A DNA stretch of 64,000 nt from Deltaproteobacteria bacterium. Its GTDB lineage: Bacteria > Bdellovibrionota > FAC87 > UBA2466. The notes beneath the pieces were generated by a model. The model worked only from the letters and a program-made list of their open reading frames with translations, was not told the DNA's origin and did no database searches. Below are positions 1 through 64,000 of this stretch, one piece after another; within the stretch, counting starts at the first letter, position 1, and each line of letters begins with the position of its first letter. Location of the stretch: NCBI GenBank assembly GCA_900299195.1, contig OMIX01000098.1:92342-156341 (forward strand), given 5' to 3'. The position numbers and the translations under genes are program-made.

Positions 1-606
1 ATCAACACAGGGAATCCTTTACGTCCCATTTTTTACCAACAACCTTTTCATTACGATGCCAATTCCCAGTATTTACTGATTCTAGGGGGCAGCCAAGGCT
101 CCAAAGCTATTAACGATGCTATTTTAGATTTTCTACCCCGTTTCTTTACAAAGTTTAAAAAAGCTCAAGTTTTTCACCAAACAGGCCAAAGAGACTTTGA
201 CTCCGTAAAACAAAGAACTACGGGAGAACCCTTCCAAGATCGCTATTGCTGTGCCCCTTTTGTGTCCGACATTCCTGCCCTTTATCAAAAGGCCTCCTTG
301 GTCATAGGCCGTTCGGGGGCTTTAACGGTATCAGAACTCATTCAGATGGGGCGACCTGCGATTTTTGTCCCCTACCCTCGACAGGGACAAAATGACCAGA
401 TTACCAATGCTTATCTCATTTCATCCCATGGAGCAGCTCAAGTGGTGGAGCAAGGAGCGGGTTTTTCTGATCGTCTAGAAAAAACAACTCTAGAAATCTT
501 TGAGCCATCAGTGTTAGAAAGAATGGCTCAAGGCTATTCCGCTCTTCGGTTTGGTAATGCTCTTAAGATGATTGCCGACCAAATGGAGTCGATAGCAAAA
601 AGTTAA
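1..606 (+). CDS. murG: UDP-GlcNAc:undecaprenyl-PP-MurNAc-pentapeptide GlcNAc transferase MurG, C-terminal part (5' end lies outside the window)
   Basis: Frame 1 is open from nt 1. The translation contains LILGGSQGSKAIN and a C-terminal GRSGALTVSEL..PYPRQ glycosyltransferase motif. ORF-track piece 262-606 is the tail of this frame. Confidence 0.8.
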   Translation: MNTGNPLRPIFYQQPFHYDANSQYLLILGGSQGSKAINDAILDFLPRFFTKFKKAQVFHQTGQRDFDSVKQRTTGEPFQDRYCCAPFVSDIPALYQKASLVIGRSGALTVSELIQMGRPAIFVPYPRQGQNDQITNAYLISSHGAAQVVEQGAGFSDRLEKTTLEIFEPSVLERMAQGYSALRFGNALKMIADQMESIAKS

Positions 607-634
607 AAAGCTGAAAATGGGTCGGTTATAAAAA

Positions 635-1993
635 ATGTATAATAAAGTCAGCAGGATACATCTGATTGGTATTGGCGGCATTGGTATGAGTGCTATTGCT
701 GAACTCTTACTCCGAGAGGGTTATCAGGTCTCCGGTTCCGACCTTAAAGCCAATGAAATCGTTCGCGGTTTAATTTCTCGCGGGGTGAAGTTTTATCAAG
801 GACACACCCGCGAAAATGTCTTAGATACCGAACTGGTTGTTTATTCCTCCGCCATCAACGAACAAAATCCTGAAATGGCACAAGCATTAAGCCAACAAAC
901 CCCCGTGATTCCTAGAGCGGAAATGTTAGCTGAACTCATGCGCTTAAAATATGGAATTGCCGTAGCCGGAGCTCACGGAAAAACGACTACCACTTCCATG
1001 ATAGCCACCATTCTCATGGAGGGGAATTTGGACCCTACGATTGTCGTCGGAGGGCGCATGGATAACTTCGGAGGGACAAACGCGAGATTAGGTTCAGGGG
1101 AGTTCATGGTTGTGGAAGCCGATGAAAGCGATGGTTCCTTCAACAAATTAAGTCCCAGCATTGCTGTCGTCACTAATATGGATCGAGAACACATGGACTA
1201 CTACAAAACCATGTCTCGACTAAAAAAAGCTTTTCTTTCTTTTCTCAATAAAGTCCCCTTCTACGGTTTAAGTGTGATTTGTGGGGATGACCCTTACTTG
1301 AGAGTTCTATCTTCTAAAATCGATCGAAGAAAAAAAACCTACGGATTTAAAGCTCATAATCATTATCGGGTTCTAAGCTACCAATCTAACTCGAATGGAA
1401 CTCAAAGTTTGATCCAAATGGATCATGAAAAGTTTGAGTTAAATCTTCAAGTGCCAGGACAGCACAATGTTCTTAATGCACTTGCAGCCCTCATTGTCGC
1501 AGAGGAACTTTCCATACCGCGAGACACTGCTCTTTCAGCCCTTAGCAAGTTTCAAGGGGTTCAAAGAAGATTTCAAAAACGTGGGGAAAAAGATGGCGTT
1601 TTATTCATCGATGATTACGCTCATCATCCAAGTGAAATCCGCGCAACTCTTCGAGCGGCTCGAGAGCGCTTTCGAGGAAAAAAAATAAGAGCGGTATTTC
1701 AACCTCATCGATTCAGCCGTGTGGAAGATCTTCTCGATCAGTTTTCGACCTGCTTTAAAGATTGTGACAGCATTGCGGTCACAGATATTTATGCAGCCAA
1801 TGAAGCGCCAGTTCCCGGGCTAGAATCTTCAGTTTTGGTGGATAATATTTCCCAACTAGGTCATCCCAATGCGTTTTATATTAAAACTCCCTTGGAGGGG
1901 GTTGAACAACTCATTAAAGAGAGCCAACCGGGAGATGTCATTTTGACTCTCGGTGCGGGGGACCTCCCTAATGTCTACAAACAGATATTCTGA
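635..1993 (+). CDS. murC: UDP-N-acetylmuramate--L-alanine ligase
   Basis: 452 aa. N-terminal IHLIGIGGIGMSAIAELL and a Mur ligase P-loop GAHGKTTTTSM. Follows murG as in dcw clusters. Confidence 0.9.
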   Translation: MYNKVSRIHLIGIGGIGMSAIAELLLREGYQVSGSDLKANEIVRGLISRGVKFYQGHTRENVLDTELVVYSSAINEQNPEMAQALSQQTPVIPRAEMLAELMRLKYGIAVAGAHGKTTTTSMIATILMEGNLDPTIVVGGRMDNFGGTNARLGSGEFMVVEADESDGSFNKLSPSIAVVTNMDREHMDYYKTMSRLKKAFLSFLNKVPFYGLSVICGDDPYLRVLSSKIDRRKKTYGFKAHNHYRVLSYQSNSNGTQSLIQMDHEKFELNLQVPGQHNVLNALAALIVAEELSIPRDTALSALSKFQGVQRRFQKRGEKDGVLFIDDYAHHPSEIRATLRAARERFRGKKIRAVFQPHRFSRVEDLLDQFSTCFKDCDSIAVTDIYAANEAPVPGLESSVLVDNISQLGHPNAFYIKTPLEGVEQLIKESQPGDVILTLGAGDLPNVYKQIF

Positions 1994-2930
1994 TCTTTTC
2001 CCCCTCTTTCTACAAAAGTTGGGGGACCGAGCTAAGTTTGATGCTCCTTTAGCGCCTTATGTGGCTTACAACGTTGGCGGACCTGCAGATATTTTAGTTT
2101 TTCCTACCACCGAGGAAGAACTTATTTGGATTGATCAAATCGCAAAACAACATCAAGTGCCTCTGACTGTGATTGGCACGGGAACTAACTTATTGGTTGT
2201 AGATTCTGGAATTCGCGGGATTGCGATTTCATTAGCCCACGCCTTTCAAGAGATTGAACAAATTCCCCATTCACCGGAAAACAGAGTGTGGGTTCGCTGC
2301 GGAGGCGGAGTGTTAAAGCCTCAGCTTCTTGAATGGGCCATCCATAAAGGCCTGACCGGATTAGAGTTTAGCTCAGGTGTTCCAGGTACGATTGGTGGTG
2401 GCATTTACATGAATGCAGGTACCAAATATGGGTGTTATGGTGATATTCTTAAAGAGTTACGGTTTTACGACTTTAAAAACGGGTTCAAACAACTAAAAAG
2501 AGATGAGCTTCATTTTTCGTATCGAGAGTCGGAAGTAAGAAACAGCTTAGTGATTTGGGCAACTTTCGAACTCAAATACGGGAACGCAAAAGATATCAGG
2601 GCCGAAGTCGACCGAATTATTCAGGAACGAGCAGATAAGCAACCCCTCGATTATCCCAGTTGCGGTTCTACTTTTAAAAATGGACCCAACTATTCAAGTG
2701 GAAGGTTAATCGAAAAAGCCGGCCTAAAAGGTCTTAAAGTGGGTGGGGCCGAAATTTCGACAAAACATGCAAACTTTATTTTAAACAAGGGAAATGCAAC
2801 TGCGAAAGACATACTAACATTGATAGACATCATCAAAGTACGCGTACATGAACAATTTGGAGTCAATCTAGAGTGCGAAGTCTGCGTATTGGGAGACGAC
2901 CTTGAAAGAACGAAACCGGAAAAGACTTGA
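1953..2930 (+). CDS. murB: UDP-N-acetylenolpyruvoylglucosamine reductase
   Basis: 325 aa with an FAD-binding MurB-like sequence (GGPADILVFP, GTGTNLLV, CGSTFKN). Overlaps the end of murC. Confidence 0.85.
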   Translation: MRGTSLMSTNRYSDLFPLFLQKLGDRAKFDAPLAPYVAYNVGGPADILVFPTTEEELIWIDQIAKQHQVPLTVIGTGTNLLVVDSGIRGIAISLAHAFQEIEQIPHSPENRVWVRCGGGVLKPQLLEWAIHKGLTGLEFSSGVPGTIGGGIYMNAGTKYGCYGDILKELRFYDFKNGFKQLKRDELHFSYRESEVRNSLVIWATFELKYGNAKDIRAEVDRIIQERADKQPLDYPSCGSTFKNGPNYSSGRLIEKAGLKGLKVGGAEISTKHANFILNKGNATAKDILTLIDIIKVRVHEQFGVNLECEVCVLGDDLERTKPEKT

Positions 2931-4140
2931 GTTCAGCAAAACAGCCTTGGTTTGCAGCGGGGGCGCCACCAAAGCGGCGGCTTTTCATATTGGGGTTTGC
3001 CTAGCTCTCCGGGACAGGGAGTTTTCCTTTGTAGGTGGGCTTTCAGAAACGATCCCACCTGTAGACTGTTATCCTTTTCCTCGTCCGAAATATCATCCTA
3101 GACAAATCGCAACCTATGTAGGTTCAAGTGCTGGTGCCTTGATTGTAACAATGCTAGCGGCTGGAGTGAGTATTGAATCGGTGATCAATTCCTTTGCAGA
3201 AAGTACCAAATTTAAAATCCCTGGAACTTTTCGTAGCATCCCAAGAATCCAATACCGAGACATGTTGTCTTTTAATTGGCCTTCAAAATCCGGTTTATAT
3301 AACCTTTTTAAAAAACGACCCGTTCTTGGAAAGACCTTGGAGTCTTTGATTCTGGGCAATTTAAAAACACCAGGGTTATTCACAACCCAAGGACTCGCTG
3401 ATTATTTAAAAAACTATATTTTACCGACAGAGCACTTTCATGAGTTGAAGCCAGATCTTTTTGTGGTCGGCACTCAATTAGATCACTCAAGAAAAATGGT
3501 CTTTGGTCGATTTGGAACGGAAAAAACTTTTGATGAATATTGTCAATACGCTTCAAATGCAAAAATTTCTGAGGCTGTAGCCGCATCCATGTCTCTTCCT
3601 TTGATCTACTCCCCATTCAAAGTAAAGCATGGAGAGGCAAAAAGTAGGTACTACATCGACGGGGAAATTAGAGAAACTTTATCCACTCATGTAGCTAAAG
3701 AGAACGCCTGCGACCTCATTATTTGCTCCTATACTCATCAACCCTATCACTACAAACAAGAAATTGGGTCTCTCAACCAATATGGGTTACCCTCTATCAT
3801 TATTCAAAGCCTATACCAGGCGATCGAGCAGAAAGTTTACGGAGCCAAAAAGGCTCATGAAAATAAAAAAGCGGCCGTTGAAACGGTACGAGAGTTTTTT
3901 CAACAAAAAAAATACCCAACCGAAGAGCTCGAGGAACTCGTCGCTAAGTTACAGGAGAGAATCGACTTTAATGAAAAGCTTAACTATCTGTTCATTCATC
4001 CTGAACCCAAGGACAGAGAGATGTTTTTCGGAGAGCACTTCACCTTAAAACCTGAGGTCCTTCAAAACGTCGTATCTATCGGTTACAAACGAGCGATGGC
4101 GGAACTAAGAAAGTACGAATTGGTTCCCGTCTCCTACTAG
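2902..4140 (+). CDS. Patatin-like phospholipase
   Basis: Oxyanion motif CSGGATKAAAF, GxSxG nucleophile (VGSSAGAL) and a DGE catalytic Asp region (YIDGEIRE). The predicted start is TTG, overlapping the last 29 nt of murB, so the start is uncertain. Confidence 0.65.
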   Translation: MKERNRKRLEFSKTALVCSGGATKAAAFHIGVCLALRDREFSFVGGLSETIPPVDCYPFPRPKYHPRQIATYVGSSAGALIVTMLAAGVSIESVINSFAESTKFKIPGTFRSIPRIQYRDMLSFNWPSKSGLYNLFKKRPVLGKTLESLILGNLKTPGLFTTQGLADYLKNYILPTEHFHELKPDLFVVGTQLDHSRKMVFGRFGTEKTFDEYCQYASNAKISEAVAASMSLPLIYSPFKVKHGEAKSRYYIDGEIRETLSTHVAKENACDLIICSYTHQPYHYKQEIGSLNQYGLPSIIIQSLYQAIEQKVYGAKKAHENKKAAVETVREFFQQKKYPTEELEELVAKLQERIDFNEKLNYLFIHPEPKDREMFFGEHFTLKPEVLQNVVSIGYKRAMAELRKYELVPVSY

Positions 4141-4269
4141 ACTACTCCATGGCATGATGCTTGCCTTCTAAGCATACCAGCCACCCGGTTTTATCGGGGC
4201 TACAGGCACAAAACTGTATCGGCTTCTAACAATGGTGACAGTTTTTGTCCCCAGACGAAGGATTTCATT

Positions 4270-5550
4270 TTGAGCAAGAGTCATTCGCATTCTAAGAAGA
4301 GACACAACCCTATTTGGCAAAAACAACTTTTTGTAGTTACATTTTTGAGTGCGCTTTTGGTGGTCGGCTTCTCTGTTCCCAATCAATCAAACAGACCCAC
4401 TTCGATCGAACTGATTCGTCAATCGAACCAAAACTTAAAGAACCTGCCTAGCGCAAAAAAAACCTTATCTGATAATCCTTGGGATTATTTTCACCCTACT
4501 TGGGTTAAAGATGCCCCTTGGACACTCGTGGCAACTTCAAATTCCGATGATGATTCAATTTCTTTTTCAAAAGCTGAAGCCTTGATTGAAGACCCCGACA
4601 ACAGAATTGAGAAGGAGTTTTTACCCTCTCAGGAACTCAAAGGCCGAGTCCAATTTTGGATAGATATTTATTCTCGTTTCAGCAGCAAAACACGGGTTAT
4701 CCACGATCGTCGACATCCGGAAGTGATGTTTGGCTACATGGATTTTAGACCCCTTTTTCGGAGTATGCCCTCTCCAGTCGCGGCTGAAATTAGATCGAGC
4801 CAGTTTGAAAAGAGAATACTAAAAGACCTCCGAGCGAGACTTGATGAGGCTGCGGGACTCTCCAAAACGTCTTATCTTTCTCTTGAAGAAAAACAAGCGA
4901 TTCAATCGTTTTTATCTCGAAGCGGAGCCTTAGACAAAGCTAGCTACCAAAAACTTATCAAAAACATTCGAACCCAAACGGGTCAGTCAGATATTTTCTT
5001 GATGGCTCTTCAGCGGTCCAAATATTTGCTGCCACATATTGAAAGTGTTTTCAAACAACAGGGGCTACCTGTGGCACTAGCCCGTATACCTTTTGTAGAA
5101 TCTTCTTTTAATGCTCAGGCTCTTACTAAAATTGGAGCAGTCGGCATTTGGCAATTTACACCGGAAACTGCCAGGGAACTCATCCACGCTGAACAGGAAC
5201 ATTTGTGGTCTGACCCCTTAAGACAGACAAAAAGCGCCGCAAGACTTCTCAAGCTTTATCGTTCGGTTTTGCCTGATTGGGGAACGGCTATTACATCTTA
5301 TAACTCTGGGGTGGGTAGAATTCGAAGGATTGTTGAGAAATACAAAATTTCCAACGTATCAGGTTTAGTTGATTTGAGTCATAACGACACTCTGGGATTT
5401 GCAGGAAAGAACTTTTATAGCGAATTTCTAGCCGCTAACTTTGTTGAAGCCTACAAGGAAAATCTCTTCGGGCAGTTACTACATTCCATGGAGAGCTCGT
5501 TGGTATTCAAAAGTAATGGTGCCACCCCAAAAGAACTCTGTGATCTTTGA
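4270..5550 (+). CDS. Membrane-anchored lytic murein transglycosylase (SLT domain)
   Basis: N-terminal hydrophobic anchor. C-terminal SLT motif ES.FN..A....GA.G..QF.. (VESSFNAQALTKIGAVGIWQFTPETAREL). Confidence 0.6.
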   Translation: MSKSHSHSKKRHNPIWQKQLFVVTFLSALLVVGFSVPNQSNRPTSIELIRQSNQNLKNLPSAKKTLSDNPWDYFHPTWVKDAPWTLVATSNSDDDSISFSKAEALIEDPDNRIEKEFLPSQELKGRVQFWIDIYSRFSSKTRVIHDRRHPEVMFGYMDFRPLFRSMPSPVAAEIRSSQFEKRILKDLRARLDEAAGLSKTSYLSLEEKQAIQSFLSRSGALDKASYQKLIKNIRTQTGQSDIFLMALQRSKYLLPHIESVFKQQGLPVALARIPFVESSFNAQALTKIGAVGIWQFTPETARELIHAEQEHLWSDPLRQTKSAARLLKLYRSVLPDWGTAITSYNSGVGRIRRIVEKYKISNVSGLVDLSHNDTLGFAGKNFYSEFLAANFVEAYKENLFGQLLHSMESSLVFKSNGATPKELCDL

Positions 5551-5564
5551 GCCTACGCACGATT

Positions 5565-8345
5565 TTAATTTACAACTACAGACACTCTTTCCACACCCAC
5601 TCTAACGATGTGACTACGAAAAGCTTTTCCGTTTTCGTCTTTCATTTTCAGAAGGTACTCACCTGGAGCTAGATTAAAAAATGCAAAGCCTGGGTCTGTG
5701 GAAGTGAGAGCGTAAGCGGCATTTGATTTGGGAATCTGACTTAGAGAGAAGGGGCCATGTTCATTTGAAACCGGAAGACCTTTTATATCAAAAAGCTCCA
5801 GCTTCAGTTGCTTTCTGGATTTGTTAAACATGGAGCTGTGTGCACCACCCACAATAACACCAGTGTTTTTCTCGTGTCGAACTCTAGCAATTCGGCTTGC
5901 GCTTTCTTTGATCAAATCTCGTTCCATCATGTAAAAATAATTTTCTTTGATGGAATCTCGAACACTCCAAGGAACGGTAAACCAAGTAGTGGGATACCCT
6001 TCCGCTTGAGCCTCTAAAGTAATAACCCCAGGTGGAAGATCGAGCCCATCCAGCTTAAACTTGCCATTGGACTCGGTAGCTTCTGCTTCTTTGGAGTCAC
6101 CCACCAGCTGAAGAGAACCAAATACAGGCTTACGCAAAAACGGGTCGGTTAGACTCCCCACAAGATCCCGACTTCCGCCTCTTCCTAACTCTACAAAGTA
6201 GCCATAATCAGGTAGTAGTGTAAGAAGCAAAGAATGTTTGTCGATCGAACGAGCAATCGATCTTATGGAGGGTTCCACATTATAAAATCCAAACAATCCG
6301 GTATCTAGGGTTGTTTTCTGGTTAATGTCAGGAAGTGCGCCAAAATAGACAGCCGATCCTTTTCGGTGAGACAAAGACAATGTTTCTCCCGCAAGCGGAC
6401 TGCGAGATTTGATGTCATAGACTCTTCCCATCACCACACTCTTCTCAGCTTGCTGTGGCTTCTTAGTAAAGAACTGGGTTACCACTTCAACTTTATCCTT
6501 CTGGATCAAGTAAAGAGGTGCGTAGGAGGCCGTTGAGAAAATCGGTACAATTTGTCTGGTGGGATAATAACCAGGGGCTCTCGCCTCAACCAGCAATTCA
6601 GAAGCCACTGGAACACTGGGGATTCTAATATTACCCTCTTTGTCGACAGGGAATCTTCCAAGCTCTGGATAACCCACAACAGTCACTTCGCCTGCTTTTA
6701 GGGTTTTGGGGCTTCGATAACTTCCGGGAGCACCGTCGAATAGTGTTAGATTTAGAGGGACAGTCTCACTTAGTCTCTGACTCTCAGAACGCCCCGGAGC
6801 TGTAGAAATAGCTGTGTGACTTACTTCGAACTTTATTTTTTCCTTATAGTTTTCAGAAGAAATGACTTTAGAGTACATCACCTGAGCAACTGGAACTGCA
6901 GACGCCGGAGTATAAACCCCGGCCACTAAACGATATTTTCCCTTCATTCCGGTTCCATCAAACTCAAACTGGTTGCCTGAACCCGGGAACTGGTAGTCCA
7001 TTAAAAAGACTGTGTCCTGGGGGTCCTTACTTCCCACTCGGTTGAGAAAGAGCTCGATATGCCCTTTTTGAGAGTTAAGCCAGTTGATAGCGGAATCGTC
7101 GACTTGAAGCTCTCCATAGAATACTCCGCCGGAAGAGTGGTCAGAGGAATCCTCTTCAGAGGGATCTTTTTGATTATTCACCCCGCGAGATTCGCTGACG
7201 GGTTCTACCGAGTTCACTTGAGTATTCAAAATCTTGGATTTGGCCAATTGAACCGTTTTCTCAAAAGTGTTTTCGAAGTCGTCACCCACAGAAGCAAGCT
7301 TAGGTCTCAATTCCAATTTGGGGGGCGATTCCAACTTCAGACCTCCATCCATCGGTTGACCCAACTCCTGATCAGCTTGCCTTTTTTCCTGCTGCTTTGA
7401 CTCTGCTTCGTTTTGGGTGCGCTCAACTTCTGGAGCTAATTTGGAAATCTGGCTATCCGTAATCTCTTCAAGCACCGAATCGGTTTTAGGTTTTTCGATT
7501 TTAAAGTTGTTTTGAATATCCCTTAATTGAGCAACTTTTGGGATGTCGGTGATCTTTGCCCATGCCATTTTGGCTTTTGGAGATTGAATATCAGAGACCC
7601 GTTTGACCTCACTCTTTTTGATGTTTTGTAAACTCTCTTCAAGATCGGCGAAGGATATCTTTTGAAAGAGACTTTCTCTTACCATCAGAGGTCTTTCTGT
7701 TTCAAATTCAAAATCAGAATGTAAAAGAGAACGGATCTGAACTAAAGCTACTAAAGGGTTGGAGTCGAAATTATCACTTAGTGAATTTTCTGAAAATGAA
7801 GACTTGGCTAATTCATCAAGGGGACTTGGATTATCTAATCCGTCTTGGCTATTCAATTCTGGATTCTCAATATCATCTATAATCCACTGAGGAAGTACGA
7901 TCCGTTTTGATAATTTAAGTTGTTTCTCTGTTTTTTTCTTTAGGCTTTGAGCCTTATTGATTTTAGTTGCTAAAGCCTGCTTACTGTTGACCCTTGAAAG
8001 TTTTAATTCTTTTTTGTCCTCTTGATGAGCTGCGGATAAATTGGATTGGTATTTACCCAAACCTTCGAAAACTCGATGACAGCGGCTCAGCCCTAAACTA
8101 GGTCCCTGACTTACTGGGTTAACTTCTGCTTGTGAGAGGGTTTCATTTTTCTTGAGGTCGATATCTACTTTTTGAGTTTCTAAAGTGGCGGCTTTTAGTT
8201 TCGGAGCGACTCGCTTCGCATGTCTTTTGTGGGGAACCTTTGGGGTCACAGGAGTTTGAAATTTGACTAGAACAAAAGAGCAAAACACGGCCACAACCGC
8301 GATGACTTTAGGAAAAGAAAGCCAGGTTTTGCTTTGCTTGGACAC
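5565..8345 (-). CDS. Large membrane-anchored envelope protein with an acidic low-complexity linker and C-terminal tandem carboxypeptidase-regulatory-like beta-sandwich repeats
   Basis: 926-aa ORF with an N-terminal TM segment (VIAVVAVFCSFVLV) and a long Ser/Asp/Glu/Lys-rich disordered middle. The C-terminal about 450 aa carries repeated G.V.D..G.PL.G..V/TD..G.F.L motifs typical of CarboxypepD_reg or transthyretin-like domains. Confidence 0.5.
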   Translation of the reverse strand: MSKQSKTWLSFPKVIAVVAVFCSFVLVKFQTPVTPKVPHKRHAKRVAPKLKAATLETQKVDIDLKKNETLSQAEVNPVSQGPSLGLSRCHRVFEGLGKYQSNLSAAHQEDKKELKLSRVNSKQALATKINKAQSLKKKTEKQLKLSKRIVLPQWIIDDIENPELNSQDGLDNPSPLDELAKSSFSENSLSDNFDSNPLVALVQIRSLLHSDFEFETERPLMVRESLFQKISFADLEESLQNIKKSEVKRVSDIQSPKAKMAWAKITDIPKVAQLRDIQNNFKIEKPKTDSVLEEITDSQISKLAPEVERTQNEAESKQQEKRQADQELGQPMDGGLKLESPPKLELRPKLASVGDDFENTFEKTVQLAKSKILNTQVNSVEPVSESRGVNNQKDPSEEDSSDHSSGGVFYGELQVDDSAINWLNSQKGHIELFLNRVGSKDPQDTVFLMDYQFPGSGNQFEFDGTGMKGKYRLVAGVYTPASAVPVAQVMYSKVISSENYKEKIKFEVSHTAISTAPGRSESQRLSETVPLNLTLFDGAPGSYRSPKTLKAGEVTVVGYPELGRFPVDKEGNIRIPSVPVASELLVEARAPGYYPTRQIVPIFSTASYAPLYLIQKDKVEVVTQFFTKKPQQAEKSVVMGRVYDIKSRSPLAGETLSLSHRKGSAVYFGALPDINQKTTLDTGLFGFYNVEPSIRSIARSIDKHSLLLTLLPDYGYFVELGRGGSRDLVGSLTDPFLRKPVFGSLQLVGDSKEAEATESNGKFKLDGLDLPPGVITLEAQAEGYPTTWFTVPWSVRDSIKENYFYMMERDLIKESASRIARVRHEKNTGVIVGGAHSSMFNKSRKQLKLELFDIKGLPVSNEHGPFSLSQIPKSNAAYALTSTDPGFAFFNLAPGEYLLKMKDENGKAFRSHIVRVGVERVSVVVN

Positions 8346-8526
8346 CGATTCACATCCCTGTGTTTCAGTCGAGATTAAATTTCTGGATTTTGTCTTAAGA
8401 AGAGAAGAGAGATAAAAAAAGAATTCTTCTTCTTCAGTATATAATTCGGCAGATTTTTTTCAACTCTTTAAATAAAATAAACTATTGATTTTACTGAATA
8501 TTCTGATTATCCTGAGAGTTAAGCCT

Positions 8527-9543
8527 ATGACTACCCAAGCCTCCATTCAAAAATGGATATCAAATTGGCTACTCAGTCAGCGACTATCCACCGATTTTTC
8601 TACCCATTTACTATTGGGAGACGGTTCTTCACGGTCGTTCTACCGAGTTTTAGGAAAAAATCAGAGTTATATTTTAATCTCTGATCCTCAATGGACTCAG
8701 ACTCAAGATTATCCCTCACATCAACAGTTTCTAGAAACTCTTGGACTTCCTGTTCCAAAATTTTTGAATTATGAGGCATCCCTTGGGTTTCTTTTAATGC
8801 AGGATTTAGGAGATGAGCTACTTCAGTTTAGAATAAATTCCGATCCCAAAAGCAAACTCGCTTGGTTAAAAGCCGCGATATCCTTGTTGGCCGATCTTCA
8901 CGGAAAAACTTTCCCGGTGCCTGAAAATCTTCCCGTTACAAGCCGATTTTTTGATGCGGATAAATATTTTTCTGAACTTCAATACACATTAGAATATTTA
9001 CATCAGAAACTTCTCAATGGTTCCCGAACAAGCGATTCTAACCTTAAAGAACTAGCTAACTTCTGCCGCACTATCGCTCAAATTGAGCCTTCTGTATTTT
9101 CCCATCGAGACTACCACTGTCGAAACATGATTATTCAAAACAACCAATTGTGGTTGATTGATTTTCAGGATGCTCGAATGGGGGCACCTCATTATGATGT
9201 CGCTAGTTTGTTATATGATGCTTATGTGCCACTTAATGACATTGACCGACAAGAGCTTTTAAAAACTTACCGAAATCAGATTAGCCAGTATGCGGTTGGG
9301 CAAAAGATTTCCTGGCATATTTTTGAAAGTGATCTGAAGCAGGTGGCTTTTCAGCGCACTCTGAAGGCTGCAGGATCTTTTGCCTCTTTTTTTATTAGAT
9401 TTGGTAAAGTCACCCACTGGCCTTATCTGATCCCCGCACTAAACTCTGCTCTTCATCTTCAGAAGTCGGGTTACGGAGTTAAGTCTAGCGTTATCGACAT
9501 TGAGAAATGGATAGCCTTAATCTCTCAGATAAAGATACAATAA
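8527..9543 (+). CDS. APH-family anomeric sugar kinase (AmgK/NahK-like MurNAc/GlcNAc or hexosamine 1-kinase)
   Basis: Brenner motif HRDYHCRNMII and IDFQDA, characteristic of aminoglycoside-phosphotransferase-fold sugar kinases. Likely start is MTTQ at 8527, downstream of a GAGAG RBS; the ORF-track start is 8485. Confidence 0.5.
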   Translation: MTTQASIQKWISNWLLSQRLSTDFSTHLLLGDGSSRSFYRVLGKNQSYILISDPQWTQTQDYPSHQQFLETLGLPVPKFLNYEASLGFLLMQDLGDELLQFRINSDPKSKLAWLKAAISLLADLHGKTFPVPENLPVTSRFFDADKYFSELQYTLEYLHQKLLNGSRTSDSNLKELANFCRTIAQIEPSVFSHRDYHCRNMIIQNNQLWLIDFQDARMGAPHYDVASLLYDAYVPLNDIDRQELLKTYRNQISQYAVGQKISWHIFESDLKQVAFQRTLKAAGSFASFFIRFGKVTHWPYLIPALNSALHLQKSGYGVKSSVIDIEKWIALISQIKIQ

Positions 9544-9547
9544 CAAA

Positions 9548-10576
9548 ATGTCTTCCTCCGTTGAAACAGCCATGGTTCTAACTGCCGGGTTAGGAACTCG
9601 GTTACACCCTATCACCCATAAAATACCCAAGCCTCTGGTTTCTATTCTTAATATACCCAATATTTTACACGTTCTTTTTTTATTGAAAAAAAGTGGGGTT
9701 TCAAATGTGGTGATGAATCTTTTTCATCTGTCAGAAGAGATGGAAAGTTTTTTCAAAAAGAAACGTTTTTTTAATCTGAATTATACCTTTACTTATGAAA
9801 ATCCTATTCTTGGAACGGGAGGTGGCGTAAAAAACGCTGCTCACCTTTTTGGGGAAAAAACCTTCGTTCTAGCTAACTGCGATTTCGTTTCCAATATTGA
9901 TATCAAAAAATTCATCCTTAAGCATTTTGAAAAAAAGGCTAAGGCCTCGATGGTTTTAATACAAGATGAAACGAGACAACATCTCTACTCTAAGGTTGGG
10001 GTGAACGATCGTGAGCTTTTGGTTAGCTTACCCAAGCTCCAAACTCGTCAGGTTCACCAACATGGAATATTTACTGGAATTCACATTTTAGACCCAGAGG
10101 TCTTAAATCATATTGAAGCTAAGCCCTGCGGAATCAATGATACTCTCTATCCGTATCTCATGAAAAACCATCCAGAATCTGTTTGTGGTTTTATTGAGCC
10201 TTCAGCTTTTTGGTATGACACTGGAGACATCCCCGCATTCTTAGAAACTTCTCACAAACTCTTATTACAGCTTTCACAAAAAGACCCATTTCTTCTTGAG
10301 GTGTTCGCAGCGCTGGGTTTAGAACTAAAAGAATTAGGCCCAGGAATTTGGTCAAACTCCGAACTGACCCTGGATCCTAAACGGATTACAGGACCCGCTC
10401 TCATTGGAGAGAATGTTCAGTTTGGAAAAGGGGTTAGTGTTGGCCCCTTCACTGTTATTGGAGATCATTCTCGAATCGATGATTTAGCTAGCATCGAAAA
10501 TTCAGTGATTCTTCCTAAGTCTTGGGTGAAATCTGGTTCAAGATTAAACCAAACTCTTTTTTTTGAACCCCTTTAA
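9548..10576 (+). CDS. Sugar-1-phosphate nucleotidyltransferase with a C-terminal left-handed beta-helix (MurU or GDP-mannose pyrophosphorylase-like)
   Basis: N-terminal MVLTAGLGTRLHPITHKIPKPLV NTP-transferase signature and a C-terminal hexapeptide-repeat region (GENVQFGKGVSVGPFTVIGDHSRID). Sits 4 nt after the kinase gene. Confidence 0.6.
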   Translation: MSSSVETAMVLTAGLGTRLHPITHKIPKPLVSILNIPNILHVLFLLKKSGVSNVVMNLFHLSEEMESFFKKKRFFNLNYTFTYENPILGTGGGVKNAAHLFGEKTFVLANCDFVSNIDIKKFILKHFEKKAKASMVLIQDETRQHLYSKVGVNDRELLVSLPKLQTRQVHQHGIFTGIHILDPEVLNHIEAKPCGINDTLYPYLMKNHPESVCGFIEPSAFWYDTGDIPAFLETSHKLLLQLSQKDPFLLEVFAALGLELKELGPGIWSNSELTLDPKRITGPALIGENVQFGKGVSVGPFTVIGDHSRIDDLASIENSVILPKSWVKSGSRLNQTLFFEPL

Positions 10577-10638
10577 AAATACTAGGCTTACCGTCTAAAA
10601 AGACACTTTGATAAGCCCAGATCTTAAGTTCTTTATTT

Positions 10639-12285
10639 TTAACGACCAAGTCTGGAAGGGATCTGTCCTCGAGCCGAAGGATTAGCACCCATTCTACCTT
10701 GGATTCCGCTTCTTGCATTTCCTCTAAATCGAGATGGCATAACCCGAGGACCAAATCCAGTCGCACCTCGAGAAAATCTGGGGCCCGCAAAGTTTTGAAA
10801 TGCGTTGCCGACAGTTCCATTGACGTTAGCCACCCCATTTGCAGGGTAGGGGCCACGATTCATCATCATCTGTTGGAACATTTGATTTTGTTGTTGCATA
10901 GTTTGTAGCAAAGCTGCCGTTGTGGGATCAGGCTGAGGAACTGCAGGTCTGCTGGGAATATCGTCGTTAAACCGACTGGGTGTATAGGGCAAAATAGGCT
11001 GAGCCGGTCCATTGTTTGCCAGTGCTCCCATCGGGAAGGGTGGGGGCGGTGGCAACTGGGGCATGGGTTGTGGTTGAAACGGTTGTTGTTGACTAGGTGG
11101 AATGCTCACTGAGGGACTGATCTGCGGACCTTGTTCACTTCGATCAGAATTTCCCCTGGACACATTCGGACGCTGGGCTTGTCCCAAAGCACCTTGCAAG
11201 GCTCTTAATGCCTGAGCACTATCGTTGTTTTGGTCATCGAATTGCCTTCTTAAAAGCTCATCCTGAATTTCTCTATCGCGATCTCTATCATCAGTAGCTC
11301 TTCTAAGAGCATCTAAAGCCGCTTGAAGCTGATTATTTTGGAATCCTCCCAACGAAGGATCCGCTATAGGAACCTGATTGGGGGGAGTAAAAACTCCCGG
11401 CGTTTGAGCTCCGGGCAGTTGAGCCCCTGGATTTCCTCCACCTATGGAGGGATCAACTACAGGTGGAACTGGCTGAGAGTTGTCATTACTTGCTGAATTA
11501 GTAGTCCCTGATTGGGAAGACTGGGTTCCTTGGCTTTCAGTTGCCACCTCATCCAATTTGCACATTTTGGATTCTTCTTTAGAATCTTTGATAGCCTTTC
11601 TTACGCTATCTTCTTCAATCTGTTTTTCGTCCACTACTTTTTTATCCCAAGTGCCCCCTTGAATTATTTTAACTATAGAAACTAACTGGGATGAAAGATC
11701 TTTGTCTGCTTTTTCAAATTCTTTAATTCCTGCTTTAAACTTAGTTGCTTTATCTTCAAGAGCCTTTTGTATTCTGACCACCAAAGTATTGAGCTCTTTT
11801 TCTTTAACGGTTCCCTTGGAATCAAACTTGCCTATCACTTTTTGATCCTTAATGAAATCTAAGAATTGATTTAACGTTTTTAACAACTCTGAAGAAACCT
11901 TGTCCTCCGTCGCTGTTTCATTACATTTAACAAGCTTGTTGGCATAGGCTTTAACAGCTTCTATTTGTTTTTTTAGATCTAAAATTTTATCGGCGTCTAA
12001 CGTTACTGAGGCCGCATTTTCCTCTGCCTCTTTTTTAAATTGATAAACAATCGTAGAGCCTGCTTTTTGCTCCTCTAAAAACTTGATGAGTTCATCAAAG
12101 GTTGGAGAAACCTTTGCTTTGTCTGATGTACTTCGGCCGCCTGTTCCTGATTCAGCATTGTGCTCACCAGACCCATTCGGTTCGTCAGCATAGGATGGAT
12201 TGCCCCCACCCAAACAACAAAGAACGATTAAACTAACCGCCTTAACTTGATACCATTTCATCTTCAACCCCGCTTTCACAAGCAC
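10639..12285 (-). CDS. Secreted or lipoprotein with a coiled-coil N-terminal half and a Pro/Gln-rich, RG-rich low-complexity C-terminal half
   Basis: Signal peptide with a possible lipobox (VLCCLGG), a Lys/Glu-rich helical region, then PPSQQQPFQPQPMPQLPPPPPFP and a C-terminal RG-rich tail (RFRGNARSGIQGRMGANPSARGQIPSRLGR). Confidence 0.5.
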   Translation of the reverse strand: MLVKAGLKMKWYQVKAVSLIVLCCLGGGNPSYADEPNGSGEHNAESGTGGRSTSDKAKVSPTFDELIKFLEEQKAGSTIVYQFKKEAEENAASVTLDADKILDLKKQIEAVKAYANKLVKCNETATEDKVSSELLKTLNQFLDFIKDQKVIGKFDSKGTVKEKELNTLVVRIQKALEDKATKFKAGIKEFEKADKDLSSQLVSIVKIIQGGTWDKKVVDEKQIEEDSVRKAIKDSKEESKMCKLDEVATESQGTQSSQSGTTNSASNDNSQPVPPVVDPSIGGGNPGAQLPGAQTPGVFTPPNQVPIADPSLGGFQNNQLQAALDALRRATDDRDRDREIQDELLRRQFDDQNNDSAQALRALQGALGQAQRPNVSRGNSDRSEQGPQISPSVSIPPSQQQPFQPQPMPQLPPPPPFPMGALANNGPAQPILPYTPSRFNDDIPSRPAVPQPDPTTAALLQTMQQQNQMFQQMMMNRGPYPANGVANVNGTVGNAFQNFAGPRFSRGATGFGPRVMPSRFRGNARSGIQGRMGANPSARGQIPSRLGR

Positions 12286-12816
12286 TTTAAATTCGAGTGA
12301 AGCCTTTCAGCTTCAGCTCTCTCCTCCGCAAAATACACATATGGAACTTATTCACTGCAGGGTTGCAATGAGTGTTCCAGACTTCCGCCTGTGCGAGTAT
12401 GAGCCGTCTTTATGCTGTATTCGAAATGAGGGGTCTAAGTTTTAATGTTTTATTTTTTGACGTTTTTCGGATGCCTAACTTGTAGGTTATTGAAATCTTG
12501 TGTAGATTTTTAAACTCAGTTCTTTAAAATATAGGGTGTCAGTTAATTGAACACTCAAGATTTGAACCTGAGAATACAGGAATTTTTTTAAAAATTTCAA
12601 AGACTCAGAAACCATCACATCACAAGTTCAGTTAACAATTCGTCATGTTTGAAATGTAAATAAGTTGCTATCATTCTTGGGACACAAAAAACCGCCAACC
12701 GAGAGACCCCTAAAACGGCTTTTTTGTCTTATAATATCAGTGGTTTAACGGATTGGGGGCAGGGGGTCATACTCGTTGACTGCCCCCCACCCTTGTGTCA
12801 TAAACAGAGGCCTATT

Positions 12817-13737
12817 ATGGAAACTATCGATCAAAACGAAATCAAAACGGCAACGCCGGGTTCTTCTAGTTTTATGTTTCAAAACAGTCCCTCGATGCAA
12901 GAGCTGTTATTAAAACCCATCTCCAAAGACAACCCCATTGTAAATGATGCCAAGATTAGACGTTTATATCTTCAAGCCTCTTCCCAACAATGGTATGCCC
13001 CTCAGAAAATGAACTTTGATCTTCCTGTAGACCCAGACCCAGAGACCTGCAAAGTGTGGGCTCGAATTGCTGAAGTTTTTTATACCCTTGAAAAAATGGG
13101 CTTAAACGTAATCGCCAACATGATGCCCAAAGCCGCGGGAAAATTAAAAAGTGACGAAGTCGTTAACTACCTCGCCGTTCAATGTCATGATGAAGCACGC
13201 CACGTTTTTGTTGTGGAGAATTATTTAAAAAAACTTGGGGCTCCGCCTGTTTATAACTACAAATACCATGTACTAGGGCAAGCCGCCTCGATGGGTTTTT
13301 ATCGAGTTGAAAATTGGATGTTTTCAACTTTGTTTTCAGAAAATTTTGCTTCCGTATTTTTAAGAAGAGCCAAAGCGGGTCGAATCGATCCTTTTGGAGC
13401 TGAGATGTGCAGATACTTAATGATTGATGAAAGCCGTCATCTACATTTCTTGCATATCGTTCTCCCCGACGTCATGGACCGCTTGTCATTAATGGGAAAA
13501 ACTTATGTGAAGGCCGCTCAATTTTTCATTATGAAATTCAGTGAACTAGTTTCAAGAGGGCTTGCGTCCGATGCGGCCTACGTCGGAATTAATCGAAGAG
13601 ACATGTTAGAAGAAATTTTTGAAAATGTTGAAAAAGCTTATGAGGGGTTCGGAGTCACTCGGCAATTTTTACGCTTCCCCAAAATTACTGATTCTGGGGT
13701 TTCAACAGCTACAGTGTCTTATCCCTCGGTGAATTAG
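12817..13737 (+). CDS. Ferritin-like diiron-carboxylate protein (AurF-type or diiron oxygenase-like)
   Basis: Two E...ExxH motif pairs (LEKMG..DEARH and SENFA..DESRH) typical of four-helix-bundle diiron enzymes. ATG at 12817 follows a GAGG RBS; the ORF-track start of 12724 has no RBS. Confidence 0.45.
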   Translation: METIDQNEIKTATPGSSSFMFQNSPSMQELLLKPISKDNPIVNDAKIRRLYLQASSQQWYAPQKMNFDLPVDPDPETCKVWARIAEVFYTLEKMGLNVIANMMPKAAGKLKSDEVVNYLAVQCHDEARHVFVVENYLKKLGAPPVYNYKYHVLGQAASMGFYRVENWMFSTLFSENFASVFLRRAKAGRIDPFGAEMCRYLMIDESRHLHFLHIVLPDVMDRLSLMGKTYVKAAQFFIMKFSELVSRGLASDAAYVGINRRDMLEEIFENVEKAYEGFGVTRQFLRFPKITDSGVSTATVSYPSVN

Positions 13738-13746
13738 GTAGTTTGT

Positions 13747-13977
13747 ATGGCTGATAGAGAAGACCGTTACGAAGATAATATCCCTGGCAAATGGTACGTT
13801 GATAAAAAATGTATCCTTTGCAGTGTTTGTTCTGAAGCCGCTCCGAATAACTTTAAAGAAGCCCCAAGCGGGGATCATGACTTTGTTTATAAGCAACCTG
13901 AAACCCCTGAAGAAGAAATGCAATGTGAGGAGGCCATGGTAGCCTGCCCAGTCGAAGCTATTGGTAATGATGGCTAA
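13747..13977 (+). CDS. Small single-cluster [3Fe-4S]/[4Fe-4S] ferredoxin
   Basis: 76 aa with YVDKKCILCSVC ... ACPVEAI, the layout of 7-8 kDa ferredoxins that serve as redox partners. Confidence 0.6.
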   Translation: MADREDRYEDNIPGKWYVDKKCILCSVCSEAAPNNFKEAPSGDHDFVYKQPETPEEEMQCEEAMVACPVEAIGNDG

Positions 13978-15100
13978 CCCCAAAAACGTCCTTGTTGCCA
14001 TGAGTGGTTTCAAGGGAAGTCTTACTAACATTGAAGCCTGTCAATGTGTCGCTTCCGCTTTAAAAGATCTTAACTTAGCTCACTCTATTGTCCCCATCGG
14101 AGATGGCGGTAAGGGGACCGGCTTGGCCCTGAACCTGGCTCTTGGGGGTGAGTTTCATTCAATCGATTCGATCGATCCTTTGGGAAGACCCATCAGTGGT
14201 ACTCTTCTGTGTTTTCCAAATTCACAATCTCCCTCGAGAATCTACATCGAGAGTAGTTCTGTTTGTGGATACACTCTCATTAAGGAAGAAGAAAAAAACG
14301 CGTTACGAGCATCGAGTCGCGGTTTGGGGATAATGCTCAGAGAGTCTATTCTCCGTTGGAAGCACTCGCTTCAAGAAATCTGGATTGGGCTTGGTGATTC
14401 TGCCATCTCAGACATGGGAATGGGAATGCTTTCAGAGCTAGGAGTGCATTTTTTAAACTCAAAACAAGAACCGATCCCAGCCACCACTGATCATTTAGTT
14501 CACATAAATGCTTTTTCTCCACCCAGTCTTCACTTAAATTCTATTTCTTTAACTGTTCTTTGTGATGTATCAAATCCAGTTTGTGGCCCACAAGGAAGTG
14601 CGGTAACTTTTTCTCCCCAAAAGGGAGCAACTCCCGAACAAGTCGCTCTAATAGCTAGAGGCATGGAAAACTTTGCAACACGAATTGAAAACAAACTTCA
14701 TCGATCGCTAAAATACATTCCGATGACAGGATCTGCAGGGGGACTCTCTCCGGCTCTTTTTTCATTTTTCAATGCTAAATTAGTTCCTGGTTGTGAATTT
14801 CTACTTTCCGAAATCGGATTTGATGAAAAAATATCGCAGCATGATTGGGTTGTTACGGGAGAGGGAAGAACCGATGCCCAAACTCTCAAAGGAAAAGCTC
14901 CTGCCGTAGTTTTCGAACACTCAAGAAAACAAAACAAACAGTGTCTTTTTATTTCTGGATCGTTGGGTGAAGGATTAGACCCGATTTCGAAAGAAGGTGG
15001 GATGGTGGGGATTTATGCCTGCGGTAGAGAGCCCTCCGCCAAAGAAGCTTTAACTCGAAAAACTAGAGAGGTTTTCAGTCAGTTTAAAAGCAGTTTTTAG
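13961..15100 (+). CDS. Glycerate kinase
   Basis: 379 aa with the GarK/GlxK family signature VVTGEGRTDAQTLKGKAPAVV and N-terminal VLVAMSGFKGSL. Start overlaps the ferredoxin stop. Confidence 0.75.
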   Translation: MVMMANPKNVLVAMSGFKGSLTNIEACQCVASALKDLNLAHSIVPIGDGGKGTGLALNLALGGEFHSIDSIDPLGRPISGTLLCFPNSQSPSRIYIESSSVCGYTLIKEEEKNALRASSRGLGIMLRESILRWKHSLQEIWIGLGDSAISDMGMGMLSELGVHFLNSKQEPIPATTDHLVHINAFSPPSLHLNSISLTVLCDVSNPVCGPQGSAVTFSPQKGATPEQVALIARGMENFATRIENKLHRSLKYIPMTGSAGGLSPALFSFFNAKLVPGCEFLLSEIGFDEKISQHDWVVTGEGRTDAQTLKGKAPAVVFEHSRKQNKQCLFISGSLGEGLDPISKEGGMVGIYACGREPSAKEALTRKTREVFSQFKSSF

Positions 15101-15109
15101 GTGAGCGAA

Positions 15110-15469
15110 TTATTTGTCGGTGCCTGTTTTCTTTTCGGCATTATCGCCCAGATCGGAATACATGACCGACCTTACTGTCCATTCTTGGGTCTTCGCGGTT
15201 AGTTCAGTGGGCTGAACCATGAAGATGGTTTCCCAAGGACATATCTTTGCGCAAGCTTCACATCCAATACAACGGTCTTGATCTACTTCAACTACTCTCA
15301 TGAAGTCAGGATGTTCCACCCCGGGAACTTGTTCAATGCAATCCACCGGACAGACGGGGATACAAGCGTGGCAACCCGTGCATCCACGCTGGTCTATGAT
15401 CGCATGGGAACGGGGTGGTTTTTTTCGCTCTGCTTTTCCTTCAGCTGGATTTCCTGATCTCTTTTCCAT
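15110..15469 (-). CDS. 2x[4Fe-4S] dicluster ferredoxin
   Basis: Two CxxCxxCxxxCP motifs (CTGCHACIPVCP and CIGCEACAKICP). Confidence 0.65.
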   Translation of the reverse strand: MEKRSGNPAEGKAERKKPPRSHAIIDQRGCTGCHACIPVCPVDCIEQVPGVEHPDFMRVVEVDQDRCIGCEACAKICPWETIFMVQPTELTAKTQEWTVRSVMYSDLGDNAEKKTGTDK

Positions 15470-15515
15470 AGTTTCGTTCTTATCTTATCAGATAGCTTCT
15501 AGGCAAGCTATCCTA

Positions 15516-16295
15516 TCACTTCTCCCATTCCCCGACCTGTCTTTCTAACTCGCTGATTTCCCAACCATAAAAGCCGCAAGGGGGTGAAATCCAAACCTGG
15601 GGATGATCTTTGAAGAGGTGATTTAAGTTATTGTTTCCTGCCTTAAGCCCACCCCAAACCAAGTTTTTCCCTTTTTGGCAAAGCCAGCGACCATAGTTTT
15701 CCTCTTCCTGGGGAGTCATGGGGCTTTGAGTAAAATCAAAGGATAAAAAATCGAAAAAGTTAATATGGTCTACAAAGGGAAAGGGACGAAGAGTCGCACA
15801 ACTATGCACCCCAAGCTTAATATCCCAGTCAACCTCCTTCACCGATTGTAAAAAAGCTGTATAACCTTCACAAATATAGGGAAGAGCGCTATTCCAAAAG
15901 GGTTCGTCTATTTGTACCCACAACTCTCCTTGAAAAGCTGCCTCTCTCAACTGTTTGCGCAACCCTTTCCAGAAGCCAACCCATAGAGGGGCAACATCTA
16001 AAAACTTGGCACTCATCGAACGGGCCACCGTATAAGGACCGGCAATCTGAATTTTATAGCGAGGACTGTCAACAAACTCATTTTGAAACAACTCTAAACA
16101 GCTTGAAGCTTTTTCATCCCAAAAGCCAAGATCAATGCCTCGCAAAACCTGACCGATCATATCTTCTTGGGGATGGCTTTCCGGCAGCTGCGGAAGAAAG
16201 GGTAAATGGCTGGAATGTTTTTTGACAAATTCAATCGCTTCTATTGGGTTTGAATGAGGAAGGCTTCCCAAATAAAAGAGTTTTTCTTTGTTCAT
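15516..16295 (-). CDS. UroD/MetE-like (cobalamin-independent methionine synthase superfamily) protein of unknown function
   Basis: 259 aa with a WVQIDEP motif resembling the IQIDEPA box of the MetE/UroD-fold family, plus conserved His and Cys residues (LGVHSC, PPCGF). Starts 3 nt after the lipB stop. Confidence 0.35.
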   Translation of the reverse strand: MNKEKLFYLGSLPHSNPIEAIEFVKKHSSHLPFLPQLPESHPQEDMIGQVLRGIDLGFWDEKASSCLELFQNEFVDSPRYKIQIAGPYTVARSMSAKFLDVAPLWVGFWKGLRKQLREAAFQGELWVQIDEPFWNSALPYICEGYTAFLQSVKEVDWDIKLGVHSCATLRPFPFVDHINFFDFLSFDFTQSPMTPQEEENYGRWLCQKGKNLVWGGLKAGNNNLNHLFKDHPQVWISPPCGFYGWEISELERQVGEWEK

Positions 16296-16298
16296 GCG

Positions 16299-17051
16299 TT
16301 AATCAACTAAAGATGCAACAGGCTTTGTCTTTTTTTTACCTTTGGGACTCAACGCCATTTGTGCGGGCAATCTATTAAACTGCTTTGAAAAATGCTTAAT
16401 AAAACTTTCTTTTACCAGTGCTAAGGATGGGCTCTGATCCCCCAACTCTTCCTTCATTGAAGTCATCACACTTGCTTTAAATCCACAGGGATCAATTTTG
16501 GAAAACCCTGATAAATCGTTGTTTACGTTAAGAGCAGAACCATGAAAAGTGATCCAAGAGGATATGGCAATTCCAATACTCGCTATCTTCTTTTCTTTGC
16601 CCACAACCCAAACTCCTGTAGCTCCCTTTCGCCGCTCTCCTTCAATATTAAATTCTTTTAAAACGTGAATGAGGGTGTCCTCTAATCGTCTCAAGTGAAG
16701 ATGGGCATCTTTCTCCGATTCTTTTAATGACAATAAAGGATAACAAACCAATTGCCCCAGATTATGAAACGTAGCCTCTCCTCCTCGCTCGATGGCATAC
16801 GCATTTTTCAAATTCCAAGGAATTTCTCCTTTGCTCTTTCGTCCAAAAGTATAAACCTCAGGATGCTCGACTAAAATCAATCGATCTGGATAGTAACTGT
16901 TGACCTTTTTTTGATGAACGACGTCTAACTGAGTATAATAAACCTCGTTATAGTCACTGACTCCTCGATCATCGACCTCAAAAAAAGCTATCGGCACATT
17001 ACCCTCGCTTAGGTTTGTAAATGTGAATGGCTTTATAAAAAGCGGCTTCAA
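16299..17051 (-). CDS. lipB: Octanoyltransferase (lipoyl-protein ligase B)
   Basis: RGGEATFHNLGQLVCYPLL and KIASIGIAIS (catalytic Lys region) match LipB. The N-terminal start is uncertain; the ORF-track start overlaps lpdA by about 50 nt. Confidence 0.75.
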   Translation of the reverse strand: MKPLFIKPFTFTNLSEGNVPIAFFEVDDRGVSDYNEVYYTQLDVVHQKKVNSYYPDRLILVEHPEVYTFGRKSKGEIPWNLKNAYAIERGGEATFHNLGQLVCYPLLSLKESEKDAHLHLRRLEDTLIHVLKEFNIEGERRKGATGVWVVGKEKKIASIGIAISSWITFHGSALNVNNDLSGFSKIDPCGFKASVMTSMKEELGDQSPSLALVKESFIKHFSKQFNRLPAQMALSPKGKKKTKPVASLVD

Positions 17052-18423
17052 CAGCTTCTGGCATCACTTCGGGTAATGTTGGGTGCGTGTGAATCGTTCG
17101 CACTAAATCTTCCACCGTTGCTCCCATTTCAATCGCTAATGCAGCTTCGGCAATCAAATTTGAGGCCTCAGGCCCTACGATGTGAACCCCTAAAATAGCC
17201 TCGGTTTTGTCGTCGATAACAACCTTAACGAGACCATCCGAATCGTTCATCGCCAAGGCTTTTCCAGAAGCAGCAAAGGGGAACCTTCCAACTCTGACTG
17301 TAAATCCTTTTTCAGTGGCCTCTTTTTCGGTAAGTCCGGCAACTGCGATCTCTGGATCACAAAAGACCGCCCAAGGAACGGTTTTATAATCTTTAAACGA
17401 AGGCTCTCCTGCTATCGTCTGTGCTACCAATAAACCATCCATGGTTGCTCGATGGGCTAATTGCGGAGCCCCAGCAACATCCCCGATCGCAAAAATATGA
17501 GAAATATTCGTCAGGCTTTGGTTGTTGGTGAGGATATTCCCTCTGGGATCCAGCTTAATTCCAATTTTCTCCAAACCCATATTGTCTGAATTGGGTTTTC
17601 TTCCTACAGACACTAAAATGACATCGGCGGGTAGAGTAAGCTTCGATTTATCTTTTGTTTCAATTTCTAAATTGAGTTTACTAGCCTTTAAAGCATCCTT
17701 TTCTTTAATCCCCAGGGCTTTAGCACCCGTATGAACTGTGATTCCAAAGTGCTTCATTTTTTTTTGAACCACAGAAACTAATTCGTTGTCCACTGTAGCC
17801 AAAAGCTGATCGAGAGCTTCAACGATGGTCACTTTCGATCCTAGCTTCGCGTAAACAGTTCCAATCTCAATTCCAATAAATCCGCCACCAATCACCACCA
17901 TCTCTTTAGGAAGGTTTTTTAGAGACAGTGCTTCAGTAGAACTTACAATGTTCTTCCCGTTGAAGGGGAGAGTAGGAATCTGGGCTACCCGAGAACCCGT
18001 TGCGATCACAAAGTGTTTCGCAGTGACCGTTTCTTTTCCGCCGCTCGAAGTAATTTCAAGAGTTTTACTATCTTTAAAAGAAGCTGTGCCTTTAAGGATC
18101 TCAACGCCATTAGCCTTAAGAAGACCTTGAACTCCACTGGTGAGTTTTTTAACAACCCCCCCTTTCCACTCTTGCATTTTTTCCAGATCGCACTCTACTG
18201 ACTTTGCGGTAATGCCCATTTCATGGGCTTCGTTTTTCATCTTAAAAAACTGCGAACTTCCATAGATCAGAGCTTTGGACGGAATACAACCCACATTTAA
18301 ACAAACCCCACCAAAATTTTCCTTTTCGATAATGGCAGTCTTTTTTCCAAGTTGAGCCAATCGAATGGCCGTAGGATATCCCCCCGGGCCCGCTCCAATC
18401 ACCACAGCATCAAAAGTTTTCAT
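16999..18423 (-). CDS. lpdA: Dihydrolipoyl dehydrogenase (E3)
   Basis: VVIGAGPGGY FAD motif and the redox-active disulfide GGVCLNVGCIPSKAL. 474 aa. Confidence 0.9.
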   Translation of the reverse strand: MKTFDAVVIGAGPGGYPTAIRLAQLGKKTAIIEKENFGGVCLNVGCIPSKALIYGSSQFFKMKNEAHEMGITAKSVECDLEKMQEWKGGVVKKLTSGVQGLLKANGVEILKGTASFKDSKTLEITSSGGKETVTAKHFVIATGSRVAQIPTLPFNGKNIVSSTEALSLKNLPKEMVVIGGGFIGIEIGTVYAKLGSKVTIVEALDQLLATVDNELVSVVQKKMKHFGITVHTGAKALGIKEKDALKASKLNLEIETKDKSKLTLPADVILVSVGRKPNSDNMGLEKIGIKLDPRGNILTNNQSLTNISHIFAIGDVAGAPQLAHRATMDGLLVAQTIAGEPSFKDYKTVPWAVFCDPEIAVAGLTEKEATEKGFTVRVGRFPFAASGKALAMNDSDGLVKVVIDDKTEAILGVHIVGPEASNLIAEAALAIEMGATVEDLVRTIHTHPTLPEVMPEAVEAAFYKAIHIYKPKRG

Positions 18424-19703
18424 GCAAACACCAATCTTGAAGGTTCTGATAAGAAGTAAATCAATCGATTCATAAATCGTGCAGCATCTGCTCCATCAAC
18501 AACCCGATGATCTACCGACATCGATAAGAACATCACATCTCCGATGACAATCTGGTCATCTTTGACGATGGGTCGTTTTCTAATGGCGTTAACTCCCAAG
18601 ATGGCCACTTCCGGATGATTAATGACAGGAGTCGCTAGCACTCCACCAATCGATCCTGCATTAGTGACTGTAAAGGTTCCCCCCTTCATGTCATCCAAGG
18701 CAATTTTACCGGTTCGTGCTTTTTCAGAGAGCAACTGGATTTCAGTAGCCAGTTCCCAAATTGATTTTCGATCAGCAGCTTTGATTACCGGAACCATCAA
18801 TCCATTCGGCGTGTCCGTAGCCACACCAATGTTGTAATCGCCCTTTAAAATAATTTCCTGTTTCTCGTCGTCTAAAGAAGAGTTGAGATAGGGGAATTCC
18901 ATGAGAGCGGGAATCAATGCTTTAATGATAAATGGCAGATAAGTAAGTTTGACCCCTCTTTTTTCTGCCTCTTCTTTAGCAGCAGCTCGCAACTTAACGA
19001 CCGCCGACATATCAACCTCTTCCACATAGGTGAAATGGGCCGCGGTGTGTTTTGAATAAGACATGGATTCAGCAATTTTTTTCCTAACCCCTTTTAAAGG
19101 CACCACTTGAAGAGCGCCTCTAGCCACAGCAGGAACACTTGCACGTTGAGTGGGTGCAGTTGGAGTTACTGCAACTGCTGTATGCGAAGTCCGTGGAGTG
19201 GCGGCTTGGTGTCCTTCATGAGCCAACTGAACATCCATTTTGGTGACACGTCCGTGAAGGCCTGTGCCCTTCACGGTTTTCAGATCAACTCCCAAATCTC
19301 TAGCTAATTTCCGTGTGGCCGGCGTTGCAAGAATATGGAAAGGCAAGGGTTCTTCAACGGCCTCCAAGGGCTCTACCACTTTTTCAGTGGGTTTAGTGGC
19401 TGAAGTTGAAGCAGATGCCATCGTCGGTTTTGATTCGGTTTTTTCCGGAGCCTTCGAAACCGAGGCCTTACCATTTTCCGAAATACGAATGATGACTTTT
19501 CCCACTTCAATGGTTTGTCCCTCTTGAGCCAAAATCTCACTGACTGTACCTGCAACTGGTGAGGGGATTTCCACCGTTGCCTTGTCAGTCATTACTTCCA
19601 CCATGGGTTGATCTGCAGCCAGAGACTCTCCGGTTTTTACCAACCACTTAACAATTTCTCCCTCGTGAACGCCTTCACCAATATCAGGTAATTTAAAGTC
19701 CAT
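18420..19703 (-). CDS. pdhC: Dihydrolipoamide acyltransferase (E2) of a 2-oxo-acid (pyruvate-type) dehydrogenase complex
   Basis: N-terminal lipoyl domain (MTDKATVEIPSPVAG), an E3-binding region and the catalytic DHRVVDGADAARF motif. Confidence 0.85.
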   Translation of the reverse strand: MDFKLPDIGEGVHEGEIVKWLVKTGESLAADQPMVEVMTDKATVEIPSPVAGTVSEILAQEGQTIEVGKVIIRISENGKASVSKAPEKTESKPTMASASTSATKPTEKVVEPLEAVEEPLPFHILATPATRKLARDLGVDLKTVKGTGLHGRVTKMDVQLAHEGHQAATPRTSHTAVAVTPTAPTQRASVPAVARGALQVVPLKGVRKKIAESMSYSKHTAAHFTYVEEVDMSAVVKLRAAAKEEAEKRGVKLTYLPFIIKALIPALMEFPYLNSSLDDEKQEIILKGDYNIGVATDTPNGLMVPVIKAADRKSIWELATEIQLLSEKARTGKIALDDMKGGTFTVTNAGSIGGVLATPVINHPEVAILGVNAIRKRPIVKDDQIVIGDVMFLSMSVDHRVVDGADAARFMNRLIYFLSEPSRLVFA

Positions 19704-19714
19704 AGTTTTATCCT

Positions 19715-20689
19715 CTAAAAGTTTTTAACTTTTCCAACTGCCAAAGCCACTCTCTCAGGATCTGGCATATAAATGTGCTCCAAGGTGTAAGGGAAGGGGG
19801 TATCCAACCCAGTAACTCTCACAATCGGGGCTTCCAAATATAAGATGGCTTCTTCATTAATAAGTGCAGAGAGCTCTGCACCAAATCCACAAGTTTTGGG
19901 AGCCTCATGAACAATCACGACTCTTCCAGTTTTTTTCACTGATTCAAAAATAGTCTCTTCATCCAAAGGAACCAACGACCTTAAATCAATGACTTCGCAA
20001 TCAGCACCGCGAGGCTCGCAAAGCTGGGCCGCTTTCATACAAACTGGAACCATGGCGCCCCAGCACAGAACAGTCACATCTTTCCCAGGTCTCACAACTG
20101 AAGCTTTACCAATTTCAACCGTGTAACTCTCTTCAGGCACTTCTCCTTTTACGGAGCGATATAACCTTTTGGGCTCCAGGAACATAACCGGATCTTCATC
20201 TCGAATGGAACTAATCAGAAGGCCTTTAGCATCGTACGGATTTGAGGGAACCACGACTTTTAATCCAGGTGTGTGAATAAAGTAAGCCTCTGAGCTTTGA
20301 GAATGATAATGCCCACCACGAATCCCCCCTCCGTAAGGGGTTCGAATCACCATGGGGCAGGTAAATCCTCCACCACTTCGATACCTAATTTTAGCCACTT
20401 CACTGACAATCTCATCAAAAGCGGGATAAATAAAATCCATGAACTGAATTTCAGGAACAGGTCTTAAACCGTTAACCGCCATTCCCATAGCCATTCCAAT
20501 GATTCCGCTTTCATTGAGCGGAGTATCCAAAACTCTTTCTTCACCAAATTCTTTTTGAAGCCCCTCGGTGGCTCTAAAAACACCGCCGTTTACACCCACA
20601 TCCTCACCCATGAGAACAACTCTAGGATCTTGAGTCATCTCACACATCAACGCATCTCTTACTGCTTGTACTAAAGTTAAATTCGCCAT
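19715..20689 (-). CDS. pdhB: 2-oxo-acid dehydrogenase E1 component, beta subunit (pyruvate dehydrogenase type)
   Basis: 324 aa transketolase-like C-terminal E1-beta sequence, sitting between the E1-alpha and E2 genes. Confidence 0.85.
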   Translation of the reverse strand: MANLTLVQAVRDALMCEMTQDPRVVLMGEDVGVNGGVFRATEGLQKEFGEERVLDTPLNESGIIGMAMGMAVNGLRPVPEIQFMDFIYPAFDEIVSEVAKIRYRSGGGFTCPMVIRTPYGGGIRGGHYHSQSSEAYFIHTPGLKVVVPSNPYDAKGLLISSIRDEDPVMFLEPKRLYRSVKGEVPEESYTVEIGKASVVRPGKDVTVLCWGAMVPVCMKAAQLCEPRGADCEVIDLRSLVPLDEETIFESVKKTGRVVIVHEAPKTCGFGAELSALINEEAILYLEAPIVRVTGLDTPFPYTLEHIYMPDPERVALAVGKVKNF

Positions 20690-20698
20690 AATTGCCTC

Positions 20699-21919
20699 TT
20701 AAAGTGGAAATGCCTCACTGGTATTTTCAAACTTACCCCTAAGCTCGACTTCATGAAGAAGCTCCGCTTTTTGTTTTTTTAATTGAGGTGTCAGCTCGGC
20801 ATAAACGTCTTCAAAAAGATCCATCGGGTCTGGAGCGGGCTCTTTCTCTGCTCTTTCGACCGCTTCTGCAATCTGAGCTTTGATCTGCTCTTGAAGAGAC
20901 TTCTCTTTCTTTTCATCCCACCATTTCTTGCTGTTGAGATAATTTCTTAATCTCACAATAGGATCCCGTTTCGTCCAAGCTTGATATAATTTTTCATCAC
21001 GGTATCGAGTAGGATCATCTGAGGACGAATGCGGTCCCATACGAAAGGTCACACACTCAATCAGTGAAGGGCCTTCTCCACGTCTGGCCCTGTCCACCGC
21101 CTCTTTAGTCGCCGTATAAACAGCCAAAGCATCATTGCCATCAACGGAAACTCCAGGCATTCCATACCCCACCGCTTTATCGACGAGTCTTTTAGCTCCC
21201 GTTTGCTTAGAAAGGGGAACTGAGATCGCATATTGATTATTAGTCACTACAAAAACGGTGGGCGCCTTATAAGCGCCAGCAAAGGTCAAGCCAGTGTGGA
21301 AATCATTTTCCGAAGTTCCTCCGTCTCCACAATAACTAATCGCTATCTCTTTAGTTTTAGAAATTTTTGCAGCCATCGCAGCGCCCACTGCCTGAATCAA
21401 TTGGGTAGCAATAGGGCTTGAAACACTAAACATTTTTATTTTAGGAAAACTGTAATGAACCGGCATTTGCCTGCCTTTAGACAAATCACCTCGATTTCCC
21501 CAAAGGTTGCAAAGCATTTCGTACAATCCCGCACCTCGATATAGAAAAATACCCGGTTCGCGATAAGAGGGGAAAACCCAATCTTTTTCTAGTAAGGCCG
21601 CTGCCGTTCCGGTTTGAATGGCTTCTTGCCCAAAAGAGGGTACGTAAAAACCAATTCGTCCTTGTCGCTGAAGCATCATTCCTCGCTCATCAAAAGCGCG
21701 GGTTAACACCATATTGTGATACATTCTTAGGACAACTTCTTTATCGATCTTGGGTTCAACTTTAGAATCTACCGTCCCATCCTCTTTCATAATGCGAAAA
21801 CAGTCCTCTCTAAGAACTGTGCATTTTTCGGAGTCGCTGATAGTTTTACTTGGTTTCTTTTTCATTTCTACCGTTTGGCTTTTAGATTTTTTTTTCATTA
21901 AGTCGGTTCCTGAATTCAT
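20699..21919 (-). CDS. pdhA: 2-oxo-acid dehydrogenase E1 component, alpha subunit (pyruvate dehydrogenase type)
   Basis: ThDP-binding E1-alpha sequence (GDGGTSENDFH). ATG at 21919 lies 1 nt after the lipA stop; the ORF-track start of 21970 would overlap lipA. Confidence 0.8.
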   Translation of the reverse strand: MNSGTDLMKKKSKSQTVEMKKKPSKTISDSEKCTVLREDCFRIMKEDGTVDSKVEPKIDKEVVLRMYHNMVLTRAFDERGMMLQRQGRIGFYVPSFGQEAIQTGTAAALLEKDWVFPSYREPGIFLYRGAGLYEMLCNLWGNRGDLSKGRQMPVHYSFPKIKMFSVSSPIATQLIQAVGAAMAAKISKTKEIAISYCGDGGTSENDFHTGLTFAGAYKAPTVFVVTNNQYAISVPLSKQTGAKRLVDKAVGYGMPGVSVDGNDALAVYTATKEAVDRARRGEGPSLIECVTFRMGPHSSSDDPTRYRDEKLYQAWTKRDPIVRLRNYLNSKKWWDEKKEKSLQEQIKAQIAEAVERAEKEPAPDPMDLFEDVYAELTPQLKKQKAELLHEVELRGKFENTSEAFPL

Positions 21920-21920
21920 G

Positions 21921-22817
21921 TTAATGAGCCCTCGAACGCAAAAGTCCTTCAAGAAATTTTTCAGCCGCACGATACGAGCTTCTTACTAGAGGTCCTGACG
22001 GGACACACAGAAAACCTTTTTCTAATCCCACCCTCTCATACTCTTTGAAAATATCGGGTGGCACATATTCCTCTACCGGTAAATGCCAGGTCGTCGGTCT
22101 CAAATATTGCCCAAAAGTTACAATTTGGACACCTACGGATCTTAAATCGTCCATGGCTTTAAAAATTTCTTCTCGGGTTTCACCTAAACCCACCATAACT
22201 GACGACTTAGTGTAAATATTTGGATAATAACTTTTCACTTTTTTTAGTACCCCAAGGGATTGGTGGTATCCACAACGCCGATCTCGGACAGTCGTCGTTA
22301 ATCTTTCAACGGTCTCGATGTTGTGAGCAATGACATCAACTCCCGACAGACAGATTCTTTCAATACTTTTTTCATCACCTTGAAAATCAGGAATTAATAC
22401 TTCAACTAAAGTTTCAGGACTCTTTTTTTTGATGGCTTCAACAGTTTGAGCAAAATGATCCGCGCCGCCATCAGGTAAATCATCTCGATCAACCGAAGTT
22501 AAAACGACATATCGAAGTTTTAATTCAGCTATCGCTTTCGCAACGTTTTCGGGTTCGTTCGGATCCAATACCCCTTTAGGGTTTCCGCTTTTGACATGAC
22601 AAAAACGACAGGCTCGAGTGCATGTGTCTCCCATCAACATCACCGTGGCAGTTCCTCCGCCCCAACACTCTGCTACATTTGGACATCGAGCTTCTTCACA
22701 AACGGTATGAAGCTTCAATCCCTTCAGAAGTTCCTTAATTCGAGAATAATTCTCTCCACCCGGAGGTCGAATTTTCAGCCACTCGGGCTTTGGATTGGTA
22801 TGAGAAACTGAGGCCAT
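21921..22817 (-). CDS. lipA: Lipoyl synthase
   Basis: Radical-SAM CTRACRFC and the auxiliary-cluster motif [13 protein letters not shown]. Confidence 0.9.
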
Positions 22818-22893
22818 AATTACTCAAATTTGTAATAGAAAAAGCGGGGTTAGGCAATCGACACTAGGACTTTCCGACCAAAATCCGGTGAAA

Positions 22894-23544
22894 TCAGACC
22901 CCACGCTCGTTGTTACCCCAAATCTCTTTGTGCTGTTGAGTTTGAAGGGTAACAGGGGCCTTACTGGACAGAATCCAACTAGCAAGTTGCGCTGGCTTTA
23001 CCAGTCCATAGGCCGGAGAATAAAGAACTGTACACCGCTCATGTAGCTTGTGCTTGTCACAAACCCCTTGAGCCCAATCAAAATCCGCCTTGGAAGCGAC
23101 AACAAACTTGAATTGATCATGTTTTTGAACCAAATCAAAGTTTTTCCACTCCATTTTATCTGACTCACCACTGTCGGGGCATTTAACGTCTATTACTTTA
23201 ATGACTTCAGCGGGAACGTGCTCAATCGAATGACTACCATTGGTTTCAAGAGAAACCGTATATTCCGCAGCCAATAATGCCTTTAAAAGCTCCAAAGTGC
23301 CCCGTTGACTCAAAGGTTCTCCACCGGTGACACACGCATAGCTAGTCTCAAAGGGCTTAATTTTCTCTAGAATCTCCGGGACGGTCATAAGATTTCCCTC
23401 CCAGTAGGCATATTTGGTATCGCACCAATGACAACGTAAATTACAATAGGATGTGCGGATAAAGGCAGTTGGTTTGCCCGCAAGTAGACTTTCACCTTGG
23501 ATGCTGTGAAAGATTTCATTAATTTTTATTTTTACTTCTTCCAT
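22894..23544 (-). CDS. queE: 7-carboxy-7-deazaguanine synthase (radical SAM)
   Basis: IFHSIQGES...CNLRCHWCDT matches the QueE N-terminus. Starts a few nt after the atpC stop. Confidence 0.75.
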   Translation of the reverse strand: MEEVKIKINEIFHSIQGESLLAGKPTAFIRTSYCNLRCHWCDTKYAYWEGNLMTVPEILEKIKPFETSYACVTGGEPLSQRGTLELLKALLAAEYTVSLETNGSHSIEHVPAEVIKVIDVKCPDSGESDKMEWKNFDLVQKHDQFKFVVASKADFDWAQGVCDKHKLHERCTVLYSPAYGLVKPAQLASWILSSKAPVTLQTQQHKEIWGNNERGV

Positions 23545-23549
23545 CAGCA

Positions 23550-23942
23550 CTAAAGTGAAATATGCTGTCGGACTAAGGCGCGTTCTAACTTTAATTGTTG
23601 TTTTTTGAAATCGCTCTCGCTCAAAGTTCCCATCAACGCTTGTTCAGCGCGCTTCTGAGCGGCTTGAGCTCTAGCTTTATCGATATCTTTCGACTCTTCT
23701 ACCGTATCGGCTAAAACCAAAACTTTGTTGTTCCGTATTTCAGCAAACCCATAGCTGACAGAAAATTTGCGCTCTTTTCCGTCTTTAACGAAGACAAGCG
23801 GACCCGTACTCAGAAGCGTCAATAGGTCGGTATGCCCATCTAAAACCTGAAGTTCGCCTTTAGCCCCAGGTAACTTAACGCTATCTGCAGGGGCTCCATC
23901 GACCAACTTCCTAGTTGGGGTAACAATGTCTATCTTCAACAT
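23550..23942 (-). CDS. atpC: F1 ATP synthase epsilon subunit
   Basis: 130 aa, positioned after atpD; N-terminal beta-sandwich sequence MLKIDIVTP... Confidence 0.8.
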   Translation of the reverse strand: MLKIDIVTPTRKLVDGAPADSVKLPGAKGELQVLDGHTDLLTLLSTGPLVFVKDGKERKFSVSYGFAEIRNNKVLVLADTVEESKDIDKARAQAAQKRAEQALMGTLSESDFKKQQLKLERALVRQHISL

Positions 23943-23945
23943 GAA

Positions 23946-25379
<1,434 letters not shown>

Positions 25380-25391
25380 TTAAAACAAAAT

Positions 25392-26276
25392 TTATTTCAT
25401 GGCCTCTACGCCACCGACAATTTCCATCAATTCCTTCGTAATCGCTGCCTGCCGAGCTTTGTTGTAAAGCAATGTGAGATCTTCGATCATCTCTGATGCG
25501 TTCTTAGATGCATTTTCCATCGCTGACATTCTGGCTCCGTGCTCACTGGCAACCGACTCCAGAACACAGCGGAAAAACTGCATGTAAAAATGTTTGGGCA
25601 CAATATCGTTAAGAATTTCTTCTTTGGAGGGTTCAAAAATATAATTTTTAAACCTCTCGTCTTCGCCCACTTTTAAAATACCAACCACACCCTCAGGCAC
25701 TTCCGTGGCGACTGGAATCAATCGTTCGACAGTAACCCGTTGTTGGATTGCTGACTTAAATTCATTGTAAACAAGATAAATCGCATCAAATTCTTCTTTT
25801 AAATAGGCTTCTAGAATTTCGTGGGCGATAGCAGACGCTTTTGAATAGGTTACTTTAGAAAGCAGCCCCTCGTGATAACTTGAAATCGTATATTTCTTCT
25901 TAAAGAAGTCGTGTGCCTTTTTGCCAATGACGTCTAAAGAAACTTCAATTCCTGCAGCTTCTTTGGTTTTAATGAACCTTTGTGCTTCTTTAAAAACGTT
26001 TGCATTGAATGACCCGCACAGTCCCCGGTCTCCCGCCACAATGATCAATCTGATCTTTTTCTCTTCTCTGGAAACGAGAAGAGGGTGCTGGATTCCTTCC
26101 CGCTGAAACAAAGACAACAGAATGGAGTAGATCCGATAGGCAAAGGGGCGCGTACTCAAAATTGCGTCTTGAGCTCTACGCAACTTGGCCGCAGCGACCA
26201 TTTTCATCGCCCGTGTGATTTGCCTGGTATTTTGTACCGAGCTAATGCGTTTTCGTATTTCTTTACGATCAGCCAT
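25392..26276 (-). CDS. atpG: F1 ATP synthase gamma subunit
   Basis: 294 aa; MADRKEIRKRISSVQNTRQITRAMKMVAAAKLRRAQ is typical of the gamma N-terminus. Confidence 0.9.
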   Translation of the reverse strand: MADRKEIRKRISSVQNTRQITRAMKMVAAAKLRRAQDAILSTRPFAYRIYSILLSLFQREGIQHPLLVSREEKKIRLIIVAGDRGLCGSFNANVFKEAQRFIKTKEAAGIEVSLDVIGKKAHDFFKKKYTISSYHEGLLSKVTYSKASAIAHEILEAYLKEEFDAIYLVYNEFKSAIQQRVTVERLIPVATEVPEGVVGILKVGEDERFKNYIFEPSKEEILNDIVPKHFYMQFFRCVLESVASEHGARMSAMENASKNASEMIEDLTLLYNKARQAAITKELMEIVGGVEAMK

Positions 26277-26288
26277 GAAACTCTCTCA

Positions 26289-27797
26289 TTAAGCGAAGCT
26301 TGCTCCAAACTCTTCCAATGCTTTGACTAACACTGGCTTGATTTGATCATCGATAGCTTTCTTGGTTTTAATATCTTCTAGCAACTTAGGATATTTTTGT
26401 TCAATGAACTCAAAAAGCCCCTTCTCGTAAGCTCCCACTCTAGCTGTTGGGAACTTGTCCAAATATCCGTTGGTTCCGGCGTAGATGATTACCACCTGTT
26501 TTTCTACAGAAAGGGGAACGTACTGGCCCTGTTTTAACAACGCCACCATGCGCTCTCCGCGAGCCAATTGGTCTTGAGTTGCTTTGTCCAAATCAGAACC
26601 AAACTGAGCAAAAGCTGCCATCGCTCGGTACTGAGCTAAGGAAAGTCGTAAGTTACCAGCGATAGATTTCATCGCTTTGGTTTGAGCGCTACCGCCCACT
26701 CGAGAAACTGAAAGACCTACGTTAATAGCAGGTCGAACACCCGAGTAGAAAAGGTCTGTATCCAAGAAGATCTGTCCGTCAGTGATTGAAATCACATTGG
26801 TCGGAATGTACGCAGAAACGTCACCAGCTTGAGTTTCAATGATAGGAAGAGCCGTTAAACTACCGCCACCTTCTTTATCACTCAACTTCGCAGCTCGCTC
26901 TAACAAACGACTGTGAATATAGAACACGTCCCCAGGATAAGCTTCTCGTCCTGGTGGGCGTCTTAATAATAGAGACAACTGTCTGTACGCAGCTGCTTGC
27001 TTGGTCAAATCATCATAAACAATCAGCGCATGTTTTCCATTATCTCGGAACCATTCCCCCATGGTTACCCCAGCGTAGGGGGCAATATATTGAAGAGGAG
27101 CGGAAGCGCTGGCAGTTGCAGAAACCACGATGGTGTAGTCCATAGCACCTGCAGCTCTTAGTTTATCGACTACGAGAGCCACGGTTGAATTTTTCTGTCC
27201 AATCGCTACGTAGATACAGAAAACGCCCTGTCCTTTTTGATTAATAATGGTGTCGATTGCTATCGCGGTTTTTCCGGTTTGGCGGTCACCAATGATAAGC
27301 TCTCGTTGACCCCGTCCAATCGGAACCATCGCATCGATCGCCTTAATACCTGTTTGAAGTGGTTCACGAACCGATTGTCGCTTCACAATCCCAGGAGCTT
27401 TGATTTCTACGTTTCTAAATTCTTTTGATTGAATGGGTCCCATTCCATCGATGGGTTGTCCCAAAGCATTGACTACTCTTCCAACAAGAGCTTCGCCAGC
27501 CGGAACTTGTAGAATTCTTCCGGTGCGTTTAACCAAATCACCTTCTTTTACAGTGGTCACTTCTCCGAAAACTGCAACCCCGACGCTCTCTTCGTCTAGG
27601 TTCAGAACTACGCCATAAAGCCCACCAGGAAACTCCACCATTTCTCCGGCCATGGCTCCTTGAAGGCCATAAATTCTGGCTACCCCGTCACCGACATTGA
27701 GTACGGTTCCAGTTTCTGCAACTTGAACCTCTTTATCAAAGTCTTCGATGCGCTTTCTAATAATCTCACTAATTTCATCGGCGCGAATTTGTTGCAT
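26289..27797 (-). CDS. atpA: F1 ATP synthase alpha subunit
   Basis: P-loop [11 protein letters not shown]; 502 aa. Confidence 0.95.
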
Positions 27798-27808
27798 GTT
27801 TCCTCCAA

Positions 27809-28351
27809 TTAACCCGAAATTAAATTTTCTTCGAAACTATTTAACCAGCCCACCAAAGAGCCATCGTAGGTTCTGCCTCCGGCGGTGGCTTTAATTCCAC
27901 CAATAAGAGCCGGATCTACTTTGTAACTAGCTTCTACTTTTTTTCCTAAAATCTTTTGAAATTTATCTTCTATTTTTTTCTTCTCTTCACTCTCCAAAGT
28001 AGTGGCTGTCTCCACTTGAAGAGCAATAACATTAGCTGATTCTAAAAGAATCAACTGAAGACGATCTGAAATAGCACTTAAATGATCGAGTCTCTTTGCA
28101 GATGATAAGGTTAATAAAACCTTCAATGCCTCTGCAGATAGTTTTGCTTTGGAAACAAGCTCTTCTACTACAGATCTTCTCTCGGCCTCAGAGTAGACAT
28201 CGCTGGTTAAAACTAAACTCAGCTCATTGTGCCCCTCTAAAAGAAACGCGAAACCCCTTAACTCAGTGATCAAACTGCGGATCCGCGACTCATCTTTAAG
28301 ATAGTCGAAAATTGCCCTTGCATATCTTTGTGAAACTTTATCTTGTGCCAT
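27809..28351 (-). CDS. atpH: F1 ATP synthase delta subunit (OSCP)
   Basis: 180 aa, positioned between atpF and atpA; OSCP-like sequence. Confidence 0.75.
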
Positions 28352-28820
28352 GACCTACCAAATCTACAAATTCTGTTACAAGCTTGTGCTTTTCCTGTGC
28401 GGGTAAATGTTCACCCAAATAGAGTTCTGCAAGTTCAACGCTTCTTTCAATAGCCTCTTTCTGCAGTCCTTGTTTAGCTTTTAAAATTTCTCCCGAGCTT
28501 AAAAGTTCAGCTTCTTTTTTGATTCGTTCCGCTTCATGTTTAGCTTCGGTTAAAGTTTTTTCTCGAAACCTGATTAAGCTAGCTTCAGAGTCTTTCTTGT
28601 CTTGCAATGCGTGAGCTTGAGCTTGATTCCAATTATTTTCCCAAGTAGACAGCTCTTCATGCGCATTTTTTGCCATCTGTTCTGCCTCTGAAATTAAATT
28701 TTTCACACCTTCTGACCGAGCAGCCATAAAACTTGCAAAGGGTTTTCTTCCAAAAAAAACAAAAATGAAAACCACAACACTGAAATTTAAGATACTAGCA
28801 ATGACTACGTGTGCTTCCAT
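28338..28820 (-). CDS. atpF: Fo ATP synthase b subunit
   Basis: N-terminal TM helix followed by a long charged coiled coil. 160 aa. Confidence 0.7.
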   Translation of the reverse strand: MEAHVVIASILNFSVVVFIFVFFGRKPFASFMAARSEGVKNLISEAEQMAKNAHEELSTWENNWNQAQAHALQDKKDSEASLIRFREKTLTEAKHEAERIKKEAELLSSGEILKAKQGLQKEAIERSVELAELYLGEHLPAQEKHKLVTEFVDLVGHGTR

Positions 28821-28822
28821 CG

Positions 28823-29356
28823 TTATCCCTGAACCACCGGACGATTATTTAGGTTTTTTTTTACCCCAACATCGACTCCGGAAATTTTAACTGTTTTTCC
28901 GACAAGCTTACTGGCAATTCTGCTTGAGAAATCCGAAATCATTGGAGTGAGTTCATTTCTCACCTGAGAAACTTCTGTATCAATTTGTTTTCTTATCTCT
29001 TCCAGTTTTTGAGCCGCTTGATCACGAGCAGCCTGCACAAGTTTAGTTTCTTCTTCTGATATTTTCTTTTTTTCTTCATCTAACCACAGGGCAGTTTTTT
29101 TGTGCTCTGTCTTAATAAAGTTTTCGTAATCCGATTTCAGCTGCCCAGCTTTTTTCTTGGCTTCTTCAGCTTCTTCTTTCAAACCGTGAGTTTTGTGTTC
29201 GCGTATATGAATCAATTCCATTAGCGGTTTAAAAACCAAAAGTTTCATGACCATAAAACTGGCTAGAAAAAGACCTAGCTGGATCAAAAACTCGATAGCA
29301 AATTGTCTATTTAATACCAGCCCTTCCATTACTTCCATGGGATCCCTCTTAAACAA
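28823..29356 (-). CDS. Fo ATP synthase b' subunit (second b-type subunit)
   Basis: A second b-like protein (TM helix plus charged helix) immediately upstream of atpF. Confidence 0.55.
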   Translation of the reverse strand: MFKRDPMEVMEGLVLNRQFAIEFLIQLGLFLASFMVMKLLVFKPLMELIHIREHKTHGLKEEAEEAKKKAGQLKSDYENFIKTEHKKTALWLDEEKKKISEEETKLVQAARDQAAQKLEEIRKQIDTEVSQVRNELTPMISDFSSRIASKLVGKTVKISGVDVGVKKNLNNRPVVQG

Positions 29357-29453
29357 ACTTTAGGCAGTTTCAGCTGACTTGGTTTACAGCCCAAGTGAGG
29401 GTGTGTCAAGAAACGGTATGATTTTTTGTGCAGTATTTTGAAGGCTTTAAGCG

Positions 29454-29858
29454 TTAATTCGTCTTGGTTTGCCTAGTAAGACCGGGAAGGGGACCCAACA
29501 TTTTAGTTTTTCCATCAAACACTGCCCCTTCCTCAATCTGCAATATCGCGGTTTGAACTGTGCCTCGAACCACAGCTGGGGCTTGAATTTCCACTCTCTG
29601 GGTAGAATAAATATCTCCCGAGAAATGTCCTGAAATTACAACAACATCCGCTTCTATTTGACCAGTAACTTGGGCTTCATCACCAATGATCAAAATGTCC
29701 GGAGTAAAAATTTCTCCTTTAAAACTGCCATCTATTCTGGCCGTTCCTTCAAATTGGAGACGTCCCTCAAGATGACACCCTTTTTGAAGAACCACAGTAA
29801 CTTCGTGGCTTACTGAGGGAAGATCAAATGGATCCTGGCGGCGTTGAAACATTTTCAC
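29454..29858 (-). CDS. Bactofilin (DUF583 polymer-forming cytoskeletal protein)
   Basis: Beta-helical bactofilin repeat GTARIDGSFKGEIFTPDILIIGDEAQVTGQIEADVVVISGHFSGDIY. Directly downstream of parB. Confidence 0.75.
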   Translation of the reverse strand: MKMFQRRQDPFDLPSVSHEVTVVLQKGCHLEGRLQFEGTARIDGSFKGEIFTPDILIIGDEAQVTGQIEADVVVISGHFSGDIYSTQRVEIQAPAVVRGTVQTAILQIEEGAVFDGKTKMLGPLPGLTRQTKTN

Positions 29859-30744
29859 CTTTTAGCTCATCTGCTAGACGCATTAAATCATCACGGGTTG
29901 CGTAGGTAAACTGAATGAGCCCTTTATTGTCGTTACCCACAATTTTTACCATTGTCCCATAAATTCTTTTAAGGTCTTCTTCAAGCGCTCTCAAATGGAT
30001 ATTTTCATGGGACGGAGCGGCACCGGGGCCTTTCCCCTTATCTCTGATTACCTCTCCTACTTTACGCTCTGTTTCTCGAACCGAAAGTTTTTTCTTTACT
30101 ATCATCTCGCGAACAGCCAGCTGGTCCTCAGCGGTCTCTAGAGATAACAACGCCCTAGCGTGACCCATGGTAATTTTCCCAGCTGTAATATCCTCTCGAA
30201 TCACTGCTGGTAATTTAAGAAGTCGCAAAGTGTTGGCCACAGTGGCCCTATTTTTACCAACGCGATTAGCTATATCCTCTTGGGAAAGCTGAAACTCATC
30301 CATCAACTGCTGATAAGCAATAGCTTCTTCAATACAATTCAGATCCTCTCTTTGAATGTTTTCGATGATGGCCATTTCAAGAGATGTTTGATCTCCATCA
30401 ATTTCTTTGACGACAACCGGAACTTGTTTCAATCCAGCGCGTTGAGCAGCTCTCCATCGACGCTCACCAGCAATGAGTTCAAAACGCCCATCTTTGTGCC
30501 TTACGATCAAGGGCTGAATAACACCATGAACTTTTACCGATTCAACCAATTCGTCTAAAGCTTCTTTTTGAAAAATTTTTCTCGGTTGGTAGGTGTTCGG
30601 TACTATTTTCTCTATGTCGCAATAGAAAAAATCTTTTTTTAACTGTGCGCCAGGTAAAGTCCCCTCCGGACCTTGGGCCTCTGGAATCAAAGAGGCTAAA
30701 CCTCTACCGAGTGGTTTTTTTCTGTCGAGATCAAGGGTTGCCAT
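29824..30744 (-). CDS. parB: Chromosome partitioning protein ParB (Spo0J)
   Basis: ParB box GERRWRAA and an HTH region; N-terminal LGRGLASLI. Confidence 0.9.
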
Positions 30745-31654
30745 ATTCTATGCCTTTCTGTTCTGTCGGTCCGATATCTGTTAAAGCCTCAACTGGAATC
30801 TCTGGGAGATCTTCTGAGATCGTTTCCTCGGTCAGAGGTTGTTCTGAAAGTTTACTTACATCCACCTTGGGTCCACCTTCTAACCGGCGAATTACTTCCT
30901 GTGCTAAATTCAAATAACTTTGGGAACCCGTAGAGCTAATGTCGTAAAGCAAAACTGGCTTGCCGTGACTTGGACTTTCACTCAATTTCACATTTCTAGG
31001 AATGACCGTATCAAAAACAGTGCTCTTAAAATGATTTTTAACCTCAGTCACTACTTGTCTCGAAAGATTATTCCTTGAATCAAACATCGTAAGAAGAATG
31101 CCAAGCTGCTGTAGCTTTTTATTGAGTCCTTTTCTTATAAGCTCTGCAGTATGAAGAAACTGTCCCAATCCTTCCATTGCATAATATTCACACTGCAACG
31201 GAATCAGATAATAATGAGATGCGGTAAGAGCATTTAAAGTTAGTAGTCCCAACGAAGGGGGACAATCGATAAAAATATAATCAAATTTGGTCCCCTCAGA
31301 TTTTTCTAACTCCTCAAAAGCATTTTTTAGTCTGAGCTCCCGAGCAATCGCTTGAACTAACTCTATCTCTGCCCCACTTAAATTATTATCGGACGGGCAA
31401 ACTTTTAAATATTGAAGTCCTGTTGGATAGATGGCCTCTCTCATCGGAAGCTCATCGATAAGTACGTGATAAATATTTTTATCAGTGAAAAGCCCCTTAT
31501 CGACACCCAACCCACTTGAGGCATTTCCTTGTGGATCTAGATCAACCAACAACACTTTTTTCTCGGCCGCCGCAACTGAAGCCGCGAGATTCACTGCTGT
31601 CGTGGTTTTACCGACACCGCCCTTTTGATTTGCGATTGCTATTATATTTGCCAT
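30731..31654 (-). CDS. parA: Chromosome partitioning ATPase ParA (Soj) with an acidic C-terminal extension of about 50 aa
   Basis: Deviant Walker [16 protein letters not shown]. After the canonical LAQEVIRR end, an extra Glu/Pro-rich tail ([34 protein letters not shown]...) follows. Confidence 0.9.
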
Positions 31655-31812
31655 AAATTTTTCGGAACAAAAATCAGATTATGTGATTGATATTTCTATC
31701 ATATTTTTTTTTACTGTACAAAAATTTTTCCACGAAAAAAAATTTAATTGCTCTTCAGGAATTGGAACGATGAGCCAATCGTCGATACTAAAAGATTTGT
31801 CTACGGGTGGAA

Positions 31813-31830
31813 TTGTTCCACGTGGAACAA
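31813..31830. promoter_or_regulatory. parS: parS site (18-bp perfect palindrome TTGTTCCACGTGGAACAA)
   Basis: Perfect palindrome in the parA-rsmG spacer. The 16-bp core TGTTCCACGTGGAACA differs from the canonical TGTTTCACGTGAAACA at the symmetric positions 5 and 12. Confidence 0.7.
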
Positions 31831-31838
31831 AATTTAGA

Positions 31839-32474
31839 TTACTTTGTTCCACGTGGAACAAAGTTAAAGCTCTCTACTCTTCTAGGGCCACAATCCATGG
31901 GAAGCTCATAATAAAGCTCTCCACATTTTTGAAACTCTTTGGGTGGGACTAAAGCCTCGCTGCTTCCGCCGACATTAACAATGAGGGTGCTCCCTGAATT
32001 CATTCTTTTAGACATAAACTTAAAAAGCTCTTGGGGTGGCAATACAGCCCTAGCCAAAAACAATCCACTCTTTCGCTCCAACGGCATCTCTCCCATCAAT
32101 TTGATGTTTTCCAATTGGAGGGTTGTTAGAACAGCGGACAAGAAGGTTTGTTTTTTTAAACTTCTTTCATACAGAGTGACTTTGGCATCGGGATATCGAA
32201 TGCCATAAATAATTCCAGGAAATCCGGCTCCGGTTCCAAGATCATAAACGGGTCTTGCTGATCGGTAATTTTCAGCGAAGTCACAGATTGAAATACTATC
32301 CACATAGTGGCTGGCGAAGGATTTATCGATGCTTTTTTTAGAAACCAAAGCCATTCTTTCATTCCAGTTTTTTAAAACTGAAAAATGTTTTTCGTAAAGG
32401 CTGAGTTCTGTCTCGGTTAGGTTCTTAAGACACTCGAGTTGGTTCTGATGGTTTTTAAAATGCTCTTTCAACAT
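31839..32474 (-). CDS. rsmG: 16S rRNA (guanine527-N7)-methyltransferase
   Basis: 211 aa SAM-MTase with GidB-family motifs (YDLGTGAGFPGI). Sits in the conserved mnmG-rsmG-parA-parB array. Confidence 0.85.
   Translation of the reverse strand: MLKEHFKNHQNQLECLKNLTETELSLYEKHFSVLKNWNERMALVSKKSIDKSFASHYVDSISICDFAENYRSARPVYDLGTGAGFPGIIYGIRYPDAKVTLYERSLKKQTFLSAVLTTLQLENIKLMGEMPLERKSGLFLARAVLPPQELFKFMSKRMNSGSTLIVNVGGSSEALVPPKEFQKCGELYYELPMDCGPRRVESFNFVPRGTK
31843..31862. promoter_or_regulatory. parS: parS site (20-bp perfect palindrome TTTGTTCCACGTGGAACAAA)
   Basis: Second copy, 31 bp from the first, overlapping the last codons of rsmG. Confidence 0.7.
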
Positions 32475-34372
32475 GTGGCTTCAGAGGTCGGAGGTTTCTG
32501 CCTTAAATGAAATAGGAGAGCCGAAAGCGCAGCTGGGGTAACCCCAGAAATTTTTGCAGCATCCGCTAAAGTGTTAGGCTTAATCCGTTCCAACTTCTCC
32601 TTAATTTCGATAGAAAGCCCTGAAACAACCCCATATTTAAGCTCTTTAGGAATGGTCAAAGTCTGCAGCTTTTTAAGTCTCTCGATTTCTTGGGCTTGCA
32701 TGACAACATATCCTTCATACTTAACCTCGATCTCAACTGTGTCTGAAGTCTGCTGATCTAATGGGTGAGGGGGAGCAGCCTCTGATATTTGCAAGATATC
32801 CGACAACTCAAGCTCTGGCCTTTTCAACAATGAATCCAATGATTGTGCCTGTAACATCGGGTTTAGCCCCTTTGAAGCAAACAGTTGATTCAGTTTCTCA
32901 GTAGGTTTGACGAATGTTTTCTTAAGAAAAGTTTTTGTTACTTCTATCGAACGCTTTTTTTCTTCAAAGCTTAGACGCTCATTTTGACCCAAAAGCCCCA
33001 GACTAATTCCATAGTGGCTTAGCCGCATGTCTGCGTTGTCCTCTCGAAGGGATAAACGATATTCAGCTCTAGAGGTAAACATCCGGTAGGGCTCGTTCAC
33101 CCCGAGCGTAGTGAGGTCGTCAACCATGACACCAATATAAGATTCCGTTCTGGAAAGAATAAAAGGCTCTCTCCCCTGTGAGTATAGCGAAGCATTAATC
33201 CCCGCTAATAAGCCCTGAGCAGCAGCCTCTTCGTAACCAGAAGTTCCATTCACTTGGCCACCTAAGAATAGCCCTCTAATATGCTTGGATTCGAGAGAGG
33301 GATGAAGTTGCCTTGGATCGATACAATCATATTCGACTGCGTAGCCATGTCTGGCAATTTTCACATCTCTGCAGCCGGGAATCGTTCGGATAAATTGCTC
33401 CTGCACATCAGCTGGTAAACTAGTCGATATTCCGTTGGGATAAATCCAATTAGAATCTAGAGCTTCTGGTTCAAAAAACAATTGGTGCCGTCCCTTATCG
33501 GGAAATTTAACTACTTTATCCTCGATAGACGGACAATACCTAGGACCTACACCCTTAATTTCTCCGCTATACAAAGGCGAGCGATGAAGGTTCGACTTAA
33601 TTGCATGATGGGTTTCATTGTTAGTAAAGGTAAGAAAACAGGAAACCTGGGGAAGGGGAATTGAACTATCCCAGAAACTGAACCTACTGGGGGGATTATC
33701 ACCAGCCTGTTCTTCCATTTGAGAAAAGTCTATCGTCTCTGCTAGTAGCCTTGCTGGGGTTCCTGTCTTTAGTCTAAGGAGATCAAACCCGAGCTCTCTT
33801 AAACAATCTGAAAGACCCAAAGAGGGGGCCTCTCCAAATCTTCCCCCCTCCGATTTGTCAAAGCCCGTGTGCATAACTGCCTTCATGAAGGTTCCAGCGG
33901 TGATAACAACCGAGGAGGCACCGATCTCTTGAAAGTGGCCGTTCGCATCTTTAGCCTGAAGAGCTCTTATCTTCCCGTTCTCTAATAACAGGGTCTTAAC
34001 CTCTCCATGAAAAACTTCCAGGTTTTTAGTTTCCTTTATAACCCCCTGCATACGGAGGGCGTATTGTCTTTTGTCGGACTGACAACGTGAAGACTGAACG
34101 GCACTTCCTTTTCTTGTATTTAATCTCTTAAATTGTATTCCGGTGAAGTCTGCGTTTTTTCCCATCTCTCCACCTAGAGCATCTATCTCCTTAACTAATT
34201 GGCCTTTGCCAACCCCTCCAATAGAAGGATTACAGGACATTTCAGCAATTTTATCAGGGTTCATGGTGACCAATAGGGTAGAGGTTCCCATTCGAGCAGA
34301 AGCTAGCGCGGCTTCACACCCTGCGTGTCCACCACCAATTACAACCACATCAAAATGTTTCACGTGGAACAT
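32468..34372 (-). CDS. mnmG: tRNA uridine-5-carboxymethylaminomethyl synthesis enzyme MnmG (GidA)
   Basis: FAD motif FDVVVIGGGHAGCEAA. The likely start is MFHVKHFDVV at 34372; the ORF-track start of 34390 adds 6 aa. Confidence 0.95.
   Translation of the reverse strand: MFHVKHFDVVVIGGGHAGCEAALASARMGTSTLLVTMNPDKIAEMSCNPSIGGVGKGQLVKEIDALGGEMGKNADFTGIQFKRLNTRKGSAVQSSRCQSDKRQYALRMQGVIKETKNLEVFHGEVKTLLLENGKIRALQAKDANGHFQEIGASSVVITAGTFMKAVMHTGFDKSEGGRFGEAPSLGLSDCLRELGFDLLRLKTGTPARLLAETIDFSQMEEQAGDNPPSRFSFWDSSIPLPQVSCFLTFTNNETHHAIKSNLHRSPLYSGEIKGVGPRYCPSIEDKVVKFPDKGRHQLFFEPEALDSNWIYPNGISTSLPADVQEQFIRTIPGCRDVKIARHGYAVEYDCIDPRQLHPSLESKHIRGLFLGGQVNGTSGYEEAAAQGLLAGINASLYSQGREPFILSRTESYIGVMVDDLTTLGVNEPYRMFTSRAEYRLSLREDNADMRLSHYGISLGLLGQNERLSFEEKKRSIEVTKTFLKKTFVKPTEKLNQLFASKGLNPMLQAQSLDSLLKRPELELSDILQISEAAPPHPLDQQTSDTVEIEVKYEGYVVMQAQEIERLKKLQTLTIPKELKYGVVSGLSIEIKEKLERIKPNTLADAAKISGVTPAALSALLFHLRQKPPTSEATC
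34356..34371. promoter_or_regulatory. parS: parS site (TGTTTCACGTGGAACA: one canonical half, one variant half)
   Basis: Lies inside the first codons of mnmG (MFHVKH read from the minus strand), at the mnmE/mnmG junction. Confidence 0.6.
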
Positions 34373-34374
34373 TT

Positions 34375-35739
34375 TTACTTCCCAATACAAAAATCACTAA
34401 AAATACGGCCTAAAACATCGTCAACTTCGACTTTCCCTACCACATTTTCAAGCTGAACCATAATTTTTCGACTAAACTCAGCTAGGATTTCAGGGGGATA
34501 CCCTTTATGTAGTTGAGATTTCAATTCTTTTAGGATTTCGGTCACAGCCTCTAATCTGGCCGCTTGCACAGCAGTGGGTGTCGGACCTAAATGATCAATA
34601 ATCAACTTTGCTGCCGTTGATTCCAGGCTAGACCAAAATTCTTCCATGTTGGCGGAGTTAAAAACAGAACCCTCCACCGATTTGTCTTTTAATTGCTGAG
34701 GACTTTTTTTCCAATTTGAAAGGTCCATTTTGTTCCAGAAAATTAAGTGGGGAACACTTCCAAAGCGATCAAGAAGTCCCTGTTCCTGTTCTGTAATGCC
34801 CTGCGTTCCATCAACAACTAAAACCCAGATAGATGCACTAGATAAAAATGCGGATCCTAATTCGATCCCTTCTTGCTCAATAAAATTCTCGGTCGTTCTT
34901 ATGCCGGCCGTATCAGCAACCATCCAAGGACGACTCAATATTTCAATTTGTTCCTCGATGACGTCTCGAGTGGTTCCAGCTTCTTCCGAAACAATAGCTC
35001 GGTATCTACCTAACATAGAATTAAAAAGAGAGGATTTTCCGGCGTTAGGCCTTCCGACTAAAACAATTTTCGGCAAGATTTTACCGCTCTTAAACCTCGA
35101 GTATCTCTGAGTAATCTCTGAGCACTCATGAATAAGCTCTTCAATTTATTGATTAGCTAACTCCACTGCCGAGGAATACTCTTCCGAAAAATCAACGGCG
35201 GTATCAAGTATCGCCTGAATTTTGATGAGTCGTGATCTTAGATCTTCTATTTTCTTCTCTAGCCCACCATCTCTGCGGGAATAGACAGCTTGCAAATCCA
35301 CCGAATGTACAGCATTAAAAACATCCGCTAAATTCTCTAACTCTAAGGGAGATTGTTTTCCGTTGAGTAAAGCCCGGTAAGAAAACTCTCCCCGCTCCGC
35401 AGGCCTTGCCGACAAAGACAAGAGTTCTTTTTCCAAAGAATGAATGACTGCAACCGAACCATGACAATGAAACTCAATAGTGTCATCGCCACTATGGGAG
35501 TTGGGCCCCACAAAAGAAATTGCCATAATGTCATCGATTTTTTTTCCTGTCCGGGTATGCAGAACACCAAACCAGATATCGCGAATTTTCGATAGCTCTC
35601 TAGACTTTGGAGTAAATAGCTTTTCCGCAATTAAAAATGCCTTCGGACCCGAAAGTTTTACGACTCCAATGGCAGAGGGAAGTGTCCCAGTGGTAAGAGC
35701 AAAAATGGTATCTTCTAAACTTAAGTTCTCACGCAACAT
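34375..35739 (-). pseudogene. mnmE: tRNA modification GTPase MnmE (TrmE) interrupted by a single in-frame TAA at 35148-35146
   Basis: ORF 35739-35146 encodes the MnmE N-terminal domain (FALTTG...AIGVVKLSG). The same frame continues after the TAA into the G domain (GRPNAGKSSLFN) and the C-terminal CIGK. The uninterrupted frame is 455 codons, the canonical MnmE length. Confidence 0.6.
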
Positions 35740-35741
35740 AG

Positions 35742-37361
35742 TTAGGACGGTTGAAGGCCTGTCCCAATTTTATCTCTCAAGGCTAATTGTTGAGCAACTC
35801 CCAGTAAGGTGCTGACAAAAATATAAAGGGTCAAACCTGAGGGCAGATTGACCATCATGAAAGTAAAAATGACTGGCATAAATAACATCATCTTTTGTTG
35901 AGCGGGATCCATTCCTGCGCTTGGCGTCATTTTCTGCTGAAGCAACATGGCAAGACCCATCAAGATCGGGTAAATGTAAAATGGATCTTTTGTGGACAGA
36001 TCTTGAATCCAACCAAAAAAGGGCGCGTGAAAAAGTTCAATCGAGTTACCCAGCACAGCATACAGGGCAATAAAAACTGGCAATTGAATCAACATAGGAA
36101 GACAACCGCCCGCTGGGTTGACTTTGTGCGCCTTAAACAAAGCCATTTGCTCTTCGTTGAGCTTTTTCGGGTCGTCTTTATATTTTTCTTTTAATTGGGC
36201 AATTTTCGGCTGAAGCTTTTGCATTTCCTTCATCGACTTCATGCTTTTTTGGGACAACGGATAAAATAACGCCCTCACCAAGACCGTAAGCAGAATGATA
36301 GCTATCCCATAGTTATGAATAAACTTATAAAAAAACCGCAAAATCTCTAAAAGCGGATAGGCAAAAACAGTAAAAGTTCCATAATCTATCAATTTTTTTA
36401 AACCAGGAATCTTAGAGAGCTCTTTGTAGTCTTTAGGCCCCACATAAAACTTTAACGAGAAATCCAATTCCCTCTGACCACTCTTCAAAATAAGCGGATA
36501 CTTAAGATACGCACCATTGAAGTTCTCTGTTTTCTTAAAAACAACATCAGGATTGATTTGAGAACTTTGATTTATGACAACACTGGCAAAATATCGGTTC
36601 CCGAAAGCCAACCACTCCGATTTCCCCTGATGAACTGATTCATCTTCCTTTCTCAACTTCTCAAGGTTTCGCCTCTGAATTTCATCATTCTGATAGAAAA
36701 CAACCTCCCAGGACTTGAGCGGCTCCTGAGCATTAAATGTCTCTTGTTCTGAAGTTCCAAGCGGGATAAGTAGGCTTCCCCAATCTTTTCTATCCTCTTT
36801 GAGGAATGAAATCTTAAAATTAGCTTCGATAAAATTCGAGTTTTCGGAAAACCGATATTGCTTGGATACACTGATGTCTTTAGTCTTCTTGGTAAAAACA
36901 ACCTGGTTGGCTGATTGTTGAGCATCGAAACTTCCACGCGAAAACTCCGACAAAACAGGATCAGTAAAAAGTGCCGCCAAAGCCAAAGTTGTCTTTGCTG
37001 TCTCTATCGGTGTTACAAGGGGAGACTTTTTGTCGATGGTCTCTCTGAACTTTAAGAGCTTAACTCCTGCTATCTTTCCCCCGTTGGACGAAAACAAAAC
37101 ATCCAAAGCATCAGTTCTAAGATTTAATTTTGACCCCTCCGGGATAGGGCTAAAAGCACTATCGTGAGCGACTTTTTCGCTAGCGGTACTGGTTTGGGAA
37201 CTTACAGAAGGCTTTTCTTGGGACAAATTTGATCCACCAGACTCCACAAGTCTTGTGTCGGTTGCGGACGGTTTTTGTGGCGGGACAGGGGAAAACCAAC
37301 GTATCCAACCAAACCAAATAAGAAGCATTAAAGAAACCGCTAACCACGTTCTTGAGGCCAT
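35742..37361 (-). CDS. yidC: Membrane protein insertase YidC
   Basis: 539 aa: an N-terminal TM, a large periplasmic domain and the conserved C-terminal five-TM core. Conserved position after yidD. Confidence 0.9.
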   Translation of the reverse strand: MASRTWLAVSLMLLIWFGWIRWFSPVPPQKPSATDTRLVESGGSNLSQEKPSVSSQTSTASEKVAHDSAFSPIPEGSKLNLRTDALDVLFSSNGGKIAGVKLLKFRETIDKKSPLVTPIETAKTTLALAALFTDPVLSEFSRGSFDAQQSANQVVFTKKTKDISVSKQYRFSENSNFIEANFKISFLKEDRKDWGSLLIPLGTSEQETFNAQEPLKSWEVVFYQNDEIQRRNLEKLRKEDESVHQGKSEWLAFGNRYFASVVINQSSQINPDVVFKKTENFNGAYLKYPLILKSGQRELDFSLKFYVGPKDYKELSKIPGLKKLIDYGTFTVFAYPLLEILRFFYKFIHNYGIAIILLTVLVRALFYPLSQKSMKSMKEMQKLQPKIAQLKEKYKDDPKKLNEEQMALFKAHKVNPAGGCLPMLIQLPVFIALYAVLGNSIELFHAPFFGWIQDLSTKDPFYIYPILMGLAMLLQQKMTPSAGMDPAQQKMMLFMPVIFTFMMVNLPSGLTLYIFVSTLLGVAQQLALRDKIGTGLQPS

Positions 37362-37363
37362 AT

Positions 37364-37621
37364 TTACCCTACCTTATCGACTACTGGGTCACTTCCAAAG
37401 GACCCCATGGGATGACACTTTAAAAGTCTCTTTATACTCAGCAAACTTCCAACGACAAGCCCATGTTTTTTGAGAGCAAGAGAACTGTACTGGGAGCAAG
37501 TGGGTTCGAACCGACAACAAGCCCCAAAAGAAAAAAATTGATGAAATCCCCGAACAAAAACTACCACCATTTGCGGCCAGTTTTTTAAGAGCCTATTCAC
37601 TTTTTTTGTTCTCCTCAACAA
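37364..37621 (-). CDS. yidD: Membrane protein insertion efficiency factor YidD
   Basis: 85 aa with the [10 protein letters not shown] motif. Confidence 0.8.
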
Positions 37622-37976
37622 ACCTGGCGGCGGAAATCAACTGCTTCTGAACATCGGAATAATCTAACAATTTCCATTCCTTGGATAAGTTGTCTCGGCC
37701 AATAATATTCAGATCTGTTTTGGGAAAGAGTTTAGCATTTTTTCTAAACGTCTCTCTAATCAGCCGTTTGATTCGATTCCTAGCCACAGCAGAACTTAAA
37801 ACCTTTTTGGAAATTGAAATTCCCAACCGGCCTTTTCCCTCTAAACCTAAAATGAACATGAAGGATTCAGTTTTAAACCTTTTAAAGGATTTAAACCTAA
37901 AGTCTTTTTTCTTCTTTAATCTCTTAGACTTAGAAAGCTTCTGACTGCGCTTCGTTCGATGGATTAAATCTTCCAA
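37593..37976 (-). CDS. rnpA: RNase P protein component
   Basis: Basic 127-aa protein with the RNR-like motif [13 protein letters not shown]. Sits between rpmH and yidD. Confidence 0.8.
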
Positions 37977-37987
37977 ACCAATGAAAA

Positions 37988-38137
37988 CTATTTGCCAGAA
38001 ATGGTTGCTACTAGCTTTTTACGCCCTTTTCTTCGACGTCTAGAAAGAAGAAGTCTACCGTCTTTTCGGCTCATTCGCTTAAGCCAACCGTGAGTTCTCT
38101 TTCTTTTTATCCGACTGGGCTGATATGTTCTTTTCAC
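37988..38137 (-). CDS. rpmH: 50S ribosomal protein L34
   Basis: Not in the ORF track because it is shorter than 60 aa. The minus-strand GTG at 38137 gives [49 protein letters not shown], a clear L34 sequence. Confidence 0.8.
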
Positions 38138-38432
38138 TTTAAACCCCTAACTAAATTAATACATACGTTTAAACTGCCGCATATTAGGGGTTCCTGCGTC
38201 CCGTGTCAAATTTCTTTCGATCTAGCAAGGTTTTTACTCTCTCAGATAGCCCCAATAAGCTTATCCAGGTGGCCTTTACCTATTTGTTTCGGTTCTCAAA
38301 CTTCAAAAAATAACTCGTCATCGATTTGTTTGTTTAGTTGTCAACAAAACTAATTCTTCTTTTTATCATGCTCTTTGTTGCCAAAATATTTTGGCTTTGC
38401 TAACTCACTCAGTTCGGCACGAAGTTTTGACT

Positions 38433-39734
38433 ATGTCATCAAATTCTTGGACTCAAATTAGAGAGCGATTGAAGGCGTCTTTGCCTGCTCATATTTTTTC
38501 TTCCCTGGTGGAGCCAAGCTCGTTTTTTGAGAAAGAAGACTCTTATGAAATTTCTTTCCCAAATCGCTTTACTAAAGAGAGTTTCGAAGAAAAGTGTTTG
38601 TCTCCTTTAAAAAACGCCTTAAAAACCCTTTCTCTTGATGCAAAACGCATTGAACTTCTTGTGGCGGCCTCTAACCAAGAAAGTGCCCAACAGACCTTTA
38701 TAGATCCCTCATCATTTAGCCGATTCGATCCTAAGTATCGGTTTGATACCTTTGTGATAGGAACCTCAAACCAGTTTGCCCATGCTGCTTGCCAAGCGGT
38801 CTCAAAACAGCCAGGGCAGTGTTACAATCCTCTGTTTATTTTTGGGGGTGCCGGCTTAGGAAAAACCCATTTACTAAGGGCGATTGGGTACGAGTTATCA
38901 AAAAATCAAAGCAATTTAAGAATCCTATTTTTGACGAGCGAAGCTTTTACTAATGAACTTATTCAGGCCATTCGTATCGATAGAATGCGAGAGTTTCGAG
39001 AGAAATATCGCTCGGGTTGTGATGTTTTGCTTCTAGATGATATTCACTTCTTGGCGGGCAAAGAAAGAACCCAAGAAGAGTTTTTTTACACTTTCAATTA
39101 CCTTCATGAGTCCAGAAAGCAAATCGTCATTACTTCAGACCGATATCCAAAAGATATCCAGGGACTTGAAAATCGACTGCAAACCAGGTTCGAATGGGGT
39201 TTGGTCGCCGACGTACAACCTCCTGAAGTCGAAACCCGTGTCGCCATTTTAAAAAATAAGGCAGAAGAACAAAAAATATCTTTACCGGATGACGTAGCCC
39301 ACTACGTAGCTTCTCATGTTACTTCTAACATTCGAGAACTCGAAGGATCTTTACACAGACTGCAAGCCCATGCGTCTTTAAACAACTCCTCGATCAATTT
39401 GGATCTGGCTCAACAGATCTTAAGAGACCTGGTTCCTCGACTAAAGCACGAACTTACTGCTGATGGAGTTTTGAAGTTAGTCGCATTAACCTTTGGGTTA
39501 AAAATCGCTGATCTAAAATCCAATAAACGAGCGAGAAATTTGAGCGAGCCCAGACAAATTTGCATGTATCTGCTGCGCAAACACTTGATGATGTCCTTGC
39601 CAGAAATTGGGGCCTTCATGGGTGACAGACACCACACTACGATTTTACATGGCGTCAATGAAATCATATCTCGATCTAAAACAGATCCCGAACTTGAGAT
39701 CAATATTTCAAAAATTGAAAGTTTATTTCGATAG
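38433..39734 (+). CDS. dnaA: Chromosomal replication initiator DnaA
   Basis: AAA+ Walker A GGAGLGKTHLL and a C-terminal DNA-binding domain. The likely start is MSSNSWTQIRERL at 38433; the ORF-track start of 38391 adds 14 aa. Confidence 0.95.
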   Translation: MSSNSWTQIRERLKASLPAHIFSSLVEPSSFFEKEDSYEISFPNRFTKESFEEKCLSPLKNALKTLSLDAKRIELLVAASNQESAQQTFIDPSSFSRFDPKYRFDTFVIGTSNQFAHAACQAVSKQPGQCYNPLFIFGGAGLGKTHLLRAIGYELSKNQSNLRILFLTSEAFTNELIQAIRIDRMREFREKYRSGCDVLLLDDIHFLAGKERTQEEFFYTFNYLHESRKQIVITSDRYPKDIQGLENRLQTRFEWGLVADVQPPEVETRVAILKNKAEEQKISLPDDVAHYVASHVTSNIRELEGSLHRLQAHASLNNSSINLDLAQQILRDLVPRLKHELTADGVLKLVALTFGLKIADLKSNKRARNLSEPRQICMYLLRKHLMMSLPEIGAFMGDRHHTTILHGVNEIISRSKTDPELEINISKIESLFR

Positions 39735-39840
39735 TTTTGGACTTGGTTTCTCTTTTTGCTTTGGGTCATAGCAAAAATGAAATTAAAAAGGCCAGGATCC
39801 TGTTTTTTTCTCTAAGTTGATATACGTTACTGTTGCCATA

Positions 39841-39998
39841 TGTGGATAAAAAGGTATGCTTTTTCTTTGGGGTAATGTTAATAACTATGTTGAAAACATT
39901 GTTAATTGTTTGTTAATTGTTTGTTGAAAACTTGTTGATAACTTTTTATCCACAGTTCATCCACAGCTTTTAAAAAGTTATCCACATCGTTATCCACA
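39841..39998. promoter_or_regulatory. DnaA-box cluster of oriC
   Basis: Perfect TTATCCACA 9-mers at 39841-39849 (reverse), 39946-39954, 39978-39986 and 39990-39998, plus TCATCCACA at 39957-39965. Also contains direct repeats GTTAATTGTTT x2 (39901-39922) and TGTTGAAAAC x2. Confidence 0.8.
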
Positions 39999-40052
39999 AC
40001 AGGATCGACAATGTTATTGATGACTTAACTGAGTTGTTAACATATTAACAAT

Positions 40053-40108
40053 GCTAATTACTACTACTATAGATCTATATATATATAGATAAAGAAAAAG
40101 ATAAGAGA
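40053..40108. promoter_or_regulatory. AT-rich DNA unwinding element candidate of oriC
   Basis: ACTACTACTATAGATCTATATATATATAGATAAAGAAAAAGATAAG, immediately downstream of the DnaA boxes and upstream of dnaN. Confidence 0.55.
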
Positions 40109-40128
40109 ACGGGGATTTCGGGGGATTC

Positions 40129-41283
40129 ATGAAATTGCAGATTTCGAAAAGCCAAATGTTGTTAGGACTCCAACGTGTACAAAACGTTGTTGAGAGAAGA
40201 ACAACGATGCCGATTTTGTCTAACGCTCTTTTAAAAACAGAAAAAAATGGTTTGTCTTTGTCGGCAACTGATTTGGAAGTCGGAATTCAGTCCGTTTTAC
40301 CTGCTGAAATCATGGAAAATGGTTCAATTACCGTCAAAGCTCGCAGTCTTTTGGATATTGTAAGAGAACTTCCGGATACAGTGATTCAGTTTCAGACTAA
40401 AGAAAATAATCGGTTGGCGATTAAAGCCAATAAGTCAGTTTTCAATATTGTGGGATTACCTGCTGAAGACTTTCCTGAGATTCCAAGTTTTTCCTCTGAA
40501 GAACACCAACAGTTTGTCAGAATGAACGGTCAAGCGGTCATGGCCATGTTAGACAAAACTTTATACGCCGCATCTACTGATGAGGCGCGTTACCATTTGA
40601 ATGGTGTCTATTTTGAAACCTTGGAAAATACAACAGCGGACGACCCAAAAGGAAAAAAAGTTTTTCGAATGGTGGCTACTGACGCTCATCGTCTATCTTT
40701 AGTCGATAATCCAGAGACTCTATTTGATGAAAATGCGTGGAAGCTTTTCCAAGAGGGAATTATTGTTCCAAGAAAAGGGCTAAATGAACTTCGAAGATTA
40801 CTGTCTGAGGGAAAAGACGACTTTTTTGTCACTATTAGAGGAAAGATGCTTTTTGTTAAAAGAGATAATATCTTTCTATCAATGAGATTAATCGAAGGTA
40901 AATATGCTGATTATCGCCGTATTATTCCTGATCAATCGATTAATACTATTACTTTAGACCGCGAAGCCTTTCTGGCATCGCTTAAACGAATTTCTTTGAT
41001 GTCATCGGATAAATCCCGTAGTCTTACGTTTAGTTTAACTCCAGGAGTTTTGCAGCTTTCAAGTCAAAGCCCAGAACTAGGAGATGCCAACGAAGAAATT
41101 AGTATCGATTATAGTGGCGATGAGGTCAAAATTGGATTCAACTCTCGTTACTTAATTGATGCTGTTTCTACGATGGAAGGTAAAAAGATTATCTTAGAAC
41201 TTCGTGGAAAACAAAATCCCGGAGTCATTCGATCTTCTGACGGCCCTAACCACACCAGTGTGGTAATGCCGATGAGAATCTGA
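40129..41283 (+). CDS. dnaN: DNA polymerase III beta sliding clamp
   Basis: 384 aa with the three-domain clamp pattern. Follows dnaA and oriC. Confidence 0.9.
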   Translation: MKLQISKSQMLLGLQRVQNVVERRTTMPILSNALLKTEKNGLSLSATDLEVGIQSVLPAEIMENGSITVKARSLLDIVRELPDTVIQFQTKENNRLAIKANKSVFNIVGLPAEDFPEIPSFSSEEHQQFVRMNGQAVMAMLDKTLYAASTDEARYHLNGVYFETLENTTADDPKGKKVFRMVATDAHRLSLVDNPETLFDENAWKLFQEGIIVPRKGLNELRRLLSEGKDDFFVTIRGKMLFVKRDNIFLSMRLIEGKYADYRRIIPDQSINTITLDREAFLASLKRISLMSSDKSRSLTFSLTPGVLQLSSQSPELGDANEEISIDYSGDEVKIGFNSRYLIDAVSTMEGKKIILELRGKQNPGVIRSSDGPNHTSVVMPMRI

Positions 41284-41325
41284 TCTTTTTAATAAACTTT
41301 TAAAAAATACTAATTAGAAATTTAA

Positions 41326-43757
<2,432 letters not shown>

Positions 43758-43758
<1 letters not shown>

Positions 43759-46274
43759 TGGAAACCACAGATTTACAGCTTAGTCAGGTCAGTATTGAAG
43801 ATCAAATGCGGGATGCGTACCTCGAATACGCAATGTCCGTGATCGTCGGTAGAGCTTTGCCCGATGTCAGAGACGGTATGAAGCCTGTTCATCGTCGTAT
43901 TTTGTACGCCATGTATGACATGGGAAATACTTACGATAAAGCTTATAAGAAATCTGCGAGAATTGTCGGTGACGTCATCGGTAAATACCATCCGCATGGG
44001 GATACTGCCGTTTATGAAACCATGGTTCGGATGGCCCAAGATTTCAGTATGCGGTACACCTTGGTGGACGGACAAGGAAACTTTGGTTCCGTAGACGGTG
44101 ATGCAGCGGCGGCAATGCGATACACTGAAGTAAGACTTGCTAAAATCACCAATGAAGTTTTAGCCGATTTAGAAAAAGAGACCGTCAATTTCAATCCAAA
44201 TTATGACAACTCTTTACAAGAGCCTGCGGTTCTTCCCACGAAAATTCCTAATTTGCTTGTGAATGGTTCCTCTGGAATTGCTGTGGGAATGGCTACTAAC
44301 ATTCCCCCACACAACTTGAATGAAGTGGTTGATGGGATCAAAGCGGTAGTGGCTAATCCATCCATTTCGATTTCGGAACTGATGCAAATTATTCCCGGTC
44401 CGGATTTTCCTACCGCCGGATTTATTTATGGCAGAAACGGACTGAAAGAGGCGTATCACACAGGTAAAGGCATTATTCATTTAAGAGCAAAGGCCGATAT
44501 CGAGGATGTGAAAAATGACAAACAACGTATTGTCGTTACGGAAATTCCTTATCAAGTCAATAAATCTAAGCTGATTGAAAGTATTGCTGAGTTAGTTCGA
44601 GATAAAAAAGTTGAGGGCATTTCTGATATCCGTGATGAATCGGATAGAACAGGAATGAGAATAGTTTTTGATTTGAAAAAGGGAGAAGATTCCAGAGTTA
44701 TTCTCAATCAACTTTACAAAAATTCCCAAATGCAAATTTCGTTTGGGATTAGCATGTTGGCTTTAGACCATCAGCAACCCAAACTTTTAAATTTAAAAGA
44801 ATGTTTAGTTGCTTTTCTACAACATCGAAAAGAGGTCGTCACAAAACGAACTGTTTTCGATTTAAGGAAAGCAGAAGAAAAAGCACACATTTTAGAAGCT
44901 TTAAAAAAGGCCGTTGAAAATCTTGATGAAGTCGTTTCCTTAATCAGAAAAGCGAGTAACCCGGCAGAAGCTCAAGAGAAGTTAATCGCCAAATTTAGCT
45001 TCACTGAAATTCAGGCTAAAGCCATCTTGGAGATGAGACTTCAAAGATTAACAGGCCTGGAACGTGAAAAGATCGTTGCTGATTACAACGAAACGATGGC
45101 CTTGATCGCAGATTTAAAATCGATATTGTCAGATGAAAAACGGGTTTTAGCGATCATTGAAACAGAGCTAGATGAAGTAAAAAAATCTTTCGGAGATCCA
45201 AGAAGAACAGAGTTTATTGAAGAACAAGAAGAGATGACCGATGAGGATTATATTGTTGAAGAAGAGATGGTCGTCACAGTTACCTACTCCGGATATATCA
45301 AGCGCTTACCCGTAGATGCCTATCGTTCCCAACGACGAGGAGGTAAGGGCGTTATTGGAGCGGCAACTAAGTCTGAGGATTTCATTCAAGATATTTTCGT
45401 TGCAAGCACACACGAAAACATTTTGTGTTTTACTGACCAAGGAAGAGTGTATTGGTTAAAAGTTCATAAGATTCCCGAAGCCGGTAGGGCGGCAAAGGGT
45501 AAGCCGATCGTTAACTTGTTGAATCTCACCACCAATGAACGGGTTCAAGCAGTTCTTCCAGTCAAAGAATTTAAAGAAACTGAATTTGTGACAATGGTAA
45601 CTCGACAAGGAACCATCAAAAAGACTTCGCTTGGGGCGTTTTCTCGGCCGATGAAAAAGGGAATTATTGCGATCACGACTGACGATGGCGACTCCTTGGT
45701 CGATGCAAAAGTCTGTAATGGAAGTAATCACATTGTTTTGGTCAGCAAATTTGGTCAAAGCATTCGATTTGAGGAACAAGATGTTCGGCCCATGGGTAGA
45801 ACTGCTAGGGGTGTGGCCGGCATGCGATTGGATGAAGGGGACATTGTGATCGGCATGGCAGTTGTGATGCCGGACGATAAAACAGCACAAGTTCTCACTG
45901 TGACTCAAAAAGGTTATGGGAAGCGAACGCTTTTAGACGAATACCGCGTTCAAGGTCGAGGCGGTTCCGGTGTGATTACGATGAAGATCACAGATAAAAA
46001 TGGACCGGTGGAAGCAGTTAGTCAGGTCAAAGACGAAGATGATCTTATTATTGCATCCGATCGGGGTAAGGTGATTCGAACTCGAGTTTCTGAAATTTCG
46101 GAGGTGGGTCGAGTGGCTCAGGGAGTGAGACTTATTTCCATGGATGACGGGGAAAGTGTAGGGGCTGTTGCAAAAATTGTTGAAAAGGAAGATGAGCACC
46201 CTGATCCCAAGGCTGCAGCCGTAGTTCCTGAAACAAGTCCTAAGACTGATGAGGGAACAGGTAATGCTAGTTAG
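43758..46274 (+). CDS. gyrA: DNA gyrase subunit A
   Basis: [23 protein letters not shown] with the active-site Tyr region, plus C-terminal beta-pinwheel repeats. 838 aa. Confidence 0.95.
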
Positions 46275-47048
46275 AGTTTTTTTTTAAGTCTTCTCGTCGT
46301 TTTTCTAGGGTGTACGCAACAAAAACAGGAGAAGTTATTAGAAGCCGCGGAGACTAAACTGACCGAGGGCAAATACTCGGAAGCTACTGAACTGCTTCGC
46401 AAGGTTATTTCTTTAAATCCAGAAAACAAACTGGCTGTTAAAGCAATGTTCAAGTTAGGTTTTACTTTAGAAACCTACGGGAGAGACTACGATGGGGCTG
46501 TTTTTAATTATCAGGAAGCCATTCGTTTAAGCCAAGACCCTGTTTCAGTGTATGAAATTCAAAAGCGAGTGGCTAATATCTTTTTCGAGCAGGGCAAAGA
46601 CATTGATAAGGCAATAGCCGCTTACAAGAAACTTATTTCATTTAACCCAAAAAGCCTAGAGCTCGACTTTTTTCAATTTCGAACAGCAGAAGCCTATTTT
46701 CGTCAGAATAATTTTGAACAGGCCAGAACCGAGTACCAGCTTATTTTAGAAAATTTTCCTAAAAGCCAATATATTGCAAAGAGCCGTTTTGAAATTGGAA
46801 ATACTTATTACATGGAGGGCAAGTATGACATTGCTCTCGAAGCTCTAAAGCAGGTAGGAAGATACCATCCCCAAACGGAATATGCAGTTGAAGCCGAGTT
46901 TTTAATTGCCCAATGTCTTGAACAAACACAGAAAGAGCAAGCTGCGATTCAAATTTACGAAAACCTCAAAAATCGATATTCGAATCCAAAAATCATCGAA
47001 TATCGAATTGATCAATTAAAGAAAAGGGTCAGGAAGGGGCCTAAATGA
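46264..47048 (+). CDS. TPR-repeat outer-membrane lipoprotein (BamD-like); the start is reachable only through a +1 or -2 indel in a T9 tract
   Basis: The frame of ORF 46446-47048 is open back to 46275. It encodes ...[14 protein letters not shown] (a signal peptide with an LxGC lipobox) but has no in-frame start codon. The ATG at 46264 is in another frame and joins the main frame if the T9 run (46277-46285) is T10 or T7. Confidence 0.45.
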
Positions 47049-47266
47049 TTAAGCTAGACGGCAAGAAAATTAGAATAGCGATGATGATGGGAAATGCAGT
47101 GATGACCAAAGCCATCATGATCGCTGCCGGATGGTATTTCGGGAGCAAACTGGACAAAAAATATGGTACGGAGCCCTATGGGATGGTTGGTCTGGTGATT
47201 TTAGCCATGATTTTAGGGGTATGGTACATCCTGAGGGTCGCCAAAAAAAATAATTTAACGGATTGA
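47045..47266 (+). CDS. AtpI/AtpZ-like small membrane protein of the ATP synthase operon
   Basis: 73 aa with two TM helices, immediately upstream of atpB. Its start overlaps the TPR gene stop. Confidence 0.5.
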   Translation: MIKLDGKKIRIAMMMGNAVMTKAIMIAAGWYFGSKLDKKYGTEPYGMVGLVILAMILGVWYILRVAKKNNLTD

Positions 47267-47280
47267 TACCCGAAATTAGG

Positions 47281-47335
47281 GGGTTAATAGTTAACGATCA
47301 ACCCTGTTGACAGGGTTAATAGTAAACGATCAACC
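47281..47335. repeat. Two 23-bp direct repeats GGGTTAATAGT(T/A)AACGATCAACC flanking a TTGACA hexamer upstream of atpB
   Basis: Copies at 47281-47303 and 47313-47335, with TTGACA at 47307-47312. Each copy contains the inverted repeat GTTAA-TAG-TTAAC. Confidence 0.5.
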
Positions 47336-47431
47336 GGTAAATTTTTTGAATTACCTAATTGATTGAATCTTTATTGAAATATCAAAACATTGGTTGTATG
47401 ACAGGGTGTTCAAATTGGGAGTTATTAAAGC

Positions 47432-48160
47432 ATGCAAAGTCATGGTTCAGCACATCATGGTCCTGAAAGCTGGTTAACTAAGCTTCCTATACTTCCGCAG
47501 GATCGAGCTTGGGAAAGTGTTAATGGTGCGATTCTTGTATTTGTATTTATTTGCCTAGTTTCATGGATAGTAAACAGGGTAATTAAAGGAAAAATCGCAG
47601 AAAACGTGGTTCCTAGGGCCAAAATTGGACTTTTTTCGGTGGTCGATTTGTTGGTTGAAGGGCTTTACAATTTGATTGTTGGAATTGTTGGACATCATTA
47701 CGGTGCTGACGCCTTTCCTTTTATTGCCTCTGTTTTTATTTACGTTCTTCTTAACAACCTTTTAGGGTTATTGCCTCTTTCGGCTTCTCCAAGTTCCTCT
47801 TTCCCTATAGCCTTCGCTTTAGGGTTATCCAGCTTTGTTTTTTACAATTGGATGGGAATTAAGGCCAACGGAGTGGCTGGTTATGGTAAGCATTTTTTGA
47901 TGGGTCTTGGGGTCTTTGGGGTTCCGATTGCTGCTTTCGAGTTAGTCTCACATGTGATTAGGCCTTTTACTTTGGGATTACGGTTAAGAACCAACATGCA
48001 TATTGATCACATGTTGGCTGGGGCATTTGCTGACCTTTGTAAATGGATTGTTCCTGTTCCGTTGTTGCTTTTTGGAGTAGTGGTCTGTACGATACAGGCC
48101 TTTCTTTTTGCGGTTTTGACAGCTGTTTATGTACAGATGGCAACTGAACACGAAGAATAA
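47432..48160 (+). CDS. atpB: Fo ATP synthase a subunit
   Basis: 242 aa polytopic protein with the conserved Arg region LGLRLRTNM. Confidence 0.9.
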   Translation: MQSHGSAHHGPESWLTKLPILPQDRAWESVNGAILVFVFICLVSWIVNRVIKGKIAENVVPRAKIGLFSVVDLLVEGLYNLIVGIVGHHYGADAFPFIASVFIYVLLNNLLGLLPLSASPSSSFPIAFALGLSSFVFYNWMGIKANGVAGYGKHFLMGLGVFGVPIAAFELVSHVIRPFTLGLRLRTNMHIDHMLAGAFADLCKWIVPVPLLLFGVVVCTIQAFLFAVLTAVYVQMATEHEE

Positions 48161-48180
48161 CTTTTTTTAGGAGGTAAGGT

Positions 48181-48501
48181 ATGAAGTTAATCAATATGTC
48201 TAAGTTGGCGTTAATCGGAATGTTCATCTCCTCAGCAAGCGTATTTGCAGAAGAAGGTGCTCATGCAGTAGCTACTGGTGGAGCCGCTGGCCCATTAGCA
48301 GTTGGTTTGGCTATGGCTTTAGCAGTTATTGCTGCAGCGACAGCCCAAGGTAAAATTGGTACAGCTTTTATGGATGGCGTTTCCAGAAATCCTGGAGCTC
48401 AAAAATCCATGTTCGTTCCATTGATTCTTTCCTTGGTTTTCGTCGAAACCTTGGTGCTTTTTACCTTCCTAGTAGCTCAAAGCTTACTTGGAAAATTCTA
48501 G
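48181..48501 (+). CDS. atpE: Fo ATP synthase c subunit with an N-terminal signal-like extension
   Basis: The C-terminal 75 aa form a typical c-subunit hairpin (GAAGPLAVGLAMALAVIAAATAQG ... LVFVETLVLFTFLVA). It is preceded by about 30 aa, MKLINMSKLALIGMFISSASVFAEEGAHA. Confidence 0.85.
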   Translation: MKLINMSKLALIGMFISSASVFAEEGAHAVATGGAAGPLAVGLAMALAVIAAATAQGKIGTAFMDGVSRNPGAQKSMFVPLILSLVFVETLVLFTFLVAQSLLGKF

Positions 48502-48545
48502 ACTTTTTTCTTAACGGTCTAGGAAATCAATTTTTAAAACCATCT

Positions 48546-48574
48546 GCACTCTCGAGTGCGGGTGGTTTTTTTTT
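48546..48574. terminator. Rho-independent terminator candidate between the convergent atpE and uvrA genes
   Basis: GCACTC-TC-GAGTGC inverted repeat followed by GGGTGG and a T9 run. Confidence 0.55.
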
Positions 48575-48602
48575 GAGGAGATTAAAATTGAGGGCGTTTT
48601 GA

Positions 48603-51431
48603 TTAAGCATCCAAAACAGACTTTAAAAACTGGCCGGTATAAGACTGCTTAATTTTTAATAAACCTTCAGGAACTCCCTGATAGAGGATTTCTCCCCCGC
48701 CTACACCCCCCTCTACTCCAAGATCTATTAAATAATCGGCTTGTTTGATTACATCTAAATTGTGTTCGATTACGACAACCGTATTTCCATGATCTACTAA
48801 GGTTTGAAGGATTTGAAGAAGCTTCCTAACGTCTTCAAAATGCAAACCGGTTGTGGGCTCATCTAAAATATAGATGGTTCTTCCTGTTGCACGCTTGTTT
48901 AGTTCTTTGGCGAGTTTAATCCTTTGAGCCTCACCCCCCGATAAAGTAACAGCATTTTGACCCACTTGAAGGTACCCTAAACCCACATCAAGTAGGGTAG
49001 TAAGCTTAGTTTTGATTTGGGGAACTCTCTCAAAAAAGAGAGCAGCTTGTTCAACGGTCATACTGAGAACGTCGGCAATGCTTTTCCCACGATAATGGAC
49101 ATCTAAGGTCTCTCGATTGTAACGGGCTCCTCGACAGACCTCACATTGAACGTACACATCGGGCAAAAAGGTCATGGTTATTTTTAGATTTCCATCGCCA
49201 CTACAGGAAGAGCATCGTCCACCCTCGACATTGAATGAAAAACGGCCGGCGGTGTATCCGCGGACTTTAGATTCAGGTAATCCAGCAAAGAGGGCTCTGA
49301 TATCAGTGAACAATCCTGTATAGGTGGCAGGATTCGATCTTGGGGTCCTTCCGATGGGGCTTTGATCAACGTAAATTACCTTGTCTAGATATTCGATTCC
49401 TTCAATGGCATCTAACTGATTCAAAGCTCGAGTTCTTCCGGAAAACTTAAGTTGTAAGGCAGAAAGAAGAGTATCGATGACCAACGTGCTTTTTCCAGAG
49501 CCCGAAACCCCAGTCACACAAGTTAAAGTTCCTAAGGGAATATCCACAGAAACATTTTTAAGATTGTTTTGTCGTGCACCTAGAAGTTTCAAATGTCGAC
49601 CATCTGAAGCTGATCTTCTTTGGTGGGGGATTTCAATTTTTAACTTTCTGGAAAGATATTGTGCAGTAAGCCCTTTACCCTGTTTTTTTAGATCGGATGG
49701 ATTACCACTAAATAGAATCTCGCCCCCGTGTTCTCCGGCTCCTGGGCCCATATCGACTACATAATCGGCCCGTTGAATGGTTTCTTCATCGTGCTCAACC
49801 ACTAAAACGGAGTTTCCTTGGTCACGTAAAGCCTCAAGGGTTTTAATCAACTTGTCGTTATCTCTTTGATGAAGACCGATGCTAGGTTCGTCTAATACAT
49901 AAAGAACGCCCACTAAATTTGAGCCAATTTGAGTTGCTAAACGGATCCTTTGGGACTCTCCGCCAGAAAGGGTGACAGCTGAACGAGATAGAGAAAGATA
50001 AGAAAGACCGACATTCATCAAAAAATTCAGTCGGGCAATAATCTCTTTAAGAATAGGCTCTGAAATAGCTAACTGATGTTTGGGAAAGCTCAGCTTTTGT
50101 ACAAAATCGAGGGCATCAGAAATGGGCATTTGAGCCACTTGTGAAATATTTTTACCCCCAATGTAGATCGATAAACTCTCCTTTTTTAGACGAGAGCCTT
50201 CGCAGGAAGAGCAGTCTTGATAGGTAATGTATTGCCCGAGCTCCCAATCTTCAAATGAAGATTCGCTTTCGCTCATTCGCTCTTGAAGAGTGGGAATGAT
50301 TCCTTCAAATTTTTGACGGAAAGCATGAGTAGCTCCCCATCCCTTAGCTTTGAACTCAATTTCGTCAGAACCCGATCCATAAAAAATAAGATTCTGTGCG
50401 GTCTCAGGAATGTTTTTAAAAGGATCGGTAAGACTGAAACCATATTTTTCAGAGAGCGGTTGAAAAACTTTTTCCAACCACGATTTAGGCTTTTGTGCCC
50501 AGGGTAGAATGGCCCCACCCAGAATAGACAGATTGCCGTTAGGAACAATGAGCGAGGGATCAAAAGTGGGAAGCGAACCAAGTCCCGAACATTCCGGACA
50601 GGAACCATGTGGGCTGTTAAATGAAAAACTTCGTGGCTCAACTTCTATCACGCTGGTTCCGCATTCCGCACAACCATATTGGGTCGAAAAAAAACGACTG
50701 GACTGTTTTTCCTCAAAGGATCTGATTTCAATAAGTCCCTGGGCTAAAGTGTTCGCCATATCGAGCGCATCCATCAATCGGCTTTCGATCCCCGTCTTTA
50801 GAATTAACCGATCAATGTAGATGGAAATATCGTGTTTTAGGCTTTTTTTAAGTTTGAGAGGGGCCGAAAGGCTTACTTCTTCTCCGTCGATTTCAGCTCT
50901 AACAAAACCCTGGCCACGAATATCGTTAAGCTCTTTTTGAAATTCCCCTTTTTTGCCTCGAGCTATAGGGGCCATAACAGCAAATTTACTACCGGGGGTT
51001 CCTTGCATGATCTGATCACGAATTTGGTCTAGCGTCTGGCTTTGGATGGGTTTTCGGCAAATATAGCAATGCGGTGTTCCCGTTCGTGCAAAAAGCAACC
51101 TTAGAAAATCATAAATTTCAGTGATCGTACCCACGGTAGATCGTGGGTTTCTGGAAATGTTTTTCTGCTCGATGGAGATAGAAGGGGATAGGCCCTCAAT
51201 ACTATCAACTTCGGGCTTTTTCATTTGCTCCATGAATTGACGAGCATAGGCTGACAAAGATTCTAAATATCGTCTCTGCCCCTCAGCATAGATAGTATCG
51301 AAAGCTAGTGAGGATTTTCCCGAGCCGCTCAAGCCCGTGATTACGACAAGACGATTTTTGGGAATGGTGACCGATACGTTTTTAAGATTGTGTTCTCGAG
51401 CACCTTTAATGACAATTTCTTTACTACCCAT
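48603..51431 (-). CDS. uvrA: Excinuclease ABC subunit A
   Basis: 942 aa with two ABC ATPase modules ([22 protein letters not shown]) and zinc-finger Cys clusters. Confidence 0.95.
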
Positions 51432-51437
51432 GGTGAA

Positions 51438-52802
51438 CTAACGAAGCTCTTTTAATAAATCACTAACCGTTTTTTCCATTGAGGACTGAATTTCCTCAAG
51501 TCTCTTTTGAGAGGAGGCTTCAAACCGTAACACCAAAACGGGTTGAGTGTTTGAGGCCCGTACTAAGCCCCACCCATCACCAAACTCAACTCGAGCCCCA
51601 TCGATATCGTTCACCTTAAGTCCCTGGGACTGAAAGCTTTTAAGCGCTTTTTGAACTACGACAAACTTAATATCATCAGGACAGTCTCTGCGAATTTCCG
51701 GCGTAGAAAATGAGTTTGGAAGATCGCTGATTAGTTCGGCTGTCGTCTTTTGAGTGTAAGAAAGTATTTCCAACAACCTGGCCCCCGCGTAAATAGCATC
51801 GTCGTAGCCAAAATAACGGTCATTGAAAAAGATATGGCCTGACATTTCTCCGGCTAGCAGTGCATTTTCTTCTTTCATTTTGGCTTTGATAAGGCTGTGG
51901 CCCGTTTTCCAAAGAATGGGACGCCCGCCATGGGCTGCGATGTCATTAAAGAGGCGATGCGATGCTTTTACCTCTGAAATGATAGTGGCCCCCTTGTTTT
52001 TCTGTAGAATATCTCTTGAGTAAACGACCAAGAGCTCATCCCCAAAAATTGGACGGCCAGAAGGGTCAACAACTCCTATCCGATCGGCGTCACCATCAAA
52101 ACCGATTCCCACCACAGCACCTGTTTCCTTCATCTTTCTTTTGAGATCGGAAAGGTTTTCAATGACAGTAGGGTCTGGATGGTGATTGGGGAATCTCCCA
52201 TCTAATTCCGAGTAAAGCTCAATCACTTCGCAACCCAAACGCCTAAATAATTCTGGAGCAATCATTCCACCCATTCCGTTACCACTATCGACGCATATTT
52301 TTAAGTTTAGGGGGTGCTTGATAGACTTAAGAATCATCTGAGAATAAGCGGGTTTGATATCCATTTCGGAAAGAGATCCCTGTCCGCAACTGAAATGGTT
52401 ACCCAATAATAGGGCCTTCACTTCTTGAATCTCAGCTCCATGAATGGTTGTTTTACCAACACAAATTTTAAAGCCATTGTGTTCGGCGGGATTGTGACTT
52501 CCAGTGATCATAATTCCACCGTCTGTTTTTAATTCAAAAACAGAAAAATAAAGAAGCGGAGTTGGGACTAAGCCGATATCAATGACATTGATGCCCGCTT
52601 TTAATAGGCCTTGGGTCAGGGCGCTTCGAATTCGATTTGAACTCAGTCGGCAATCTCTACCCAGGGTGATGGTGCTTCCACCTTTTTTAGTGATGAAAGT
52701 TCCCAAAGCCCTTCCGAGTTCAGTTACTATTGGATCAGACAAGTCCTGGTCTGCAATTCCCCGGATGTCATATTCCCTGAAAATTTTTTCATTGATATTC
52801 AT
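51438..52802 (-). CDS. Phosphomannomutase/phosphoglucomutase (AlgC/ManB type)
   Basis: Active-site [14 protein letters not shown] and the metal-binding GFDGDADR motif. Confidence 0.85.
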
Positions 52803-53812
52803 GGAGTCTCCTTAGCAGAATTTCCAATGACAGAAATATTGGACTCTTTCTTTTTTTTCTCAATCCAAAGGGCCATTTTCTTTTCAAGTTCCGTGGCCGC
52901 CATCTGATTTCTGATGGCCTCTCTCTTTTCTTTGGGCAAAGTCGAGAAGTCAGGCGAACGAACTTCTAAGAGTTTCAAAATATGAAAACCATCACTGAGC
53001 TGAATGGGCTTTGTTACTTGTCCCACCTTAACTTTGGGTATGACTGGCTTGAATTCCTTAGATAATGAAGAAACTGAAAAATATCCAAGGACTCCATCGG
53101 GGGATTCAGAGTCATCCGAATATTCTTTTACGAGGCGTTGAAAATCCGAGCCCTTTTCCGAGGCGAGCCTCCAAACCTCATTCGCACGAGTCTCGGCATC
53201 TTTTTTTGCTTTGGATGAGGAGTCTTTAAATCCCAGAAAAATATGCGCAAGTTTATACTCTTGTTCGGTTTCCTCTGGGCTGGCATTTCTTAAGTAATAA
53301 TGACGAAGTTGTTCGTCTGACAGTTCTAATGAGGGGCGGATTTCTCGGTCAATTAGGTTTCTTCTTTCAATCTGCCTACGAATTCCATCCTTGTATTCAG
53401 AAAGCGATGAACCTAGTTGTTTCAGCCGCTCAACTAGTTGGGATTGCGAAATAGCATTTCTTTTTAAAATCGATTTGATTTGAGCCTCGACTTCTTGGTC
53501 GGAGGCATTGAGTTCGAGTTTTTTCACCTGTTGATTAACTAAGCGCTCTTCGATTAGCAGTTGCAAGGCCGCATCACGATTGTCGATGACGTTATTTGGA
53601 ATGCCACCAAAAAGCTCTTGAAAGCTTTTTGATTTGAGTCTCTTCTGAAAAGCGGACACATCAGATTCTAAAATAGGCTCATCGTTGATGAGCACAAGGG
53701 TTCTGTCGATTATTTTTGTGGTTGCAAATAGAACCGAACCCACAAAAGAAAAAACAAACAAAAGATTATAAAATGGAATTATAAACAGATTCATTTTTAT
53801 ATATTTCTCCAT
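52799..53812 (-). CDS. surA: SurA-like periplasmic chaperone / parvulin peptidyl-prolyl isomerase
   Basis: N-terminal IDRTLVLINDEPILESDV parallels SurA VDKVAAVVNNGVVLESDV. The C-terminal parvulin domain has the motif GQVTKPIQLSDGFHILKLLE. Confidence 0.65.
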   Translation of the reverse strand: MEKYIKMNLFIIPFYNLLFVFSFVGSVLFATTKIIDRTLVLINDEPILESDVSAFQKRLKSKSFQELFGGIPNNVIDNRDAALQLLIEERLVNQQVKKLELNASDQEVEAQIKSILKRNAISQSQLVERLKQLGSSLSEYKDGIRRQIERRNLIDREIRPSLELSDEQLRHYYLRNASPEETEQEYKLAHIFLGFKDSSSKAKKDAETRANEVWRLASEKGSDFQRLVKEYSDDSESPDGVLGYFSVSSLSKEFKPVIPKVKVGQVTKPIQLSDGFHILKLLEVRSPDFSTLPKEKREAIRNQMAATELEKKMALWIEKKKKESNISVIGNSAKETP

Positions 53813-54707
53813 CTTTGAGTAATTTGCTCAGCCATTCCTTGTAAACAGTCCCCTCTTTTTCTTTTTTTAGCTTTTTAACTATTTCAGCTTTGGCTTCATT
53901 AAAAAGCAGCCGTTTAGAGGGTTTCTTTTCAACCACTTTTAATAAATGAACTCCGAATCGGCTGCTGATGGGTTTAGAAATGGTGTTTACCGACAGGCTA
54001 AAGGCTGCGTTGAAGGCCTCAATTTTTTCATTTTTAGCAAAAAATCCAAGGTCCCCACCTTTTGAGGAGTCGGGGCTCATCGATCGAGCTCTCGCTGCTG
54101 ATTCAAAGGAGATCTTTCCAGTTGTAATTTCTTGCCTGATTTTCTCCGCCTCTTCTCTGGTCGGGACTACAATTTGAAAGACGTGAACTTTTTCAGGCTC
54201 GATAAATTCTTTTTCATGTTGTTTGAAGTAGGTTTTTACTTCTTCGTCCGGGACGAGAGTTTCGTTAGTAAAGAGAGAGCCAGTTATTTTTTCTATGAGT
54301 AGTTGATCTTCGATTCTTTGCTTTAGTAAAGCTTCAGTGGTGTTTTGTTTCTTTAACATCTCCTCAAAACCGCCCGGAGGATAGCCGTCTTTCCAGTCGG
54401 CAAGCTTGCTTTCAACTTGCTCACGGCTTACTCGAATTTGATGCTTGGCAGCCTCTTGGCGAACAATGGTTAGAATAATGGTTTCGTTTAATGCCCTCGA
54501 TTTCAATGATTCAATGATTTTGGGGTTTTTCTGGGAAATATCATCTTGCTCAGACTTTAGTTGTTGGTAGCCCACGAGAAAATCACCCAGAAAGATGGGA
54601 TCACCATTAACTTTGGCAAGAAGGGTGGTTTTGTTGTCCTCTAGTTTAGAGGTACAAGCCACCAGGAACAGGCTAGCGAGTAGAGCATTAAGCCAAAATC
54701 GAATCAT
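53766..54707 (-). CDS. Parvulin-type PPIase lipoprotein (PrsA/PpiD-like)
   Basis: Lipobox LFLVAC and a parvulin domain (HVFQIVVP...SKGGDLGFFAKNE...FGVHLLKV). Confidence 0.6.
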   Translation of the reverse strand: MIRFWLNALLASLFLVACTSKLEDNKTTLLAKVNGDPIFLGDFLVGYQQLKSEQDDISQKNPKIIESLKSRALNETIILTIVRQEAAKHQIRVSREQVESKLADWKDGYPPGGFEEMLKKQNTTEALLKQRIEDQLLIEKITGSLFTNETLVPDEEVKTYFKQHEKEFIEPEKVHVFQIVVPTREEAEKIRQEITTGKISFESAARARSMSPDSSKGGDLGFFAKNEKIEAFNAAFSLSVNTISKPISSRFGVHLLKVVEKKPSKRLLFNEAKAEIVKKLKKEKEGTVYKEWLSKLLKDGEIYKNESVYNSIL

Positions 54708-55531
54708 TTATCCTTCCTGGAAACAGAAGAGGTCTCAATGGTGGCCTTTAACTCCAGACTTTTTAAAAGTTCGGTGAGAAGAGTCTTTTCTTTTGATTCT
54801 TCAAAGCGGCTCTGTAGATATTGCAAATAAGAAGCTGGAGCGGTTGTGAAAGGTTTTTTCTCAAACCACTCAAAGTAGTGGACCGTTGAACCTATTTCGA
54901 TAGGATCAGAGACGGTGTTTTTTGGAAGTCCTCTGATTTTTAAGTAAAACTCTTCGGGAAAATTATGGGGACCCCGAAAATCATTATCTCCTCCGAAAAG
55001 AGCCGAAGCATCTTGAGAATAACGAGTACAAAGTTGTTCAAAGGGAGTTCCGTTTTTAAGCTCTTTGCCTATTTGAGACATCGTTAAGTCAGCAACCTGT
55101 CTTTCAGCCTCGGTTCTTCGATTTAAGACGAGGTGATGAATTCTAATTAAAGGAAACTTCTCATAAAACTGATGAAGTTCTTTTTCAGTGGGAGTGAACT
55201 GTTTTTTCTGGTTCTTGCGTTCGTGTTCGATGAATTTTTTGTAGAGCAACTTATTTAATTCCGTTTGTATATCGGGAGATCTCTCAAGCCCTAATTTTTT
55301 GGCTTCTTGAATGATTAATCGATATTGAATCGCTCTTTGGATTTTTTCATCTCGAGTGAGAGGGGTAGACTCAGGGGCCAGATCCTCTTCATAAATGACC
55401 TCGCCATTCACTTTGGCGACAATCGAGGATGAATTAGGGTTGTTTGAAGCCCAGGATAGCGCACAAACCGAGAATAATATTAGAGGTTTAAGCATGCCCC
55501 CCATGCTAACGGAAACAGGTCTTACGCGCAA
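54704..55531 (-). CDS. Third parvulin-like PPIase or chaperone (degenerate)
   Basis: Signal peptide plus a SurA-like N-terminus (IVAKVNGEVIYEEDL) and a parvulin-like segment (IHHLVLN...ALFGGDNDF). Confidence 0.45.
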   Translation of the reverse strand: MRVRPVSVSMGGMLKPLILFSVCALSWASNNPNSSSIVAKVNGEVIYEEDLAPESTPLTRDEKIQRAIQYRLIIQEAKKLGLERSPDIQTELNKLLYKKFIEHERKNQKKQFTPTEKELHQFYEKFPLIRIHHLVLNRRTEAERQVADLTMSQIGKELKNGTPFEQLCTRYSQDASALFGGDNDFRGPHNFPEEFYLKIRGLPKNTVSDPIEIGSTVHYFEWFEKKPFTTAPASYLQYLQSRFEESKEKTLLTELLKSLELKATIETSSVSRKDK

Positions 55532-55561
55532 TCCCTGATAGCTGCTAAGGTGAACTTAGGT

Positions 55562-56131
55562 TTAGGACTTTTTCTGACTTTTTGAGCTAAATTCTAGCAA
55601 ATCCTTTAATAGAGTCTCAGGTTTCCACTCATTATCTTTATAATCCTTTAAGGGAATTAAATCGGGACTTACTAAAACACTTCGGGAATTGTGGGAAATT
55701 AAACCATTCGTTGGAAAACCAATGGCATTAAATTCAGCTGAAAAGTCTGCCACAACCTGTTCTTCTCCTGTAGCCAAAACAAAGGCTTGATTGGATACCC
55801 CAAATTTTTTTCCATAACTTTTCATGACTTGAGGGGTGTCGTTGGCGGGGTCTAAAGTGACAATGAGAAACTTTAAAGGGATGGAGGAAAAATTCTTTTG
55901 CCATTGAGAGTAAACTTGTTTGTTCAGCGTCATGGTCAGCGGACACATTTCAGCCATGGGACACCTGGTATAAACAAAAGAGACCAAAACAAAGGATCCT
56001 TTAAGATCATGAAGTTGCAAAGCTTTTCCGTTTTGGTCTTTTAAAGTATAGTTTTTAAGTGCTGCCGACGGGAACGCGTTCGCTGTAAAGAGAGAAAACA
56101 AGACTAAAAAAAGAAGTTTTTTGGTTTTCAT
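55562..56131 (-). CDS. SCO1/SenC-family thioredoxin-like protein
   Basis: Signal peptide (start MKTKKLL at 56131), YTRCPMAEMCP and the DPANDTP motif typical of SCO1/SenC. Confidence 0.5.
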   Translation of the reverse strand: MKTKKLLFLVLFSLFTANAFPSAALKNYTLKDQNGKALQLHDLKGSFVLVSFVYTRCPMAEMCPLTMTLNKQVYSQWQKNFSSIPLKFLIVTLDPANDTPQVMKSYGKKFGVSNQAFVLATGEEQVVADFSAEFNAIGFPTNGLISHNSRSVLVSPDLIPLKDYKDNEWKPETLLKDLLEFSSKSQKKS

Positions 56132-56275
56132 AAAAGGCCCCTTTTGTTTCACGCAGAGCACTATATTCCAACCTTAGTAGGGTCTCAACTTTATAAATTA
56201 GAAATTTAGTGTCATACTTAAAAGACGTTTCCAAAAAACCGACACCAACTTTTTTAATAGGACACAAAGCTGAAG

Positions 56276-57544
56276 ATGAAGATTCTCCTATTGAACCAAA
56301 CCTTTTATCCAGATGCCGTAGCCACTGCTCAACAACTGACCGATCTTTCTACGTATTTGGTGAGCCAGGGGCATGAAGTGAGCGTGATTACCGGGCAGAG
56401 GGGATATGAAAACCGGGATAAGAAATTTCAACCCTTTGAGCAGTTTAAAGGCATAAAAATATTTCGAGTTCGATCGACCGGTTTTGGAAAACAAAGATTT
56501 GTGTTGAGAATTTTTGATGCGCTTACTTTTGACTTTATGTTGGCCTTGAAGCTTCTGTTTTTTCCCGGTCAGGATATTGTGATTAGTTTCACTTCACCAC
56601 CACTGATTGGTTTGTTTGGGGTCCTTTTTTGTTTGTTTAAGGGCGGTAAAGCTGTTCAATGGTTAATGGATATCAATCCTGAGGCAGCCTTTTCGATTGG
56701 GTATATCAAAAGAAAATCTCCTCTTGGGCATTTGCTCAATTGGGCTTTCGATTTGACTCTTAAGTTGAGTGCCCATGTGGTTGTTTTGGATCGGTGGATG
56801 AAAAAAGTAGCAATGGAACATGGAGCTCAAGAGGAAAATACATCGATTATTCATCCTTGGTCTTTATTCGATCCGTCGCCAAGACTCATGGATTTTTCGG
56901 AATCTATTTTCAGGAAAGCGAATAACTTTGGAAACAAAACGTTGATCCTGTACTCGGGTAACCACAGTGTAGTTCATCCTCTCTACACTTTGCTAGATGC
57001 CGCCAAGAAATTGAAAGACGATCCTTCTATCGTTTTTGTTTTTGTGGGGGGAGGTTTAAGATCTTTGGAGGTGAGAGCATTCAAAGAAAAAGAACAACTA
57101 GAAAACATTGTTCAATTGCCTACGGTTCCGAGAGAGCTTTTGTCAGACGCTTTAACCAGCGTCAATGCTAACGTTGTGGTCATGGGTGAAGCGGTGAATG
57201 GCTTAGTTCATGTATCAAAAGTTTACGGAGCCTTGGCCACAGGGAGACCCATTATTTTTATTGGCCCAGAGAAAAGCCATGTAACCGATCTTTTACAGCG
57301 ATGCTCTCAGGCTTATCATATGGAGCATCAAGATGTTGATGCCGTTATTTCGGCAATCTATCAAATCAAGAATCTTACTGCGGAAGATCGAGAGAGGTCC
57401 GCCAGAGAAAATAAACGATTTTATCAATCCCAGTTTTCATCCCAAAAATGTTTTGCCATTTTTTCAGAGCAAGTTTTAAAGGTTCCGCCAACAAAAGAGT
57501 TTATCGATTCTGCTGAACTGCCTGAGCAGTATGTTCAATCGTGA
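56276..57544 (+). CDS. Glycosyltransferase (GT-B, family 4-like)
   Basis: N-terminal MKILLLNQTFYPDAVATAQQLTDLSTYLVSQGHEVSVIT, typical of GT4/GT1. 422 aa. Confidence 0.6.
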   Translation: MKILLLNQTFYPDAVATAQQLTDLSTYLVSQGHEVSVITGQRGYENRDKKFQPFEQFKGIKIFRVRSTGFGKQRFVLRIFDALTFDFMLALKLLFFPGQDIVISFTSPPLIGLFGVLFCLFKGGKAVQWLMDINPEAAFSIGYIKRKSPLGHLLNWAFDLTLKLSAHVVVLDRWMKKVAMEHGAQEENTSIIHPWSLFDPSPRLMDFSESIFRKANNFGNKTLILYSGNHSVVHPLYTLLDAAKKLKDDPSIVFVFVGGGLRSLEVRAFKEKEQLENIVQLPTVPRELLSDALTSVNANVVVMGEAVNGLVHVSKVYGALATGRPIIFIGPEKSHVTDLLQRCSQAYHMEHQDVDAVISAIYQIKNLTAEDRERSARENKRFYQSQFSSQKCFAIFSEQVLKVPPTKEFIDSAELPEQYVQS

Positions 57545-57548
57545 CTAA

Positions 57549-57953
57549 TTATTTGCCTTCTCGGGCCAGGTTTCGATTCCATGAAGGGATTTCAACTACG
57601 AGATCCTCCTCTCCGCTGGGTACGCATTGACAAGCAAGTCTAGAATTGGGTCTGACATCAGGAGCCAGATCCAACATATCGTTCTCATTTTCTGTAGCCG
57701 ACGAACAACTTTTTGATCCTGATTTGATGTAAATGTGACAAGTCGAGCAGGCGCAAACCCCTCCACAGGCATGATCAATATCAATGCCGGCAGTCATTGC
57801 AATATCTAAGATGCTTCCGGGTAAACCCGTTCCAAAGACAGGATAATCCGGGGTCACTTCAATAGACTTATCCAGTCCCGAAAAAGTAATTTTAAAAGGC
57901 TTTTTGGGCTTTTTAATTTCGGGCGATTTAATGTAGGGGTTGGTTCCACCCAT
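57549..57953 (-). CDS. [2Fe-2S] ferredoxin (adrenodoxin/ISC type)
   Basis: CGGVCACSTCH ... C..C cysteine pattern. Confidence 0.75.
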   Translation of the reverse strand: MGGTNPYIKSPEIKKPKKPFKITFSGLDKSIEVTPDYPVFGTGLPGSILDIAMTAGIDIDHACGGVCACSTCHIYIKSGSKSCSSATENENDMLDLAPDVRPNSRLACQCVPSGEEDLVVEIPSWNRNLAREGK

Positions 57954-58123
57954 AAGGTTTCCTTACGCTTAAATAATTTGTGACCATAGCAAGAGAGGTG
58001 AAGCAGCGCAACAACGAATAAAAATCTCTCTATCGACAACAGCTTAAATTCGTAATATTCTATAAGAGTCTTCCTAATAGTATTATTCAATCATCCAAAT
58101 TATAGAGCCTTTTTGGGGGAAAC

Positions 58124-58936
58124 ATGAAAAACCTTCTCTTCATTGTCAGCGTTTTTGGTTTAGCTACTTCAATTGCCGTAGCAAAAAATTCTTCGAACCT
58201 TAATCGAGGAGGCTTTGGTTTTTTGTTTCCCGATGCCAATTCTTTTATTAACGGTGGGCAGATGGCCCAGACTCAAGGAACAGCCGTTGAAGGTTATTAC
58301 GAGCGTAATGATGGGTCAGATGTTCAAACGGCCACCCCCTCGGTAGTATGGGGTTCGGGAAGAGTTGGTTTGGGAGCTTTTGTTTCCAGAACAGGAACAG
58401 AACTCACGGGCAATAATGGTGGTAACTCAGATTCTGTAGGTGCTGGATTAGGAGTAAGTTTAGCCTCTGGTAAGGTAACTGTGGGCGGCACAATCCAAAG
58501 AAGTATTGATACTGCGCAAACCGATGATGGAACAGTGACCGCTGCTCTAAATTACAATGGAGCAAAGGGTCAGGGATTTCATATGGGGGGGGGATTTAGC
58601 ACGACGTTAAACAGTGTTTCTGGAACCGATTTGAGAACTGCTATTTTGGCTTTGGGATGGGGATTTGGCGGCATGGCCTCTTTTGAACTGAATTATAAAT
58701 TAAAAGATTTAGACCAAACCAGTAACAACTATGTGGCTGGCGGGTATTTAAACTTTGGGGGAAATAATTACTATCTTTCCTCAGGGTATAGCTACGACAA
58801 GCCGTCAAATTTGAGTACTGTAGCAGGTCGTTTGGGTTATATTGCTGGCAGCATCGACCTCTCCGTTCATGCTGAACACATCATGGCAGATGGGCAAAAC
58901 CCATCATACGGAGCGACACTCCGAACAACATTCTAA
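58124..58936 (+). CDS. Gly-rich outer membrane beta-barrel protein
   Basis: Signal peptide, alternating hydrophobic pattern and a C-terminal aromatic residue (RTTF). Confidence 0.5.
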   Translation: MKNLLFIVSVFGLATSIAVAKNSSNLNRGGFGFLFPDANSFINGGQMAQTQGTAVEGYYERNDGSDVQTATPSVVWGSGRVGLGAFVSRTGTELTGNNGGNSDSVGAGLGVSLASGKVTVGGTIQRSIDTAQTDDGTVTAALNYNGAKGQGFHMGGGFSTTLNSVSGTDLRTAILALGWGFGGMASFELNYKLKDLDQTSNNYVAGGYLNFGGNNYYLSSGYSYDKPSNLSTVAGRLGYIAGSIDLSVHAEHIMADGQNPSYGATLRTTF

Positions 58937-59017
58937 AAGAATCATTTACTTCAATTATTTCTTAGTAGTTAGAAACCGCGGACTTGTTCAGAGTGCTTTA
59001 CCGCACAGGGCGACCTT

Positions 59018-60463
59018 ATGAGCATTCGAACAAAAGTTATCGGCTGCTTTTTTGCAGTTCTGGTTCTGTTTGGCGCGGTATCGTCCTATACTTACCTAAA
59101 ATCACTACATATCAATCAGCGCCTCTCCATGGTGAGCGATGTGTTTTTGCCCCTATCAAGGCAAATGATTCAGATTCAGGTGGGCTCTCAAAATCTAGCC
59201 GGAGAAATCAATCAATATTACTCGAACGAGGAAGTGTCAGCAGATCGAAGCACATTTTCTAGAATGGCTAGAGAACTGTATCCCTACGCAATTCAGAAAA
59301 AATTTACTCAAGCCGAGCAATTATTGATAAAGGCATCGTCGGATGAGCCCGATCCTATCCCACAGTTTAAAAAGATGCTTTCTGTGTTGAAACATCAATT
59401 CGAAGATTTGACGAATAGCAGAGATCAGGCACAGTTTGATAGAGAGCTTATCTCCTTTCAAGTGGGGCTCCAAACGCTAACTAAGAGAATCGAAGACGAA
59501 ACTGATAAAATCACAGCGGAAGCCAGAGCTAAGGGCCAGCAAAATTTATTGACCAATGTGGGGCTGTCTCTTCTTTTGGTTTTGATGGTTATTTTTTGTA
59601 TGGGGCTTGCTTATCAAGTTCTAAATCCGCTGCCCCAACTAATTCAAAGCCTAAAAAAACTGACGGGTGGGGATTTTGATCAAAATATCAAAGTTAAAAA
59701 GTCGGACCAGGATGAAATCGGGCAATTGGCCAGAGAGTTTAATAGGATGTTGAGCGCTCTGAAAGATCGAGACCAAAAAATTAAATCTCAGCAAAAAGAG
59801 TTGCTGCAATCCGAAAAACTTGCGGCTATCGGACAGCTATCTGCAGAAGTTGTGCACGAAATAAGAAACCCACTGAACTCAATCAGTCTGAACATTGACT
59901 GGTTACAATCAGAAATTACTGATTCAAACCCGGAGATCAGAAAAACTTTGCAGAGCATTTCTCGAGAAGTTGAGCGATTAGCACAAATTACAGAGAGCTA
60001 CCTAGTTCGCGCTAGGGTTAGACCTAATGAAAACCAATCCACTGAGATTAATAGTTTGTTGGAAGAGATTGTTCACTTTGAGCGGGGCGAGGTAAGCGGA
60101 ATAGAAATCGAAACAGAACTAGCTGAAAAACAATTGTTCATAAAAACAGATCGCTCAAAAATCAAACAGGCTTTTATTAATGTTTTAAAAAATGCCAAAG
60201 AGGCTATGCCAGGCGGCGGAAAAATTAGAATAAAAACATCTTTTGATCAGGGTTTGGCTCAGATCATGTTTTCGGATTCAGGTCCCGGAATGAGCGATGA
60301 GGTTAAGTCAAAAAGCTTCCTTCCATTTTTTACAACTAAAACGACAGGGACCGGGCTAGGTTTGTCTCTTACTAAAGAAATAGTTGAAGCTGCTAAAGGC
60401 AAAATTCTGGTTGCGAGCCAAGCGGGTCAAGGGACTACTTTTACTTTTCTGTTTCCTACTTAA
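59018..60463 (+). CDS. Sensor histidine kinase (two TM helices, HAMP, HisKA, HATPase)
   Basis: H-box AEVVHEIRNPLNSI; N, G1 and G2 boxes (KNAKEAM, DSGPGM, GTGLGL). Confidence 0.85.
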   Translation: MSIRTKVIGCFFAVLVLFGAVSSYTYLKSLHINQRLSMVSDVFLPLSRQMIQIQVGSQNLAGEINQYYSNEEVSADRSTFSRMARELYPYAIQKKFTQAEQLLIKASSDEPDPIPQFKKMLSVLKHQFEDLTNSRDQAQFDRELISFQVGLQTLTKRIEDETDKITAEARAKGQQNLLTNVGLSLLLVLMVIFCMGLAYQVLNPLPQLIQSLKKLTGGDFDQNIKVKKSDQDEIGQLAREFNRMLSALKDRDQKIKSQQKELLQSEKLAAIGQLSAEVVHEIRNPLNSISLNIDWLQSEITDSNPEIRKTLQSISREVERLAQITESYLVRARVRPNENQSTEINSLLEEIVHFERGEVSGIEIETELAEKQLFIKTDRSKIKQAFINVLKNAKEAMPGGGKIRIKTSFDQGLAQIMFSDSGPGMSDEVKSKSFLPFFTTKTTGTGLGLSLTKEIVEAAKGKILVASQAGQGTTFTFLFPT

Positions 60464-60475
60464 AAAGGTTTTCAT

Positions 60476-61906
60476 ATGAATTCAAAATATCGAGTTGTTG
60501 TAGTTGACGATGAACCAGCAAATTTAGATTCGTTACAACGAATTTTAAAATCTGATGGAGCTGAGGTTTTTGTCTTTTTAACCCCTCAGGAAGCGCTGGA
60601 TCATATTAGGAAGGGCTTTGTAGATATTCTCTTAACCGATCTTAGACTCCAATCTTGGAGTGGTATGGATTTGTTGGAGGCGGTTAAGATATTAGATCCT
60701 TCGGTTGAGATTGTTATGATGACGGCGTTTGGGACTGTGGAAATAGCGGTGGAGGCCATGAAGAAAGGGGCCTACGATTTTATTACCAAACCGCTTCAGA
60801 AGATTCAGGTTCTTAAAGCGATTCATCGAGCTCTGGACAGAAGAAGGCTAGTTCTTGAGAACTCAAGGCTTCGCGAGGTTGTGTTTGAAGGTCAGCCAAA
60901 CCATCAACGGGCCATACTAGGGGGCTCTCAATCTATTAAGAGCGTGATGGAGATTGCTAAACAAGCCGCTAGAAGTCGGGCTAATGTTCTTATCGAAGGG
61001 GAGAGTGGAACGGGTAAAGGATTGTTAGCCCAATATATCCACGATCAAAGTGATTGTGCTCTTTTGAAACAAGGAGTGCTGGTTAAAATCAACTGTACCG
61101 CGATTCCAGATAATTTATTGGAAGCAGAGTTGTTTGGTTATGAGCCTGGGGCTTTTACCGGGGCTGCTAAGAGAAAACAGGGAAGGGTCGAACTAGCCCA
61201 TCAGGGAACGTTATTTTTGGATGAAGTTGGAATTGCACCATCGACCTTACAAAGTAAGCTTCTCAGATTTTTGCAAGAGGGCGAATTCGAGCGCTTGGGG
61301 AGTAATGAAACCCTAAAAATAGAGACTCGAGTGATTAGTGCCACCAATGTTGACCTCAAATCGGCTATTTTAAGCGGGAAGTTTCGAGAGGATTTATTTT
61401 ATAGGTTGAATGTACTTCATATCAGGGTTCCATCCTTGCGCGAGCGTTTAGACGATATTCCTATTTTGGCAACTCAGTTTCTATCTGACTCTGCTAAAAA
61501 GAATGGCCGAGAAGTTCCTTTGATACATCCGAAAGCCTTAGATCTTTTAGCCAACTACAAGTGGCCTGGAAATATCAGGGAGCTCCAAAACTTAATGGAA
61601 AGGCTTGTGGTCTTAAATACCACAGGCGAGATTCGAGCTGAAGACCTACCACAGGAATTTGGAGGGATGAAGTCAGAGCGATTGATTCAAATCCCCCTGG
61701 GTCTCCCTCTCAAGCAAGTAGAAAAACTCCTTTTTGATGAAACCTTGAAATCAACCGATGGGGATAAGCGAGTTGCTGCAAGACTTTTAGGAGTACACCC
61801 AAGGACGATCTACCGATATCTTGAACAAAAAACAGAGCCCGCTGTTGGGGTTGAAAAACCCATTTCCTTTTGTGAATCAAAGGCCCCAGAAATTGAATCC
61901 CATTAA
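60476..61906 (+). CDS. Sigma-54-dependent response regulator (NtrC family)
   Basis: Receiver domain (VVVVDDEP...D), AAA+ GESGTGKGLLA, the GAFTGA sigma-54 contact motif and a C-terminal Fis-type HTH. Confidence 0.9.
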   Translation: MNSKYRVVVVDDEPANLDSLQRILKSDGAEVFVFLTPQEALDHIRKGFVDILLTDLRLQSWSGMDLLEAVKILDPSVEIVMMTAFGTVEIAVEAMKKGAYDFITKPLQKIQVLKAIHRALDRRRLVLENSRLREVVFEGQPNHQRAILGGSQSIKSVMEIAKQAARSRANVLIEGESGTGKGLLAQYIHDQSDCALLKQGVLVKINCTAIPDNLLEAELFGYEPGAFTGAAKRKQGRVELAHQGTLFLDEVGIAPSTLQSKLLRFLQEGEFERLGSNETLKIETRVISATNVDLKSAILSGKFREDLFYRLNVLHIRVPSLRERLDDIPILATQFLSDSAKKNGREVPLIHPKALDLLANYKWPGNIRELQNLMERLVVLNTTGEIRAEDLPQEFGGMKSERLIQIPLGLPLKQVEKLLFDETLKSTDGDKRVAARLLGVHPRTIYRYLEQKTEPAVGVEKPISFCESKAPEIESH

Positions 61907-61948
61907 ATATGAGTTCATTTTGGTCTCTTGCTAGGGTAAACACTGACT

Positions 61949-63007
61949 ATGGAGACCATTCTAATTGTTTCAGTTGTTTCAGGTTTGACCCTAATAGGAT
62001 CCGGTATCTGGTTTTGGAAAAAAAGAAAGCCTAAAACCCCCACTGCGACCATAGCCACCCGTGCACCAGAGATAAAAGAGTTAAATCTTCGAGCGGATAG
62101 CAAGGCTGTTTTAGGAGACAAGTTAAGGAAAACCAGAGGATCGTTATTTGATCGAGTCTCCCAACTTTTGAATGGTAGCGGAGATGCCCAACTAAGCACT
62201 GAAAACTGGGAGCTTCTTGAAGAAATTTTGCTACAGGCCGATGTGGGATATGCGACCTCTCAACATCTACTCAATGATGCAAAACAAAAGTTGCTCGAAA
62301 GAAAGAGCGGGGAATTAAAGAGTGTTTTACAAGAGGTGACGGGGTCGCTTTTTAATTCATTAAACTGTGGGAAATTGGAGTTGAGTAATTCCCCCAAGCC
62401 CCTTGTAATTAGTGTCGTTGGAATTAATGGGGCAGGGAAAACAACAACGATTGGTAAGTTGGCGCAGCAGTTAAAGAACGATGGTAAAGAGGTGTTGTTA
62501 GGCGCTGTGGATACTTTCAGGGCCGGAGCCATCTCCCAGCTTAAAGTTTGGGCTGATAGAACGGGAGCTCAATTTGTGACTGGTAGAGAAGGGGCCGATC
62601 CAGGAGCTGTTGCCTTTGATTCGGTGACGGCTGGAAAAGCCAGAGGGGTTGATGTTGTTTTATTGGATACTGCCGGAAGGCTTCACACAAAATCTAATCT
62701 GATGGAAGAGCTTAAAAAAGTTCATCGAGTGATTAAAAAAGTGATTCCAGAGGCGCCCCACGAAACATGGTTGGTAGTTGATGGAACTCTTGGTCAGAAT
62801 TCAGTGATTCAAGCTAAAGAGTTTAAAAATGCTCTTGATTTGACAGGTGTTATTATCACGAAACTTGATGGTACAGCTAAGGGTGGGGCTGTTTTTTCAA
62901 TTGCATCGGAGCTCAAGCTACCTATCAGGTACATAGGGGTGGGGGAGTCGATTGAAGATTTGACTCCATTCGAGCCTAAAGCCTTTGTTGATGCTATATT
63001 AAGTTAA
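61949..63007 (+). CDS. ftsY: Signal recognition particle receptor FtsY
   Basis: N-terminal TM anchor and the SRP GTPase motifs GINGAGKTTTIGKLA and DTAGR. Confidence 0.9.
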   Translation: METILIVSVVSGLTLIGSGIWFWKKRKPKTPTATIATRAPEIKELNLRADSKAVLGDKLRKTRGSLFDRVSQLLNGSGDAQLSTENWELLEEILLQADVGYATSQHLLNDAKQKLLERKSGELKSVLQEVTGSLFNSLNCGKLELSNSPKPLVISVVGINGAGKTTTIGKLAQQLKNDGKEVLLGAVDTFRAGAISQLKVWADRTGAQFVTGREGADPGAVAFDSVTAGKARGVDVVLLDTAGRLHTKSNLMEELKKVHRVIKKVIPEAPHETWLVVDGTLGQNSVIQAKEFKNALDLTGVIITKLDGTAKGGAVFSIASELKLPIRYIGVGESIEDLTPFEPKAFVDAILS

Positions 63008-63030
63008 ATTCCATTTTTTTGGAGCATCTA

Positions 63031-64000
63031 GTGAATACAGCGTTTGTTACTCTATTAGGTGGGACAGCTTTGATGATTTATTCTATCGAAGAACTTTCCC
63101 GAAGCGTTCAATATTTGGCGGGATCTAAATTTCGCTCTTGGATTAATCTGTTCGCTGCTAATCGGTTGAGCGCGATCCTTTTGGGTTTAGTGCTTTCTAT
63201 TCTGTTAAGCAGTAGCGGTGCCGTAACAGTCATGCTCGTTGGATTAGCTAATGCCAGATTGTTGACTCTTGAACAGGTTTTCGCGGTCACTTTGGGAGCC
63301 TCTATTGGCACTACGCTGATAGTTCATCTATTTGCTTTTAATGTTTCGCAATATGGATTGGTCATTATGGCTGGGGGAGTCGCATTAGAAGCAATCTCTC
63401 GTTCCGATAAGCTGATTCGAATGGCTCGCGGACTTCTTTTCCTGGGAATGATGTTCTATTCGATGTCTCTTATCGTAATGGCTGGGAAGGAGATGGAGAA
63501 CAATGAGCTTTTTAACTATATCATTGAATACTTCAAGGATCGGCCTGTCGTTTCTTTATTAATTGCCACGGTTTTTACAGCTTTAGTTCATAGTAGTGCT
63601 GCAACCATAGCCTTCATGATGTCTTTGATGCTTGCGCGACATGCGGATGTTTATCAGGCGATTCCCTGGGTCTTGGGAGCTAATTTGGGAACTACAACCA
63701 CCGCCTTTTTTGCAAGTCTTAAAACCGGGAGCTTGGGCAAACAAGCGGCTCTAGGAAATTTGTTTTGTAAGCTTTTTGGTGTCATCCTATGTCTTTTATT
63801 TCTCCAACCCTTGGGTAAGTTGGCCATCCAAATCGGCGGTGATGTAAGTCGCCAAATCGCCACTATTCACACGTTGTTCAACGTGTTTCTGGCAGTTCTC
63901 TTTTTCCCTTTTATTTCTTGGGGTGTTTCTTTTGTTAAAAGGTTTGTTTCAGATAAAGATGAGAAAGGAGAGTTTTCTTTTCAATATCTCGATCCCCGAA
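63031..64000 (+). CDS. Na+/phosphate cotransporter family protein (NptA-like), 3' end outside the window
   Basis: GTG at 63031 sits 6 nt after a GGAG RBS. Frame 1 is open to the window end and encodes a polytopic protein with the Na/Pi-cotransporter repeat (SSGAVTVMLVGLANA..., HTLFN). Confidence 0.6.
   Translation, partial: MNTAFVTLLGGTALMIYSIEELSRSVQYLAGSKFRSWINLFAANRLSAILLGLVLSILLSSSGAVTVMLVGLANARLLTLEQVFAVTLGASIGTTLIVHLFAFNVSQYGLVIMAGGVALEAISRSDKLIRMARGLLFLGMMFYSMSLIVMAGKEMENNELFNYIIEYFKDRPVVSLLIATVFTALVHSSAATIAFMMSLMLARHADVYQAIPWVLGANLGTTTTAFFASLKTGSLGKQAALGNLFCKLFGVILCLLFLQPLGKLAIQIGGDVSRQIATIHTLFNVFLAVLFFPFISWGVSFVKRFVSDKDEKGEFSFQYLDPR

Follow-up and report, generated by a model that had tools for sequence, protein, structure and literature searches.

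The DNA analyzed here, a 64-kb stretch referred to below as the window, comes from a freshwater Bdellovibrionota-like bacterium; the label "likely predatory" attached to this organism derives solely from the Bdellovibrionota labels on related MAGs. Two adjacent genes, predicted to encode an AmgK-like sugar kinase and a sugar-1-phosphate nucleotidyltransferase, lie some distance downstream from a group of mur genes. The relevant features are as follows.

635-1993, + strand: murC (TIGR01082, 534 bits, above the curated cut-off).
1953-2930, + strand: murB (NF010480, 319 bits, above the curated cut-off).
4270-5550, + strand: SLT-domain lytic transglycosylase, MltD-like (Pfam SLT, 59.6 bits); context gene.
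8527-9543, + strand: AmgK-like anomeric sugar kinase gene, 338 aa, APH/protein-kinase-like fold (Pfam, NCBIfam, PDB, AF2).
8617-8646, + strand: N-terminal kinase motif GDGSSRSFYR (family pattern GDxSxRxYxR), from an alignment of window-clade, AnmK-linked and canonical AmgK sequences.
9103-9126, + strand: catalytic loop HRDYHCRN, kinase residues 193-200 (alignment A2).
9157-9174, + strand: metal-binding motif IDFQDA, kinase residues 211-216 (alignment A2).
9352-9381, + strand: C-terminal kinase motif QRTLKAAGSF (family pattern QRxxKxxGxF), common to Acinetobacter, Legionella and Xanthomonas sequences and to 3csv.
9544-9547, + strand: 4-nt spacer CAAA between kinase and transferase genes (sequence).
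9548-10576, + strand: long-form sugar-1-phosphate nucleotidyltransferase gene, 342 aa, with MurU/GMPP-like catalytic domain and C-terminal left-handed beta-helix (LbH).
9587-9634, + strand: NTP-binding signature GLGTRLHPITHKIPKP (GxGxR...PK; alignment A4).
9809-9826, + strand: LGTGGG, base/sugar-contacting loop of the fold, in a GMPP-like state.
10328-10573, + strand: C-terminal LbH, approximately residues 261-342 (Hexapep, 27.4 bits at residues 284-310; GMPPB_C; DSSP).

Translation of the kinase gene most likely begins at the ATG at position 8527 rather than at the TTG at 8485, because gene callers used the former on four independent metagenome contigs encoding the identical protein and because homologue alignments begin there. 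The gene ends with a TAA codon (9541-9543) and the spacer separates it from the transferase ATG at 9548, in agreement with the preliminary description, which had placed the two genes 4 nt apart. Such spacing implies co-transcription and makes translational coupling possible; judging from this arrangement, the two genes most likely constitute one operon. Scanning revealed no convincing + strand promoter 5' of the kinase gene (promoter hit counts being near the shuffled expectation) and no terminator 3' of the transferase gene.

The genes ftsW and murG are found just 5' of murC, the start of the window truncating murG. The 10 kb 5' of the window contain dnaG, rpoD, RNase H, a two-component pair, ftsW and murG, and the remainder of the window is made up of origin-region housekeeping genes. 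murC and murB represent the de novo UDP-MurNAc pathway and the first consumer of UDP-MurNAc. Between murB and the kinase gene lie 5.6 kb, which hold a patatin-like gene, the SLT lytic transglycosylase gene and, in the opposite orientation, a 926-aa gene. Given these intervening genes, the kinase/transferase pair and the mur genes are separate transcription units with no shared transcript. The proximity of about 6 kb to murG-murC-murB that had been pointed out earlier reflects synteny within a single clade, with opposite-strand genes in between, and is by itself weak evidence of a functional link. The lytic transglycosylase gene, whose product belongs to an enzyme class that releases anhydro-muropeptides, is syntenic across the window's clade. 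Neither anmK nor namZ nor any further recycling gene turned up in the 64-kb window (tblastn with AnmK and NamZ) or in the 10 kb upstream. The slightly lower GC content of the pair (0.39 versus about 0.43) raised the question of horizontal transfer, which was rejected since the synteny conserved throughout the clade outweighs this difference.

The kinase matches Pfam APH (71.6 bits, E=1e-19). AmgK is its best curated family, with a margin of >50 bits over other kinase families: NCBIfam model NF045759 scores 84.9 bits over residues 9-297 and a second AmgK model, NF045698, 63.3 bits. The respective equivalog cut-offs (550 and 500) are reached neither by this protein nor by any of the non-proteobacterial relatives tested (90-159 bits). 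Bud32, the best family other than AmgK, scores 30 bits, and CotS, APH(3') and thiamine kinase also remain at or below this value. Aminoglycoside and homoserine kinase models give at most 24 bits (24 bits for APH(3')) and the thrB_alt model gives no match; together with the structure matches, these scores rule out an aminoglycoside or homoserine kinase, the grouping that the preliminary description had named as contrary to its proposal; the other contrary outcome it had named, a transferase specific for a non-amino sugar with no relation to the cell wall, did not arise either. The AF2 model of the kinase (pLDDT 95.5) has 3csv as its top fold match (Foldseek, TM about 0.76-0.80), which is also the nearest solved structure by sequence (E=5e-24, residues 22-304). 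Homologues with 50-55% identity are named "N-acetylmuramate 1-kinase" by JGI.

The HRDxxxxN and IDFQDA signatures reported earlier are both present. In alignment A2, which combines canonical sequences (Acinetobacter, Legionella, Xanthomonas, Bacteroides) with context-supported relatives, R194, D195, R199 and N200 of the catalytic loop are invariant, as are D212, F213 and Q214 of IDFQDA. We take Asp195 and Asn200 to be catalytic residues from established knowledge of the APH/ePK fold, IDFQDA being the equivalent of the kinase DFG. In the GDGSSRSFYR motif, which is probably a nucleotide/phosphate-binding loop, R36 and R40 do not vary among window-clade, AnmK-linked and canonical AmgK proteins, and D32 and S34 hardly do. 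Overall, the kinase retains all 20 invariant columns of A2. Comparison of 73 other family members gave 55 columns with a conservation of 80% or more, of which the kinase matches 47; the eight divergent columns are mostly conservative but include a Tyr to His and a Tyr to Leu change. Family residues beyond the generic kinase motifs (GDxSxRxYxR, EDLGD, YDxxSL, QRxxKxxGxF) are retained as well. By sequence, then, the kinase is a member of the AmgK-like branch of the APH fold. The preliminary description had called it AmgK/NahK-type; the first half of this designation stands, while the second was ruled out, no NahK chain being found among PDB sequence matches with E<=0.01 or among the best 50 Foldseek matches.

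The transferase matches Pfam NTP_transferase (71.4 bits, E=1e-19) as well as Hexapep and GMPPB_C. Among NCBIfam models, man1P_GTase_Rv (NF052502) scores 116 bits and MurU (NF045761) 104-105 bits, below their cut-offs of 440 and 250; Arch_glmU scores 90 bits and GlmU models no more than 44 bits. Transferase residues 8-226 align with positions 3-215 of the 226 in the MurU profile. When the catalytic domain was scanned alone, MurU was the top curated family, tied with GMPP, and the LbH-less catalytic domains of four window-clade proteins gave 105, 97, 120 and 140 bits against MurU versus 104, 95, 87 and 113 bits against GMPP. In the AF2 model (pLDDT 91.3), the C-terminal domain, which begins near residue 261, is rich in beta structure (DSSP). 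Over the full length, its closest Foldseek matches are tlr0611/8x7s (TM 0.81), GMPPB 7d72 (0.77) and VTC1 7x8j (0.71); the N-terminal domain superimposes on the MurU structures 4y7u and 8hhd with TM 0.82-0.86. The earlier view of an LbH-tailed NTP-transferase resembling GMPP more than the short MurU is borne out by the GMPPB_C and Hexapep matches and by the GMPP/CugP type of the full-length folds. Close homologues are named "mannose-1-phosphate guanylyltransferase" or "NDP-sugar synthase" in their source records.

Alignment A4 shows no variation at G14, R18, P21, T23 and K28 of the GLGTRLHPITHKIPKP signature. The motif states of the window transferase, GLGTRL and LGTGGG, depart from the canonical MurU states of proteobacterial sequences, GxG(E/N)R(M/L) and L(E/D)TGGG. 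States of the GLGTRL/LGTGGG type are also found in the Bdellovibrionota partners of AnmK-linked kinases, suggesting that the canonical states may define only a proteobacterial subgroup. Scanned alone against NCBIfam, the LbH tail gave no match, to acetyltransferase families or otherwise. As the tail is also short, it is probably an oligomerization or regulatory module.

The association of the two genes, already treated as a pair in the preliminary description, extends well beyond the window. Among 80 related loci, about 59 have a transferase gene adjoining the kinase gene; at least seven phyla are represented, spanning Bdellovibrionota, Leptospirales, Desulfomonilaceae, Vicinamibacteria, Acidimicrobiia, Planctomycetota and others. 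In the window clade, 11 of the 12 loci have this arrangement. The genes usually overlap by 4 nt or sit no more than 20 nt apart, and the partner transferases are mostly of the long form (310-350 aa), several with a detectable LbH signal. In 14 loci of other lineages, the pair is immediately adjoined by a gene for AnmK (Pfam, 276 bits); identity among the kinases of these loci falls as low as 33%. Two loci carry a gene for the exo-beta-N-acetylmuramidase NamZ directly 3' of the pair. In one of these (L033, Leptospiraceae; the other is L053), the pair lies directly 3' of murG-murC-ftsA-ftsZ on the same strand, in the dcw cluster. These AnmK, NamZ and dcw neighbors support a MurNAc to UDP-MurNAc role for the long-form partners. 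Neither anmK nor namZ was found in any of the 12 window-clade loci (L001-L012). An apparent transferase-kinase fusion in L048, a 697-aa ORF, was discarded: the two matches occupy different reading frames, indicating that the long ORF is an ORF-calling artifact of a high-GC genome.

In neighbor-joining trees (200 bootstraps), the window clade forms a separate branch (bootstrap 0.99 and 0.95), and its monophyly is the only grouping supported. Its placement relative to the AnmK-linked group received bootstrap values of 0.38 or less, so no orthology with that group was called, and a grouping with GMPPB and 8x7s received 0.13, deep nodes being poorly supported in these trees. The window kinase shares 26-29% identity with AnmK-linked kinases and 21-27% with canonical sequences. 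The kinases of the clade have 19 private conserved residues, including charge changes and a His in place of the Tyr carried by 70 of 73 relatives. In Caulobacter, an enzyme with no more than 30% identity to the AmgK of Pseudomonas has been shown by experiment to keep AmgK function (PMC13046382).

From the folds, motifs, family proximity, conserved pairing and MurNAc gene context in other lineages, all observed computationally, we infer the sugar substrate, the nucleotide and the physiological sugar source of the window pair. Family and context evidence suggest a two-step salvage of the AmgK-MurU type with MurNAc as the most likely substrate; because the window clade has neither anmK nor namZ nearby, we put the chances of this assignment at about even, and the caution about substrates voiced in the preliminary description was well placed. 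In the first step, the APH-fold kinase would transfer phosphate from ATP to the hydroxyl at C1, the anomeric position, of a free amino sugar, most likely MurNAc. The catalytic base would be Asp195 of HRDYHCRN, with Mg2+ held by Asn200 and Asp212. The transferase would then react an NTP (most likely UTP) with the sugar alpha-1-phosphate, releasing PPi. The UDP-MurNAc so formed could be used directly by MurC, whose gene lies 6.5 kb upstream, bypassing MurA and MurB. By analogy with GMPPB, VTC1 and tlr0611, the LbH tail would serve in oligomerization or regulation, not in acetyl transfer. Like the Pseudomonas AmgK, a dual MurNAc/GlcNAc kinase (PMC5371407), the window enzyme might also accept GlcNAc in the first step.

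It is conceivable, if on the whole unlikely, that the pair salvages a different hexose or HexNAc (e.g. GlcNAc, GalNAc, mannose or glucose) to make a GDP- or UDP-sugar that feeds the synthesis of LPS, capsule or glycoproteins rather than the UDP-MurNAc pool. The best full-length match of the transferase, tlr0611/8x7s, is named "UTP-glucose-1-phosphate uridylyltransferase" (E=5e-28), with human GMPPB, Arabidopsis VTC1 and man1P_GTase_Rv also among the best full-length matches; the motif states are GMPP-like rather than MurU-like, and the names given to close homologues point the same way. One may add the private kinase residues of a clade that has no anmK or namZ neighbor, and the activity of AmgK itself on GlcNAc (PMC5371407). 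Against this, AmgK alone among curated families exceeds 30 bits for the kinase, and once the LbH is removed MurU scores at least as high as GMPP in all four clade members. AnmK- and NamZ-linked partners elsewhere share both the GMPP-like states and the long architecture, so these features are no argument against MurNAc. Moreover, a grouping of the transferase clade with GMPPB and 8x7s has a bootstrap value of just 0.13, and no phosphomannomutase or isomerase gene adjoins the pair, the nearest PGM/PMM gene being 41 kb away.

A broader specificity, in which a general HexNAc kinase and a UDP-HexNAc pyrophosphorylase would handle GlcNAc besides or in place of MurNAc and feed both UDP-GlcNAc and UDP-MurNAc, appears improbable. 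The dual activity of Pseudomonas AmgK, the match of the transferase to archaeal/GlmU-type nucleotidyltransferases (Arch_glmU) and the syntenic SLT lytic transglycosylase upstream are consistent with it, but the GlmU models themselves score low, and the LbH tail, with no family match of its own, is too short for a GlmU-type acetyltransferase. That the adjacency is incidental, the kinase being of the aminoglycoside, choline, homoserine or methylthioribose type and unrelated to the transferase, could draw on generic Pfam matches (APH, EcKL, choline kinase) and on methylthioribose kinase and APH(2'') among the weaker fold matches, but is highly improbable given the pairing kept across phyla, usually with the stop codon of one gene overlapping the start codon of the next, and the lead of the AmgK models over every other kinase family.

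If the pair makes UDP-MurNAc, the MurU shunt would reach a deep uncultured Bdellovibrionota-like lineage and, more broadly, numerous phyla outside the Proteobacteria in which annotation wrongly labels the second enzyme a GDP-mannose pyrophosphorylase. The "minimal" MurU would then be only one architectural answer for the uridylyltransfer step, and direct reuse of prey muramic acid by predatory bacteria would become testable. Tentatively, and with rather more doubt than confidence, one may go further and regard the LbH-bearing, GMPP-like partners of AmgK-like kinases in Bdellovibrionota, Leptospirales, Desulfomonilaceae, Vicinamibacteria and other phyla as true "long-form MurU", of which the minimal MurU of Proteobacteria would be a truncated derivative. 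Under such a reading, the shunt that bypasses MurA and MurB would be much more widespread than annotation indicates, as databases name these transferases mannose-1-phosphate guanylyltransferases; the same would go for potential intrinsic fosfomycin tolerance and MurNAc-probe labeling. Predatory Bdellovibrionota could then route prey MurNAc straight into their own wall. For the window pair itself, scavenging of prey-derived sugar and fosfomycin tolerance are speculation; the literature searched contained nothing on AmgK or MurU in Bdellovibrio. UDP-MurNAc synthesis would also provide an enzyme set for peptidoglycan labeling with MurNAc probes and for genome-based prediction of intrinsic fosfomycin tolerance. 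With a different sugar as substrate, the two genes would instead stand for a new salvage route based on an anomeric kinase. With either outcome, the advance is one of annotation and involves no new principle.

Several known systems invite comparison. NahK, the Bifidobacterium N-acetylhexosamine 1-kinase, is also an APH-fold anomeric kinase; it is not known to be partnered by an adjacent NTP_transferase of this type. The structural-genomics entry 3csv, an uncharacterized alphaproteobacterial protein, bears the name "putative aminoglycoside phosphotransferase" (Silicibacter sp. TM1040); its sequence used as a query leads to AmgK-type loci in Proteobacteria and Bacteroidota. It differs from the window kinase in being about 27% identical, ligand-free and from a proteobacterial lineage with short MurU partners. 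The GMPP/CugP enzymes (GMPPB 7d72, VTC1 7x8j and Thermosynechococcus tlr0611 8x7s) share with the transferase a Rossmann-like NTP_transferase domain followed by a short LbH (GMPPB_C), and provide its best full-length sequence and fold matches (TM 0.7-0.8, 23-29% identity). However, their (F/V)EKP motif is replaced by SLPK, the window-type gene is always partnered by an AmgK-like kinase gene and not by phosphomannomutase/isomerase genes, the family score (116 bits) is well below the cut-off, and in the trees a grouping of the window clade with GMPPB and 8x7s receives a bootstrap value of just 0.13.

The closest known system is the AmgK-MurU shunt of Pseudomonas putida and P. aeruginosa, in which an anomeric MurNAc/GlcNAc kinase works with a MurNAc-alpha-1-P uridylyltransferase; it has also been validated in Caulobacter crescentus, with enzymes from Tannerella forsythia used heterologously. 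For the MurU sugar pocket, a 2025 inhibitor paper gives docking residues only. The window pair differs from this system in its low identity (21-27% for the kinase, 25-27% for the transferase), with scores far under the NCBIfam equivalog cut-offs; in the size of the transferase, 342 aa with an LbH as against 218-249 aa in a single domain for the "minimal" MurU; in its GLGTRL/LGTGGG states where MurU has GxG(E/N)R(M/L)/L(E/D)TGGG; and in its lack of linkage to lptD or anmK. The two systems have in common the kinase-then-transferase order and tight packing, as in the Legionella, Xanthomonas, Acinetobacter and Bacteroides loci (L085-L088), and the kinase motifs GDxSxRxYxR, HRDxHxRN, IDFQD and QRxxKxxGxF. 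In addition, the window catalytic domain covers the whole MurU profile and matches MurU structures. Most likely, the finding represents a known recycling shortcut in divergent form, with an extra tail domain on the second enzyme.

The kinase and transferase genes lie on the same strand, the kinase TAA (9541-9543) being separated from the transferase ATG by CAAA, a gap of 4 nt:

8485-9543, + strand: AmgK-like kinase open reading frame; likeliest start ATG 8527, giving 338 aa
9103-9126, + strand: HRDYHCRN motif of the kinase (residues 193-200)
9157-9174, + strand: IDFQDA motif of the kinase (residues 211-216)
9548-10576, + strand: sugar-1-phosphate nucleotidyltransferase open reading frame, second gene of the pair; GLGTRLHPITHKIPKP at residues 14-29, LGTGGG at residues 88-93, hexapeptide-repeat match at residues 284-310

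Gene callers picked ATG 8527 on four independent freshwater-metagenome contigs carrying an identical kinase, and the alignments of homologues begin at this codon; judging from these sequences, it is most likely where translation starts. Pfam assigned the kinase to APH (E=1e-19) and the transferase to NTP_transferase (E=1e-19), with further matches to Hexapep and GMPPB_C. AlphaFold models were confident for both proteins (pLDDT 95.5 and 91.3, respectively), that of the transferase showing a beta-rich C-terminal domain starting around residue 261. Reading frames, motifs, Pfam matches and models thus bear out the preliminary description of an APH-fold kinase 4 nt away from an NTP-transferase with a C-terminal left-handed beta-helix (LbH).

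Scored against 18,950 NCBIfam models, the kinase gave substantial matches to the two AmgK models only (84.9 and 63.3 bits, nearly full length); the next best family reached 30 bits and APH(3') 24 bits. These scores fall far below the AmgK equivalog cut-offs (550 and 500), which were also missed by every non-proteobacterial relative tested (90-159 bits). In the PDB, 3csv was the sole strong sequence match (E=5e-24), generic APH-fold kinases lying five orders of magnitude behind, and also the best fold match (TM 0.76-0.80). The additional likeness to NahK proposed initially found no counterpart, NahK having no entry among the listed PDB sequence or fold matches. Used as a query, 3csv retrieved proteobacterial and Bacteroidota loci in which a kinase precedes a short transferase; the Xanthomonas transferase carries the PGAP name murU, and the Legionella pair adjoins lptD. 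Beyond the catalytic loop, the kinase has in common with these canonical proteins the motifs GDxSxRxYxR, EDLGD, YDxxSL and QRxxKxxGxF, and it keeps 20 of the 20 invariant columns of their alignment. Across 73 relatives from outside the window's own clade (L001-L012), 55 columns reach at least 80% conservation; the clade retains 47 of them, and the other eight show mainly conservative exchanges, with Tyr to His and Tyr to Leu among the exceptions. Clade kinases also possess 19 private conserved residues, some altering charge. The AmgK-like kinase of Bacteroides finegoldii (L088, 3444-4874) has 476 aa, a C-terminal extension and the record name 'RNase adapter RapZ', probably a fusion-driven misannotation.

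At full length, the transferase is closest to GMPP/CugP-type enzymes, namely tlr0611/8x7s (E=5e-28, TM 0.81), human GMPPB and Arabidopsis VTC1, as anticipated in the preliminary description from the presence of the LbH. Its score against the NCBIfam model man1P_GTase_Rv is 116 bits (cut-off 440). MurU matches the N-terminal domain only, at 104 bits and over the entire profile (positions 3-215 of 226), and TM values against the MurU structures 4y7u and 8hhd are 0.82-0.86. With the LbH tail removed, MurU ranked first among curated families for each of the four window-clade proteins tested (MurU, 105, 97, 120 and 140 bits; GMPP model, 104, 95, 87 and 113 bits), the first pair of scores, that of the window transferase itself, being in effect a tie. 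Two motif states in this protein, GLGTRL and LGTGGG, are GMPP-like, the proteobacterial MurU states being GxG(E/N)R(M/L) and L(E/D)TGGG. A search of the tail, about 80 residues long, for acetyltransferase families gave no match; its probable function, going by the comparable domains of GMPPB, VTC1 and tlr0611, is oligomerisation or regulation.

The pair is embedded in housekeeping DNA around the replication origin, whose region spans 29824-46274:

up to window start: ftsW, murG
635-1993: murC, above the curated cut-off
1953-2930: murB, above the curated cut-off
2902-4140, + strand: patatin-like phospholipase, 412 aa, overlapping the end of murB
4270-5550: SLT lytic transglycosylase
5565-8345, - strand: secreted-looking protein of 926 aa with an N-terminal hydrophobic segment and a CarboxypepD_reg-like domain
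10639-12285, - strand: Pro/Gln/Asn-rich low-complexity protein of 548 aa, downstream of the pair
38.4-46.3 kb, + strand: dnaA (38391-39734), dnaN, gyrB, gyrA
on the - strand: parB, parA, gidB, gidA, yidC

The sign of the GC skew flips near 40 kb, and the intergenic gaps at 37.98-38.39 kb and 39.73-40.13 kb are candidate oriC sites. Because opposite-strand genes border it on both sides, the pair is a small transcription unit of its own, 5.6 kb from murB. The whole arrangement is syntenic in the 12 related MAG loci of the clade, mostly labelled Bdellovibrionota or 'delta proteobacterium', with identities to the window of 58-67% for murC and murB, 45-52% for the kinase and 34-48% for the transferase. 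Being confined to one clade, this synteny is by itself weak evidence of function. The patatin-like gene occupies the spot where ftsQ/ftsA usually follow murB, giving the local order ftsW-murG-murC-murB-patatin without ftsQAZ; it is 65-69% identical across the clade, better than the pair, and 39% identical in L057. The large, clade-restricted genes flanking the pair have counterparts of like size and orientation at both positions throughout L001-L012. In 10 of the 12, the counterpart of the 926-aa protein shares 27-42% identity with it; the 548-aa protein gave no family match and, among these loci, a detectable sequence match in L012 only (30%). Elsewhere in the window (51438-55531, - strand), three SurA-like/PPIase paralogues stand in tandem after a mutase of the PGM/PMM family that may be GlmM.

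Scanning a single genome for each species yielded 80 loci with kinase relatives. The canonical AmgK-MurU loci were partly drawn from a plasmid collection in which several replicons of 2-4 Mb (Acinetobacter, Neisseria, Aeromonas, Sinorhizobium) are evidently chromosomes labelled plasmids. In about 59 of the 80, the kinase gene is immediately next to a transferase gene, mostly with a 4-nt overlap; the transferase is downstream in Bdellovibrionota, Leptospirales and Planctomycetota, and upstream in Desulfomonilaceae, Thermodesulfobacteriota, Vicinamibacteria and Acidimicrobiia; that this adjacency should be incidental is extremely improbable. Partners are mostly 310-350 aa long, as against about 230 aa, several with hexapeptide or LbH signals, and short ones are found in some Oligoflexia and one Leptospirales locus; thus, the long architecture is the usual one outside Proteobacteria and Bacteroidota. 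In Nitrospinota (L013, L014, L016, L018, L019, L029, L045, L063) no transferase adjoins the kinase, and the gene after it encodes an LptF/LptG permease, an arrangement reminiscent of the Legionella pair (L086) with lptD nearby. An AI-2E family transporter takes the transferase's place directly downstream of a window-clade-type kinase (L007, 9023-10138), and in Xanthomonas a further one is two genes away from murU (L087, 6031-7200); these placements may be fortuitous or may point to a sugar transporter. Among Bdellovibrio-type loci, 14 have a convergent, conserved protein of about 320-345 aa without Pfam match immediately 3' of the transferase (L056, 9991-10956, - strand). Recurrent upstream genes, in 17-20 loci, are those for a sigma-54 activator and an ABC exporter.

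In 14 Bdellovibrionota/Oligoflexia loci the pair is immediately adjoined by the anhydro-MurNAc kinase AnmK (Pfam, 276 bits), lying directly downstream on the same strand in four (L022, L037, L042, L052) and convergently in ten (L023, L025, L031, L036, L047, L050, L055, L058, L070, L072). The linkage is old, since identity between groups of the kinases concerned is just 33-37%; no report of it was found in the literature searched. The AnmK-linked transferases are mostly of 311-347 aa (four are of 270-280 aa), and their MurU scores, 66-81 bits, are below that of the window protein. In a Leptospiraceae MAG (L033, 1-12556), one strand carries ftsW, murG, murC, an unassigned gene, ftsA and ftsZ and, directly 3' of ftsZ at the end of this dcw cluster, the kinase, a 308-aa transferase, the exo-beta-N-acetylmuramidase NamZ and a sodium:solute symporter, a candidate MurNAc importer. 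In the Bdellovibrionota locus L053, too, the gene next after the pair encodes NamZ (8095-9288). Such AnmK, NamZ and dcw neighbourhoods link transferases of the long form with MurNAc metabolism, and they show that a MurU-like role can go together with GMPP-like motif states and an LbH tail.

Folds, motifs, pairing and gene context are observed, while substrate, nucleotide and the origin of the sugar are inferences; on this footing, the window's pair may well act on MurNAc. The kinase would phosphorylate the anomeric hydroxyl of MurNAc, possibly also of GlcNAc, using ATP, and the transferase would join the alpha-1-phosphate to UTP, yielding UDP-MurNAc for MurC; MurA and MurB, retained for de novo synthesis (murB lies in the window), would be bypassed. 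Action on another sugar is unlikely, if clearly worth weighing. The window's clade is monophyletic (support 0.99 in the kinase tree, 0.95 in the transferase tree), and it may represent a paralogue shifted to such a sugar, since support for where it branches with respect to the AnmK-linked Bdellovibrionota group, the canonical enzymes and GMPPB/tlr0611 does not exceed 0.38, and neither anmK nor namZ was found in the 12 clade loci, in the window or in the 10 kb preceding it. The kinase is, moreover, about equally far from all other groups, at just 21-29% identity; low identity alone is not disqualifying, however, because Caulobacter AmgK was experimentally validated at only 30% identity to the Pseudomonas enzyme (PMC13046382). 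A broad HexNAc role appears improbable. As to the MurNAc reading, the initial ideas of prey scavenging and fosfomycin tolerance are speculation.

In the literature searched, no report linked AmgK/MurU to Bdellovibrio or described a long-form MurU. Automated pipelines call kinases 50-55% identical to this one 'N-acetylmuramate 1-kinase' and the partner 'mannose-1-phosphate guanylyltransferase' or 'NDP-sugar synthase', names that split one operon between two pathways. The pair resembles GMPP/CugP in architecture but differs in score and partner genes, and grouping with these enzymes had low support in the trees. From AmgK-MurU it departs in strict membership, on account of scores below the cut-offs, non-'minimal' architecture and the lack of canonical MurU motif states, but it would work in the same way.

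Follow-up and report, generated by a model that had tools for sequence, protein, structure and literature searches.

The interval from 12817 to 16295, part of a window of 64,000 nucleotides (the whole stretch of DNA that was analysed), is probably where two convergent transcription units meet, each of them conserved separately in an uncultured Bdellovibrionota lineage, and we reject its reading as one redox module. The plus-strand unit carries a diiron-carboxylate protein, a small ferredoxin and a glycerate kinase, and the minus-strand unit is the lipA-PDH-lipB operon with its last two genes. The features of both are as follows.

12286-12816, no strand: divergent intergenic region of 531 bp between a P/Q-rich 548-aa gene (minus) and the diiron gene (plus)
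12817-13737, plus strand: ferritin-like diiron-carboxylate oxygenase, 306 aa, Pfam AurF family, 2-His/4-carboxylate site (Pfam and ligands)
13747-13977, plus strand: fdx76, single-[4Fe-4S] ferredoxin (Fer4_13), 76 aa (Pfam and cysteines)
13961-15100, plus strand: glxK, glycerate kinase, class I, GlxK/GarK family (Pfam and NCBIfam)
15110-15469, minus strand: fdx119, 2x[4Fe-4S] ferredoxin, 119 aa, last gene of the lipA-PDH-lipB operon
15516-16295, minus strand: short MetE-like (beta/alpha)8 protein, 259 aa, with H-x-C...C zinc-type and QIDEP motifs, coupled to lipB
16299-17051, minus strand: lipB, octanoyl transferase (NCBIfam NF010925, 161.5 bits, cut-off 155; TIGR00214 match)
16999-18423, minus strand: lpdA, PDH complex gene
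18420-19703, minus strand: E2, PDH complex gene
19715-20689, minus strand: E1beta, PDH complex gene
20699-21970, minus strand: E1alpha (TIGR03181, 440.6, cut-off 411.35)
21921-22817, minus strand: lipA, lipoyl synthase, first gene of the minus-strand operon (ORF and sequence)

The first-pass annotation had described the interval as a single redox mini-cluster. Its five ORFs and their family assignments are correct in all coordinates and structural statements, including the 9-nt spacer between the diiron gene and the 76-aa single-cluster ferredoxin, the overlap of the ferredoxin stop (13975-13977) with the glxK ORF start at 13961 (the ATGs at 13967 and 13970 overlap too), and the convergent 2x[4Fe-4S] ferredoxin and 259-aa QIDEP protein on the opposite strand, the latter tightly coupled to lipB with a start 3 nt past the lipB stop. 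The cluster itself did not survive comparison, as the convergent pair is part of the lipA-PDH-lipB operon and stays in place even without a diiron gene in the vicinity. Operon limits are drawn here from gene spacing only, and a scan of 12200-16400 returned promoter-like and terminator-like sites in the numbers expected from shuffled sequence. The intergenic region 12286-12816, which is partially conserved with one relative (L100), presumably holds the promoter of the plus-strand unit. No Rfam riboswitch or leader RNA reached a gathering score upstream of the diiron gene or elsewhere in the whole window, and the single match within 12200-12900 was at chance level (E 0.95).

The minus-strand genes form what is, judging from their spacing, an eight-gene operon in the order lipA-PDH(E1a,E1b,E2,E3)-lipB-MetE-like-fdx, and in relatives lipA occupies the same place in the gene order and carries LIAS_N and Radical_SAM domains. 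Both the window and the loci L001, L002, L081/82, L083, L084, L085, L086, L087-89, L095, and L100 have the MetE-like gene downstream of lipB, directly after it in most and with intervening genes in L083 and L086. The gene for fdx119 comes after lipB or after the MetE-like gene in the majority of relatives. The two units also occur apart. L081 has the full operon from lipA to lipB, the MetE-like gene and the ferredoxin, with neither a diiron gene, fdx76 nor glxK downstream, and six loci (L007-L011 and L017) keep the diiron gene and fdx76, with or without glxK, and have no PDH operon. It may be that LipA, a radical-SAM enzyme, draws reducing equivalents from fdx119. The 259-aa protein has the fold and the conserved, zinc-ligand-type H-x-C...C motif of the MetE/UroD-like (beta/alpha)8 superfamily, matches no Pfam family, PF01717 (MetE catalytic domain) included, and drew nothing meaningful from a search of PDB sequences; among 28 MetE-like members two reach E about 4e-3 against PF01717. 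It belongs to a tight clade with 11 representatives at E<=1e-30. Such a protein may be a thiol-directed enzyme tied to lipoylation or PDH and could represent an accessory factor in protein lipoylation that has yet to be described, and its gene after lipB offers an inexpensive and testable lead into lipoate/PDH biology.

On the plus strand, conservation has to be read against its background: the entire 14-kb region from an AmgK-like gene to PDH is syntenic among relatives, therefore adjacency within it says little on function, and co-conservation of the diiron gene, ferredoxin, glxK and convergent pair was not separable from this general synteny. Neighbour genes in the fetched loci are greedy non-overlapping ORF calls, with Pfam/NCBIfam confirmation for some only. 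Of 30 clade-A loci, 29 have fdx76 on the strand of the diiron gene and downstream of it; the two are directly adjacent in 15, and in 14 a DNA methylase (PF01555), glycosyltransferase or outer-membrane-protein gene is inserted between them. In L025 the diiron gene occurs with glxK and the ferredoxin is missing. Glycerate kinase follows the ferredoxin in 22 of the 29 informative loci and is absent from seven that have both other genes (L004, L009, L015, L020, L084, L095, and L097). The first-pass annotation had named a lack of co-conservation in relatives among the results that would refute it, and such a lack is found in part.

These counts bear on the possibility of one catabolic module made up of diiron oxygenase, ferredoxin and glycerate kinase, in which a small substrate is oxidised to glycerate and then phosphorylated, much as the first-pass annotation had suggested with its pathway ending in glycerate phosphorylation. 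The order of the three genes is kept in the 22 loci, fdx76 and glxK overlap both here and in many related loci, and one locus (L100) has lost both the equivalent of window positions 12900-13732 and glxK, keeping fdx76 between them at 88% identity, a single case that could reflect a functional link of the diiron gene and glxK. Set against this are the seven loci without the kinase, the locus without the ferredoxin, the unrelated genes that interrupt 14 loci, the block-wide synteny, and the fact that no glycerate-producing enzyme is encoded in the locus, and we regard such a module as decidedly improbable. In the two-unit reading, glycerate kinase is linked to the diiron enzyme by position and not by a shared pathway. 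Its own identity is clear at the family level (class I; 272.6 against TIGR00045, cut-off 168.45; 314.6 bits and E 1.1e-93 against PF02595, Gly_kinase), an assignment that does not distinguish 2- from 3-kinase specificity. In this lineage, start/stop overlap and tight spacing join functionally unrelated genes, such as a DNA methylase between oxygenase and ferredoxin, and gene adjacency by itself offers no basis for reading a pathway.

The ferredoxin belongs to the single-cluster type (64.4 bits against PF13370, Fer4_13; cut-off 24.5, E 1.5e-17), and C22, C25, C28, and C67-P68 of its CxxCxxC...CP motif are invariant. It had been thought dedicated to the diiron enzyme, however, it is retained in L100 where the diiron gene is deleted and L090-92, L098, and L101 likewise have orthologues (range 75-88% identity) but no diiron gene, so that its presence is not confined to loci with that gene. 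One ferredoxin 80% identical to fdx76 lies between trxB and bacA. Thirty soil loci with more distant ferredoxins, each including 1.5 kb or more of sequence upstream, have no diiron gene, and the commonest downstream neighbour in that lineage, present in 56 of the fetched loci, was ThiD-type kinase-like, a call made by eye only. A TrxR-like gene beside the ferredoxin in L090 was considered as a ferredoxin reductase and set aside, its CATC motif being that of thioredoxin reductase. We conclude that fdx76 is a shared, general-purpose carrier, and, judging from gene order and family, it is also the probable electron donor of the diiron enzyme. It would pass single electrons to the diiron centre, as in aldehyde-deformylating oxygenase (ADO) and acyl-ACP desaturase, and the reduced centre would then activate O2 and oxidise a small substrate. 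Against such a transfer, no ferredoxin lies within 5-8 kb in the nine paralogue loci.

The diiron protein scores 39.8 bits against Pfam PF11583 (AurF; gathering cut-off 29.6, E 3.8e-10), and its homologues carry precomputed PF11583 annotations. Two E...ExxH pairs, E92/E126xxH129 and E175/E205xxH208, were recognised correctly at the outset, and none of the six residues varies among 30 homologues. In the structural model, which is confident (pLDDT 86.7), these ligands sit on helices 75-110, 113-139, 163-187, and 192-222, a predicted four-helix bundle that, together with the two pairs, places the protein in the ferritin-like diiron-carboxylate superfamily. The modelled fold is nearest to ADO and R2lox, and AurF and CmlI were not its closest structural neighbours. 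A profile search of PDB sequences gave nothing meaningful, with ADO at E 0.54 and neither AurF nor CmlI recovered. The protein remains, as first proposed, uncharacterised: it has no characterised homologue and is an orphan within a known enzyme superfamily. Its orthologue group spans 55-89% identity across the uncultured Bdellovibrionota radiation. The literature on PF11583 that we found concerns DnfA, phosphonate clusters and similar topics and does not describe this family, and no paper found joins Bdellovibrio, diiron and ferredoxin. A paper on the CylC halogenase proved to be unrelated.

What such an enzyme might oxidise can be considered from its site and from its paralogues. Should it be a true N-oxygenase of the AurF/CmlI/DnfA type, it would convert an amine to a hydroxylamine or nitro product, with nitrite release by a nitronate-monooxygenase (NMO)-like enzyme and export by a NarK-like transporter at some paralogue loci. 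The Pfam score above the gathering threshold is consistent with this, as are the paralogues translationally coupled to PF03060 NMO genes (L018, L023, and L093), the NarK-family transporter (E 2e-77) and tyrosine-decarboxylase-like gene that accompany one of them (L023), and a tyrosine-decarboxylase-like gene directly downstream of another paralogue (L094). However, the third histidine ligand of AurF, which we take from the published structure to be His223, precedes the second ExxH glutamate by four residues, and the window protein has in that position, four before E205, a Leu201 that is nearly invariant in 30 sequences. The failure of the profile search to recover AurF or CmlI and the absence of NMO, NarK and decarboxylase neighbours from the window's clade also count against an N-oxygenase, and we consider this reading unlikely. 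A lipid-type substrate, be it fatty aldehyde, acyl chain or bound fatty acid, with ferredoxin as reductant, would fit the 2-His/4-carboxylate site, which matches that of ADO, acyl-ACP desaturase and R2lox, and the position of the ferredoxin gene after the diiron gene, ADO and soluble desaturases being enzymes that take electrons from ferredoxin. Yet identity to ADO is 14-17%, no ADO or desaturase family was matched in Pfam or NCBIfam, all 30 loci lack acyl-ACP reductase, ACP and lipid genes, and the paralogue contexts are those of amino-acid catabolism, not lipid metabolism. This makes a lipid substrate distinctly unlikely.

In three paralogue loci (L028-30) the order is Crp-HPPD-PhhA-diiron with 3-4 nt junctions, and in a fourth (L019) it is HPPD-diiron; with the NMO, NarK-like and decarboxylase-like neighbours these hint at tyrosine- or phenylalanine-derived compounds or amines as substrate, a hint that rests on paralogues at 53-63% identity and outside the window's orthologue group. 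A search of the window found no PhhA, HPPD, NMO, tyrosine decarboxylase or methylase. Dehalococcoidia and Spirochaetia homologues at 33-38% identity have malic-enzyme-like, DinB-like, NUDIX-like and other neighbours (translations judged by eye), and these neighbourhoods look like general synteny and offered no hint of function. Taken furthest, the paralogue loci would make the family a new functional class of ferritin-like oxygenases that act on aromatic amino acids or amines in primary catabolism, a proposal that we hold to be very improbable. Under it, the diiron enzyme would N-oxygenate an amine formed by the decarboxylase, and the NMO-like flavoenzyme would turn the product into aldehyde and nitrite, the latter leaving by NarK-like export; where the diiron gene stands in an HPPD-PhhA-diiron operon, its product might instead account for the missing conversion of tyrosine to 4-hydroxyphenylpyruvate, and the window orthologue would be a ferredoxin-coupled housekeeping version. 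The occurrence of paralogues inside phenylalanine/tyrosine catabolic operons would give concrete candidate substrates. If the reading of an orphan enzyme beside a separate lipoate/PDH operon holds, the diiron protein stands for a well-conserved orthologue group of O2-activating enzymes without a characterised member or solved relative.

Among known systems, the diiron protein resembles the arylamine N-oxygenases AurF and CmlI and their relatives DnfA and TsnB7 (PF11583) in its size (about 300 aa), in its ferritin-like four-helix bundle with a diiron site and in the spacing of the two E...ExxH pairs. Leu201 sets it apart from the seven-ligand site of AurF and CmlI. Unlike cyanobacterial ADO, which works with ferredoxin/FNR, it has about 70 additional, highly conserved N-terminal residues, comes from a host that is not a cyanobacterium and has no acyl-ACP reductase partner, no reductase gene being present in the loci. 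Class I RNR R2 differs as well: the residue four after H129 is variable in the window protein, with no radical-site tyrosine, and the locus has no R1 gene. The short MetE-like protein is closest to the barrels of MetE, 'core-MetE' and MtaA/UroD but, at 240-260 aa for proteins of its type, is small and lacks the N-terminal domain; unlike MetE, it stands after lipB in a PDH/lipoate operon in every context examined, a setting that to our knowledge has not been described for MetE. Human FDX1 with LIAS is a ferredoxin-supported lipoyl synthase system. The ferredoxin fdx119 differs from FDX1 in being of the bacterial 2x[4Fe-4S] and not the [2Fe-2S] adrenodoxin type, but is comparable in that it is encoded in one operon with lipA and lipB and in the same orientation.

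The first-pass annotation had placed five genes in one redox mini-cluster around a diiron gene. The five-gene finding is real, though more ordinary than was proposed, and two modest leads merit bench work; what the analysis shows is the identity of each gene, the conserved ligands, the folds, the synteny tallies and a natural deletion. The five genes form two units, and all earlier structural statements about them are borne out by the ORF list and family scans:

12817-13737, + strand: diiron protein, 306 aa (Pfam AurF, 39.8 bits, cut-off 29.6)
13747-13977, + strand: fdx76, a 76-aa Fer4_13 ferredoxin (family scan), 9 nt 3' of the diiron ORF
13961-15100, + strand: glycerate kinase ORF, glxK (TIGR00045, 272.6, cut-off 168.45), overlapping the fdx76 stop
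15110-15469, - strand: fdx119, a 119-aa 2x[4Fe-4S] ferredoxin (ORF list and family scans), converging on the + strand genes
15516-16295, - strand: MetE-like protein, 259 aa, without a Pfam match, converging on the + strand genes
16299-17051, - strand: lipB, its stop 3 nt before the MetE-like start
21921-22817, - strand: lipA, beyond lpdA, E2, E1beta and E1alpha on the same strand

Since lpdA, E2, E1beta, E1alpha and lipA continue on the - strand, that unit reads lipA-PDH-lipB-MetE-like-fdx119 (PDH being E1alpha, E1beta, E2 and E3, or lpdA), and the window E1alpha exceeds the equivalog cut-off for pyruvate dehydrogenase. The nearest public locus is that of the Bdellovibrionaceae MAG UBA2466 (diiron protein identity 85%), and the related genomes are uncultured Bdellovibrionota throughout, some carrying 'Deltaproteobacteria' or 'Pseudomonadota' MAG labels. 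An AmgK-like sugar kinase (APH fold) and, 4 nt later, a nucleotidyltransferase of 342 aa that ends in a hexapeptide-repeat domain and resembles MurU or mannose-1-phosphate guanylyltransferase occupy 8485-10576; both score under NCBIfam cut-offs and the pair is syntenic in at least 19 related loci. The protein encoded at 10639-12285 (- strand) is 548 aa long, with an N-terminus resembling a signal peptide and a long C-terminal half rich in Pro, Gln and Gly; it matched no family in Pfam or NCBIfam, is kept in close relatives only and diverges fast (25-55% identity). Upstream of lipA (22894-27797, - strand), QueE (7-carboxy-7-deazaguanine synthase; 261 bits, slightly below the cut-off of 300) and then ATP synthase epsilon, beta, gamma and alpha genes (assigned by eye from translations) form a long co-directional run heading away from oriC. 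The oriC region spans 35742-46274, with yidC and rnpA (- strand), then dnaA (38391-39734), dnaN, gyrB and gyrA (+ strand), and GC skew switches from about -0.12 to about +0.15 near 40 kb of the window; the five-gene interval therefore lies ~25 kb from oriC.

Comparison loci (L-numbers, from other genomes or metagenomes) comprised 80 from a one-genome-per-species scan, searched with 13 window-region proteins, and others reached via the MetE-like protein and the ferredoxin, all tallied together. Clade A, the orthologue group of the window diiron gene, occurs in 30 distinct loci, and a neighbour-joining tree sets it apart from two clades of paralogues. The complete 14-kb block is syntenic in most of the 30, in the order AmgK-like kinase, sugar-phosphate nucleotidyltransferase, P/Q-rich protein, diiron, ferredoxin, glycerate kinase and convergent PDH/lipoate operon; in L007-L011 and L017 the + strand genes are retained but the PDH operon is missing. 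In 29/30 loci the ferredoxin lies downstream of the diiron gene and shares its strand; it is directly adjacent in 15. A PF01555 DNA methyltransferase (~285 aa, DPPY motif), co-oriented and tightly packed, separates the two genes in 14/30 (L003-L006, L012-L014, L017, L021, L022, L024, L026, L031, L084), some of which additionally have a glycosyltransferase or outer-membrane-like gene; no restriction partner is visible at those loci, and the methyltransferase gene was not found in the window. glxK follows in 22 of the 30 and is missing from seven, and a single locus combines the diiron gene with glxK but lacks the ferredoxin. Neighbourhood conservation upholds the diiron-ferredoxin order and, only in part, the co-conservation of glxK; the suggested oxygenase-ferredoxin-glycerate kinase pathway is unsupported, with glxK missing from seven loci and the methyltransferase between genes in 14. 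Unrelated functions are mixed within the + unit itself in half of the relatives.

The four cluster cysteines of fdx76 are invariant among homologues, and the protein is strongly conserved (71-88% identity in the best 120 of 344 matches). One copy, at 80% identity, is flanked by trxB (CATC motif) and bacA and has no diiron gene in the surrounding 5 kb, and the upstream diiron gene is likewise absent from L098 and L101 (ferredoxin 75-79% identity). In a large soil lineage (59-69%), 30 loci that extend 1.5 kb or more upstream have no diiron gene; the commonest gene downstream of its ferredoxin (56 fetched loci) is, by eye, ThiD-type kinase-like, so a kinase again lies downstream, but a different one from glxK. 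The fdx76-like ferredoxin is widespread in soil metagenomes (L106-L174), typically with a TauE/SafE-like membrane protein upstream (by eye). L100, a close relative of the window (ferredoxin 88%, LpdA 89%, E1beta 95% identity), carries a natural double deletion (L100 4848-5332): its diiron ORF is cut to the first ~27 codons (window 12900-13732 absent), ~100 bp stand in place of glxK (window 13978-15109 equivalent), and the ferredoxin between them is intact. This double loss could be coincidence, or a hint that the diiron protein and glxK work together. With fdx76 intact there beside a truncated diiron ORF, and relatives occurring without a diiron gene, the ferredoxin is not dedicated to the diiron enzyme, contrary to the earlier description; by analogy with aldehyde-deformylating oxygenase and soluble desaturases, it would reduce the diiron centre.

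The convergent pair, formerly counted in the single cluster, belongs to the lipoate/PDH operon: L081/L082 keep the complete lipA-E1a-E1b-E2-E3-lipB-MetE-like-fdx119 operon, followed by unrelated genes, with no diiron gene nearby. The proposed coupling of the MetE-like gene to lipB holds, as it lies 3 nt away in the window and 3' of lipB in all the contexts looked at, mostly adjacent and often overlapping or 3-10 nt apart (other genes intervene in L083 and L086). L084-L086 have lipB-MetE-like without fdx119, and in most clade-A loci without the MetE-like gene fdx119 directly follows lipB; thus each is independently lipB-linked. H164, C166, C240 and the Q-I-D-E-P motif are kept in 28 MetE-like homologues, and the structure model is confident (pLDDT 91.1). 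Pfam gave no match for the window protein and weak Meth_synt scores in only 2/28 members; in an exhaustive HMM search the number of representative clusters was 11 at E<=1e-30 but 807 at E<=1e-3, and the distant clusters sampled are mostly unannotated too. The protein represents a compact MetE/UroD-superfamily clade with a zinc-thiolate-type motif, whose fixed place after lipB is, as far as we found, undescribed. It may act on a thiol, and fdx119 may serve LipA.

All nine paralogue loci lack a ferredoxin gene within 5-8 kb and sit in amino-acid catabolic contexts, including a nitronate-monooxygenase-like (NMO, PF03060) flavoprotein that is unusually long (470-500 aa):

L028 5399-8855, L029, L030: Crp-HPPD-PhhA-diiron, diiron last, junctions of 3-4 nt
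L019 6824-8789: HPPD-diiron, diiron last
L018: homogentisate dioxygenase-like fragment beside a LysR-type-regulator-like gene (regulator by eye)
L018 2788-4133, L023 5369-13121, L093 6001-8198: diiron-NMO, overlapping junctions, translationally coupled
L023: diiron-NMO with flanking genes for a porin, a nitrate/nitrite transporter of the NarK family and a tyrosine-decarboxylase-like protein of 740 aa
L094: tyrosine-decarboxylase-like gene immediately 3' of the diiron gene

No pterin-4a-carbinolamine dehydratase gene is visible near the HPPD(-PhhA)-diiron loci, and none of the partner genes (PhhA, HPPD, NMO, tyrosine decarboxylase) was found in the window. The aromatic amino acid/amine theme is repeated in both paralogue clades and offers the family's best available hint of chemistry, drawn from gene context in proteins only 53-63% identical to the window enzyme, which may act on a small metabolite of the aromatic or amine type.

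Among 5.8 billion proteins searched, 172 relatives of the diiron protein were recovered, none informatively named, and PDB sequences gave no significant match to either its profile or its single sequence. E92, E126, H129, E175, E205 and H208 are invariant in a 30-homologue alignment (51-89% identity), and a confident AlphaFold model (pLDDT 86.7) places these ligands on four long core helices. The R2 radical-tyrosine position is variable among homologues. Together with the residue at position 201, these features mark the protein as a predicted 2-His/4-carboxylate diiron oxygenase, new and uncharacterised within a known superfamily. AurF has a third histidine ligand, which in the published structure lies four residues N-terminal to the second ExxH glutamate, whereas the same alignment has a nearly invariant Leu201 at that position; the protein is thus inside the Pfam AurF family, yet fails the N-oxygenase structural hallmarks.

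Follow-up and report, generated by a model that had tools for sequence, protein, structure and literature searches.

The closest described counterpart of the palindromes reported here is the parS site of Bdellovibrio bacteriovorus HD100. Its chromosome contains two origin-proximal parS sites that are identical copies of TGTTCCACGTGGAACA and are located upstream of parAB (Kaljevic et al., PLoS Genet 2023, PMC10547168). The surrounding genes are arranged as rsmG-parA-parB-bactofilin (bd3908-(bd3907)-bd3906-bd3905-bd3904, PMC10547168 Fig 1B), and the oriC of B. bacteriovorus is found between dnaA and dnaN (PMC5124646). Purified ParB_Bb binds to parS_Bb and accumulates there in a CTP-dependent manner, and it also forms foci on parS_Bb in E. 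coli (PMC10547168). ParB_Bb does not accumulate on the Caulobacter T/A-type parS, whereas the Caulobacter ParB binds both forms; in view of this in vitro selectivity against the T/A form, positions 5 and 12 of the palindrome can matter for a Bdellovibrio ParB. When cells of B. bacteriovorus are non-replicative, in the attack phase, the native surroundings of parS, namely its short flanks, block ParB accumulation.

The same 16-mer has been characterised outside the Bdellovibrio lineage. The P. aeruginosa sites parS2 and parS3 (TGTTCCAC/GTGGAACA) are perfect palindromes with the highest affinity for ParB, and either of them alone is enough for segregation (PMC4368675). The P. putida parS is listed as TGTTCCACGTGGAACA, and the 22 parS sites of M. 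xanthus have the consensus TGTTCCACGTGGAACG, which is the same 16-mer with a final G (PMC7022226 Table 1). The canonical parS sites, TGTTNCACGTGAAACA / TGTTTCACGTGAAACA in B. subtilis and C. crescentus, share with these a 16-bp palindrome comprising a CACGTG core and TGTT/AACA flanks, and are likewise ParB-CTP loading sites near oriC.

The window (the whole stretch of 64,000 nt that was analysed) derives from another, uncultured species of the same Bdellovibrionaceae-like lineage. A pattern search locates TGTTCCACGTGGAACA twice in the window, with a distance of 31 bp from start to start, and both copies are identical to the Pseudomonas and Bdellovibrio parS at 16/16 positions (Table 1). This pair, together with a third site on the start codon of mnmG, very probably constitutes the origin-proximal parS centromere on which the chromosomal ParABS system of this Bdellovibrionaceae-like bacterium acts. 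The first-pass annotation had tied the palindromes to parAB as parS sites, an identification that is borne out by the exact consensus match, the adjacent ParA and ParB, the proximity to the origin and the conservation at orthologous positions; together with their non-chance occurrence these are the hallmarks of parS in a type Ia ParABS system.

Direct reading of the sequence and the pattern search agree with the original description of a palindrome pair between parA and rsmG, with the same 16-mer at each site, a first perfect palindrome of 18 bp (31813-31830) and a distance of 31 bp. The second perfect palindrome had been given as 20 bp but measures 24 bp (31841-31864, ACTTTGTTCCACGTGGAACAAAGT). 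The overlap of site 2 with the 3' end of rsmG is also correct, as the stop codon is located at 31839-31841 and site 2 encodes the end of RsmG (...F-V-P-R-G-T-K-stop). Two further points need amending. The pair had been placed just downstream of parAB, but because parA and parB are encoded on the minus strand it in fact lies upstream (5') of parA, and the count of two sites was incomplete as the site on mnmG had been overlooked.

Table 1. Coordinates of the putative parS sites, the surrounding genes and the elements of the origin region in the 64-kb window
Feature	Position	Strand	Remarks
bactofilin gene	29454-29858	minus	PF04519, 97 bits; directly 3' of parB
ATP synthase operon			after the bactofilin gene
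parB	29824-30744	minus	TIGR00180, 201 bits; ParB_N + HTH_ParB
parA	30731-31654	minus	AAA_31 (PF13614), 213 bits
promoter-like element for parA	31693-31721	minus	TTGTAC, 17 nt, TG-A-TAGAAA (extended -10 type)
rsmG-parA spacer			184 nt
putative parS site 1	31814-31829	.	TGTTCCACGTGGAACA; in the spacer towards parA, 10 nt past the stop of rsmG
putative parS site 2	31845-31860	.	TGTTCCACGTGGAACA; within the last rsmG codons (V-P-R-G-T)
rsmG (gidB)	31839-32474	minus	16S rRNA m7G527 methyltransferase; 3' end bears site 2
mnmG (gidA)	32468-34372	minus	TIGR00136, 820 bits; start codon inside site 3
putative parS site 3	34356-34371	.	TGTTTCACGTGGAACA on plus, TGTTCCACGTGAAACA on minus; pattern search
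mnmE	34375-35739	minus	interrupted by an in-frame TAA
yidC	35742-37361	minus	
dnaA	38391-39734	plus	followed by dnaN, gyrB and gyrA, also plus
DnaA-box cluster	39841-39998	.	four exact copies of TTATCCACA between dnaA and dnaN

The genes on the minus strand follow the order yidC-mnmE-mnmG-rsmG-parA-parB-bactofilin. The window can be recognised as the origin region of the chromosome because it contains dnaA, dnaN, gyrB and gyrA, a cluster of DnaA boxes and a turn in the cumulative GC skew, the minimum of which falls at 38-40 kb. The probable oriC is the DnaA-box cluster, which is located ~8.0 kb from the pair and ~5.5 kb from site 3; it occupies the dnaA-dnaN spacer, as oriC does in HD100. The locus thus resembles HD100 in the two identical copies of TGTTCCACGTGGAACA upstream of parAB and in the arrangement rsmG-parA-parB-bactofilin. 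It differs in that the window pair is 31 bp apart astride the rsmG stop codon, whereas cloning of the HD100 sites used a different fragment for each (242 and 330 bp), in that HD100 has the unknown ORF bd3907 annotated between rsmG and parA, and in the presence of an additional hybrid site on the mnmG ATG beside the two sites that correspond to those of HD100.

Two further features of the neighbourhood concern other genes. gyrB directly follows dnaN (41283-41332) and recF is not located between them. The mnmE gene is interrupted by a TAA at codon 198 (35146-35148, minus strand; ...ELANQ-stop-IEELIHE...), so that two ORFs result, 35146-35739 and 34375-35076. In relatives codon 198 is a sense codon (K, S, V, A or P). 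A single change would turn AAA into TAA, and the stop reflects either an error in sequencing or a nonsense mutation of recent date.

Site 3 is a hybrid, with one half-site of the C type and the other of the T type. It overlaps the start codon of mnmG (ATG at 34372-34370 on the minus strand), and the stop codon of mnmE lies 2 nt ahead of it. The minus strand reads A-TGTTCCACGTGAAACA-T, i.e. ATG TTC CAC GTG AAA CAT, which encodes the N-terminus MFHVKH. A site on the mnmG start (MFHVK/E...) is present in the window and in 16/16 relatives that cover the region, and in two of them (L019 and L021) it is doubled with a spacing of 30-31 bp. If the ParB of the window is as selective as ParB_Bb, the hybrid site may be weaker than the pair.

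The palindromes had been labelled a non-canonical variant of parS. This label does not stand, given that the same 16-mer has been characterised in P. aeruginosa, P. putida and B. bacteriovorus and nearly the same one in M. xanthus; moreover, the classic consensus TGTTNCACGTGAAACA already has N at position 5. Relative to the sites of B. subtilis and C. crescentus the pair has C/G instead of T/A at positions 5 and 12. Both members agree with the definition of a chromosomal parS, either tGTTNCACGTGAAACa or its C-type form TGTTCCACGTGGAACA, and site 3 is a C/T hybrid of the two. C/G at positions 5 and 12 is, judging by these comparisons, the normal form of parS in the lineage, as it is in Pseudomonas and Myxococcus, and does not appear to define a new specificity class.

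The two Pseudomonas species share with the window the identical palindrome, its proximity to the origin and its location near a gidA-gidB-parA-parB cluster. They belong to another phylum, however, and have four origin-proximal sites spread over kilobases in addition to hundreds of bound half-sites. No comparable enrichment of half-parS is seen in the window: GTTCCAC occurs in 11 copies, five of which are inside the three full sites, and the six outside compare with 5.6 expected. M. xanthus shares the C-type half-site GTTCCAC and a closely related ParB, but has 22 sites as opposed to three within the 64-kb window.

The partition proteins encoded next to the pair are typical of their families. 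ParB scores 201 bits against a cut-off of 58 for TIGR00180 (ParB/RepB/Spo0J), comprises the ParB_N (PF02195) and HTH_ParB (PF17762) domains and, as seen in an alignment to the Caulobacter ParB (6T1F), contains an N-terminal LGRGL motif and the CTP-binding motif GERRWRA. 6T1F is also its best solved relative (E 9.5e-56), and the M. xanthus ParB structure 7BNK is matched with E 1.7e-53. A Noc protein was considered and rejected, as the score of 255.6 bits for TIGR04285 is below the cut-off of 315. The NBS-type site of the nucleoid occlusion factor Noc is tATTTCCCGGGAAATa; an NBS was likewise rejected as the identity of the palindromes, which have the CACGTG core and the TGTT arms of parS. ParA is an ATPase of the ParA/Soj type whose Walker A motif is the deviant KGGVGKTT. 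It is 307 aa long and ends in a C-terminal extension of ~50 residues (~258-307; 30731-30890, minus strand) that is acidic and proline-rich and reaches beyond the usual ParA fold. The parA and parB genes overlap by 14 nt.

The nearest genome-derived ParB proteins belong to MAGs of uncultured Bdellovibrionaceae/Bdellovibrionales, with 91% identity for UBA2466, and identity falls to ~67-72% in other Bdellovibrio/Pseudobdellovibrionaceae MAGs. A ParB with 99% identity is present in a JGI metagenome, and the best 120 ParB homologues all come from uncultured relatives with at least 68% identity. Within the helix-turn-helix (window residues ~160-175) the clade with T-rich parS sites (L008, L009, L013 and L014) has GKGRTTIANT, and genomes with C-type sites have GKNRA/VT(V/I)ANT or GKERASVANY. 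The T-rich sites represent one clade and hence a single phylogenetic event, from which nothing can be concluded about GKGRTT versus GKNRAT as the determinant of C or T at position 5.

Conservation was assessed in ParB-anchored loci of reference genomes and metagenomes that were scanned for parS. The rsmG-parA junction is covered by 19 sequences, i.e. the window and 18 relatives. A pair of sites is situated at the rsmG stop codon in 15/19, with offsets from the stop of -21/+10 or -18/+13 in most, and the remaining 4/19 have a single good site. When the six closest sequences are aligned, both 16-mers are nearly invariant, whereas the 15-nt spacer between the sites and the DNA downstream of the pair cannot be aligned. 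The RsmG tail encoded at site 2 varies among relatives (VPRGT, VSRGT, VPRET or VSRET) and the palindrome is kept throughout. Positions 5 and 12 of the orthologous sites are occupied by C/G, T/A or hybrids of these, and on the evidence of this comparison they are evolutionarily free within the lineage. Such a pattern is what would be expected of functional ParB loading sites, and argues against an operator at a fixed distance.

An operator is nevertheless the alternative that fares best, although it is unlikely to be the correct one. The palindromes would then serve mainly in the autoregulation of the parAB promoter by ParB, or would have this role in addition to that of a centromere. The location of the pair upstream of parA is in support of this, as is a promoter-like block that lies between the two, ~95 nt downstream of the pair and ~40 nt before the parA ATG, with long A/T tracts beside it. 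The block is kept in relatives as TG-N-TA-N-AAA (31693-31701) with TTGTAC or TTGAAG 17 nt upstream, and we infer that it may be the parA promoter; a generic promoter scan did not call the element at 31693-31721. It is also known that spreading of ParB silences neighbouring genes in P. aeruginosa (PMC7022226) and that the balance of parAB expression is critical in B. bacteriovorus (PMC10547168). Against an operator, the pair is fixed to the rsmG stop codon and not to parA, and depending on the relative it is separated from the parA ATG by as little as 119 or as much as 406 nt. Furthermore, another conserved site, the third, is found on mnmG at 2.5 kb from the pair, and identical sites function as centromeres in Pseudomonas and Bdellovibrio.

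The spacer between rsmG and parA contains two other features. The sequence TTTTTCCACGAAAAAAAA (31725-31742) is similar to the core of a parS half-site (TTCCACG) and is bordered by A/T tracts on either side; it is loosely kept in the closest relatives as GTGGAAAAA, TTGGAAAAA or TTGTAAAAA. The small ORFs 31679-31861 (minus strand) and 31683-31952 (plus strand) had been dismissed as artefacts, and this judgement can be upheld. As candidates for real proteins both were rejected: neither has a Pfam match or any other family match, and no conserved ORF is found in relatives, where the length of the spacer lies anywhere between 65 and 721 nt and the indels are of sizes not divisible by three.

A very improbable alternative is that the palindromes act at the RNA level, as a hairpin by which the rsmG transcript is terminated or stabilised, with the likeness to parS being incidental. 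The two sites are indeed able to pair on the minus strand, which is the sense strand of rsmG, in a 21-bp hairpin with a dG of -33.8 kcal/mol and a z of -8.3, but a strong fold is the automatic result of two identical palindromes. One terminator-like match was found, but on the plus strand, and on the sense strand of rsmG the hairpin has no U tract behind it; an intrinsic (rho-independent) terminator was therefore rejected as the main role. The exact parS sequence is conserved without the compensatory variation of a paired stem, four relatives have a single site only, and the same motif recurs at the very start of mnmG, a place in which termination would be senseless. Scanned against Rfam at E<=1, the segment 31400-32100 gave only matches far below threshold, and a known RNA family was rejected on these scores (hairpin-like miRNA models at ~20 bits versus cut-offs of 84-94, and ARRPOF at 24 versus 127).

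The notion that the palindromes arose by chance or are extragenic repeats of a generic kind that serve no specific function, to which the AT-rich and repeat-rich spacer might lend itself, is already refuted by statistics and conservation: TGTTYCACGTGRAACA with <=2 mismatches has three matches in the 64-kb window versus 0.10 expected, a number reached in 0/100 dinucleotide-preserving shuffles, these three copies are the only ones in the window and all lie less than 8 kb or so from oriC, half-sites outside the full sites occur at the chance rate, and the orthologous sites are kept though the ParB proteins of the relatives are only ~67-91% identical.

Among the loci L001-L021 and L072-L087, only three classes of start-to-start spacing of the pair occur within the Bdellovibrio clade: 31 bp in most, 41/42 bp (L008, L009, L014 and L082) and 51 bp (L010 and L084), which correspond to ~3, 4 and 5 helical turns. 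A scan of metagenomes added no new class (31, 41 and 51 again). Pairs in unrelated taxa have spacings that are not phased in this way (38, 48, 58 and 69), and in the more distant Bacteriovorax-like clade the spacing is 161 or 180 bp. It is suggestive, at a rough P of ~0.08, that the spacing in the Bdellovibrio clade is held to whole helical turns.

In three of the relatives the two members of the pair share one asymmetric variant. Both are TGTTTCACGTGGAACA in L008 and L014, and both are the mirror form TGTTCCACGTGAAACA in L009. An inversion between the palindromes was rejected as the origin of the mirror form, as the orientation of the spacer is unchanged. Because both members are alike and the spacer of L009 is not inverted, the variants of L008/L014 and L009 suggest a concerted change. 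The spacing and the concerted change can be tied loosely, by analogy, to the blocking of parS in attack-phase B. bacteriovorus. It is a decidedly doubtful extension of this that the tandem pair is not two independent sites but a clade-specific centromere architecture built on the rsmG stop codon, in which two ParB dimers could sit on one face of the DNA or the two sites could form one hairpin or cruciform with arms of 19-21 bp, and which might contribute to the masking of parS in the attack phase. Elsewhere in the survey, an actinobacterial locus from a Galactobacter MAG (L055:1159-1412) has five parS-like sites at intervals of 58-60 bp upstream of parB and, further on, three more at intervals of 72-74 bp.

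By analogy with the described systems the main function of the sites is most likely the CTP-dependent loading of ParB. Following established ParABS biology, a ParB dimer would read each 16-bp palindrome via its helix-turn-helix domain, take CTP at the GERRxR motif, shut into a clamp and slide onto the neighbouring DNA. The ParA ATPase would move the ParB-coated region, located ~5-8 kb from oriC, and in this way segregate the sister origins, and the coated region would probably also recruit SMC. We infer binding, spreading and segregation by ParB in the organism of the window from these better studied systems. Given the context block in non-replicative cells of B. bacteriovorus, the occupancy of parS may be conditional here too.

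The analysis places the putative centromere of an uncultured Bdellovibrionaceae-like genome ~5-8 kb from oriC, which matters little beyond annotation. It also shows that the family as a whole shares the C-type parS and the gene layout rsmG-parS-parA-parB-bactofilin known from B. bacteriovorus. Two modest leads emerge for the cell-cycle-gated centromere of Bdellovibrio: the spacing of the pair, which appears to follow whole helical turns, and the drift among relatives from C/G to T/A and back at positions 5 and 12, two forms that ParB_Bb nevertheless tells apart in vitro.

Follow-up and report, generated by a model that had tools for sequence, protein, structure and literature searches.

A recent in-frame TAA in mnmE of an uncultured freshwater bacterium, probably a natural null allele

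The interrupted gene and its surroundings

The DNA analysed here (the window) is a stretch of 64,000 nucleotides from contig OMIX01000098.1 (positions 92,342 to 156,341, forward strand) of assembly GCA_900299195.1, assigned to a Deltaproteobacteria bacterium of the GTDB lineage Bdellovibrionota; FAC87; UBA2466. All coordinates are those of the window. The features around mnmE, in the order of transcription, are the following.

37361–35742, minus strand: yidC, 539 aa, intact; 2 nt separate its stop from the mnmE ATG
35739–34375, minus strand: whole mnmE frame, interrupted once; 99.93% identical to the intact mnmE of relative L005 over 1365 b
35739–35146, minus strand: 5' ORF of 197 aa with an ATG start; TrmE_N (dimerisation, folate binding) and the first helices of the helical domain
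35148–35146, minus strand: codon 198, the premature TAA; the substitution is at 35148, which reads T on the coding strand and A on the plus strand
35145–34375, minus strand: 3' part of the mnmE frame, codons 199–454; rest of helix 188–218, G domain, C-terminal helices and CIGK
35076–34375, minus strand: longest possible restart ORF in the mechanical ORF list, 233 aa, from a TTG at 35076 (codon 222)
34372–32468, minus strand: mnmG (gidA), 634 aa, intact; the distance to its ATG is 2 nt from the mnmE stop and 773 nt from the premature one
32474–31839, minus strand: rsmG (gidB), 211 aa, intact; overlaps the mnmG end by 7 nt

The mnmE frame was translated from the window and comprises 455 codons (454 sense positions and a terminal TAA), with the TAA at 35148–35146 as its sole internal stop. 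The first-pass annotation, made from the letters alone, had described this 455-codon frame with its single TAA, the motifs FALTTG, AIGVVKLSG, GRPNAGKSS and C-terminal CIGK as intact, a downstream piece starting at TTG 35076, and an undamaged mnmG and rsmG; all of these were reproduced by translation or found in the ORF list, where the downstream piece is entered as 34375–35076 (233 aa). Together, yidC, mnmE, mnmG and rsmG form a tightly packed operon, and their order is conserved in all of the relatives' contigs that were fetched. The 197-aa ORF is identical to the public protein P0126 and the 233-aa ORF, which begins 2 residues ahead of G-domain strand β1, to P0125. Both are placed by the public protein collection on one NCBI contig of 177,258 b, so the TAA is present in the deposited record and the gene was called there as two proteins.

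The gene was identified as mnmE, the product of which we take to be the tRNA uridine-5-carboxymethylaminomethyl(34) synthesis GTPase, using the read-through product with X at codon 198. This product scored 260.9 bits against the TIGR00450 equivalog model (cut-off 252.6, residues 19–454) and 329.6 bits against NF003661, which is under the stricter cut-off of 380 for that model. In Pfam, the 197-aa piece matched TrmE_N (PF10396, E = 2e-31) and the start of MnmE_helical (PF12631), and the 3' piece matched MMR_HSR1 (PF01926, E = 8e-23) and the remainder of MnmE_helical. The read-through product was aligned end to end with the solved MnmE structures 3GEH, 1XZP and 9HIP (E = 2.6e-56 to 2.1e-48), and an AlphaFold model was built on 35 homologues (mean pLDDT 83.3). 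Pfam, model and structure alignment agree on TrmE_N followed by a helical domain into which a Ras-like G domain is inserted. In the model, the G domain runs from 224 to about 383, the order of secondary-structure elements fits MnmE, and codon 198 falls within the first third of helix 188–218, a long helix running into strand β1 (224–229), which agrees with the first-pass placement of the stop in the helical domain, immediately ahead of the G domain. The GTPase motifs are G1 GRPNAGKS (229–236), G2 GTTRD (TTRD 256–259), G3 DTAG (276–279) and G4 NKMD (336–339), and CIGK at residues 451–454 is the C(I/L/V)GK end motif of MnmE; these positions are mostly invariant among the 35 homologues. The three-part architecture, G1 to G4 and the CIGK end are thus common to the window's gene and known MnmE (TrmE/ThdF; Nostoc 3GEH, Thermotoga maritima 1XZP, and 9HIP), but the TAA at codon 198 means that no single 454-aa polypeptide can be encoded, whereas mnmE is uninterrupted in all conspecifics and in all of the 120 homologues listed. 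Sequence, architecture, motifs and context all identify the gene as mnmE; the one defining feature of the family that it lacks is an uninterrupted polypeptide of about 450 aa.

Several other features of the window were recorded. A DnaA-box cluster lies in the dnaA-dnaN spacer (39841–39998), with four perfect TTATCCACA boxes and two one-mismatch copies in about 160 b, and is probably the replication origin; across the whole window, 33 matches with up to one mismatch were counted vs 13.8 expected. The F-type ATP synthase genes are arranged in two opposite-strand blocks flanking the origin region (47045–48501, plus strand, and 23550–29356, minus strand), separated by about 17 kb that carries par, mnm, yidC, dnaA and gyr genes. 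One block holds an atpI-like gene, atpB and atpE, and the other holds two tandem b-subunit genes, atpH, atpA, atpG, atpD and, to judge by its position alone, probably atpC. A bactofilin gene (29454–29858, minus strand) overlaps the end of parB and sits directly between parAB and an ATP synthase block. Three tandem SurA/PpiC-type peptidyl-prolyl isomerase genes (52799–55531, minus strand) lie downstream of an SCO1/SenC gene, and genes for an AurF-like di-iron oxygenase (PF11583), a small ferredoxin and a glycerate kinase form a compact cluster at 12817–15100 (plus strand). Further split-gene candidates were sought among same-frame adjacent ORF pairs. Those at 4138, 60461, 51440, 20701 and 16301 are distinct genes, and those at 46272 (gyrA and its neighbour) and 23948 (atpD and atpC) were identified as separate genes by the relatives' gene calls and the internal-stop check. 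The 259-aa ORF at 15519–16295 had no Pfam match.

Codon 198 in relatives and substitutions across the window

A protein search matched P0001, a full-length protein of 454 aa that is 100% identical to the read-through product apart from the X at 198. Its 90% cluster contains four full-length members, all with Glu at position 198, together with fragments of 197 and 233 aa. P0123, the protein that the window would encode if codon 198 specified Glu, was found on 3 contigs. At the DNA level, four conspecific assemblies (98.9–99.9% identity to the window) were compared, and codon 198 is GAA (Glu) in 4/4, as listed here with the identity of their mnmE genes to that of the window.

L005, ENA ERZ937630 (assembly of freshwater metagenome run SRR1514963): 99.93%, GAA
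L001, ENA ERZ27292200: 99.78%, GAA
L010, JGI 3300042141: 99.12%, GAA
L009, NCBI GCA_046089625.1: 99.05%, GAA

These four have different sample accessions, and L005/L014 and the 150-kb scaffold behind L015, which carries P0123, may share one project. The mnmE of L005 differs from that of the window at one base in 1365, with G for T at 35148 (coding strand). In relatives at 67–74% protein identity, which are MAGs labelled Deltaproteobacteria or Bdellovibrionales, codon 198 is CAA, ATC or GTA, and across homologues the position is variable (E, Q, A, F, I, V). On these comparisons, the TAA of the window is to be read as derived and private: a G→T transversion of GAA (Glu198) on the coding strand, or C to A on the plus strand. 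The comparison with close relatives had been proposed at first pass, where a very recent nonsense mutation was one of three readings offered, and the sense codon in all four conspecifics and the one-base difference from L005 show that the change is indeed very recent. GAA in other assemblies does not refute TAA here, because those are different strains or assemblies.

The TAA allele was seen in one record only across all collections searched. A 38-nt DNA pattern, exact but for an N where the alleles differ, had no match in the JGI metagenomes, a protein-pattern scan of the same metagenomes returned only the 74%-identity relative and no second sighting of the TAA, and a contig scan of the GTDB representative genomes, among which this species was not found, returned relatives at 67–74% identity only.

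Within mnmE, codons 165–166 (35242–35245) are GAA GAT in the window and L005 and GAG GAG in L001, the differences being 3 nt apart. Three of the 18 differences between the window and L001 fall in mnmE where about 1 is expected, a share that is too small for a reading of relaxed selection. Apart from the TAA, the window's mnmE has no private change, with about one expected at 8e-4 private changes per site, and mnmG has one synonymous difference only.

The comparison was extended over nearly the whole window using relatives' contigs that were reached through two other genes (99.84–99.94% identity in the extended alignment). A substitution was counted as private where the window differs and at least two covering relatives agree, over 59,665 positions. 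This gave 50 private substitutions: 35 synonymous, 11 missense, 1 nonsense and 3 outside the gene list, among which 63375 and 63645 probably belong to a Na/Pi-cotransporter gene cut by the end of the window. GyrB Q703 is among the residues private to the window. Random base errors in these genes would be expected to be 22% synonymous, 73% missense and 4.9% nonsense; 35/47 of the private coding changes in the whole comparison are synonymous, and in the central 21 kb the figure is 9/12 vs 22% under random error (P = 1.5e-4). Nonsense changes make up 1/12 (8%) of the private non-synonymous changes vs a mutational expectation of 6%. No indel private to the window was found over about 60 kb. The sole indel of that comparison is in an intergenic A run at ~12680–12686, which is A6 in the window and L012 and A7 in L011, and is private to L011, not to the window. 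By the internal-stop check, mnmE is the only interrupted gene out of about 55.

The excess of synonymous changes suggests that most private differences are real, selection-filtered variants of a distinct strain, and to judge from this pattern the window is an accurate assembly of that strain. The same bias implies that errors are far rarer than private differences, which occur at 8e-4 per site. Accuracy across the window as a whole speaks against frequent errors, without vouching for any particular base.

Readings of the internal stop

The TAA is probably a very recent loss-of-function nonsense allele of mnmE, in effect a natural knock-out. It is derived and confined to this record, and it arose so recently that the rest of the gene is unchanged. 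A derived origin, as in a recent pseudogene, is seen in the GAA of the four conspecifics and in the sense codons of more distant relatives. Neither mnmE nor mnmG shows decay elsewhere as an independent sign of relaxed selection, and less than one extra change would be expected at this divergence. The likeness to single-nonsense young bacterial pseudogenes extends to the one disabling point mutation, the intact orthologue in the closest relatives, the absence of further decay and the intact neighbours; there is no material difference from them, and the sole uncertainty is the reality of the base. A fixed null in a free-living population is somewhat unexpected, since MnmE is nearly universal and its loss costly.

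The main rival to a null allele is a consensus, base-call or assembly artefact, in which the organism has GAA and the T at 35148 is either wrong or a minority variant picked from a mixed population. In favour of an artefact, the allele is a singleton: every other conspecific assembly has GAA, the 197-aa and 233-aa fragments are encoded by no other record, and the rest of mnmE is unchanged. The record also appears to be metagenome-derived, as all relatives found are MAGs or metagenome contigs, and such a consensus can be strain-chimeric. Against this stand the lack of any indel in the window over about 60 kb of relatives, the strong skew of its private substitutions towards synonymous changes, unlike random errors, and the fact that a random error would be nonsense in only about 5% of cases. 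An artefact is on balance unlikely, though it keeps an appreciable share of the probability.

The gene could also be expressed as two polypeptides, as was suggested at first pass, with the 197-aa piece and the 233-aa product of a restart at TTG-35076 assembling non-covalently into an active enzyme. Every motif is kept across the two halves, the TTG has a moderate SD-like site and lies 69 nt past the stop, just ahead of strand β1, and the G domain is inserted in the helical domain, so the pieces roughly match structural modules. The split, however, is absent from every relative, near or far, and is found in the window's own record alone, and the restart signals are base-for-base identical in the intact relatives, so they have not been selected for a restart role. 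The SD-like site at TTG-222 has a dG of −5.1 kcal/mol (canonical anti-SD assumed), which is equalled or beaten by 15% of random NTG triplets, and 38% of real starts are at least as strong; a small hairpin (35086–35071) encloses the TTG. As an observation on the window, SD pairing at real starts is generally weak (42 gene starts; median −3.55 kcal/mol with a canonical anti-SD, a quarter weaker than −1.6), so SD strength is a poor discriminator of starts in this organism on these 42. In the AlphaFold model the break falls within helix 188–218, and residues 198–221 are absent from both pieces, including C206, R212 and Y213, which are nearly invariant among the 35 homologues. TTG-222 is the only canonical in-frame start after the stop, and ATT-199 is the only in-frame codon whose use would retain these three residues; ATT is a very poor initiator codon. 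With a split that is conserved nowhere, an unexceptional downstream start and conserved residues left uncovered, the suggestion of two polypeptides is disfavoured, and a functional two-piece MnmE is judged highly improbable. Literature on natural mnmE pseudogenes or premature stops gave general background only, with no report of a split MnmE.

Decoding of TAA-198 by a suppressor tRNA, an altered code or programmed read-through would give full-length MnmE, and since codon 198 is variable in homologues any inserted residue would probably be tolerated. However, TAA is the commonest stop in the window, closing 28/51 genuine ORF ends including that of mnmE itself, and the internal stop reads TAAA, which is the most frequent of the four-base stop contexts. 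None of the other genes, out of about 55, has an in-frame stop, neither a tRNA gene nor an Rfam element was found within the window, and the conspecifics encode Glu198 by ordinary GAA. Mutants in trmE/mnmE were first isolated as antisuppressors of ochre suppression, so loss of MnmE would not be expected to favour read-through of its own gene. To the extent that a single window can tell, recoding is excluded, and we consider it extremely unlikely. Overall, there is only a very slim chance that the TAA is real and population-fixed while MnmE activity is kept by a non-covalent two-piece enzyme or by low-level read-through; if it were so, this would be the first natural split of MnmE at the helical/G-domain junction.

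Predicted effects and meaning of a null allele

If the mnmE change is a null allele, the proposed course of events begins with G-to-T at 35148 (coding strand), by which an uncultured freshwater bacterium acquired TAA in place of GAA (Glu198) in one of its strains or populations. Translation would end after Gln197, and the 197-aa product would consist of the N-terminal dimerisation/folate domain and about three helices. Without the GTPase domain and the CIGK segment, GTP-dependent (c)mnm5 addition to wobble uridine 34 would be lost, and the intact MnmG would be left without a working partner. Hydrolysis of GTP by the G domain drives the MnmE–MnmG reaction (PMC4227215). The 773 untranslated nt ahead of the coupled mnmG start may also reduce expression of mnmG and rsmG. 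Rho-dependent polarity may act on these two genes; the untranslated stretch is not C-rich (C 17%, G 24%), and no promoter-like site was seen on the coding strand between the mnmE and mnmG starts.

Laboratory deletions of mnmE/gidA have been engineered in Streptococcus, Salmonella, Francisella and Bacillus subtilis, and what they lose, the MnmEG step of (c)mnm5U34 synthesis, is also what is predicted to be lost here. Their phenotypes were measured, whereas the allele of the window is natural, belongs to an uncultured organism and is known from sequence alone. In several bacteria such knock-outs survive with pleiotropic defects (PMC12632869, PMC4227215, PMC12501158), and mnmEG is reported to be essential in S. 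pneumoniae, so tolerance of the loss depends on the species. On the null-allele reading, the TAA marks either a young pseudogene or a deleterious polymorphism of a transient kind rather than an adaptation, and a natural mnmE null is plausibly a transient allele that is mildly to strongly deleterious.

Strain-specific inactivation by one nonsense change is an already well-known kind of event and not a new type of split gene. What is new here is the ancestral codon GAA, the status of the TAA as a singleton vs at least four conspecific assemblies, the clean state of the rest of the window, and the finding that the idea of two polypeptides is unsupported. For annotation, a real TAA means that the gene is better treated as a pseudogene than as two proteins, the form in which the public protein collection lists the fragments separately; an erroneous base would call for correcting that single position in the record. 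The case is also a caution for MAG-based reconstructions of metabolism and tRNA modification, in which a gene scored as present may be non-functional and one scored as absent merely miscalled. The tRNAs served by the MnmEG pathway are those for Lys, Glu, Gln, Leu(UAA), Arg(UCU) and Gly(UCC). A real TAA would make the strain a natural mnmE null, and all of these tRNAs would then be without the (c)mnm5 group.

Follow-up and report, generated by a model that had tools for sequence, protein, structure and literature searches.

In Bdellovibrio bacteriovorus, EMSA, DMS footprinting, P1 nuclease, and RIP mapping have placed the chromosomal origin in the dnaA-dnaN spacer, which is 232 bp long (Makowski et al. 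2016; PMC5124646). This oriC contains eight DnaA boxes and an unwound region of ~55 bp, and four GAT trios are located by box 1, behind a short GC-rich spacer (PMC5124646). In PMC8287927, the basal unwinding system (BUS) of B. bacteriovorus HD100 is given as TTTTCCACG-CCC-(CTA)5, and the B. subtilis BUS scaffold is given as ACTTATCCACAAATCCACA-GGCC-CTACTATTACTTCTACTA. Using the sequence of primer P-2 (PMC5124646), we recovered a B. bacteriovorus-type locus (L081). This locus contains primers P-2 and P-7 and the published boxes 1, 4, 5, 6, and 7; its dnaA-side boxes are inverted, and it reads TTTTCCACG-ccc-CTACTACTACTACTA-AT-rich-GTG(dnaN) (i.e., (CTA)5 trios), which is the same string as that of the HD100 BUS.

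In the E. coli oriC, it is well established that low-affinity DnaA sites recur with each helical turn and form two sub-arrays of opposite orientation (see also PMC10325909).

Here, we analyzed a 64-kb stretch of DNA (the window) from a Bdellovibrionota genome, in which an oriC had been predicted between dnaA and dnaN. From its sequence features, we consider it highly probable that the spacer at 39735-40128 is the single (i.e., monopartite) chromosomal replication origin of this genome. The prediction is supported by the DnaA-box cluster, the unstable duplex, the flip in GC3 skew, the parS sites, the conservation of the region, and the B. bacteriovorus layout.

The locus resembles the HD100 oriC in several respects. 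Both belong to the same phylum, share the neighborhood rnpA-rpmH-dnaA-oriC-dnaN-gyrB-gyrA, and place the origin between dnaA and dnaN. In both, the dnaA-side boxes are inverted and the dnaN-side boxes face dnaN, and the last box is followed by GAT trios (top-strand CTA) and then by an AT-rich unwinding element before dnaN. The statement in the original prediction that this location is known for B. bacteriovorus is confirmed by the mapping reported in PMC5124646. In contrast, the origin sequences of the two are unalignable, their DnaA proteins are 40% identical, and the spacer is 394 bp long in the window and 232 bp long in HD100. HD100 has two boxes inside the 3' end of dnaA (PMC5124646), while the window has none with 2 or fewer mismatches there. 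Unlike HD100, the window carries four perfect boxes and a six-unit weak array at fixed spacing, and it has no recF between dnaN and gyrB. The trio-proximal box has 3 mismatches in the window and 2 in HD100, and the spacer before the trios is 7 nt in the window and 3 nt in HD100.

Locus and flanking genes

The spacer and the two genes that border it are as follows.

38433..39734, plus strand: dnaA; the open reading frame opens at TTG 38391, and ATG 38433 is the start codon of the annotated protein (433 aa)
39735..40128: dnaA-dnaN intergenic spacer, 394 bp, 69% A+T, with the origin module at ~39841-40105
40129..41283, plus strand: dnaN (beta sliding clamp), TIGR00663, E 1e-89

The identity of DnaA was established by a profile match (TIGR00362; E 1e-149). 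The protein is 100% identical to P0001 / MFM8313987.1 (433 aa), from a metagenome-assembled genome (MAG) labelled "Deltaproteobacteria bacterium," and the closest genomes are Bdellovibrionota / Pseudobdellovibrionaceae MAGs. Right of dnaN, we confirmed gyrB and gyrA and, further on, AtpB and AtpE. Left of dnaA, the opposite strand encodes L34 (rpmH), RnpA, YidD, YidC, and MnmE and, further left, MnmG, RsmG, ParA, and ParB. The gene order is rnpA-rpmH / dnaA-module-dnaN-gyrB-gyrA, with parAB and parS 5 to 8 kb away.

Open reading frames of at least 100 aa are all on the minus strand from 15110 to 38137 and all on the plus strand from 38391 to 48501. The predicted change in gene orientation is thus present as a minus-strand run on the left and a plus-strand run on the right, but its position is the rpmH/dnaA junction (38137/38433), ~1.6 kb left of the box cluster, and not the spacer; dnaA is on the plus strand though it lies left of the proposed origin.

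An Rfam scan of 37900-40400 returned no RNA above threshold, with a single sub-threshold chance match within dnaA, and a noncoding RNA in the spacer was dropped on this basis.

Strong DnaA boxes

The spacer contains perfect and near-perfect DnaA boxes at its left edge and in a cluster that faces dnaN.

39841..39849, minus strand: lone perfect DnaA box on the left edge, with conserved ATATACGTTACTGTTGCCATATG before it; specific to the window's clade
39946..39998, plus strand: strong boxes facing dnaN, i.e., 39946 TTATCCACA, 39957 TCATCCACA, 39978 TTATCCACA, and 39990 TTATCCACA
40002: degenerate GGATCGACA after the strong boxes

The perfect TTATCCACA boxes (39841 on the minus strand; 39946, 39978, and 39990 on the plus strand) are the sole perfect copies in 64 kb, where 0.70 would be expected from base composition. 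The presence of four of them in 158 bp (39841-39998), as predicted, has a probability of ~3e-10 after correction for the number of windows. Two one-mismatch boxes occur in the same stretch (TCATCCACA at 39957 on the plus strand and TTATCAACA at 39933 on the minus strand), rather than the single near-perfect box that had been claimed. When up to 2 mismatches are allowed, the 300 bp from 39801 hold 10 matches, against a mean of 1.06 and 5 in the best 300 bp beyond the spacer. No box with 2 or fewer mismatches was found between 39143 and 39841, including the 3' end of dnaA.

Of 11 genomes, 10 have four NNNTCCACA boxes at the equivalent positions. The lone box was found in only three relatives (L001, L084, and L085), roughly 278 to 280 bp ahead of the start of dnaN. 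A further candidate cluster at the gyrB 5' end (41337, 41484, and 41547) was rejected, as all three boxes correspond to the codons of V-D-N tripeptides of GyrB.

Six-unit weak inverted array

Between the lone box and the strong boxes lies a regular array.

39876..39941, minus strand: six weak inverted DnaA boxes (putative low-affinity sites), top-strand TGTTNANNN units, 1 to 4 mismatches

The units start at 39876, 39888, 39900, 39911, 39922, and 39933 (i.e., spacing of 12, 12, 11, 11, and 11 bp), and, when read in the orientation of the box, they follow the consensus AG-TTATCAACA-A. Short direct repeats had been noted among the boxes as extra, unexplained motifs. They are present where they were placed (GTTAATTGTTT at 39901 and 39912; TGTTGAAAAC at 39888 and 39922) and are unique to these sites in the window, but they are explained by the array: the GTTAATTGTTT pair represents units 3 and 4, and the TGTTGAAAAC pair represents units 2 and 5.

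Ten of 11 genomes share exactly this spacing of the units, including the 13 bp that follow up to the first strong box; in the exception (L007), one weak unit misses the search pattern and the register is kept. In alignment A1, which was made with no search pattern, TGTTGA.AACTTGTTGATAACT is invariant bar one position in eight aligned sequences. The weak units keep TGT and A (i.e., box positions 9, 8, 7, and 4) in this alignment and vary at box positions 1 to 3 and 5. This variation agrees with the DnaA-box tolerance pattern of PMC5124646, except for a systematic C-to-A change at position 6. Because the weak boxes always carry A at position 6, which PMC5124646 lists among the positions conserved across phyla, we infer rather than observe that they are low-affinity DnaA sites and not sites of another factor.

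The main competing reading, which we regard as possible but unlikely, is that the array at 39876-39941 binds a different, lineage-specific origin regulator (e.g., a factor linking initiation with the predatory phase of growth) or is an IHF-type bending site. All 65 array units collected from 11 genomes have A at position 6 of the box (the search pattern itself demanded A), and no genome has a perfect inverted box within the array. The flanks of the units are conserved as well (a leading AG and a trailing A), and TGTTGA.AACTTGTTGATAACT is near-invariant including its 2-bp spacers. The reverse complement of the array holds TATCAACAAGTTA, which fits WATCAANNNNTTR, the sequence that we take to be the IHF core consensus. 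Additional factors governing initiation in Bdellovibrio are, according to PMC5124646, still to be identified. Against this reading, the invariant unit positions 9, 8, 7, and 4 are among the conserved DnaA-box positions of PMC5124646, and the variable positions 1 to 3 and 5 are the tolerant ones. The weak units also share the 11- to 12-bp register of the strong boxes, TTATCAACA is annotated as a DnaA box elsewhere (PMC4674748), and the B. bacteriovorus-type origin likewise has inverted dnaA-side boxes, which are footprinted by DnaA.

Two further candidates were rejected. The window's DnaA has His at the position of E. coli Asp433 in the domain IV signature, a substitution confined to the window's clade (P0001-P0012); altered DnaA specificity was dismissed as the cause of the TTATCAACA boxes, as Asp-keeping relatives use the same weak boxes and no correlation was found. 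A CtrA-like TTAA-N7-TTAA motif within GTTAATTGTTTGTTAATTG is not conserved, by inspection, in L005, L006, L007, and L052 and is a by-product of the 11-bp repeat.

If the weak units are low-affinity DnaA sites, the arrangement has a counterpart in the E. coli oriC, which similarly combines strong anchors with weak arrays of ~11-bp spacing, two opposite sub-arrays, and an unwinding element at one end. If the E. coli arrays are taken as a guide, the left array may form a second sub-complex of DnaA or may set a threshold for initiation. A more specific proposal, to which we attach a small probability, is that the array, whose 12-12-11-11-11 spacing is frozen in a family with saturated neutral sites, is a dedicated control device; it might serve as a platform for a novel origin regulator or as a sensor of an ATP-DnaA threshold that restricts initiation to the growth phase. 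The growth-phase reading takes these bacteria to be presumably predatory. Unlike the window's origin, the E. coli oriC is not located beside dnaA. The window also differs from E. coli in that GATC is not enriched, 13-mer repeats are absent, and the binding of ATP-DnaA to weak sites is putative. The spacer contains 3 GATC sites in 394 bp versus ~1.7 expected from the density in the window (279 per 64 kb), and Dam/SeqA-type control was rejected for lack of a strong enrichment.

Weak box pair, DnaA-trios, and candidate unwinding element

The right part of the module contains three further elements.

40034..40050, plus strand: weak co-oriented box pair with an 8-bp offset, TTGTTAACA (40034-40042) and ATATTAACA (40042-40050), 3 mismatches each
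40058..40069, minus strand: DnaA-trios, top TTA CTA CTA CTA, bottom 3'-AAT GAT GAT GAT-5'
40055..40105: AT-rich candidate DNA unwinding element, with AGATCT at 40071-40076 and (TA)6 at 40076-40087

A poorly conserved linker separates the strong boxes from the weak box pair, which we propose as the anchor from which DnaA would be loaded on the trios. The pattern of the pair (GTT.T.AAC.T.T.AACA) is invariant in alignment A1, and the orthologous trio-proximal box is TTATCAACA or TTTTCAACA in seven relatives. The trios were overlooked in the original prediction and are the most informative element for the mechanism. They follow ATATTAACA of the box pair after a 7-nt spacer (ATGCTAA); the distance to TTGTTAACA is 15 nt, and the strong box closest to them is 59 bp away. 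Their strand and position agree with those of (CTA)5 in L081 and of the trios in the HD100 and B. subtilis BUS. The sequence ACTACTACTA has one copy in the window and is invariant in all 11 genomes.

According to PMC8287927, a BUS has an uninterrupted run of three or more trios, each with A in the middle and all on the same strand, at most 16 bp from a co-oriented DnaA box. The bottom strand of the window carries such a run of trios, and the two co-oriented boxes are 7 and 15 nt away from it. The published search rule additionally allows the better proximal box at most 2 mismatches to TTATCCACA (PMC8287927). Both proximal boxes in the window have 3 mismatches and fall short of this rule by one, while at the orthologous position 7 of the 11 family genomes have a box with 1 or 2 mismatches. 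On the basis of this layout, we propose that the region would work like a BUS, with marginal strict membership in this genome.

A close parallel in layout to these elements is the incC BUS of B. subtilis (PMC6669920, PMC8287927, and PMC10721633), which shares an 8-bp-offset box pair, a spacer, same-strand trios, AT-rich DNA, and then dnaN. In their geometry, the B. subtilis boxes 6/7 (TTATCCACAAATCCACA) match the weak pair of the window. In addition, distal boxes occur upstream in either orientation in both systems, and the DnaA residues for trio capture and oligomerization are kept. Specifically, the window's DnaA was aligned over its full length to the B. subtilis DnaA in 8BTG, and the equivalents of N187, I190, K222, E223, and R264 are identical; these residues have been linked with the arginine finger and with contacts to the backbone and the trios (PMC10721633). 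The two systems differ in that the B. subtilis oriC is bipartite and its box 6 is a perfect consensus, whereas the proximal pair in the window is weak and its strong boxes are 36 to 100 bp upstream. The window has four trios and B. subtilis has six. Finally, the trio spacer in the window (ATGCTAA) is 7 nt long and not GC-rich, in contrast to GGCC in B. subtilis and to the 3 to 4 GC-rich nucleotides of B. subtilis and Bdellovibrio.

The AT-rich block predicted just before dnaN (40053-40108) was borne out, at 79% A+T versus 69% for the whole spacer. Nearest-neighbor energies identify 40055-40105 as the 50-bp duplex with the lowest stability in the 64 kb (dG of -48.3 versus a mean of -66.3; z, 4.55), and the region also ranks first for instability when segments of 20 and 30 bp are used. 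In 12 of 12 related loci, the least stable 30-bp segment likewise lies just ahead of dnaN, 47 to 83 bp from its start. The ribosome-binding region of dnaN follows the (TA)6 tract.

Skew and parS sites

Within the 64 kb, the cumulative GC skew reaches its minimum at 38 to 40 kb. Since gene orientation also changes near the spacer, we calculated the GC skew at third codon positions (GC3 skew), expressed for the plus strand, separately for the genes of each strand.

Left of the spacer: GC3 skew of -0.091 for plus-strand genes and -0.119 for minus-strand genes
Right of the spacer: GC3 skew of +0.091 for plus-strand genes and +0.113 for minus-strand genes

The values for the two genes that border the spacer are -0.057 (dnaA) and +0.079 (dnaN). 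The same sign change is seen in both gene strands, and therefore the skew flip is not a by-product of the coding strand. The negative-to-positive polarity is that of an origin and not of a terminus.

Three parS-like palindromes were found near parAB, 5 to 8 kb left of the module, versus 0.44 expected.

31814..34371: parS-like palindromes, TGTTCCACGTGGAACA at 31814 and 31845 and TGTTTCACGTGGAACA at 34356

These sites are context that marks an origin-proximal domain. The rpmH-dnaA spacer (38138-38432) contains no second box cluster but only two 2-mismatch matches (38261 and 38338). Four independent in silico lines (i.e., skew, duplex stability, parS, and the lack of a competing cluster) agree on the origin.

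Conservation in related genomes

A conserved module of ~260 bp was found directly upstream of dnaN in ten relatives (L001, L003-L007, L052, L082, L084, and L085). Between the window and these relatives, the weak array is 77 to 97% identical, and the box pair with the trios is 79 to 92% identical, compared with 26 to 46% at the fourfold-degenerate sites of dnaN, which are saturated. These sequence comparisons show that the origin module is under strong purifying selection.

In the genomes checked, 129 to 149 bp separate the end of the last strong box from the start of dnaN. The dnaA-dnaN distance varies from 331 bp to 1.5 kb in the relatives, while the distance from the module to dnaN is constant. 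In one relative (L082), three unrelated minus-strand genes (4.7 kb) part dnaA from dnaN; the complete module is located at dnaN, and no box cluster was found at dnaA. L002 is another genome with dnaA and dnaN apart. The whole origin module therefore appears, per L082, to be inherited as a unit with dnaN and not with dnaA. A precedent for L082 is provided by cyanobacterial origins (e.g., Cyanothece 51142; PMC4674748), which are by dnaN with dnaA elsewhere. The cyanobacterial boxes are TTTTCCACA, and in the window, unlike in these genomes, dnaA and dnaN are still adjacent.

Alternatives to a single origin in the spacer

The box cluster could in principle serve DnaA-dependent regulation only (e.g., autoregulation of a dnaA-dnaN operon, a dnaN promoter, or DnaA titration), with the true origin elsewhere. 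Regulatory or titrating clusters of DnaA boxes do occur outside origins in other bacteria, a promoter-like TTGCCA-16-TATGCT overlaps the lone box at 39841, and the skew covers only the 64 kb of the replicon that were analyzed. We nevertheless consider this explanation very improbable. Promoter-like matches in the consensus scan are at chance level (5 seen versus 5.1 expected), the strand-independent change of skew sign falls exactly at the spacer, and parS sites are close by. The least stable DNA and invariant DnaA-trios lie beside the boxes, neither of which a promoter would need, and the homologous spacer is the mapped origin of B. bacteriovorus. A dnaA terminator or a dnaN promoter as the main feature of the spacer was likewise dropped: terminator matches are also at chance level, and the fold of 39725-39830 is ordinary (z, -0.54).

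We give similarly little credence to a bipartite origin of the B. subtilis or H. pylori type, with a second essential sub-region upstream of dnaA (38138-38432). Such origins, flanking dnaA, are described in PMC8235120 and PMC5124646, and the rpmH-dnaA spacer does hold the two 2-mismatch boxes at 38261 and 38338; two such matches in 295 bp are, however, close to the background of 1.06 per 300 bp. In the relatives, the 500 bp upstream of dnaA contain no boxes with 1 or fewer mismatches, and the weaker matches there are not conserved in position. In L082, moreover, dnaA and its upstream region are 4.7 kb from the module.

Proposed mechanism at the spacer origin

For a single origin in the spacer, we infer the following mechanism, which covers DnaA occupancy and its dependence on ATP, where the DNA would unwind, and what the left array would do. 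DnaA would first fill the four strong rightward boxes (39946-39998) and the lone box at 39841. ATP-DnaA would then cooperatively fill the weak sites, i.e., the six inverted TTATCAACA-type boxes, which follow each other at intervals of one helical turn (39876-39941), and the co-oriented pair (40034-40050). From the box pair, a DnaA-ATP oligomer would extend onto the bottom-strand trios (3'-AAT GAT GAT GAT-5'; 40058-40069) and stretch the trio strand, which would open the adjoining AGATCT-(TA)6 tract in the least stable DNA of the window. The replicative helicase would be loaded next, and forks would depart both ways.

Implications

The placement of a replication origin for an uncultured Bdellovibrionota lineage aids genome orientation, peak-to-trough estimates of growth rates, and annotation. 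The general understanding of bacterial initiation is unchanged, as the origin stands at the place expected for the phylum and is built from known elements. What is new here is the explanation of the repeats, the identification of the trios and of the BUS layout, and a ~260-bp module that is under strong purifying selection and tied to dnaN. The experimentally defined layout of the Bdellovibrio origin, which combines opposed box arrays with trios and an unwinding element ahead of dnaN, is extended by the analysis to a second family. The unusually regular and strongly conserved origin of these bacteria, with its weak trio-proximal boxes, would offer a natural test of how far the anchor box of a BUS can degenerate.

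Position of the probable origin module relative to dnaA and dnaN

The dnaA and dnaN genes are nonadjacent in some of the related genomes (e.g., at locus L082 and also at locus L002). At L082, genes for a peptidase M14, an aldehyde dehydrogenase, and an amino acid permease (4.7 kb) lie between the two. Despite this separation from dnaA, the complete origin module (i.e., the DnaA boxes, weak-box array, DnaA-trios, and unwinding element) is located directly upstream of dnaN. At L002, neither dnaN nor a box cluster was found at a distance of up to 4 kb from dnaA.

10001-17141 of contig CAZRVZ010000042.1: dnaA-dnaN region of L082

At the left edge of the spacer in the window, ATATACGTTACTGTTGCCATATG and a lone inverted perfect DnaA box (39817-39860) are conserved only in the window's clade (i.e., L001, L084, and L085), and CCATA(C/G)-like repeats occupy the matching relative position in more distant relatives. 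The lone inverted box also overlaps with TTGCCA-16-TATGCT, a sequence that weakly resembles a promoter. The palindrome AGATCT (40071-40076), which immediately follows the DnaA-trios, is conserved in 10 of the 11 family genomes (i.e., the window and the 10 relatives carrying the module upstream of dnaN) and occurs twice in both L005 and L006. This palindrome may be similar to the beginning of the 13-mers of E. coli and to the 6-mer "ATP-DnaA box."

A variant residue in domain IV of DnaA

The domain IV signature of the DnaA encoded in the window (P0001; MFM8313987.1) reads RHHTTI, with His at a position where the aligned chains of E. coli, B. subtilis, A. aeolicus, and M. tuberculosis carry Asp (E. 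coli Asp433 in the numbering made in the present analysis).

39630-39632: variant His codon of the DnaA domain IV signature RHHTTI

The signature motif search matched 121 of the 130 compared proteins, among which the residue was Asp in 107, His in 13, and Asn in 1. His is carried by P0001 to P0012, whose identity is at least 81%, as well as by the fragment P0104. The His-for-Asp change did not track with the use of TTATCAACA boxes (i.e., weak-type DnaA boxes).

Genes flanking the putative origin

The gene order in Bdellovibrio bacteriovorus is dnaA-dnaN-recF-gyrB (PMC5124646), whereas the spacer between dnaN and gyrB in the window (41284-41331) is only 48 bp and lacks recF. The same recF-less order was observed at L082, L084, and L085. 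The first 220 bp of gyrB contain three one-mismatch DnaA-box matches (41337, 41484, and 41547, minus strand); since each of them encodes a V-D-N tripeptide, we attribute this cluster to the coding sequence.

On the other side of the putative origin, two parS-like palindromes are located in the rsmG-parA junction and a third at the mnmG/mnmE junction. The gene adjoining parB (29454-29858) encodes a bactofilin.

31814-31829: parS-like 16-bp palindrome
31845-31860: parS-like 16-bp palindrome
34356-34371: parS-like 16-bp palindrome
34375-35739, minus strand: mnmE, with one in-frame TAA stop codon at 35146-35148

The TAA is codon 198 of mnmE (...ELANQ*IEEL...), and apart from this stop the frame is open across 455 codons; in the relatives, mnmE is one unbroken gene (451 to 454 amino acids). 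The in-frame TAA could have arisen by nonsense mutation or through an error in assembly or sequencing, or it could be a site of read-through.

Genes for ATP synthase appear to lie on both sides of the putative origin (23550-29356, minus strand; 47432-48501, plus strand). The right arm of the window carries atpB and atpE, and the left-arm open reading frames, which match the expected sizes of the remaining subunits, are candidate genes for these. Their orthologues at L082 carry ATP-synt_B and OSCP domains.
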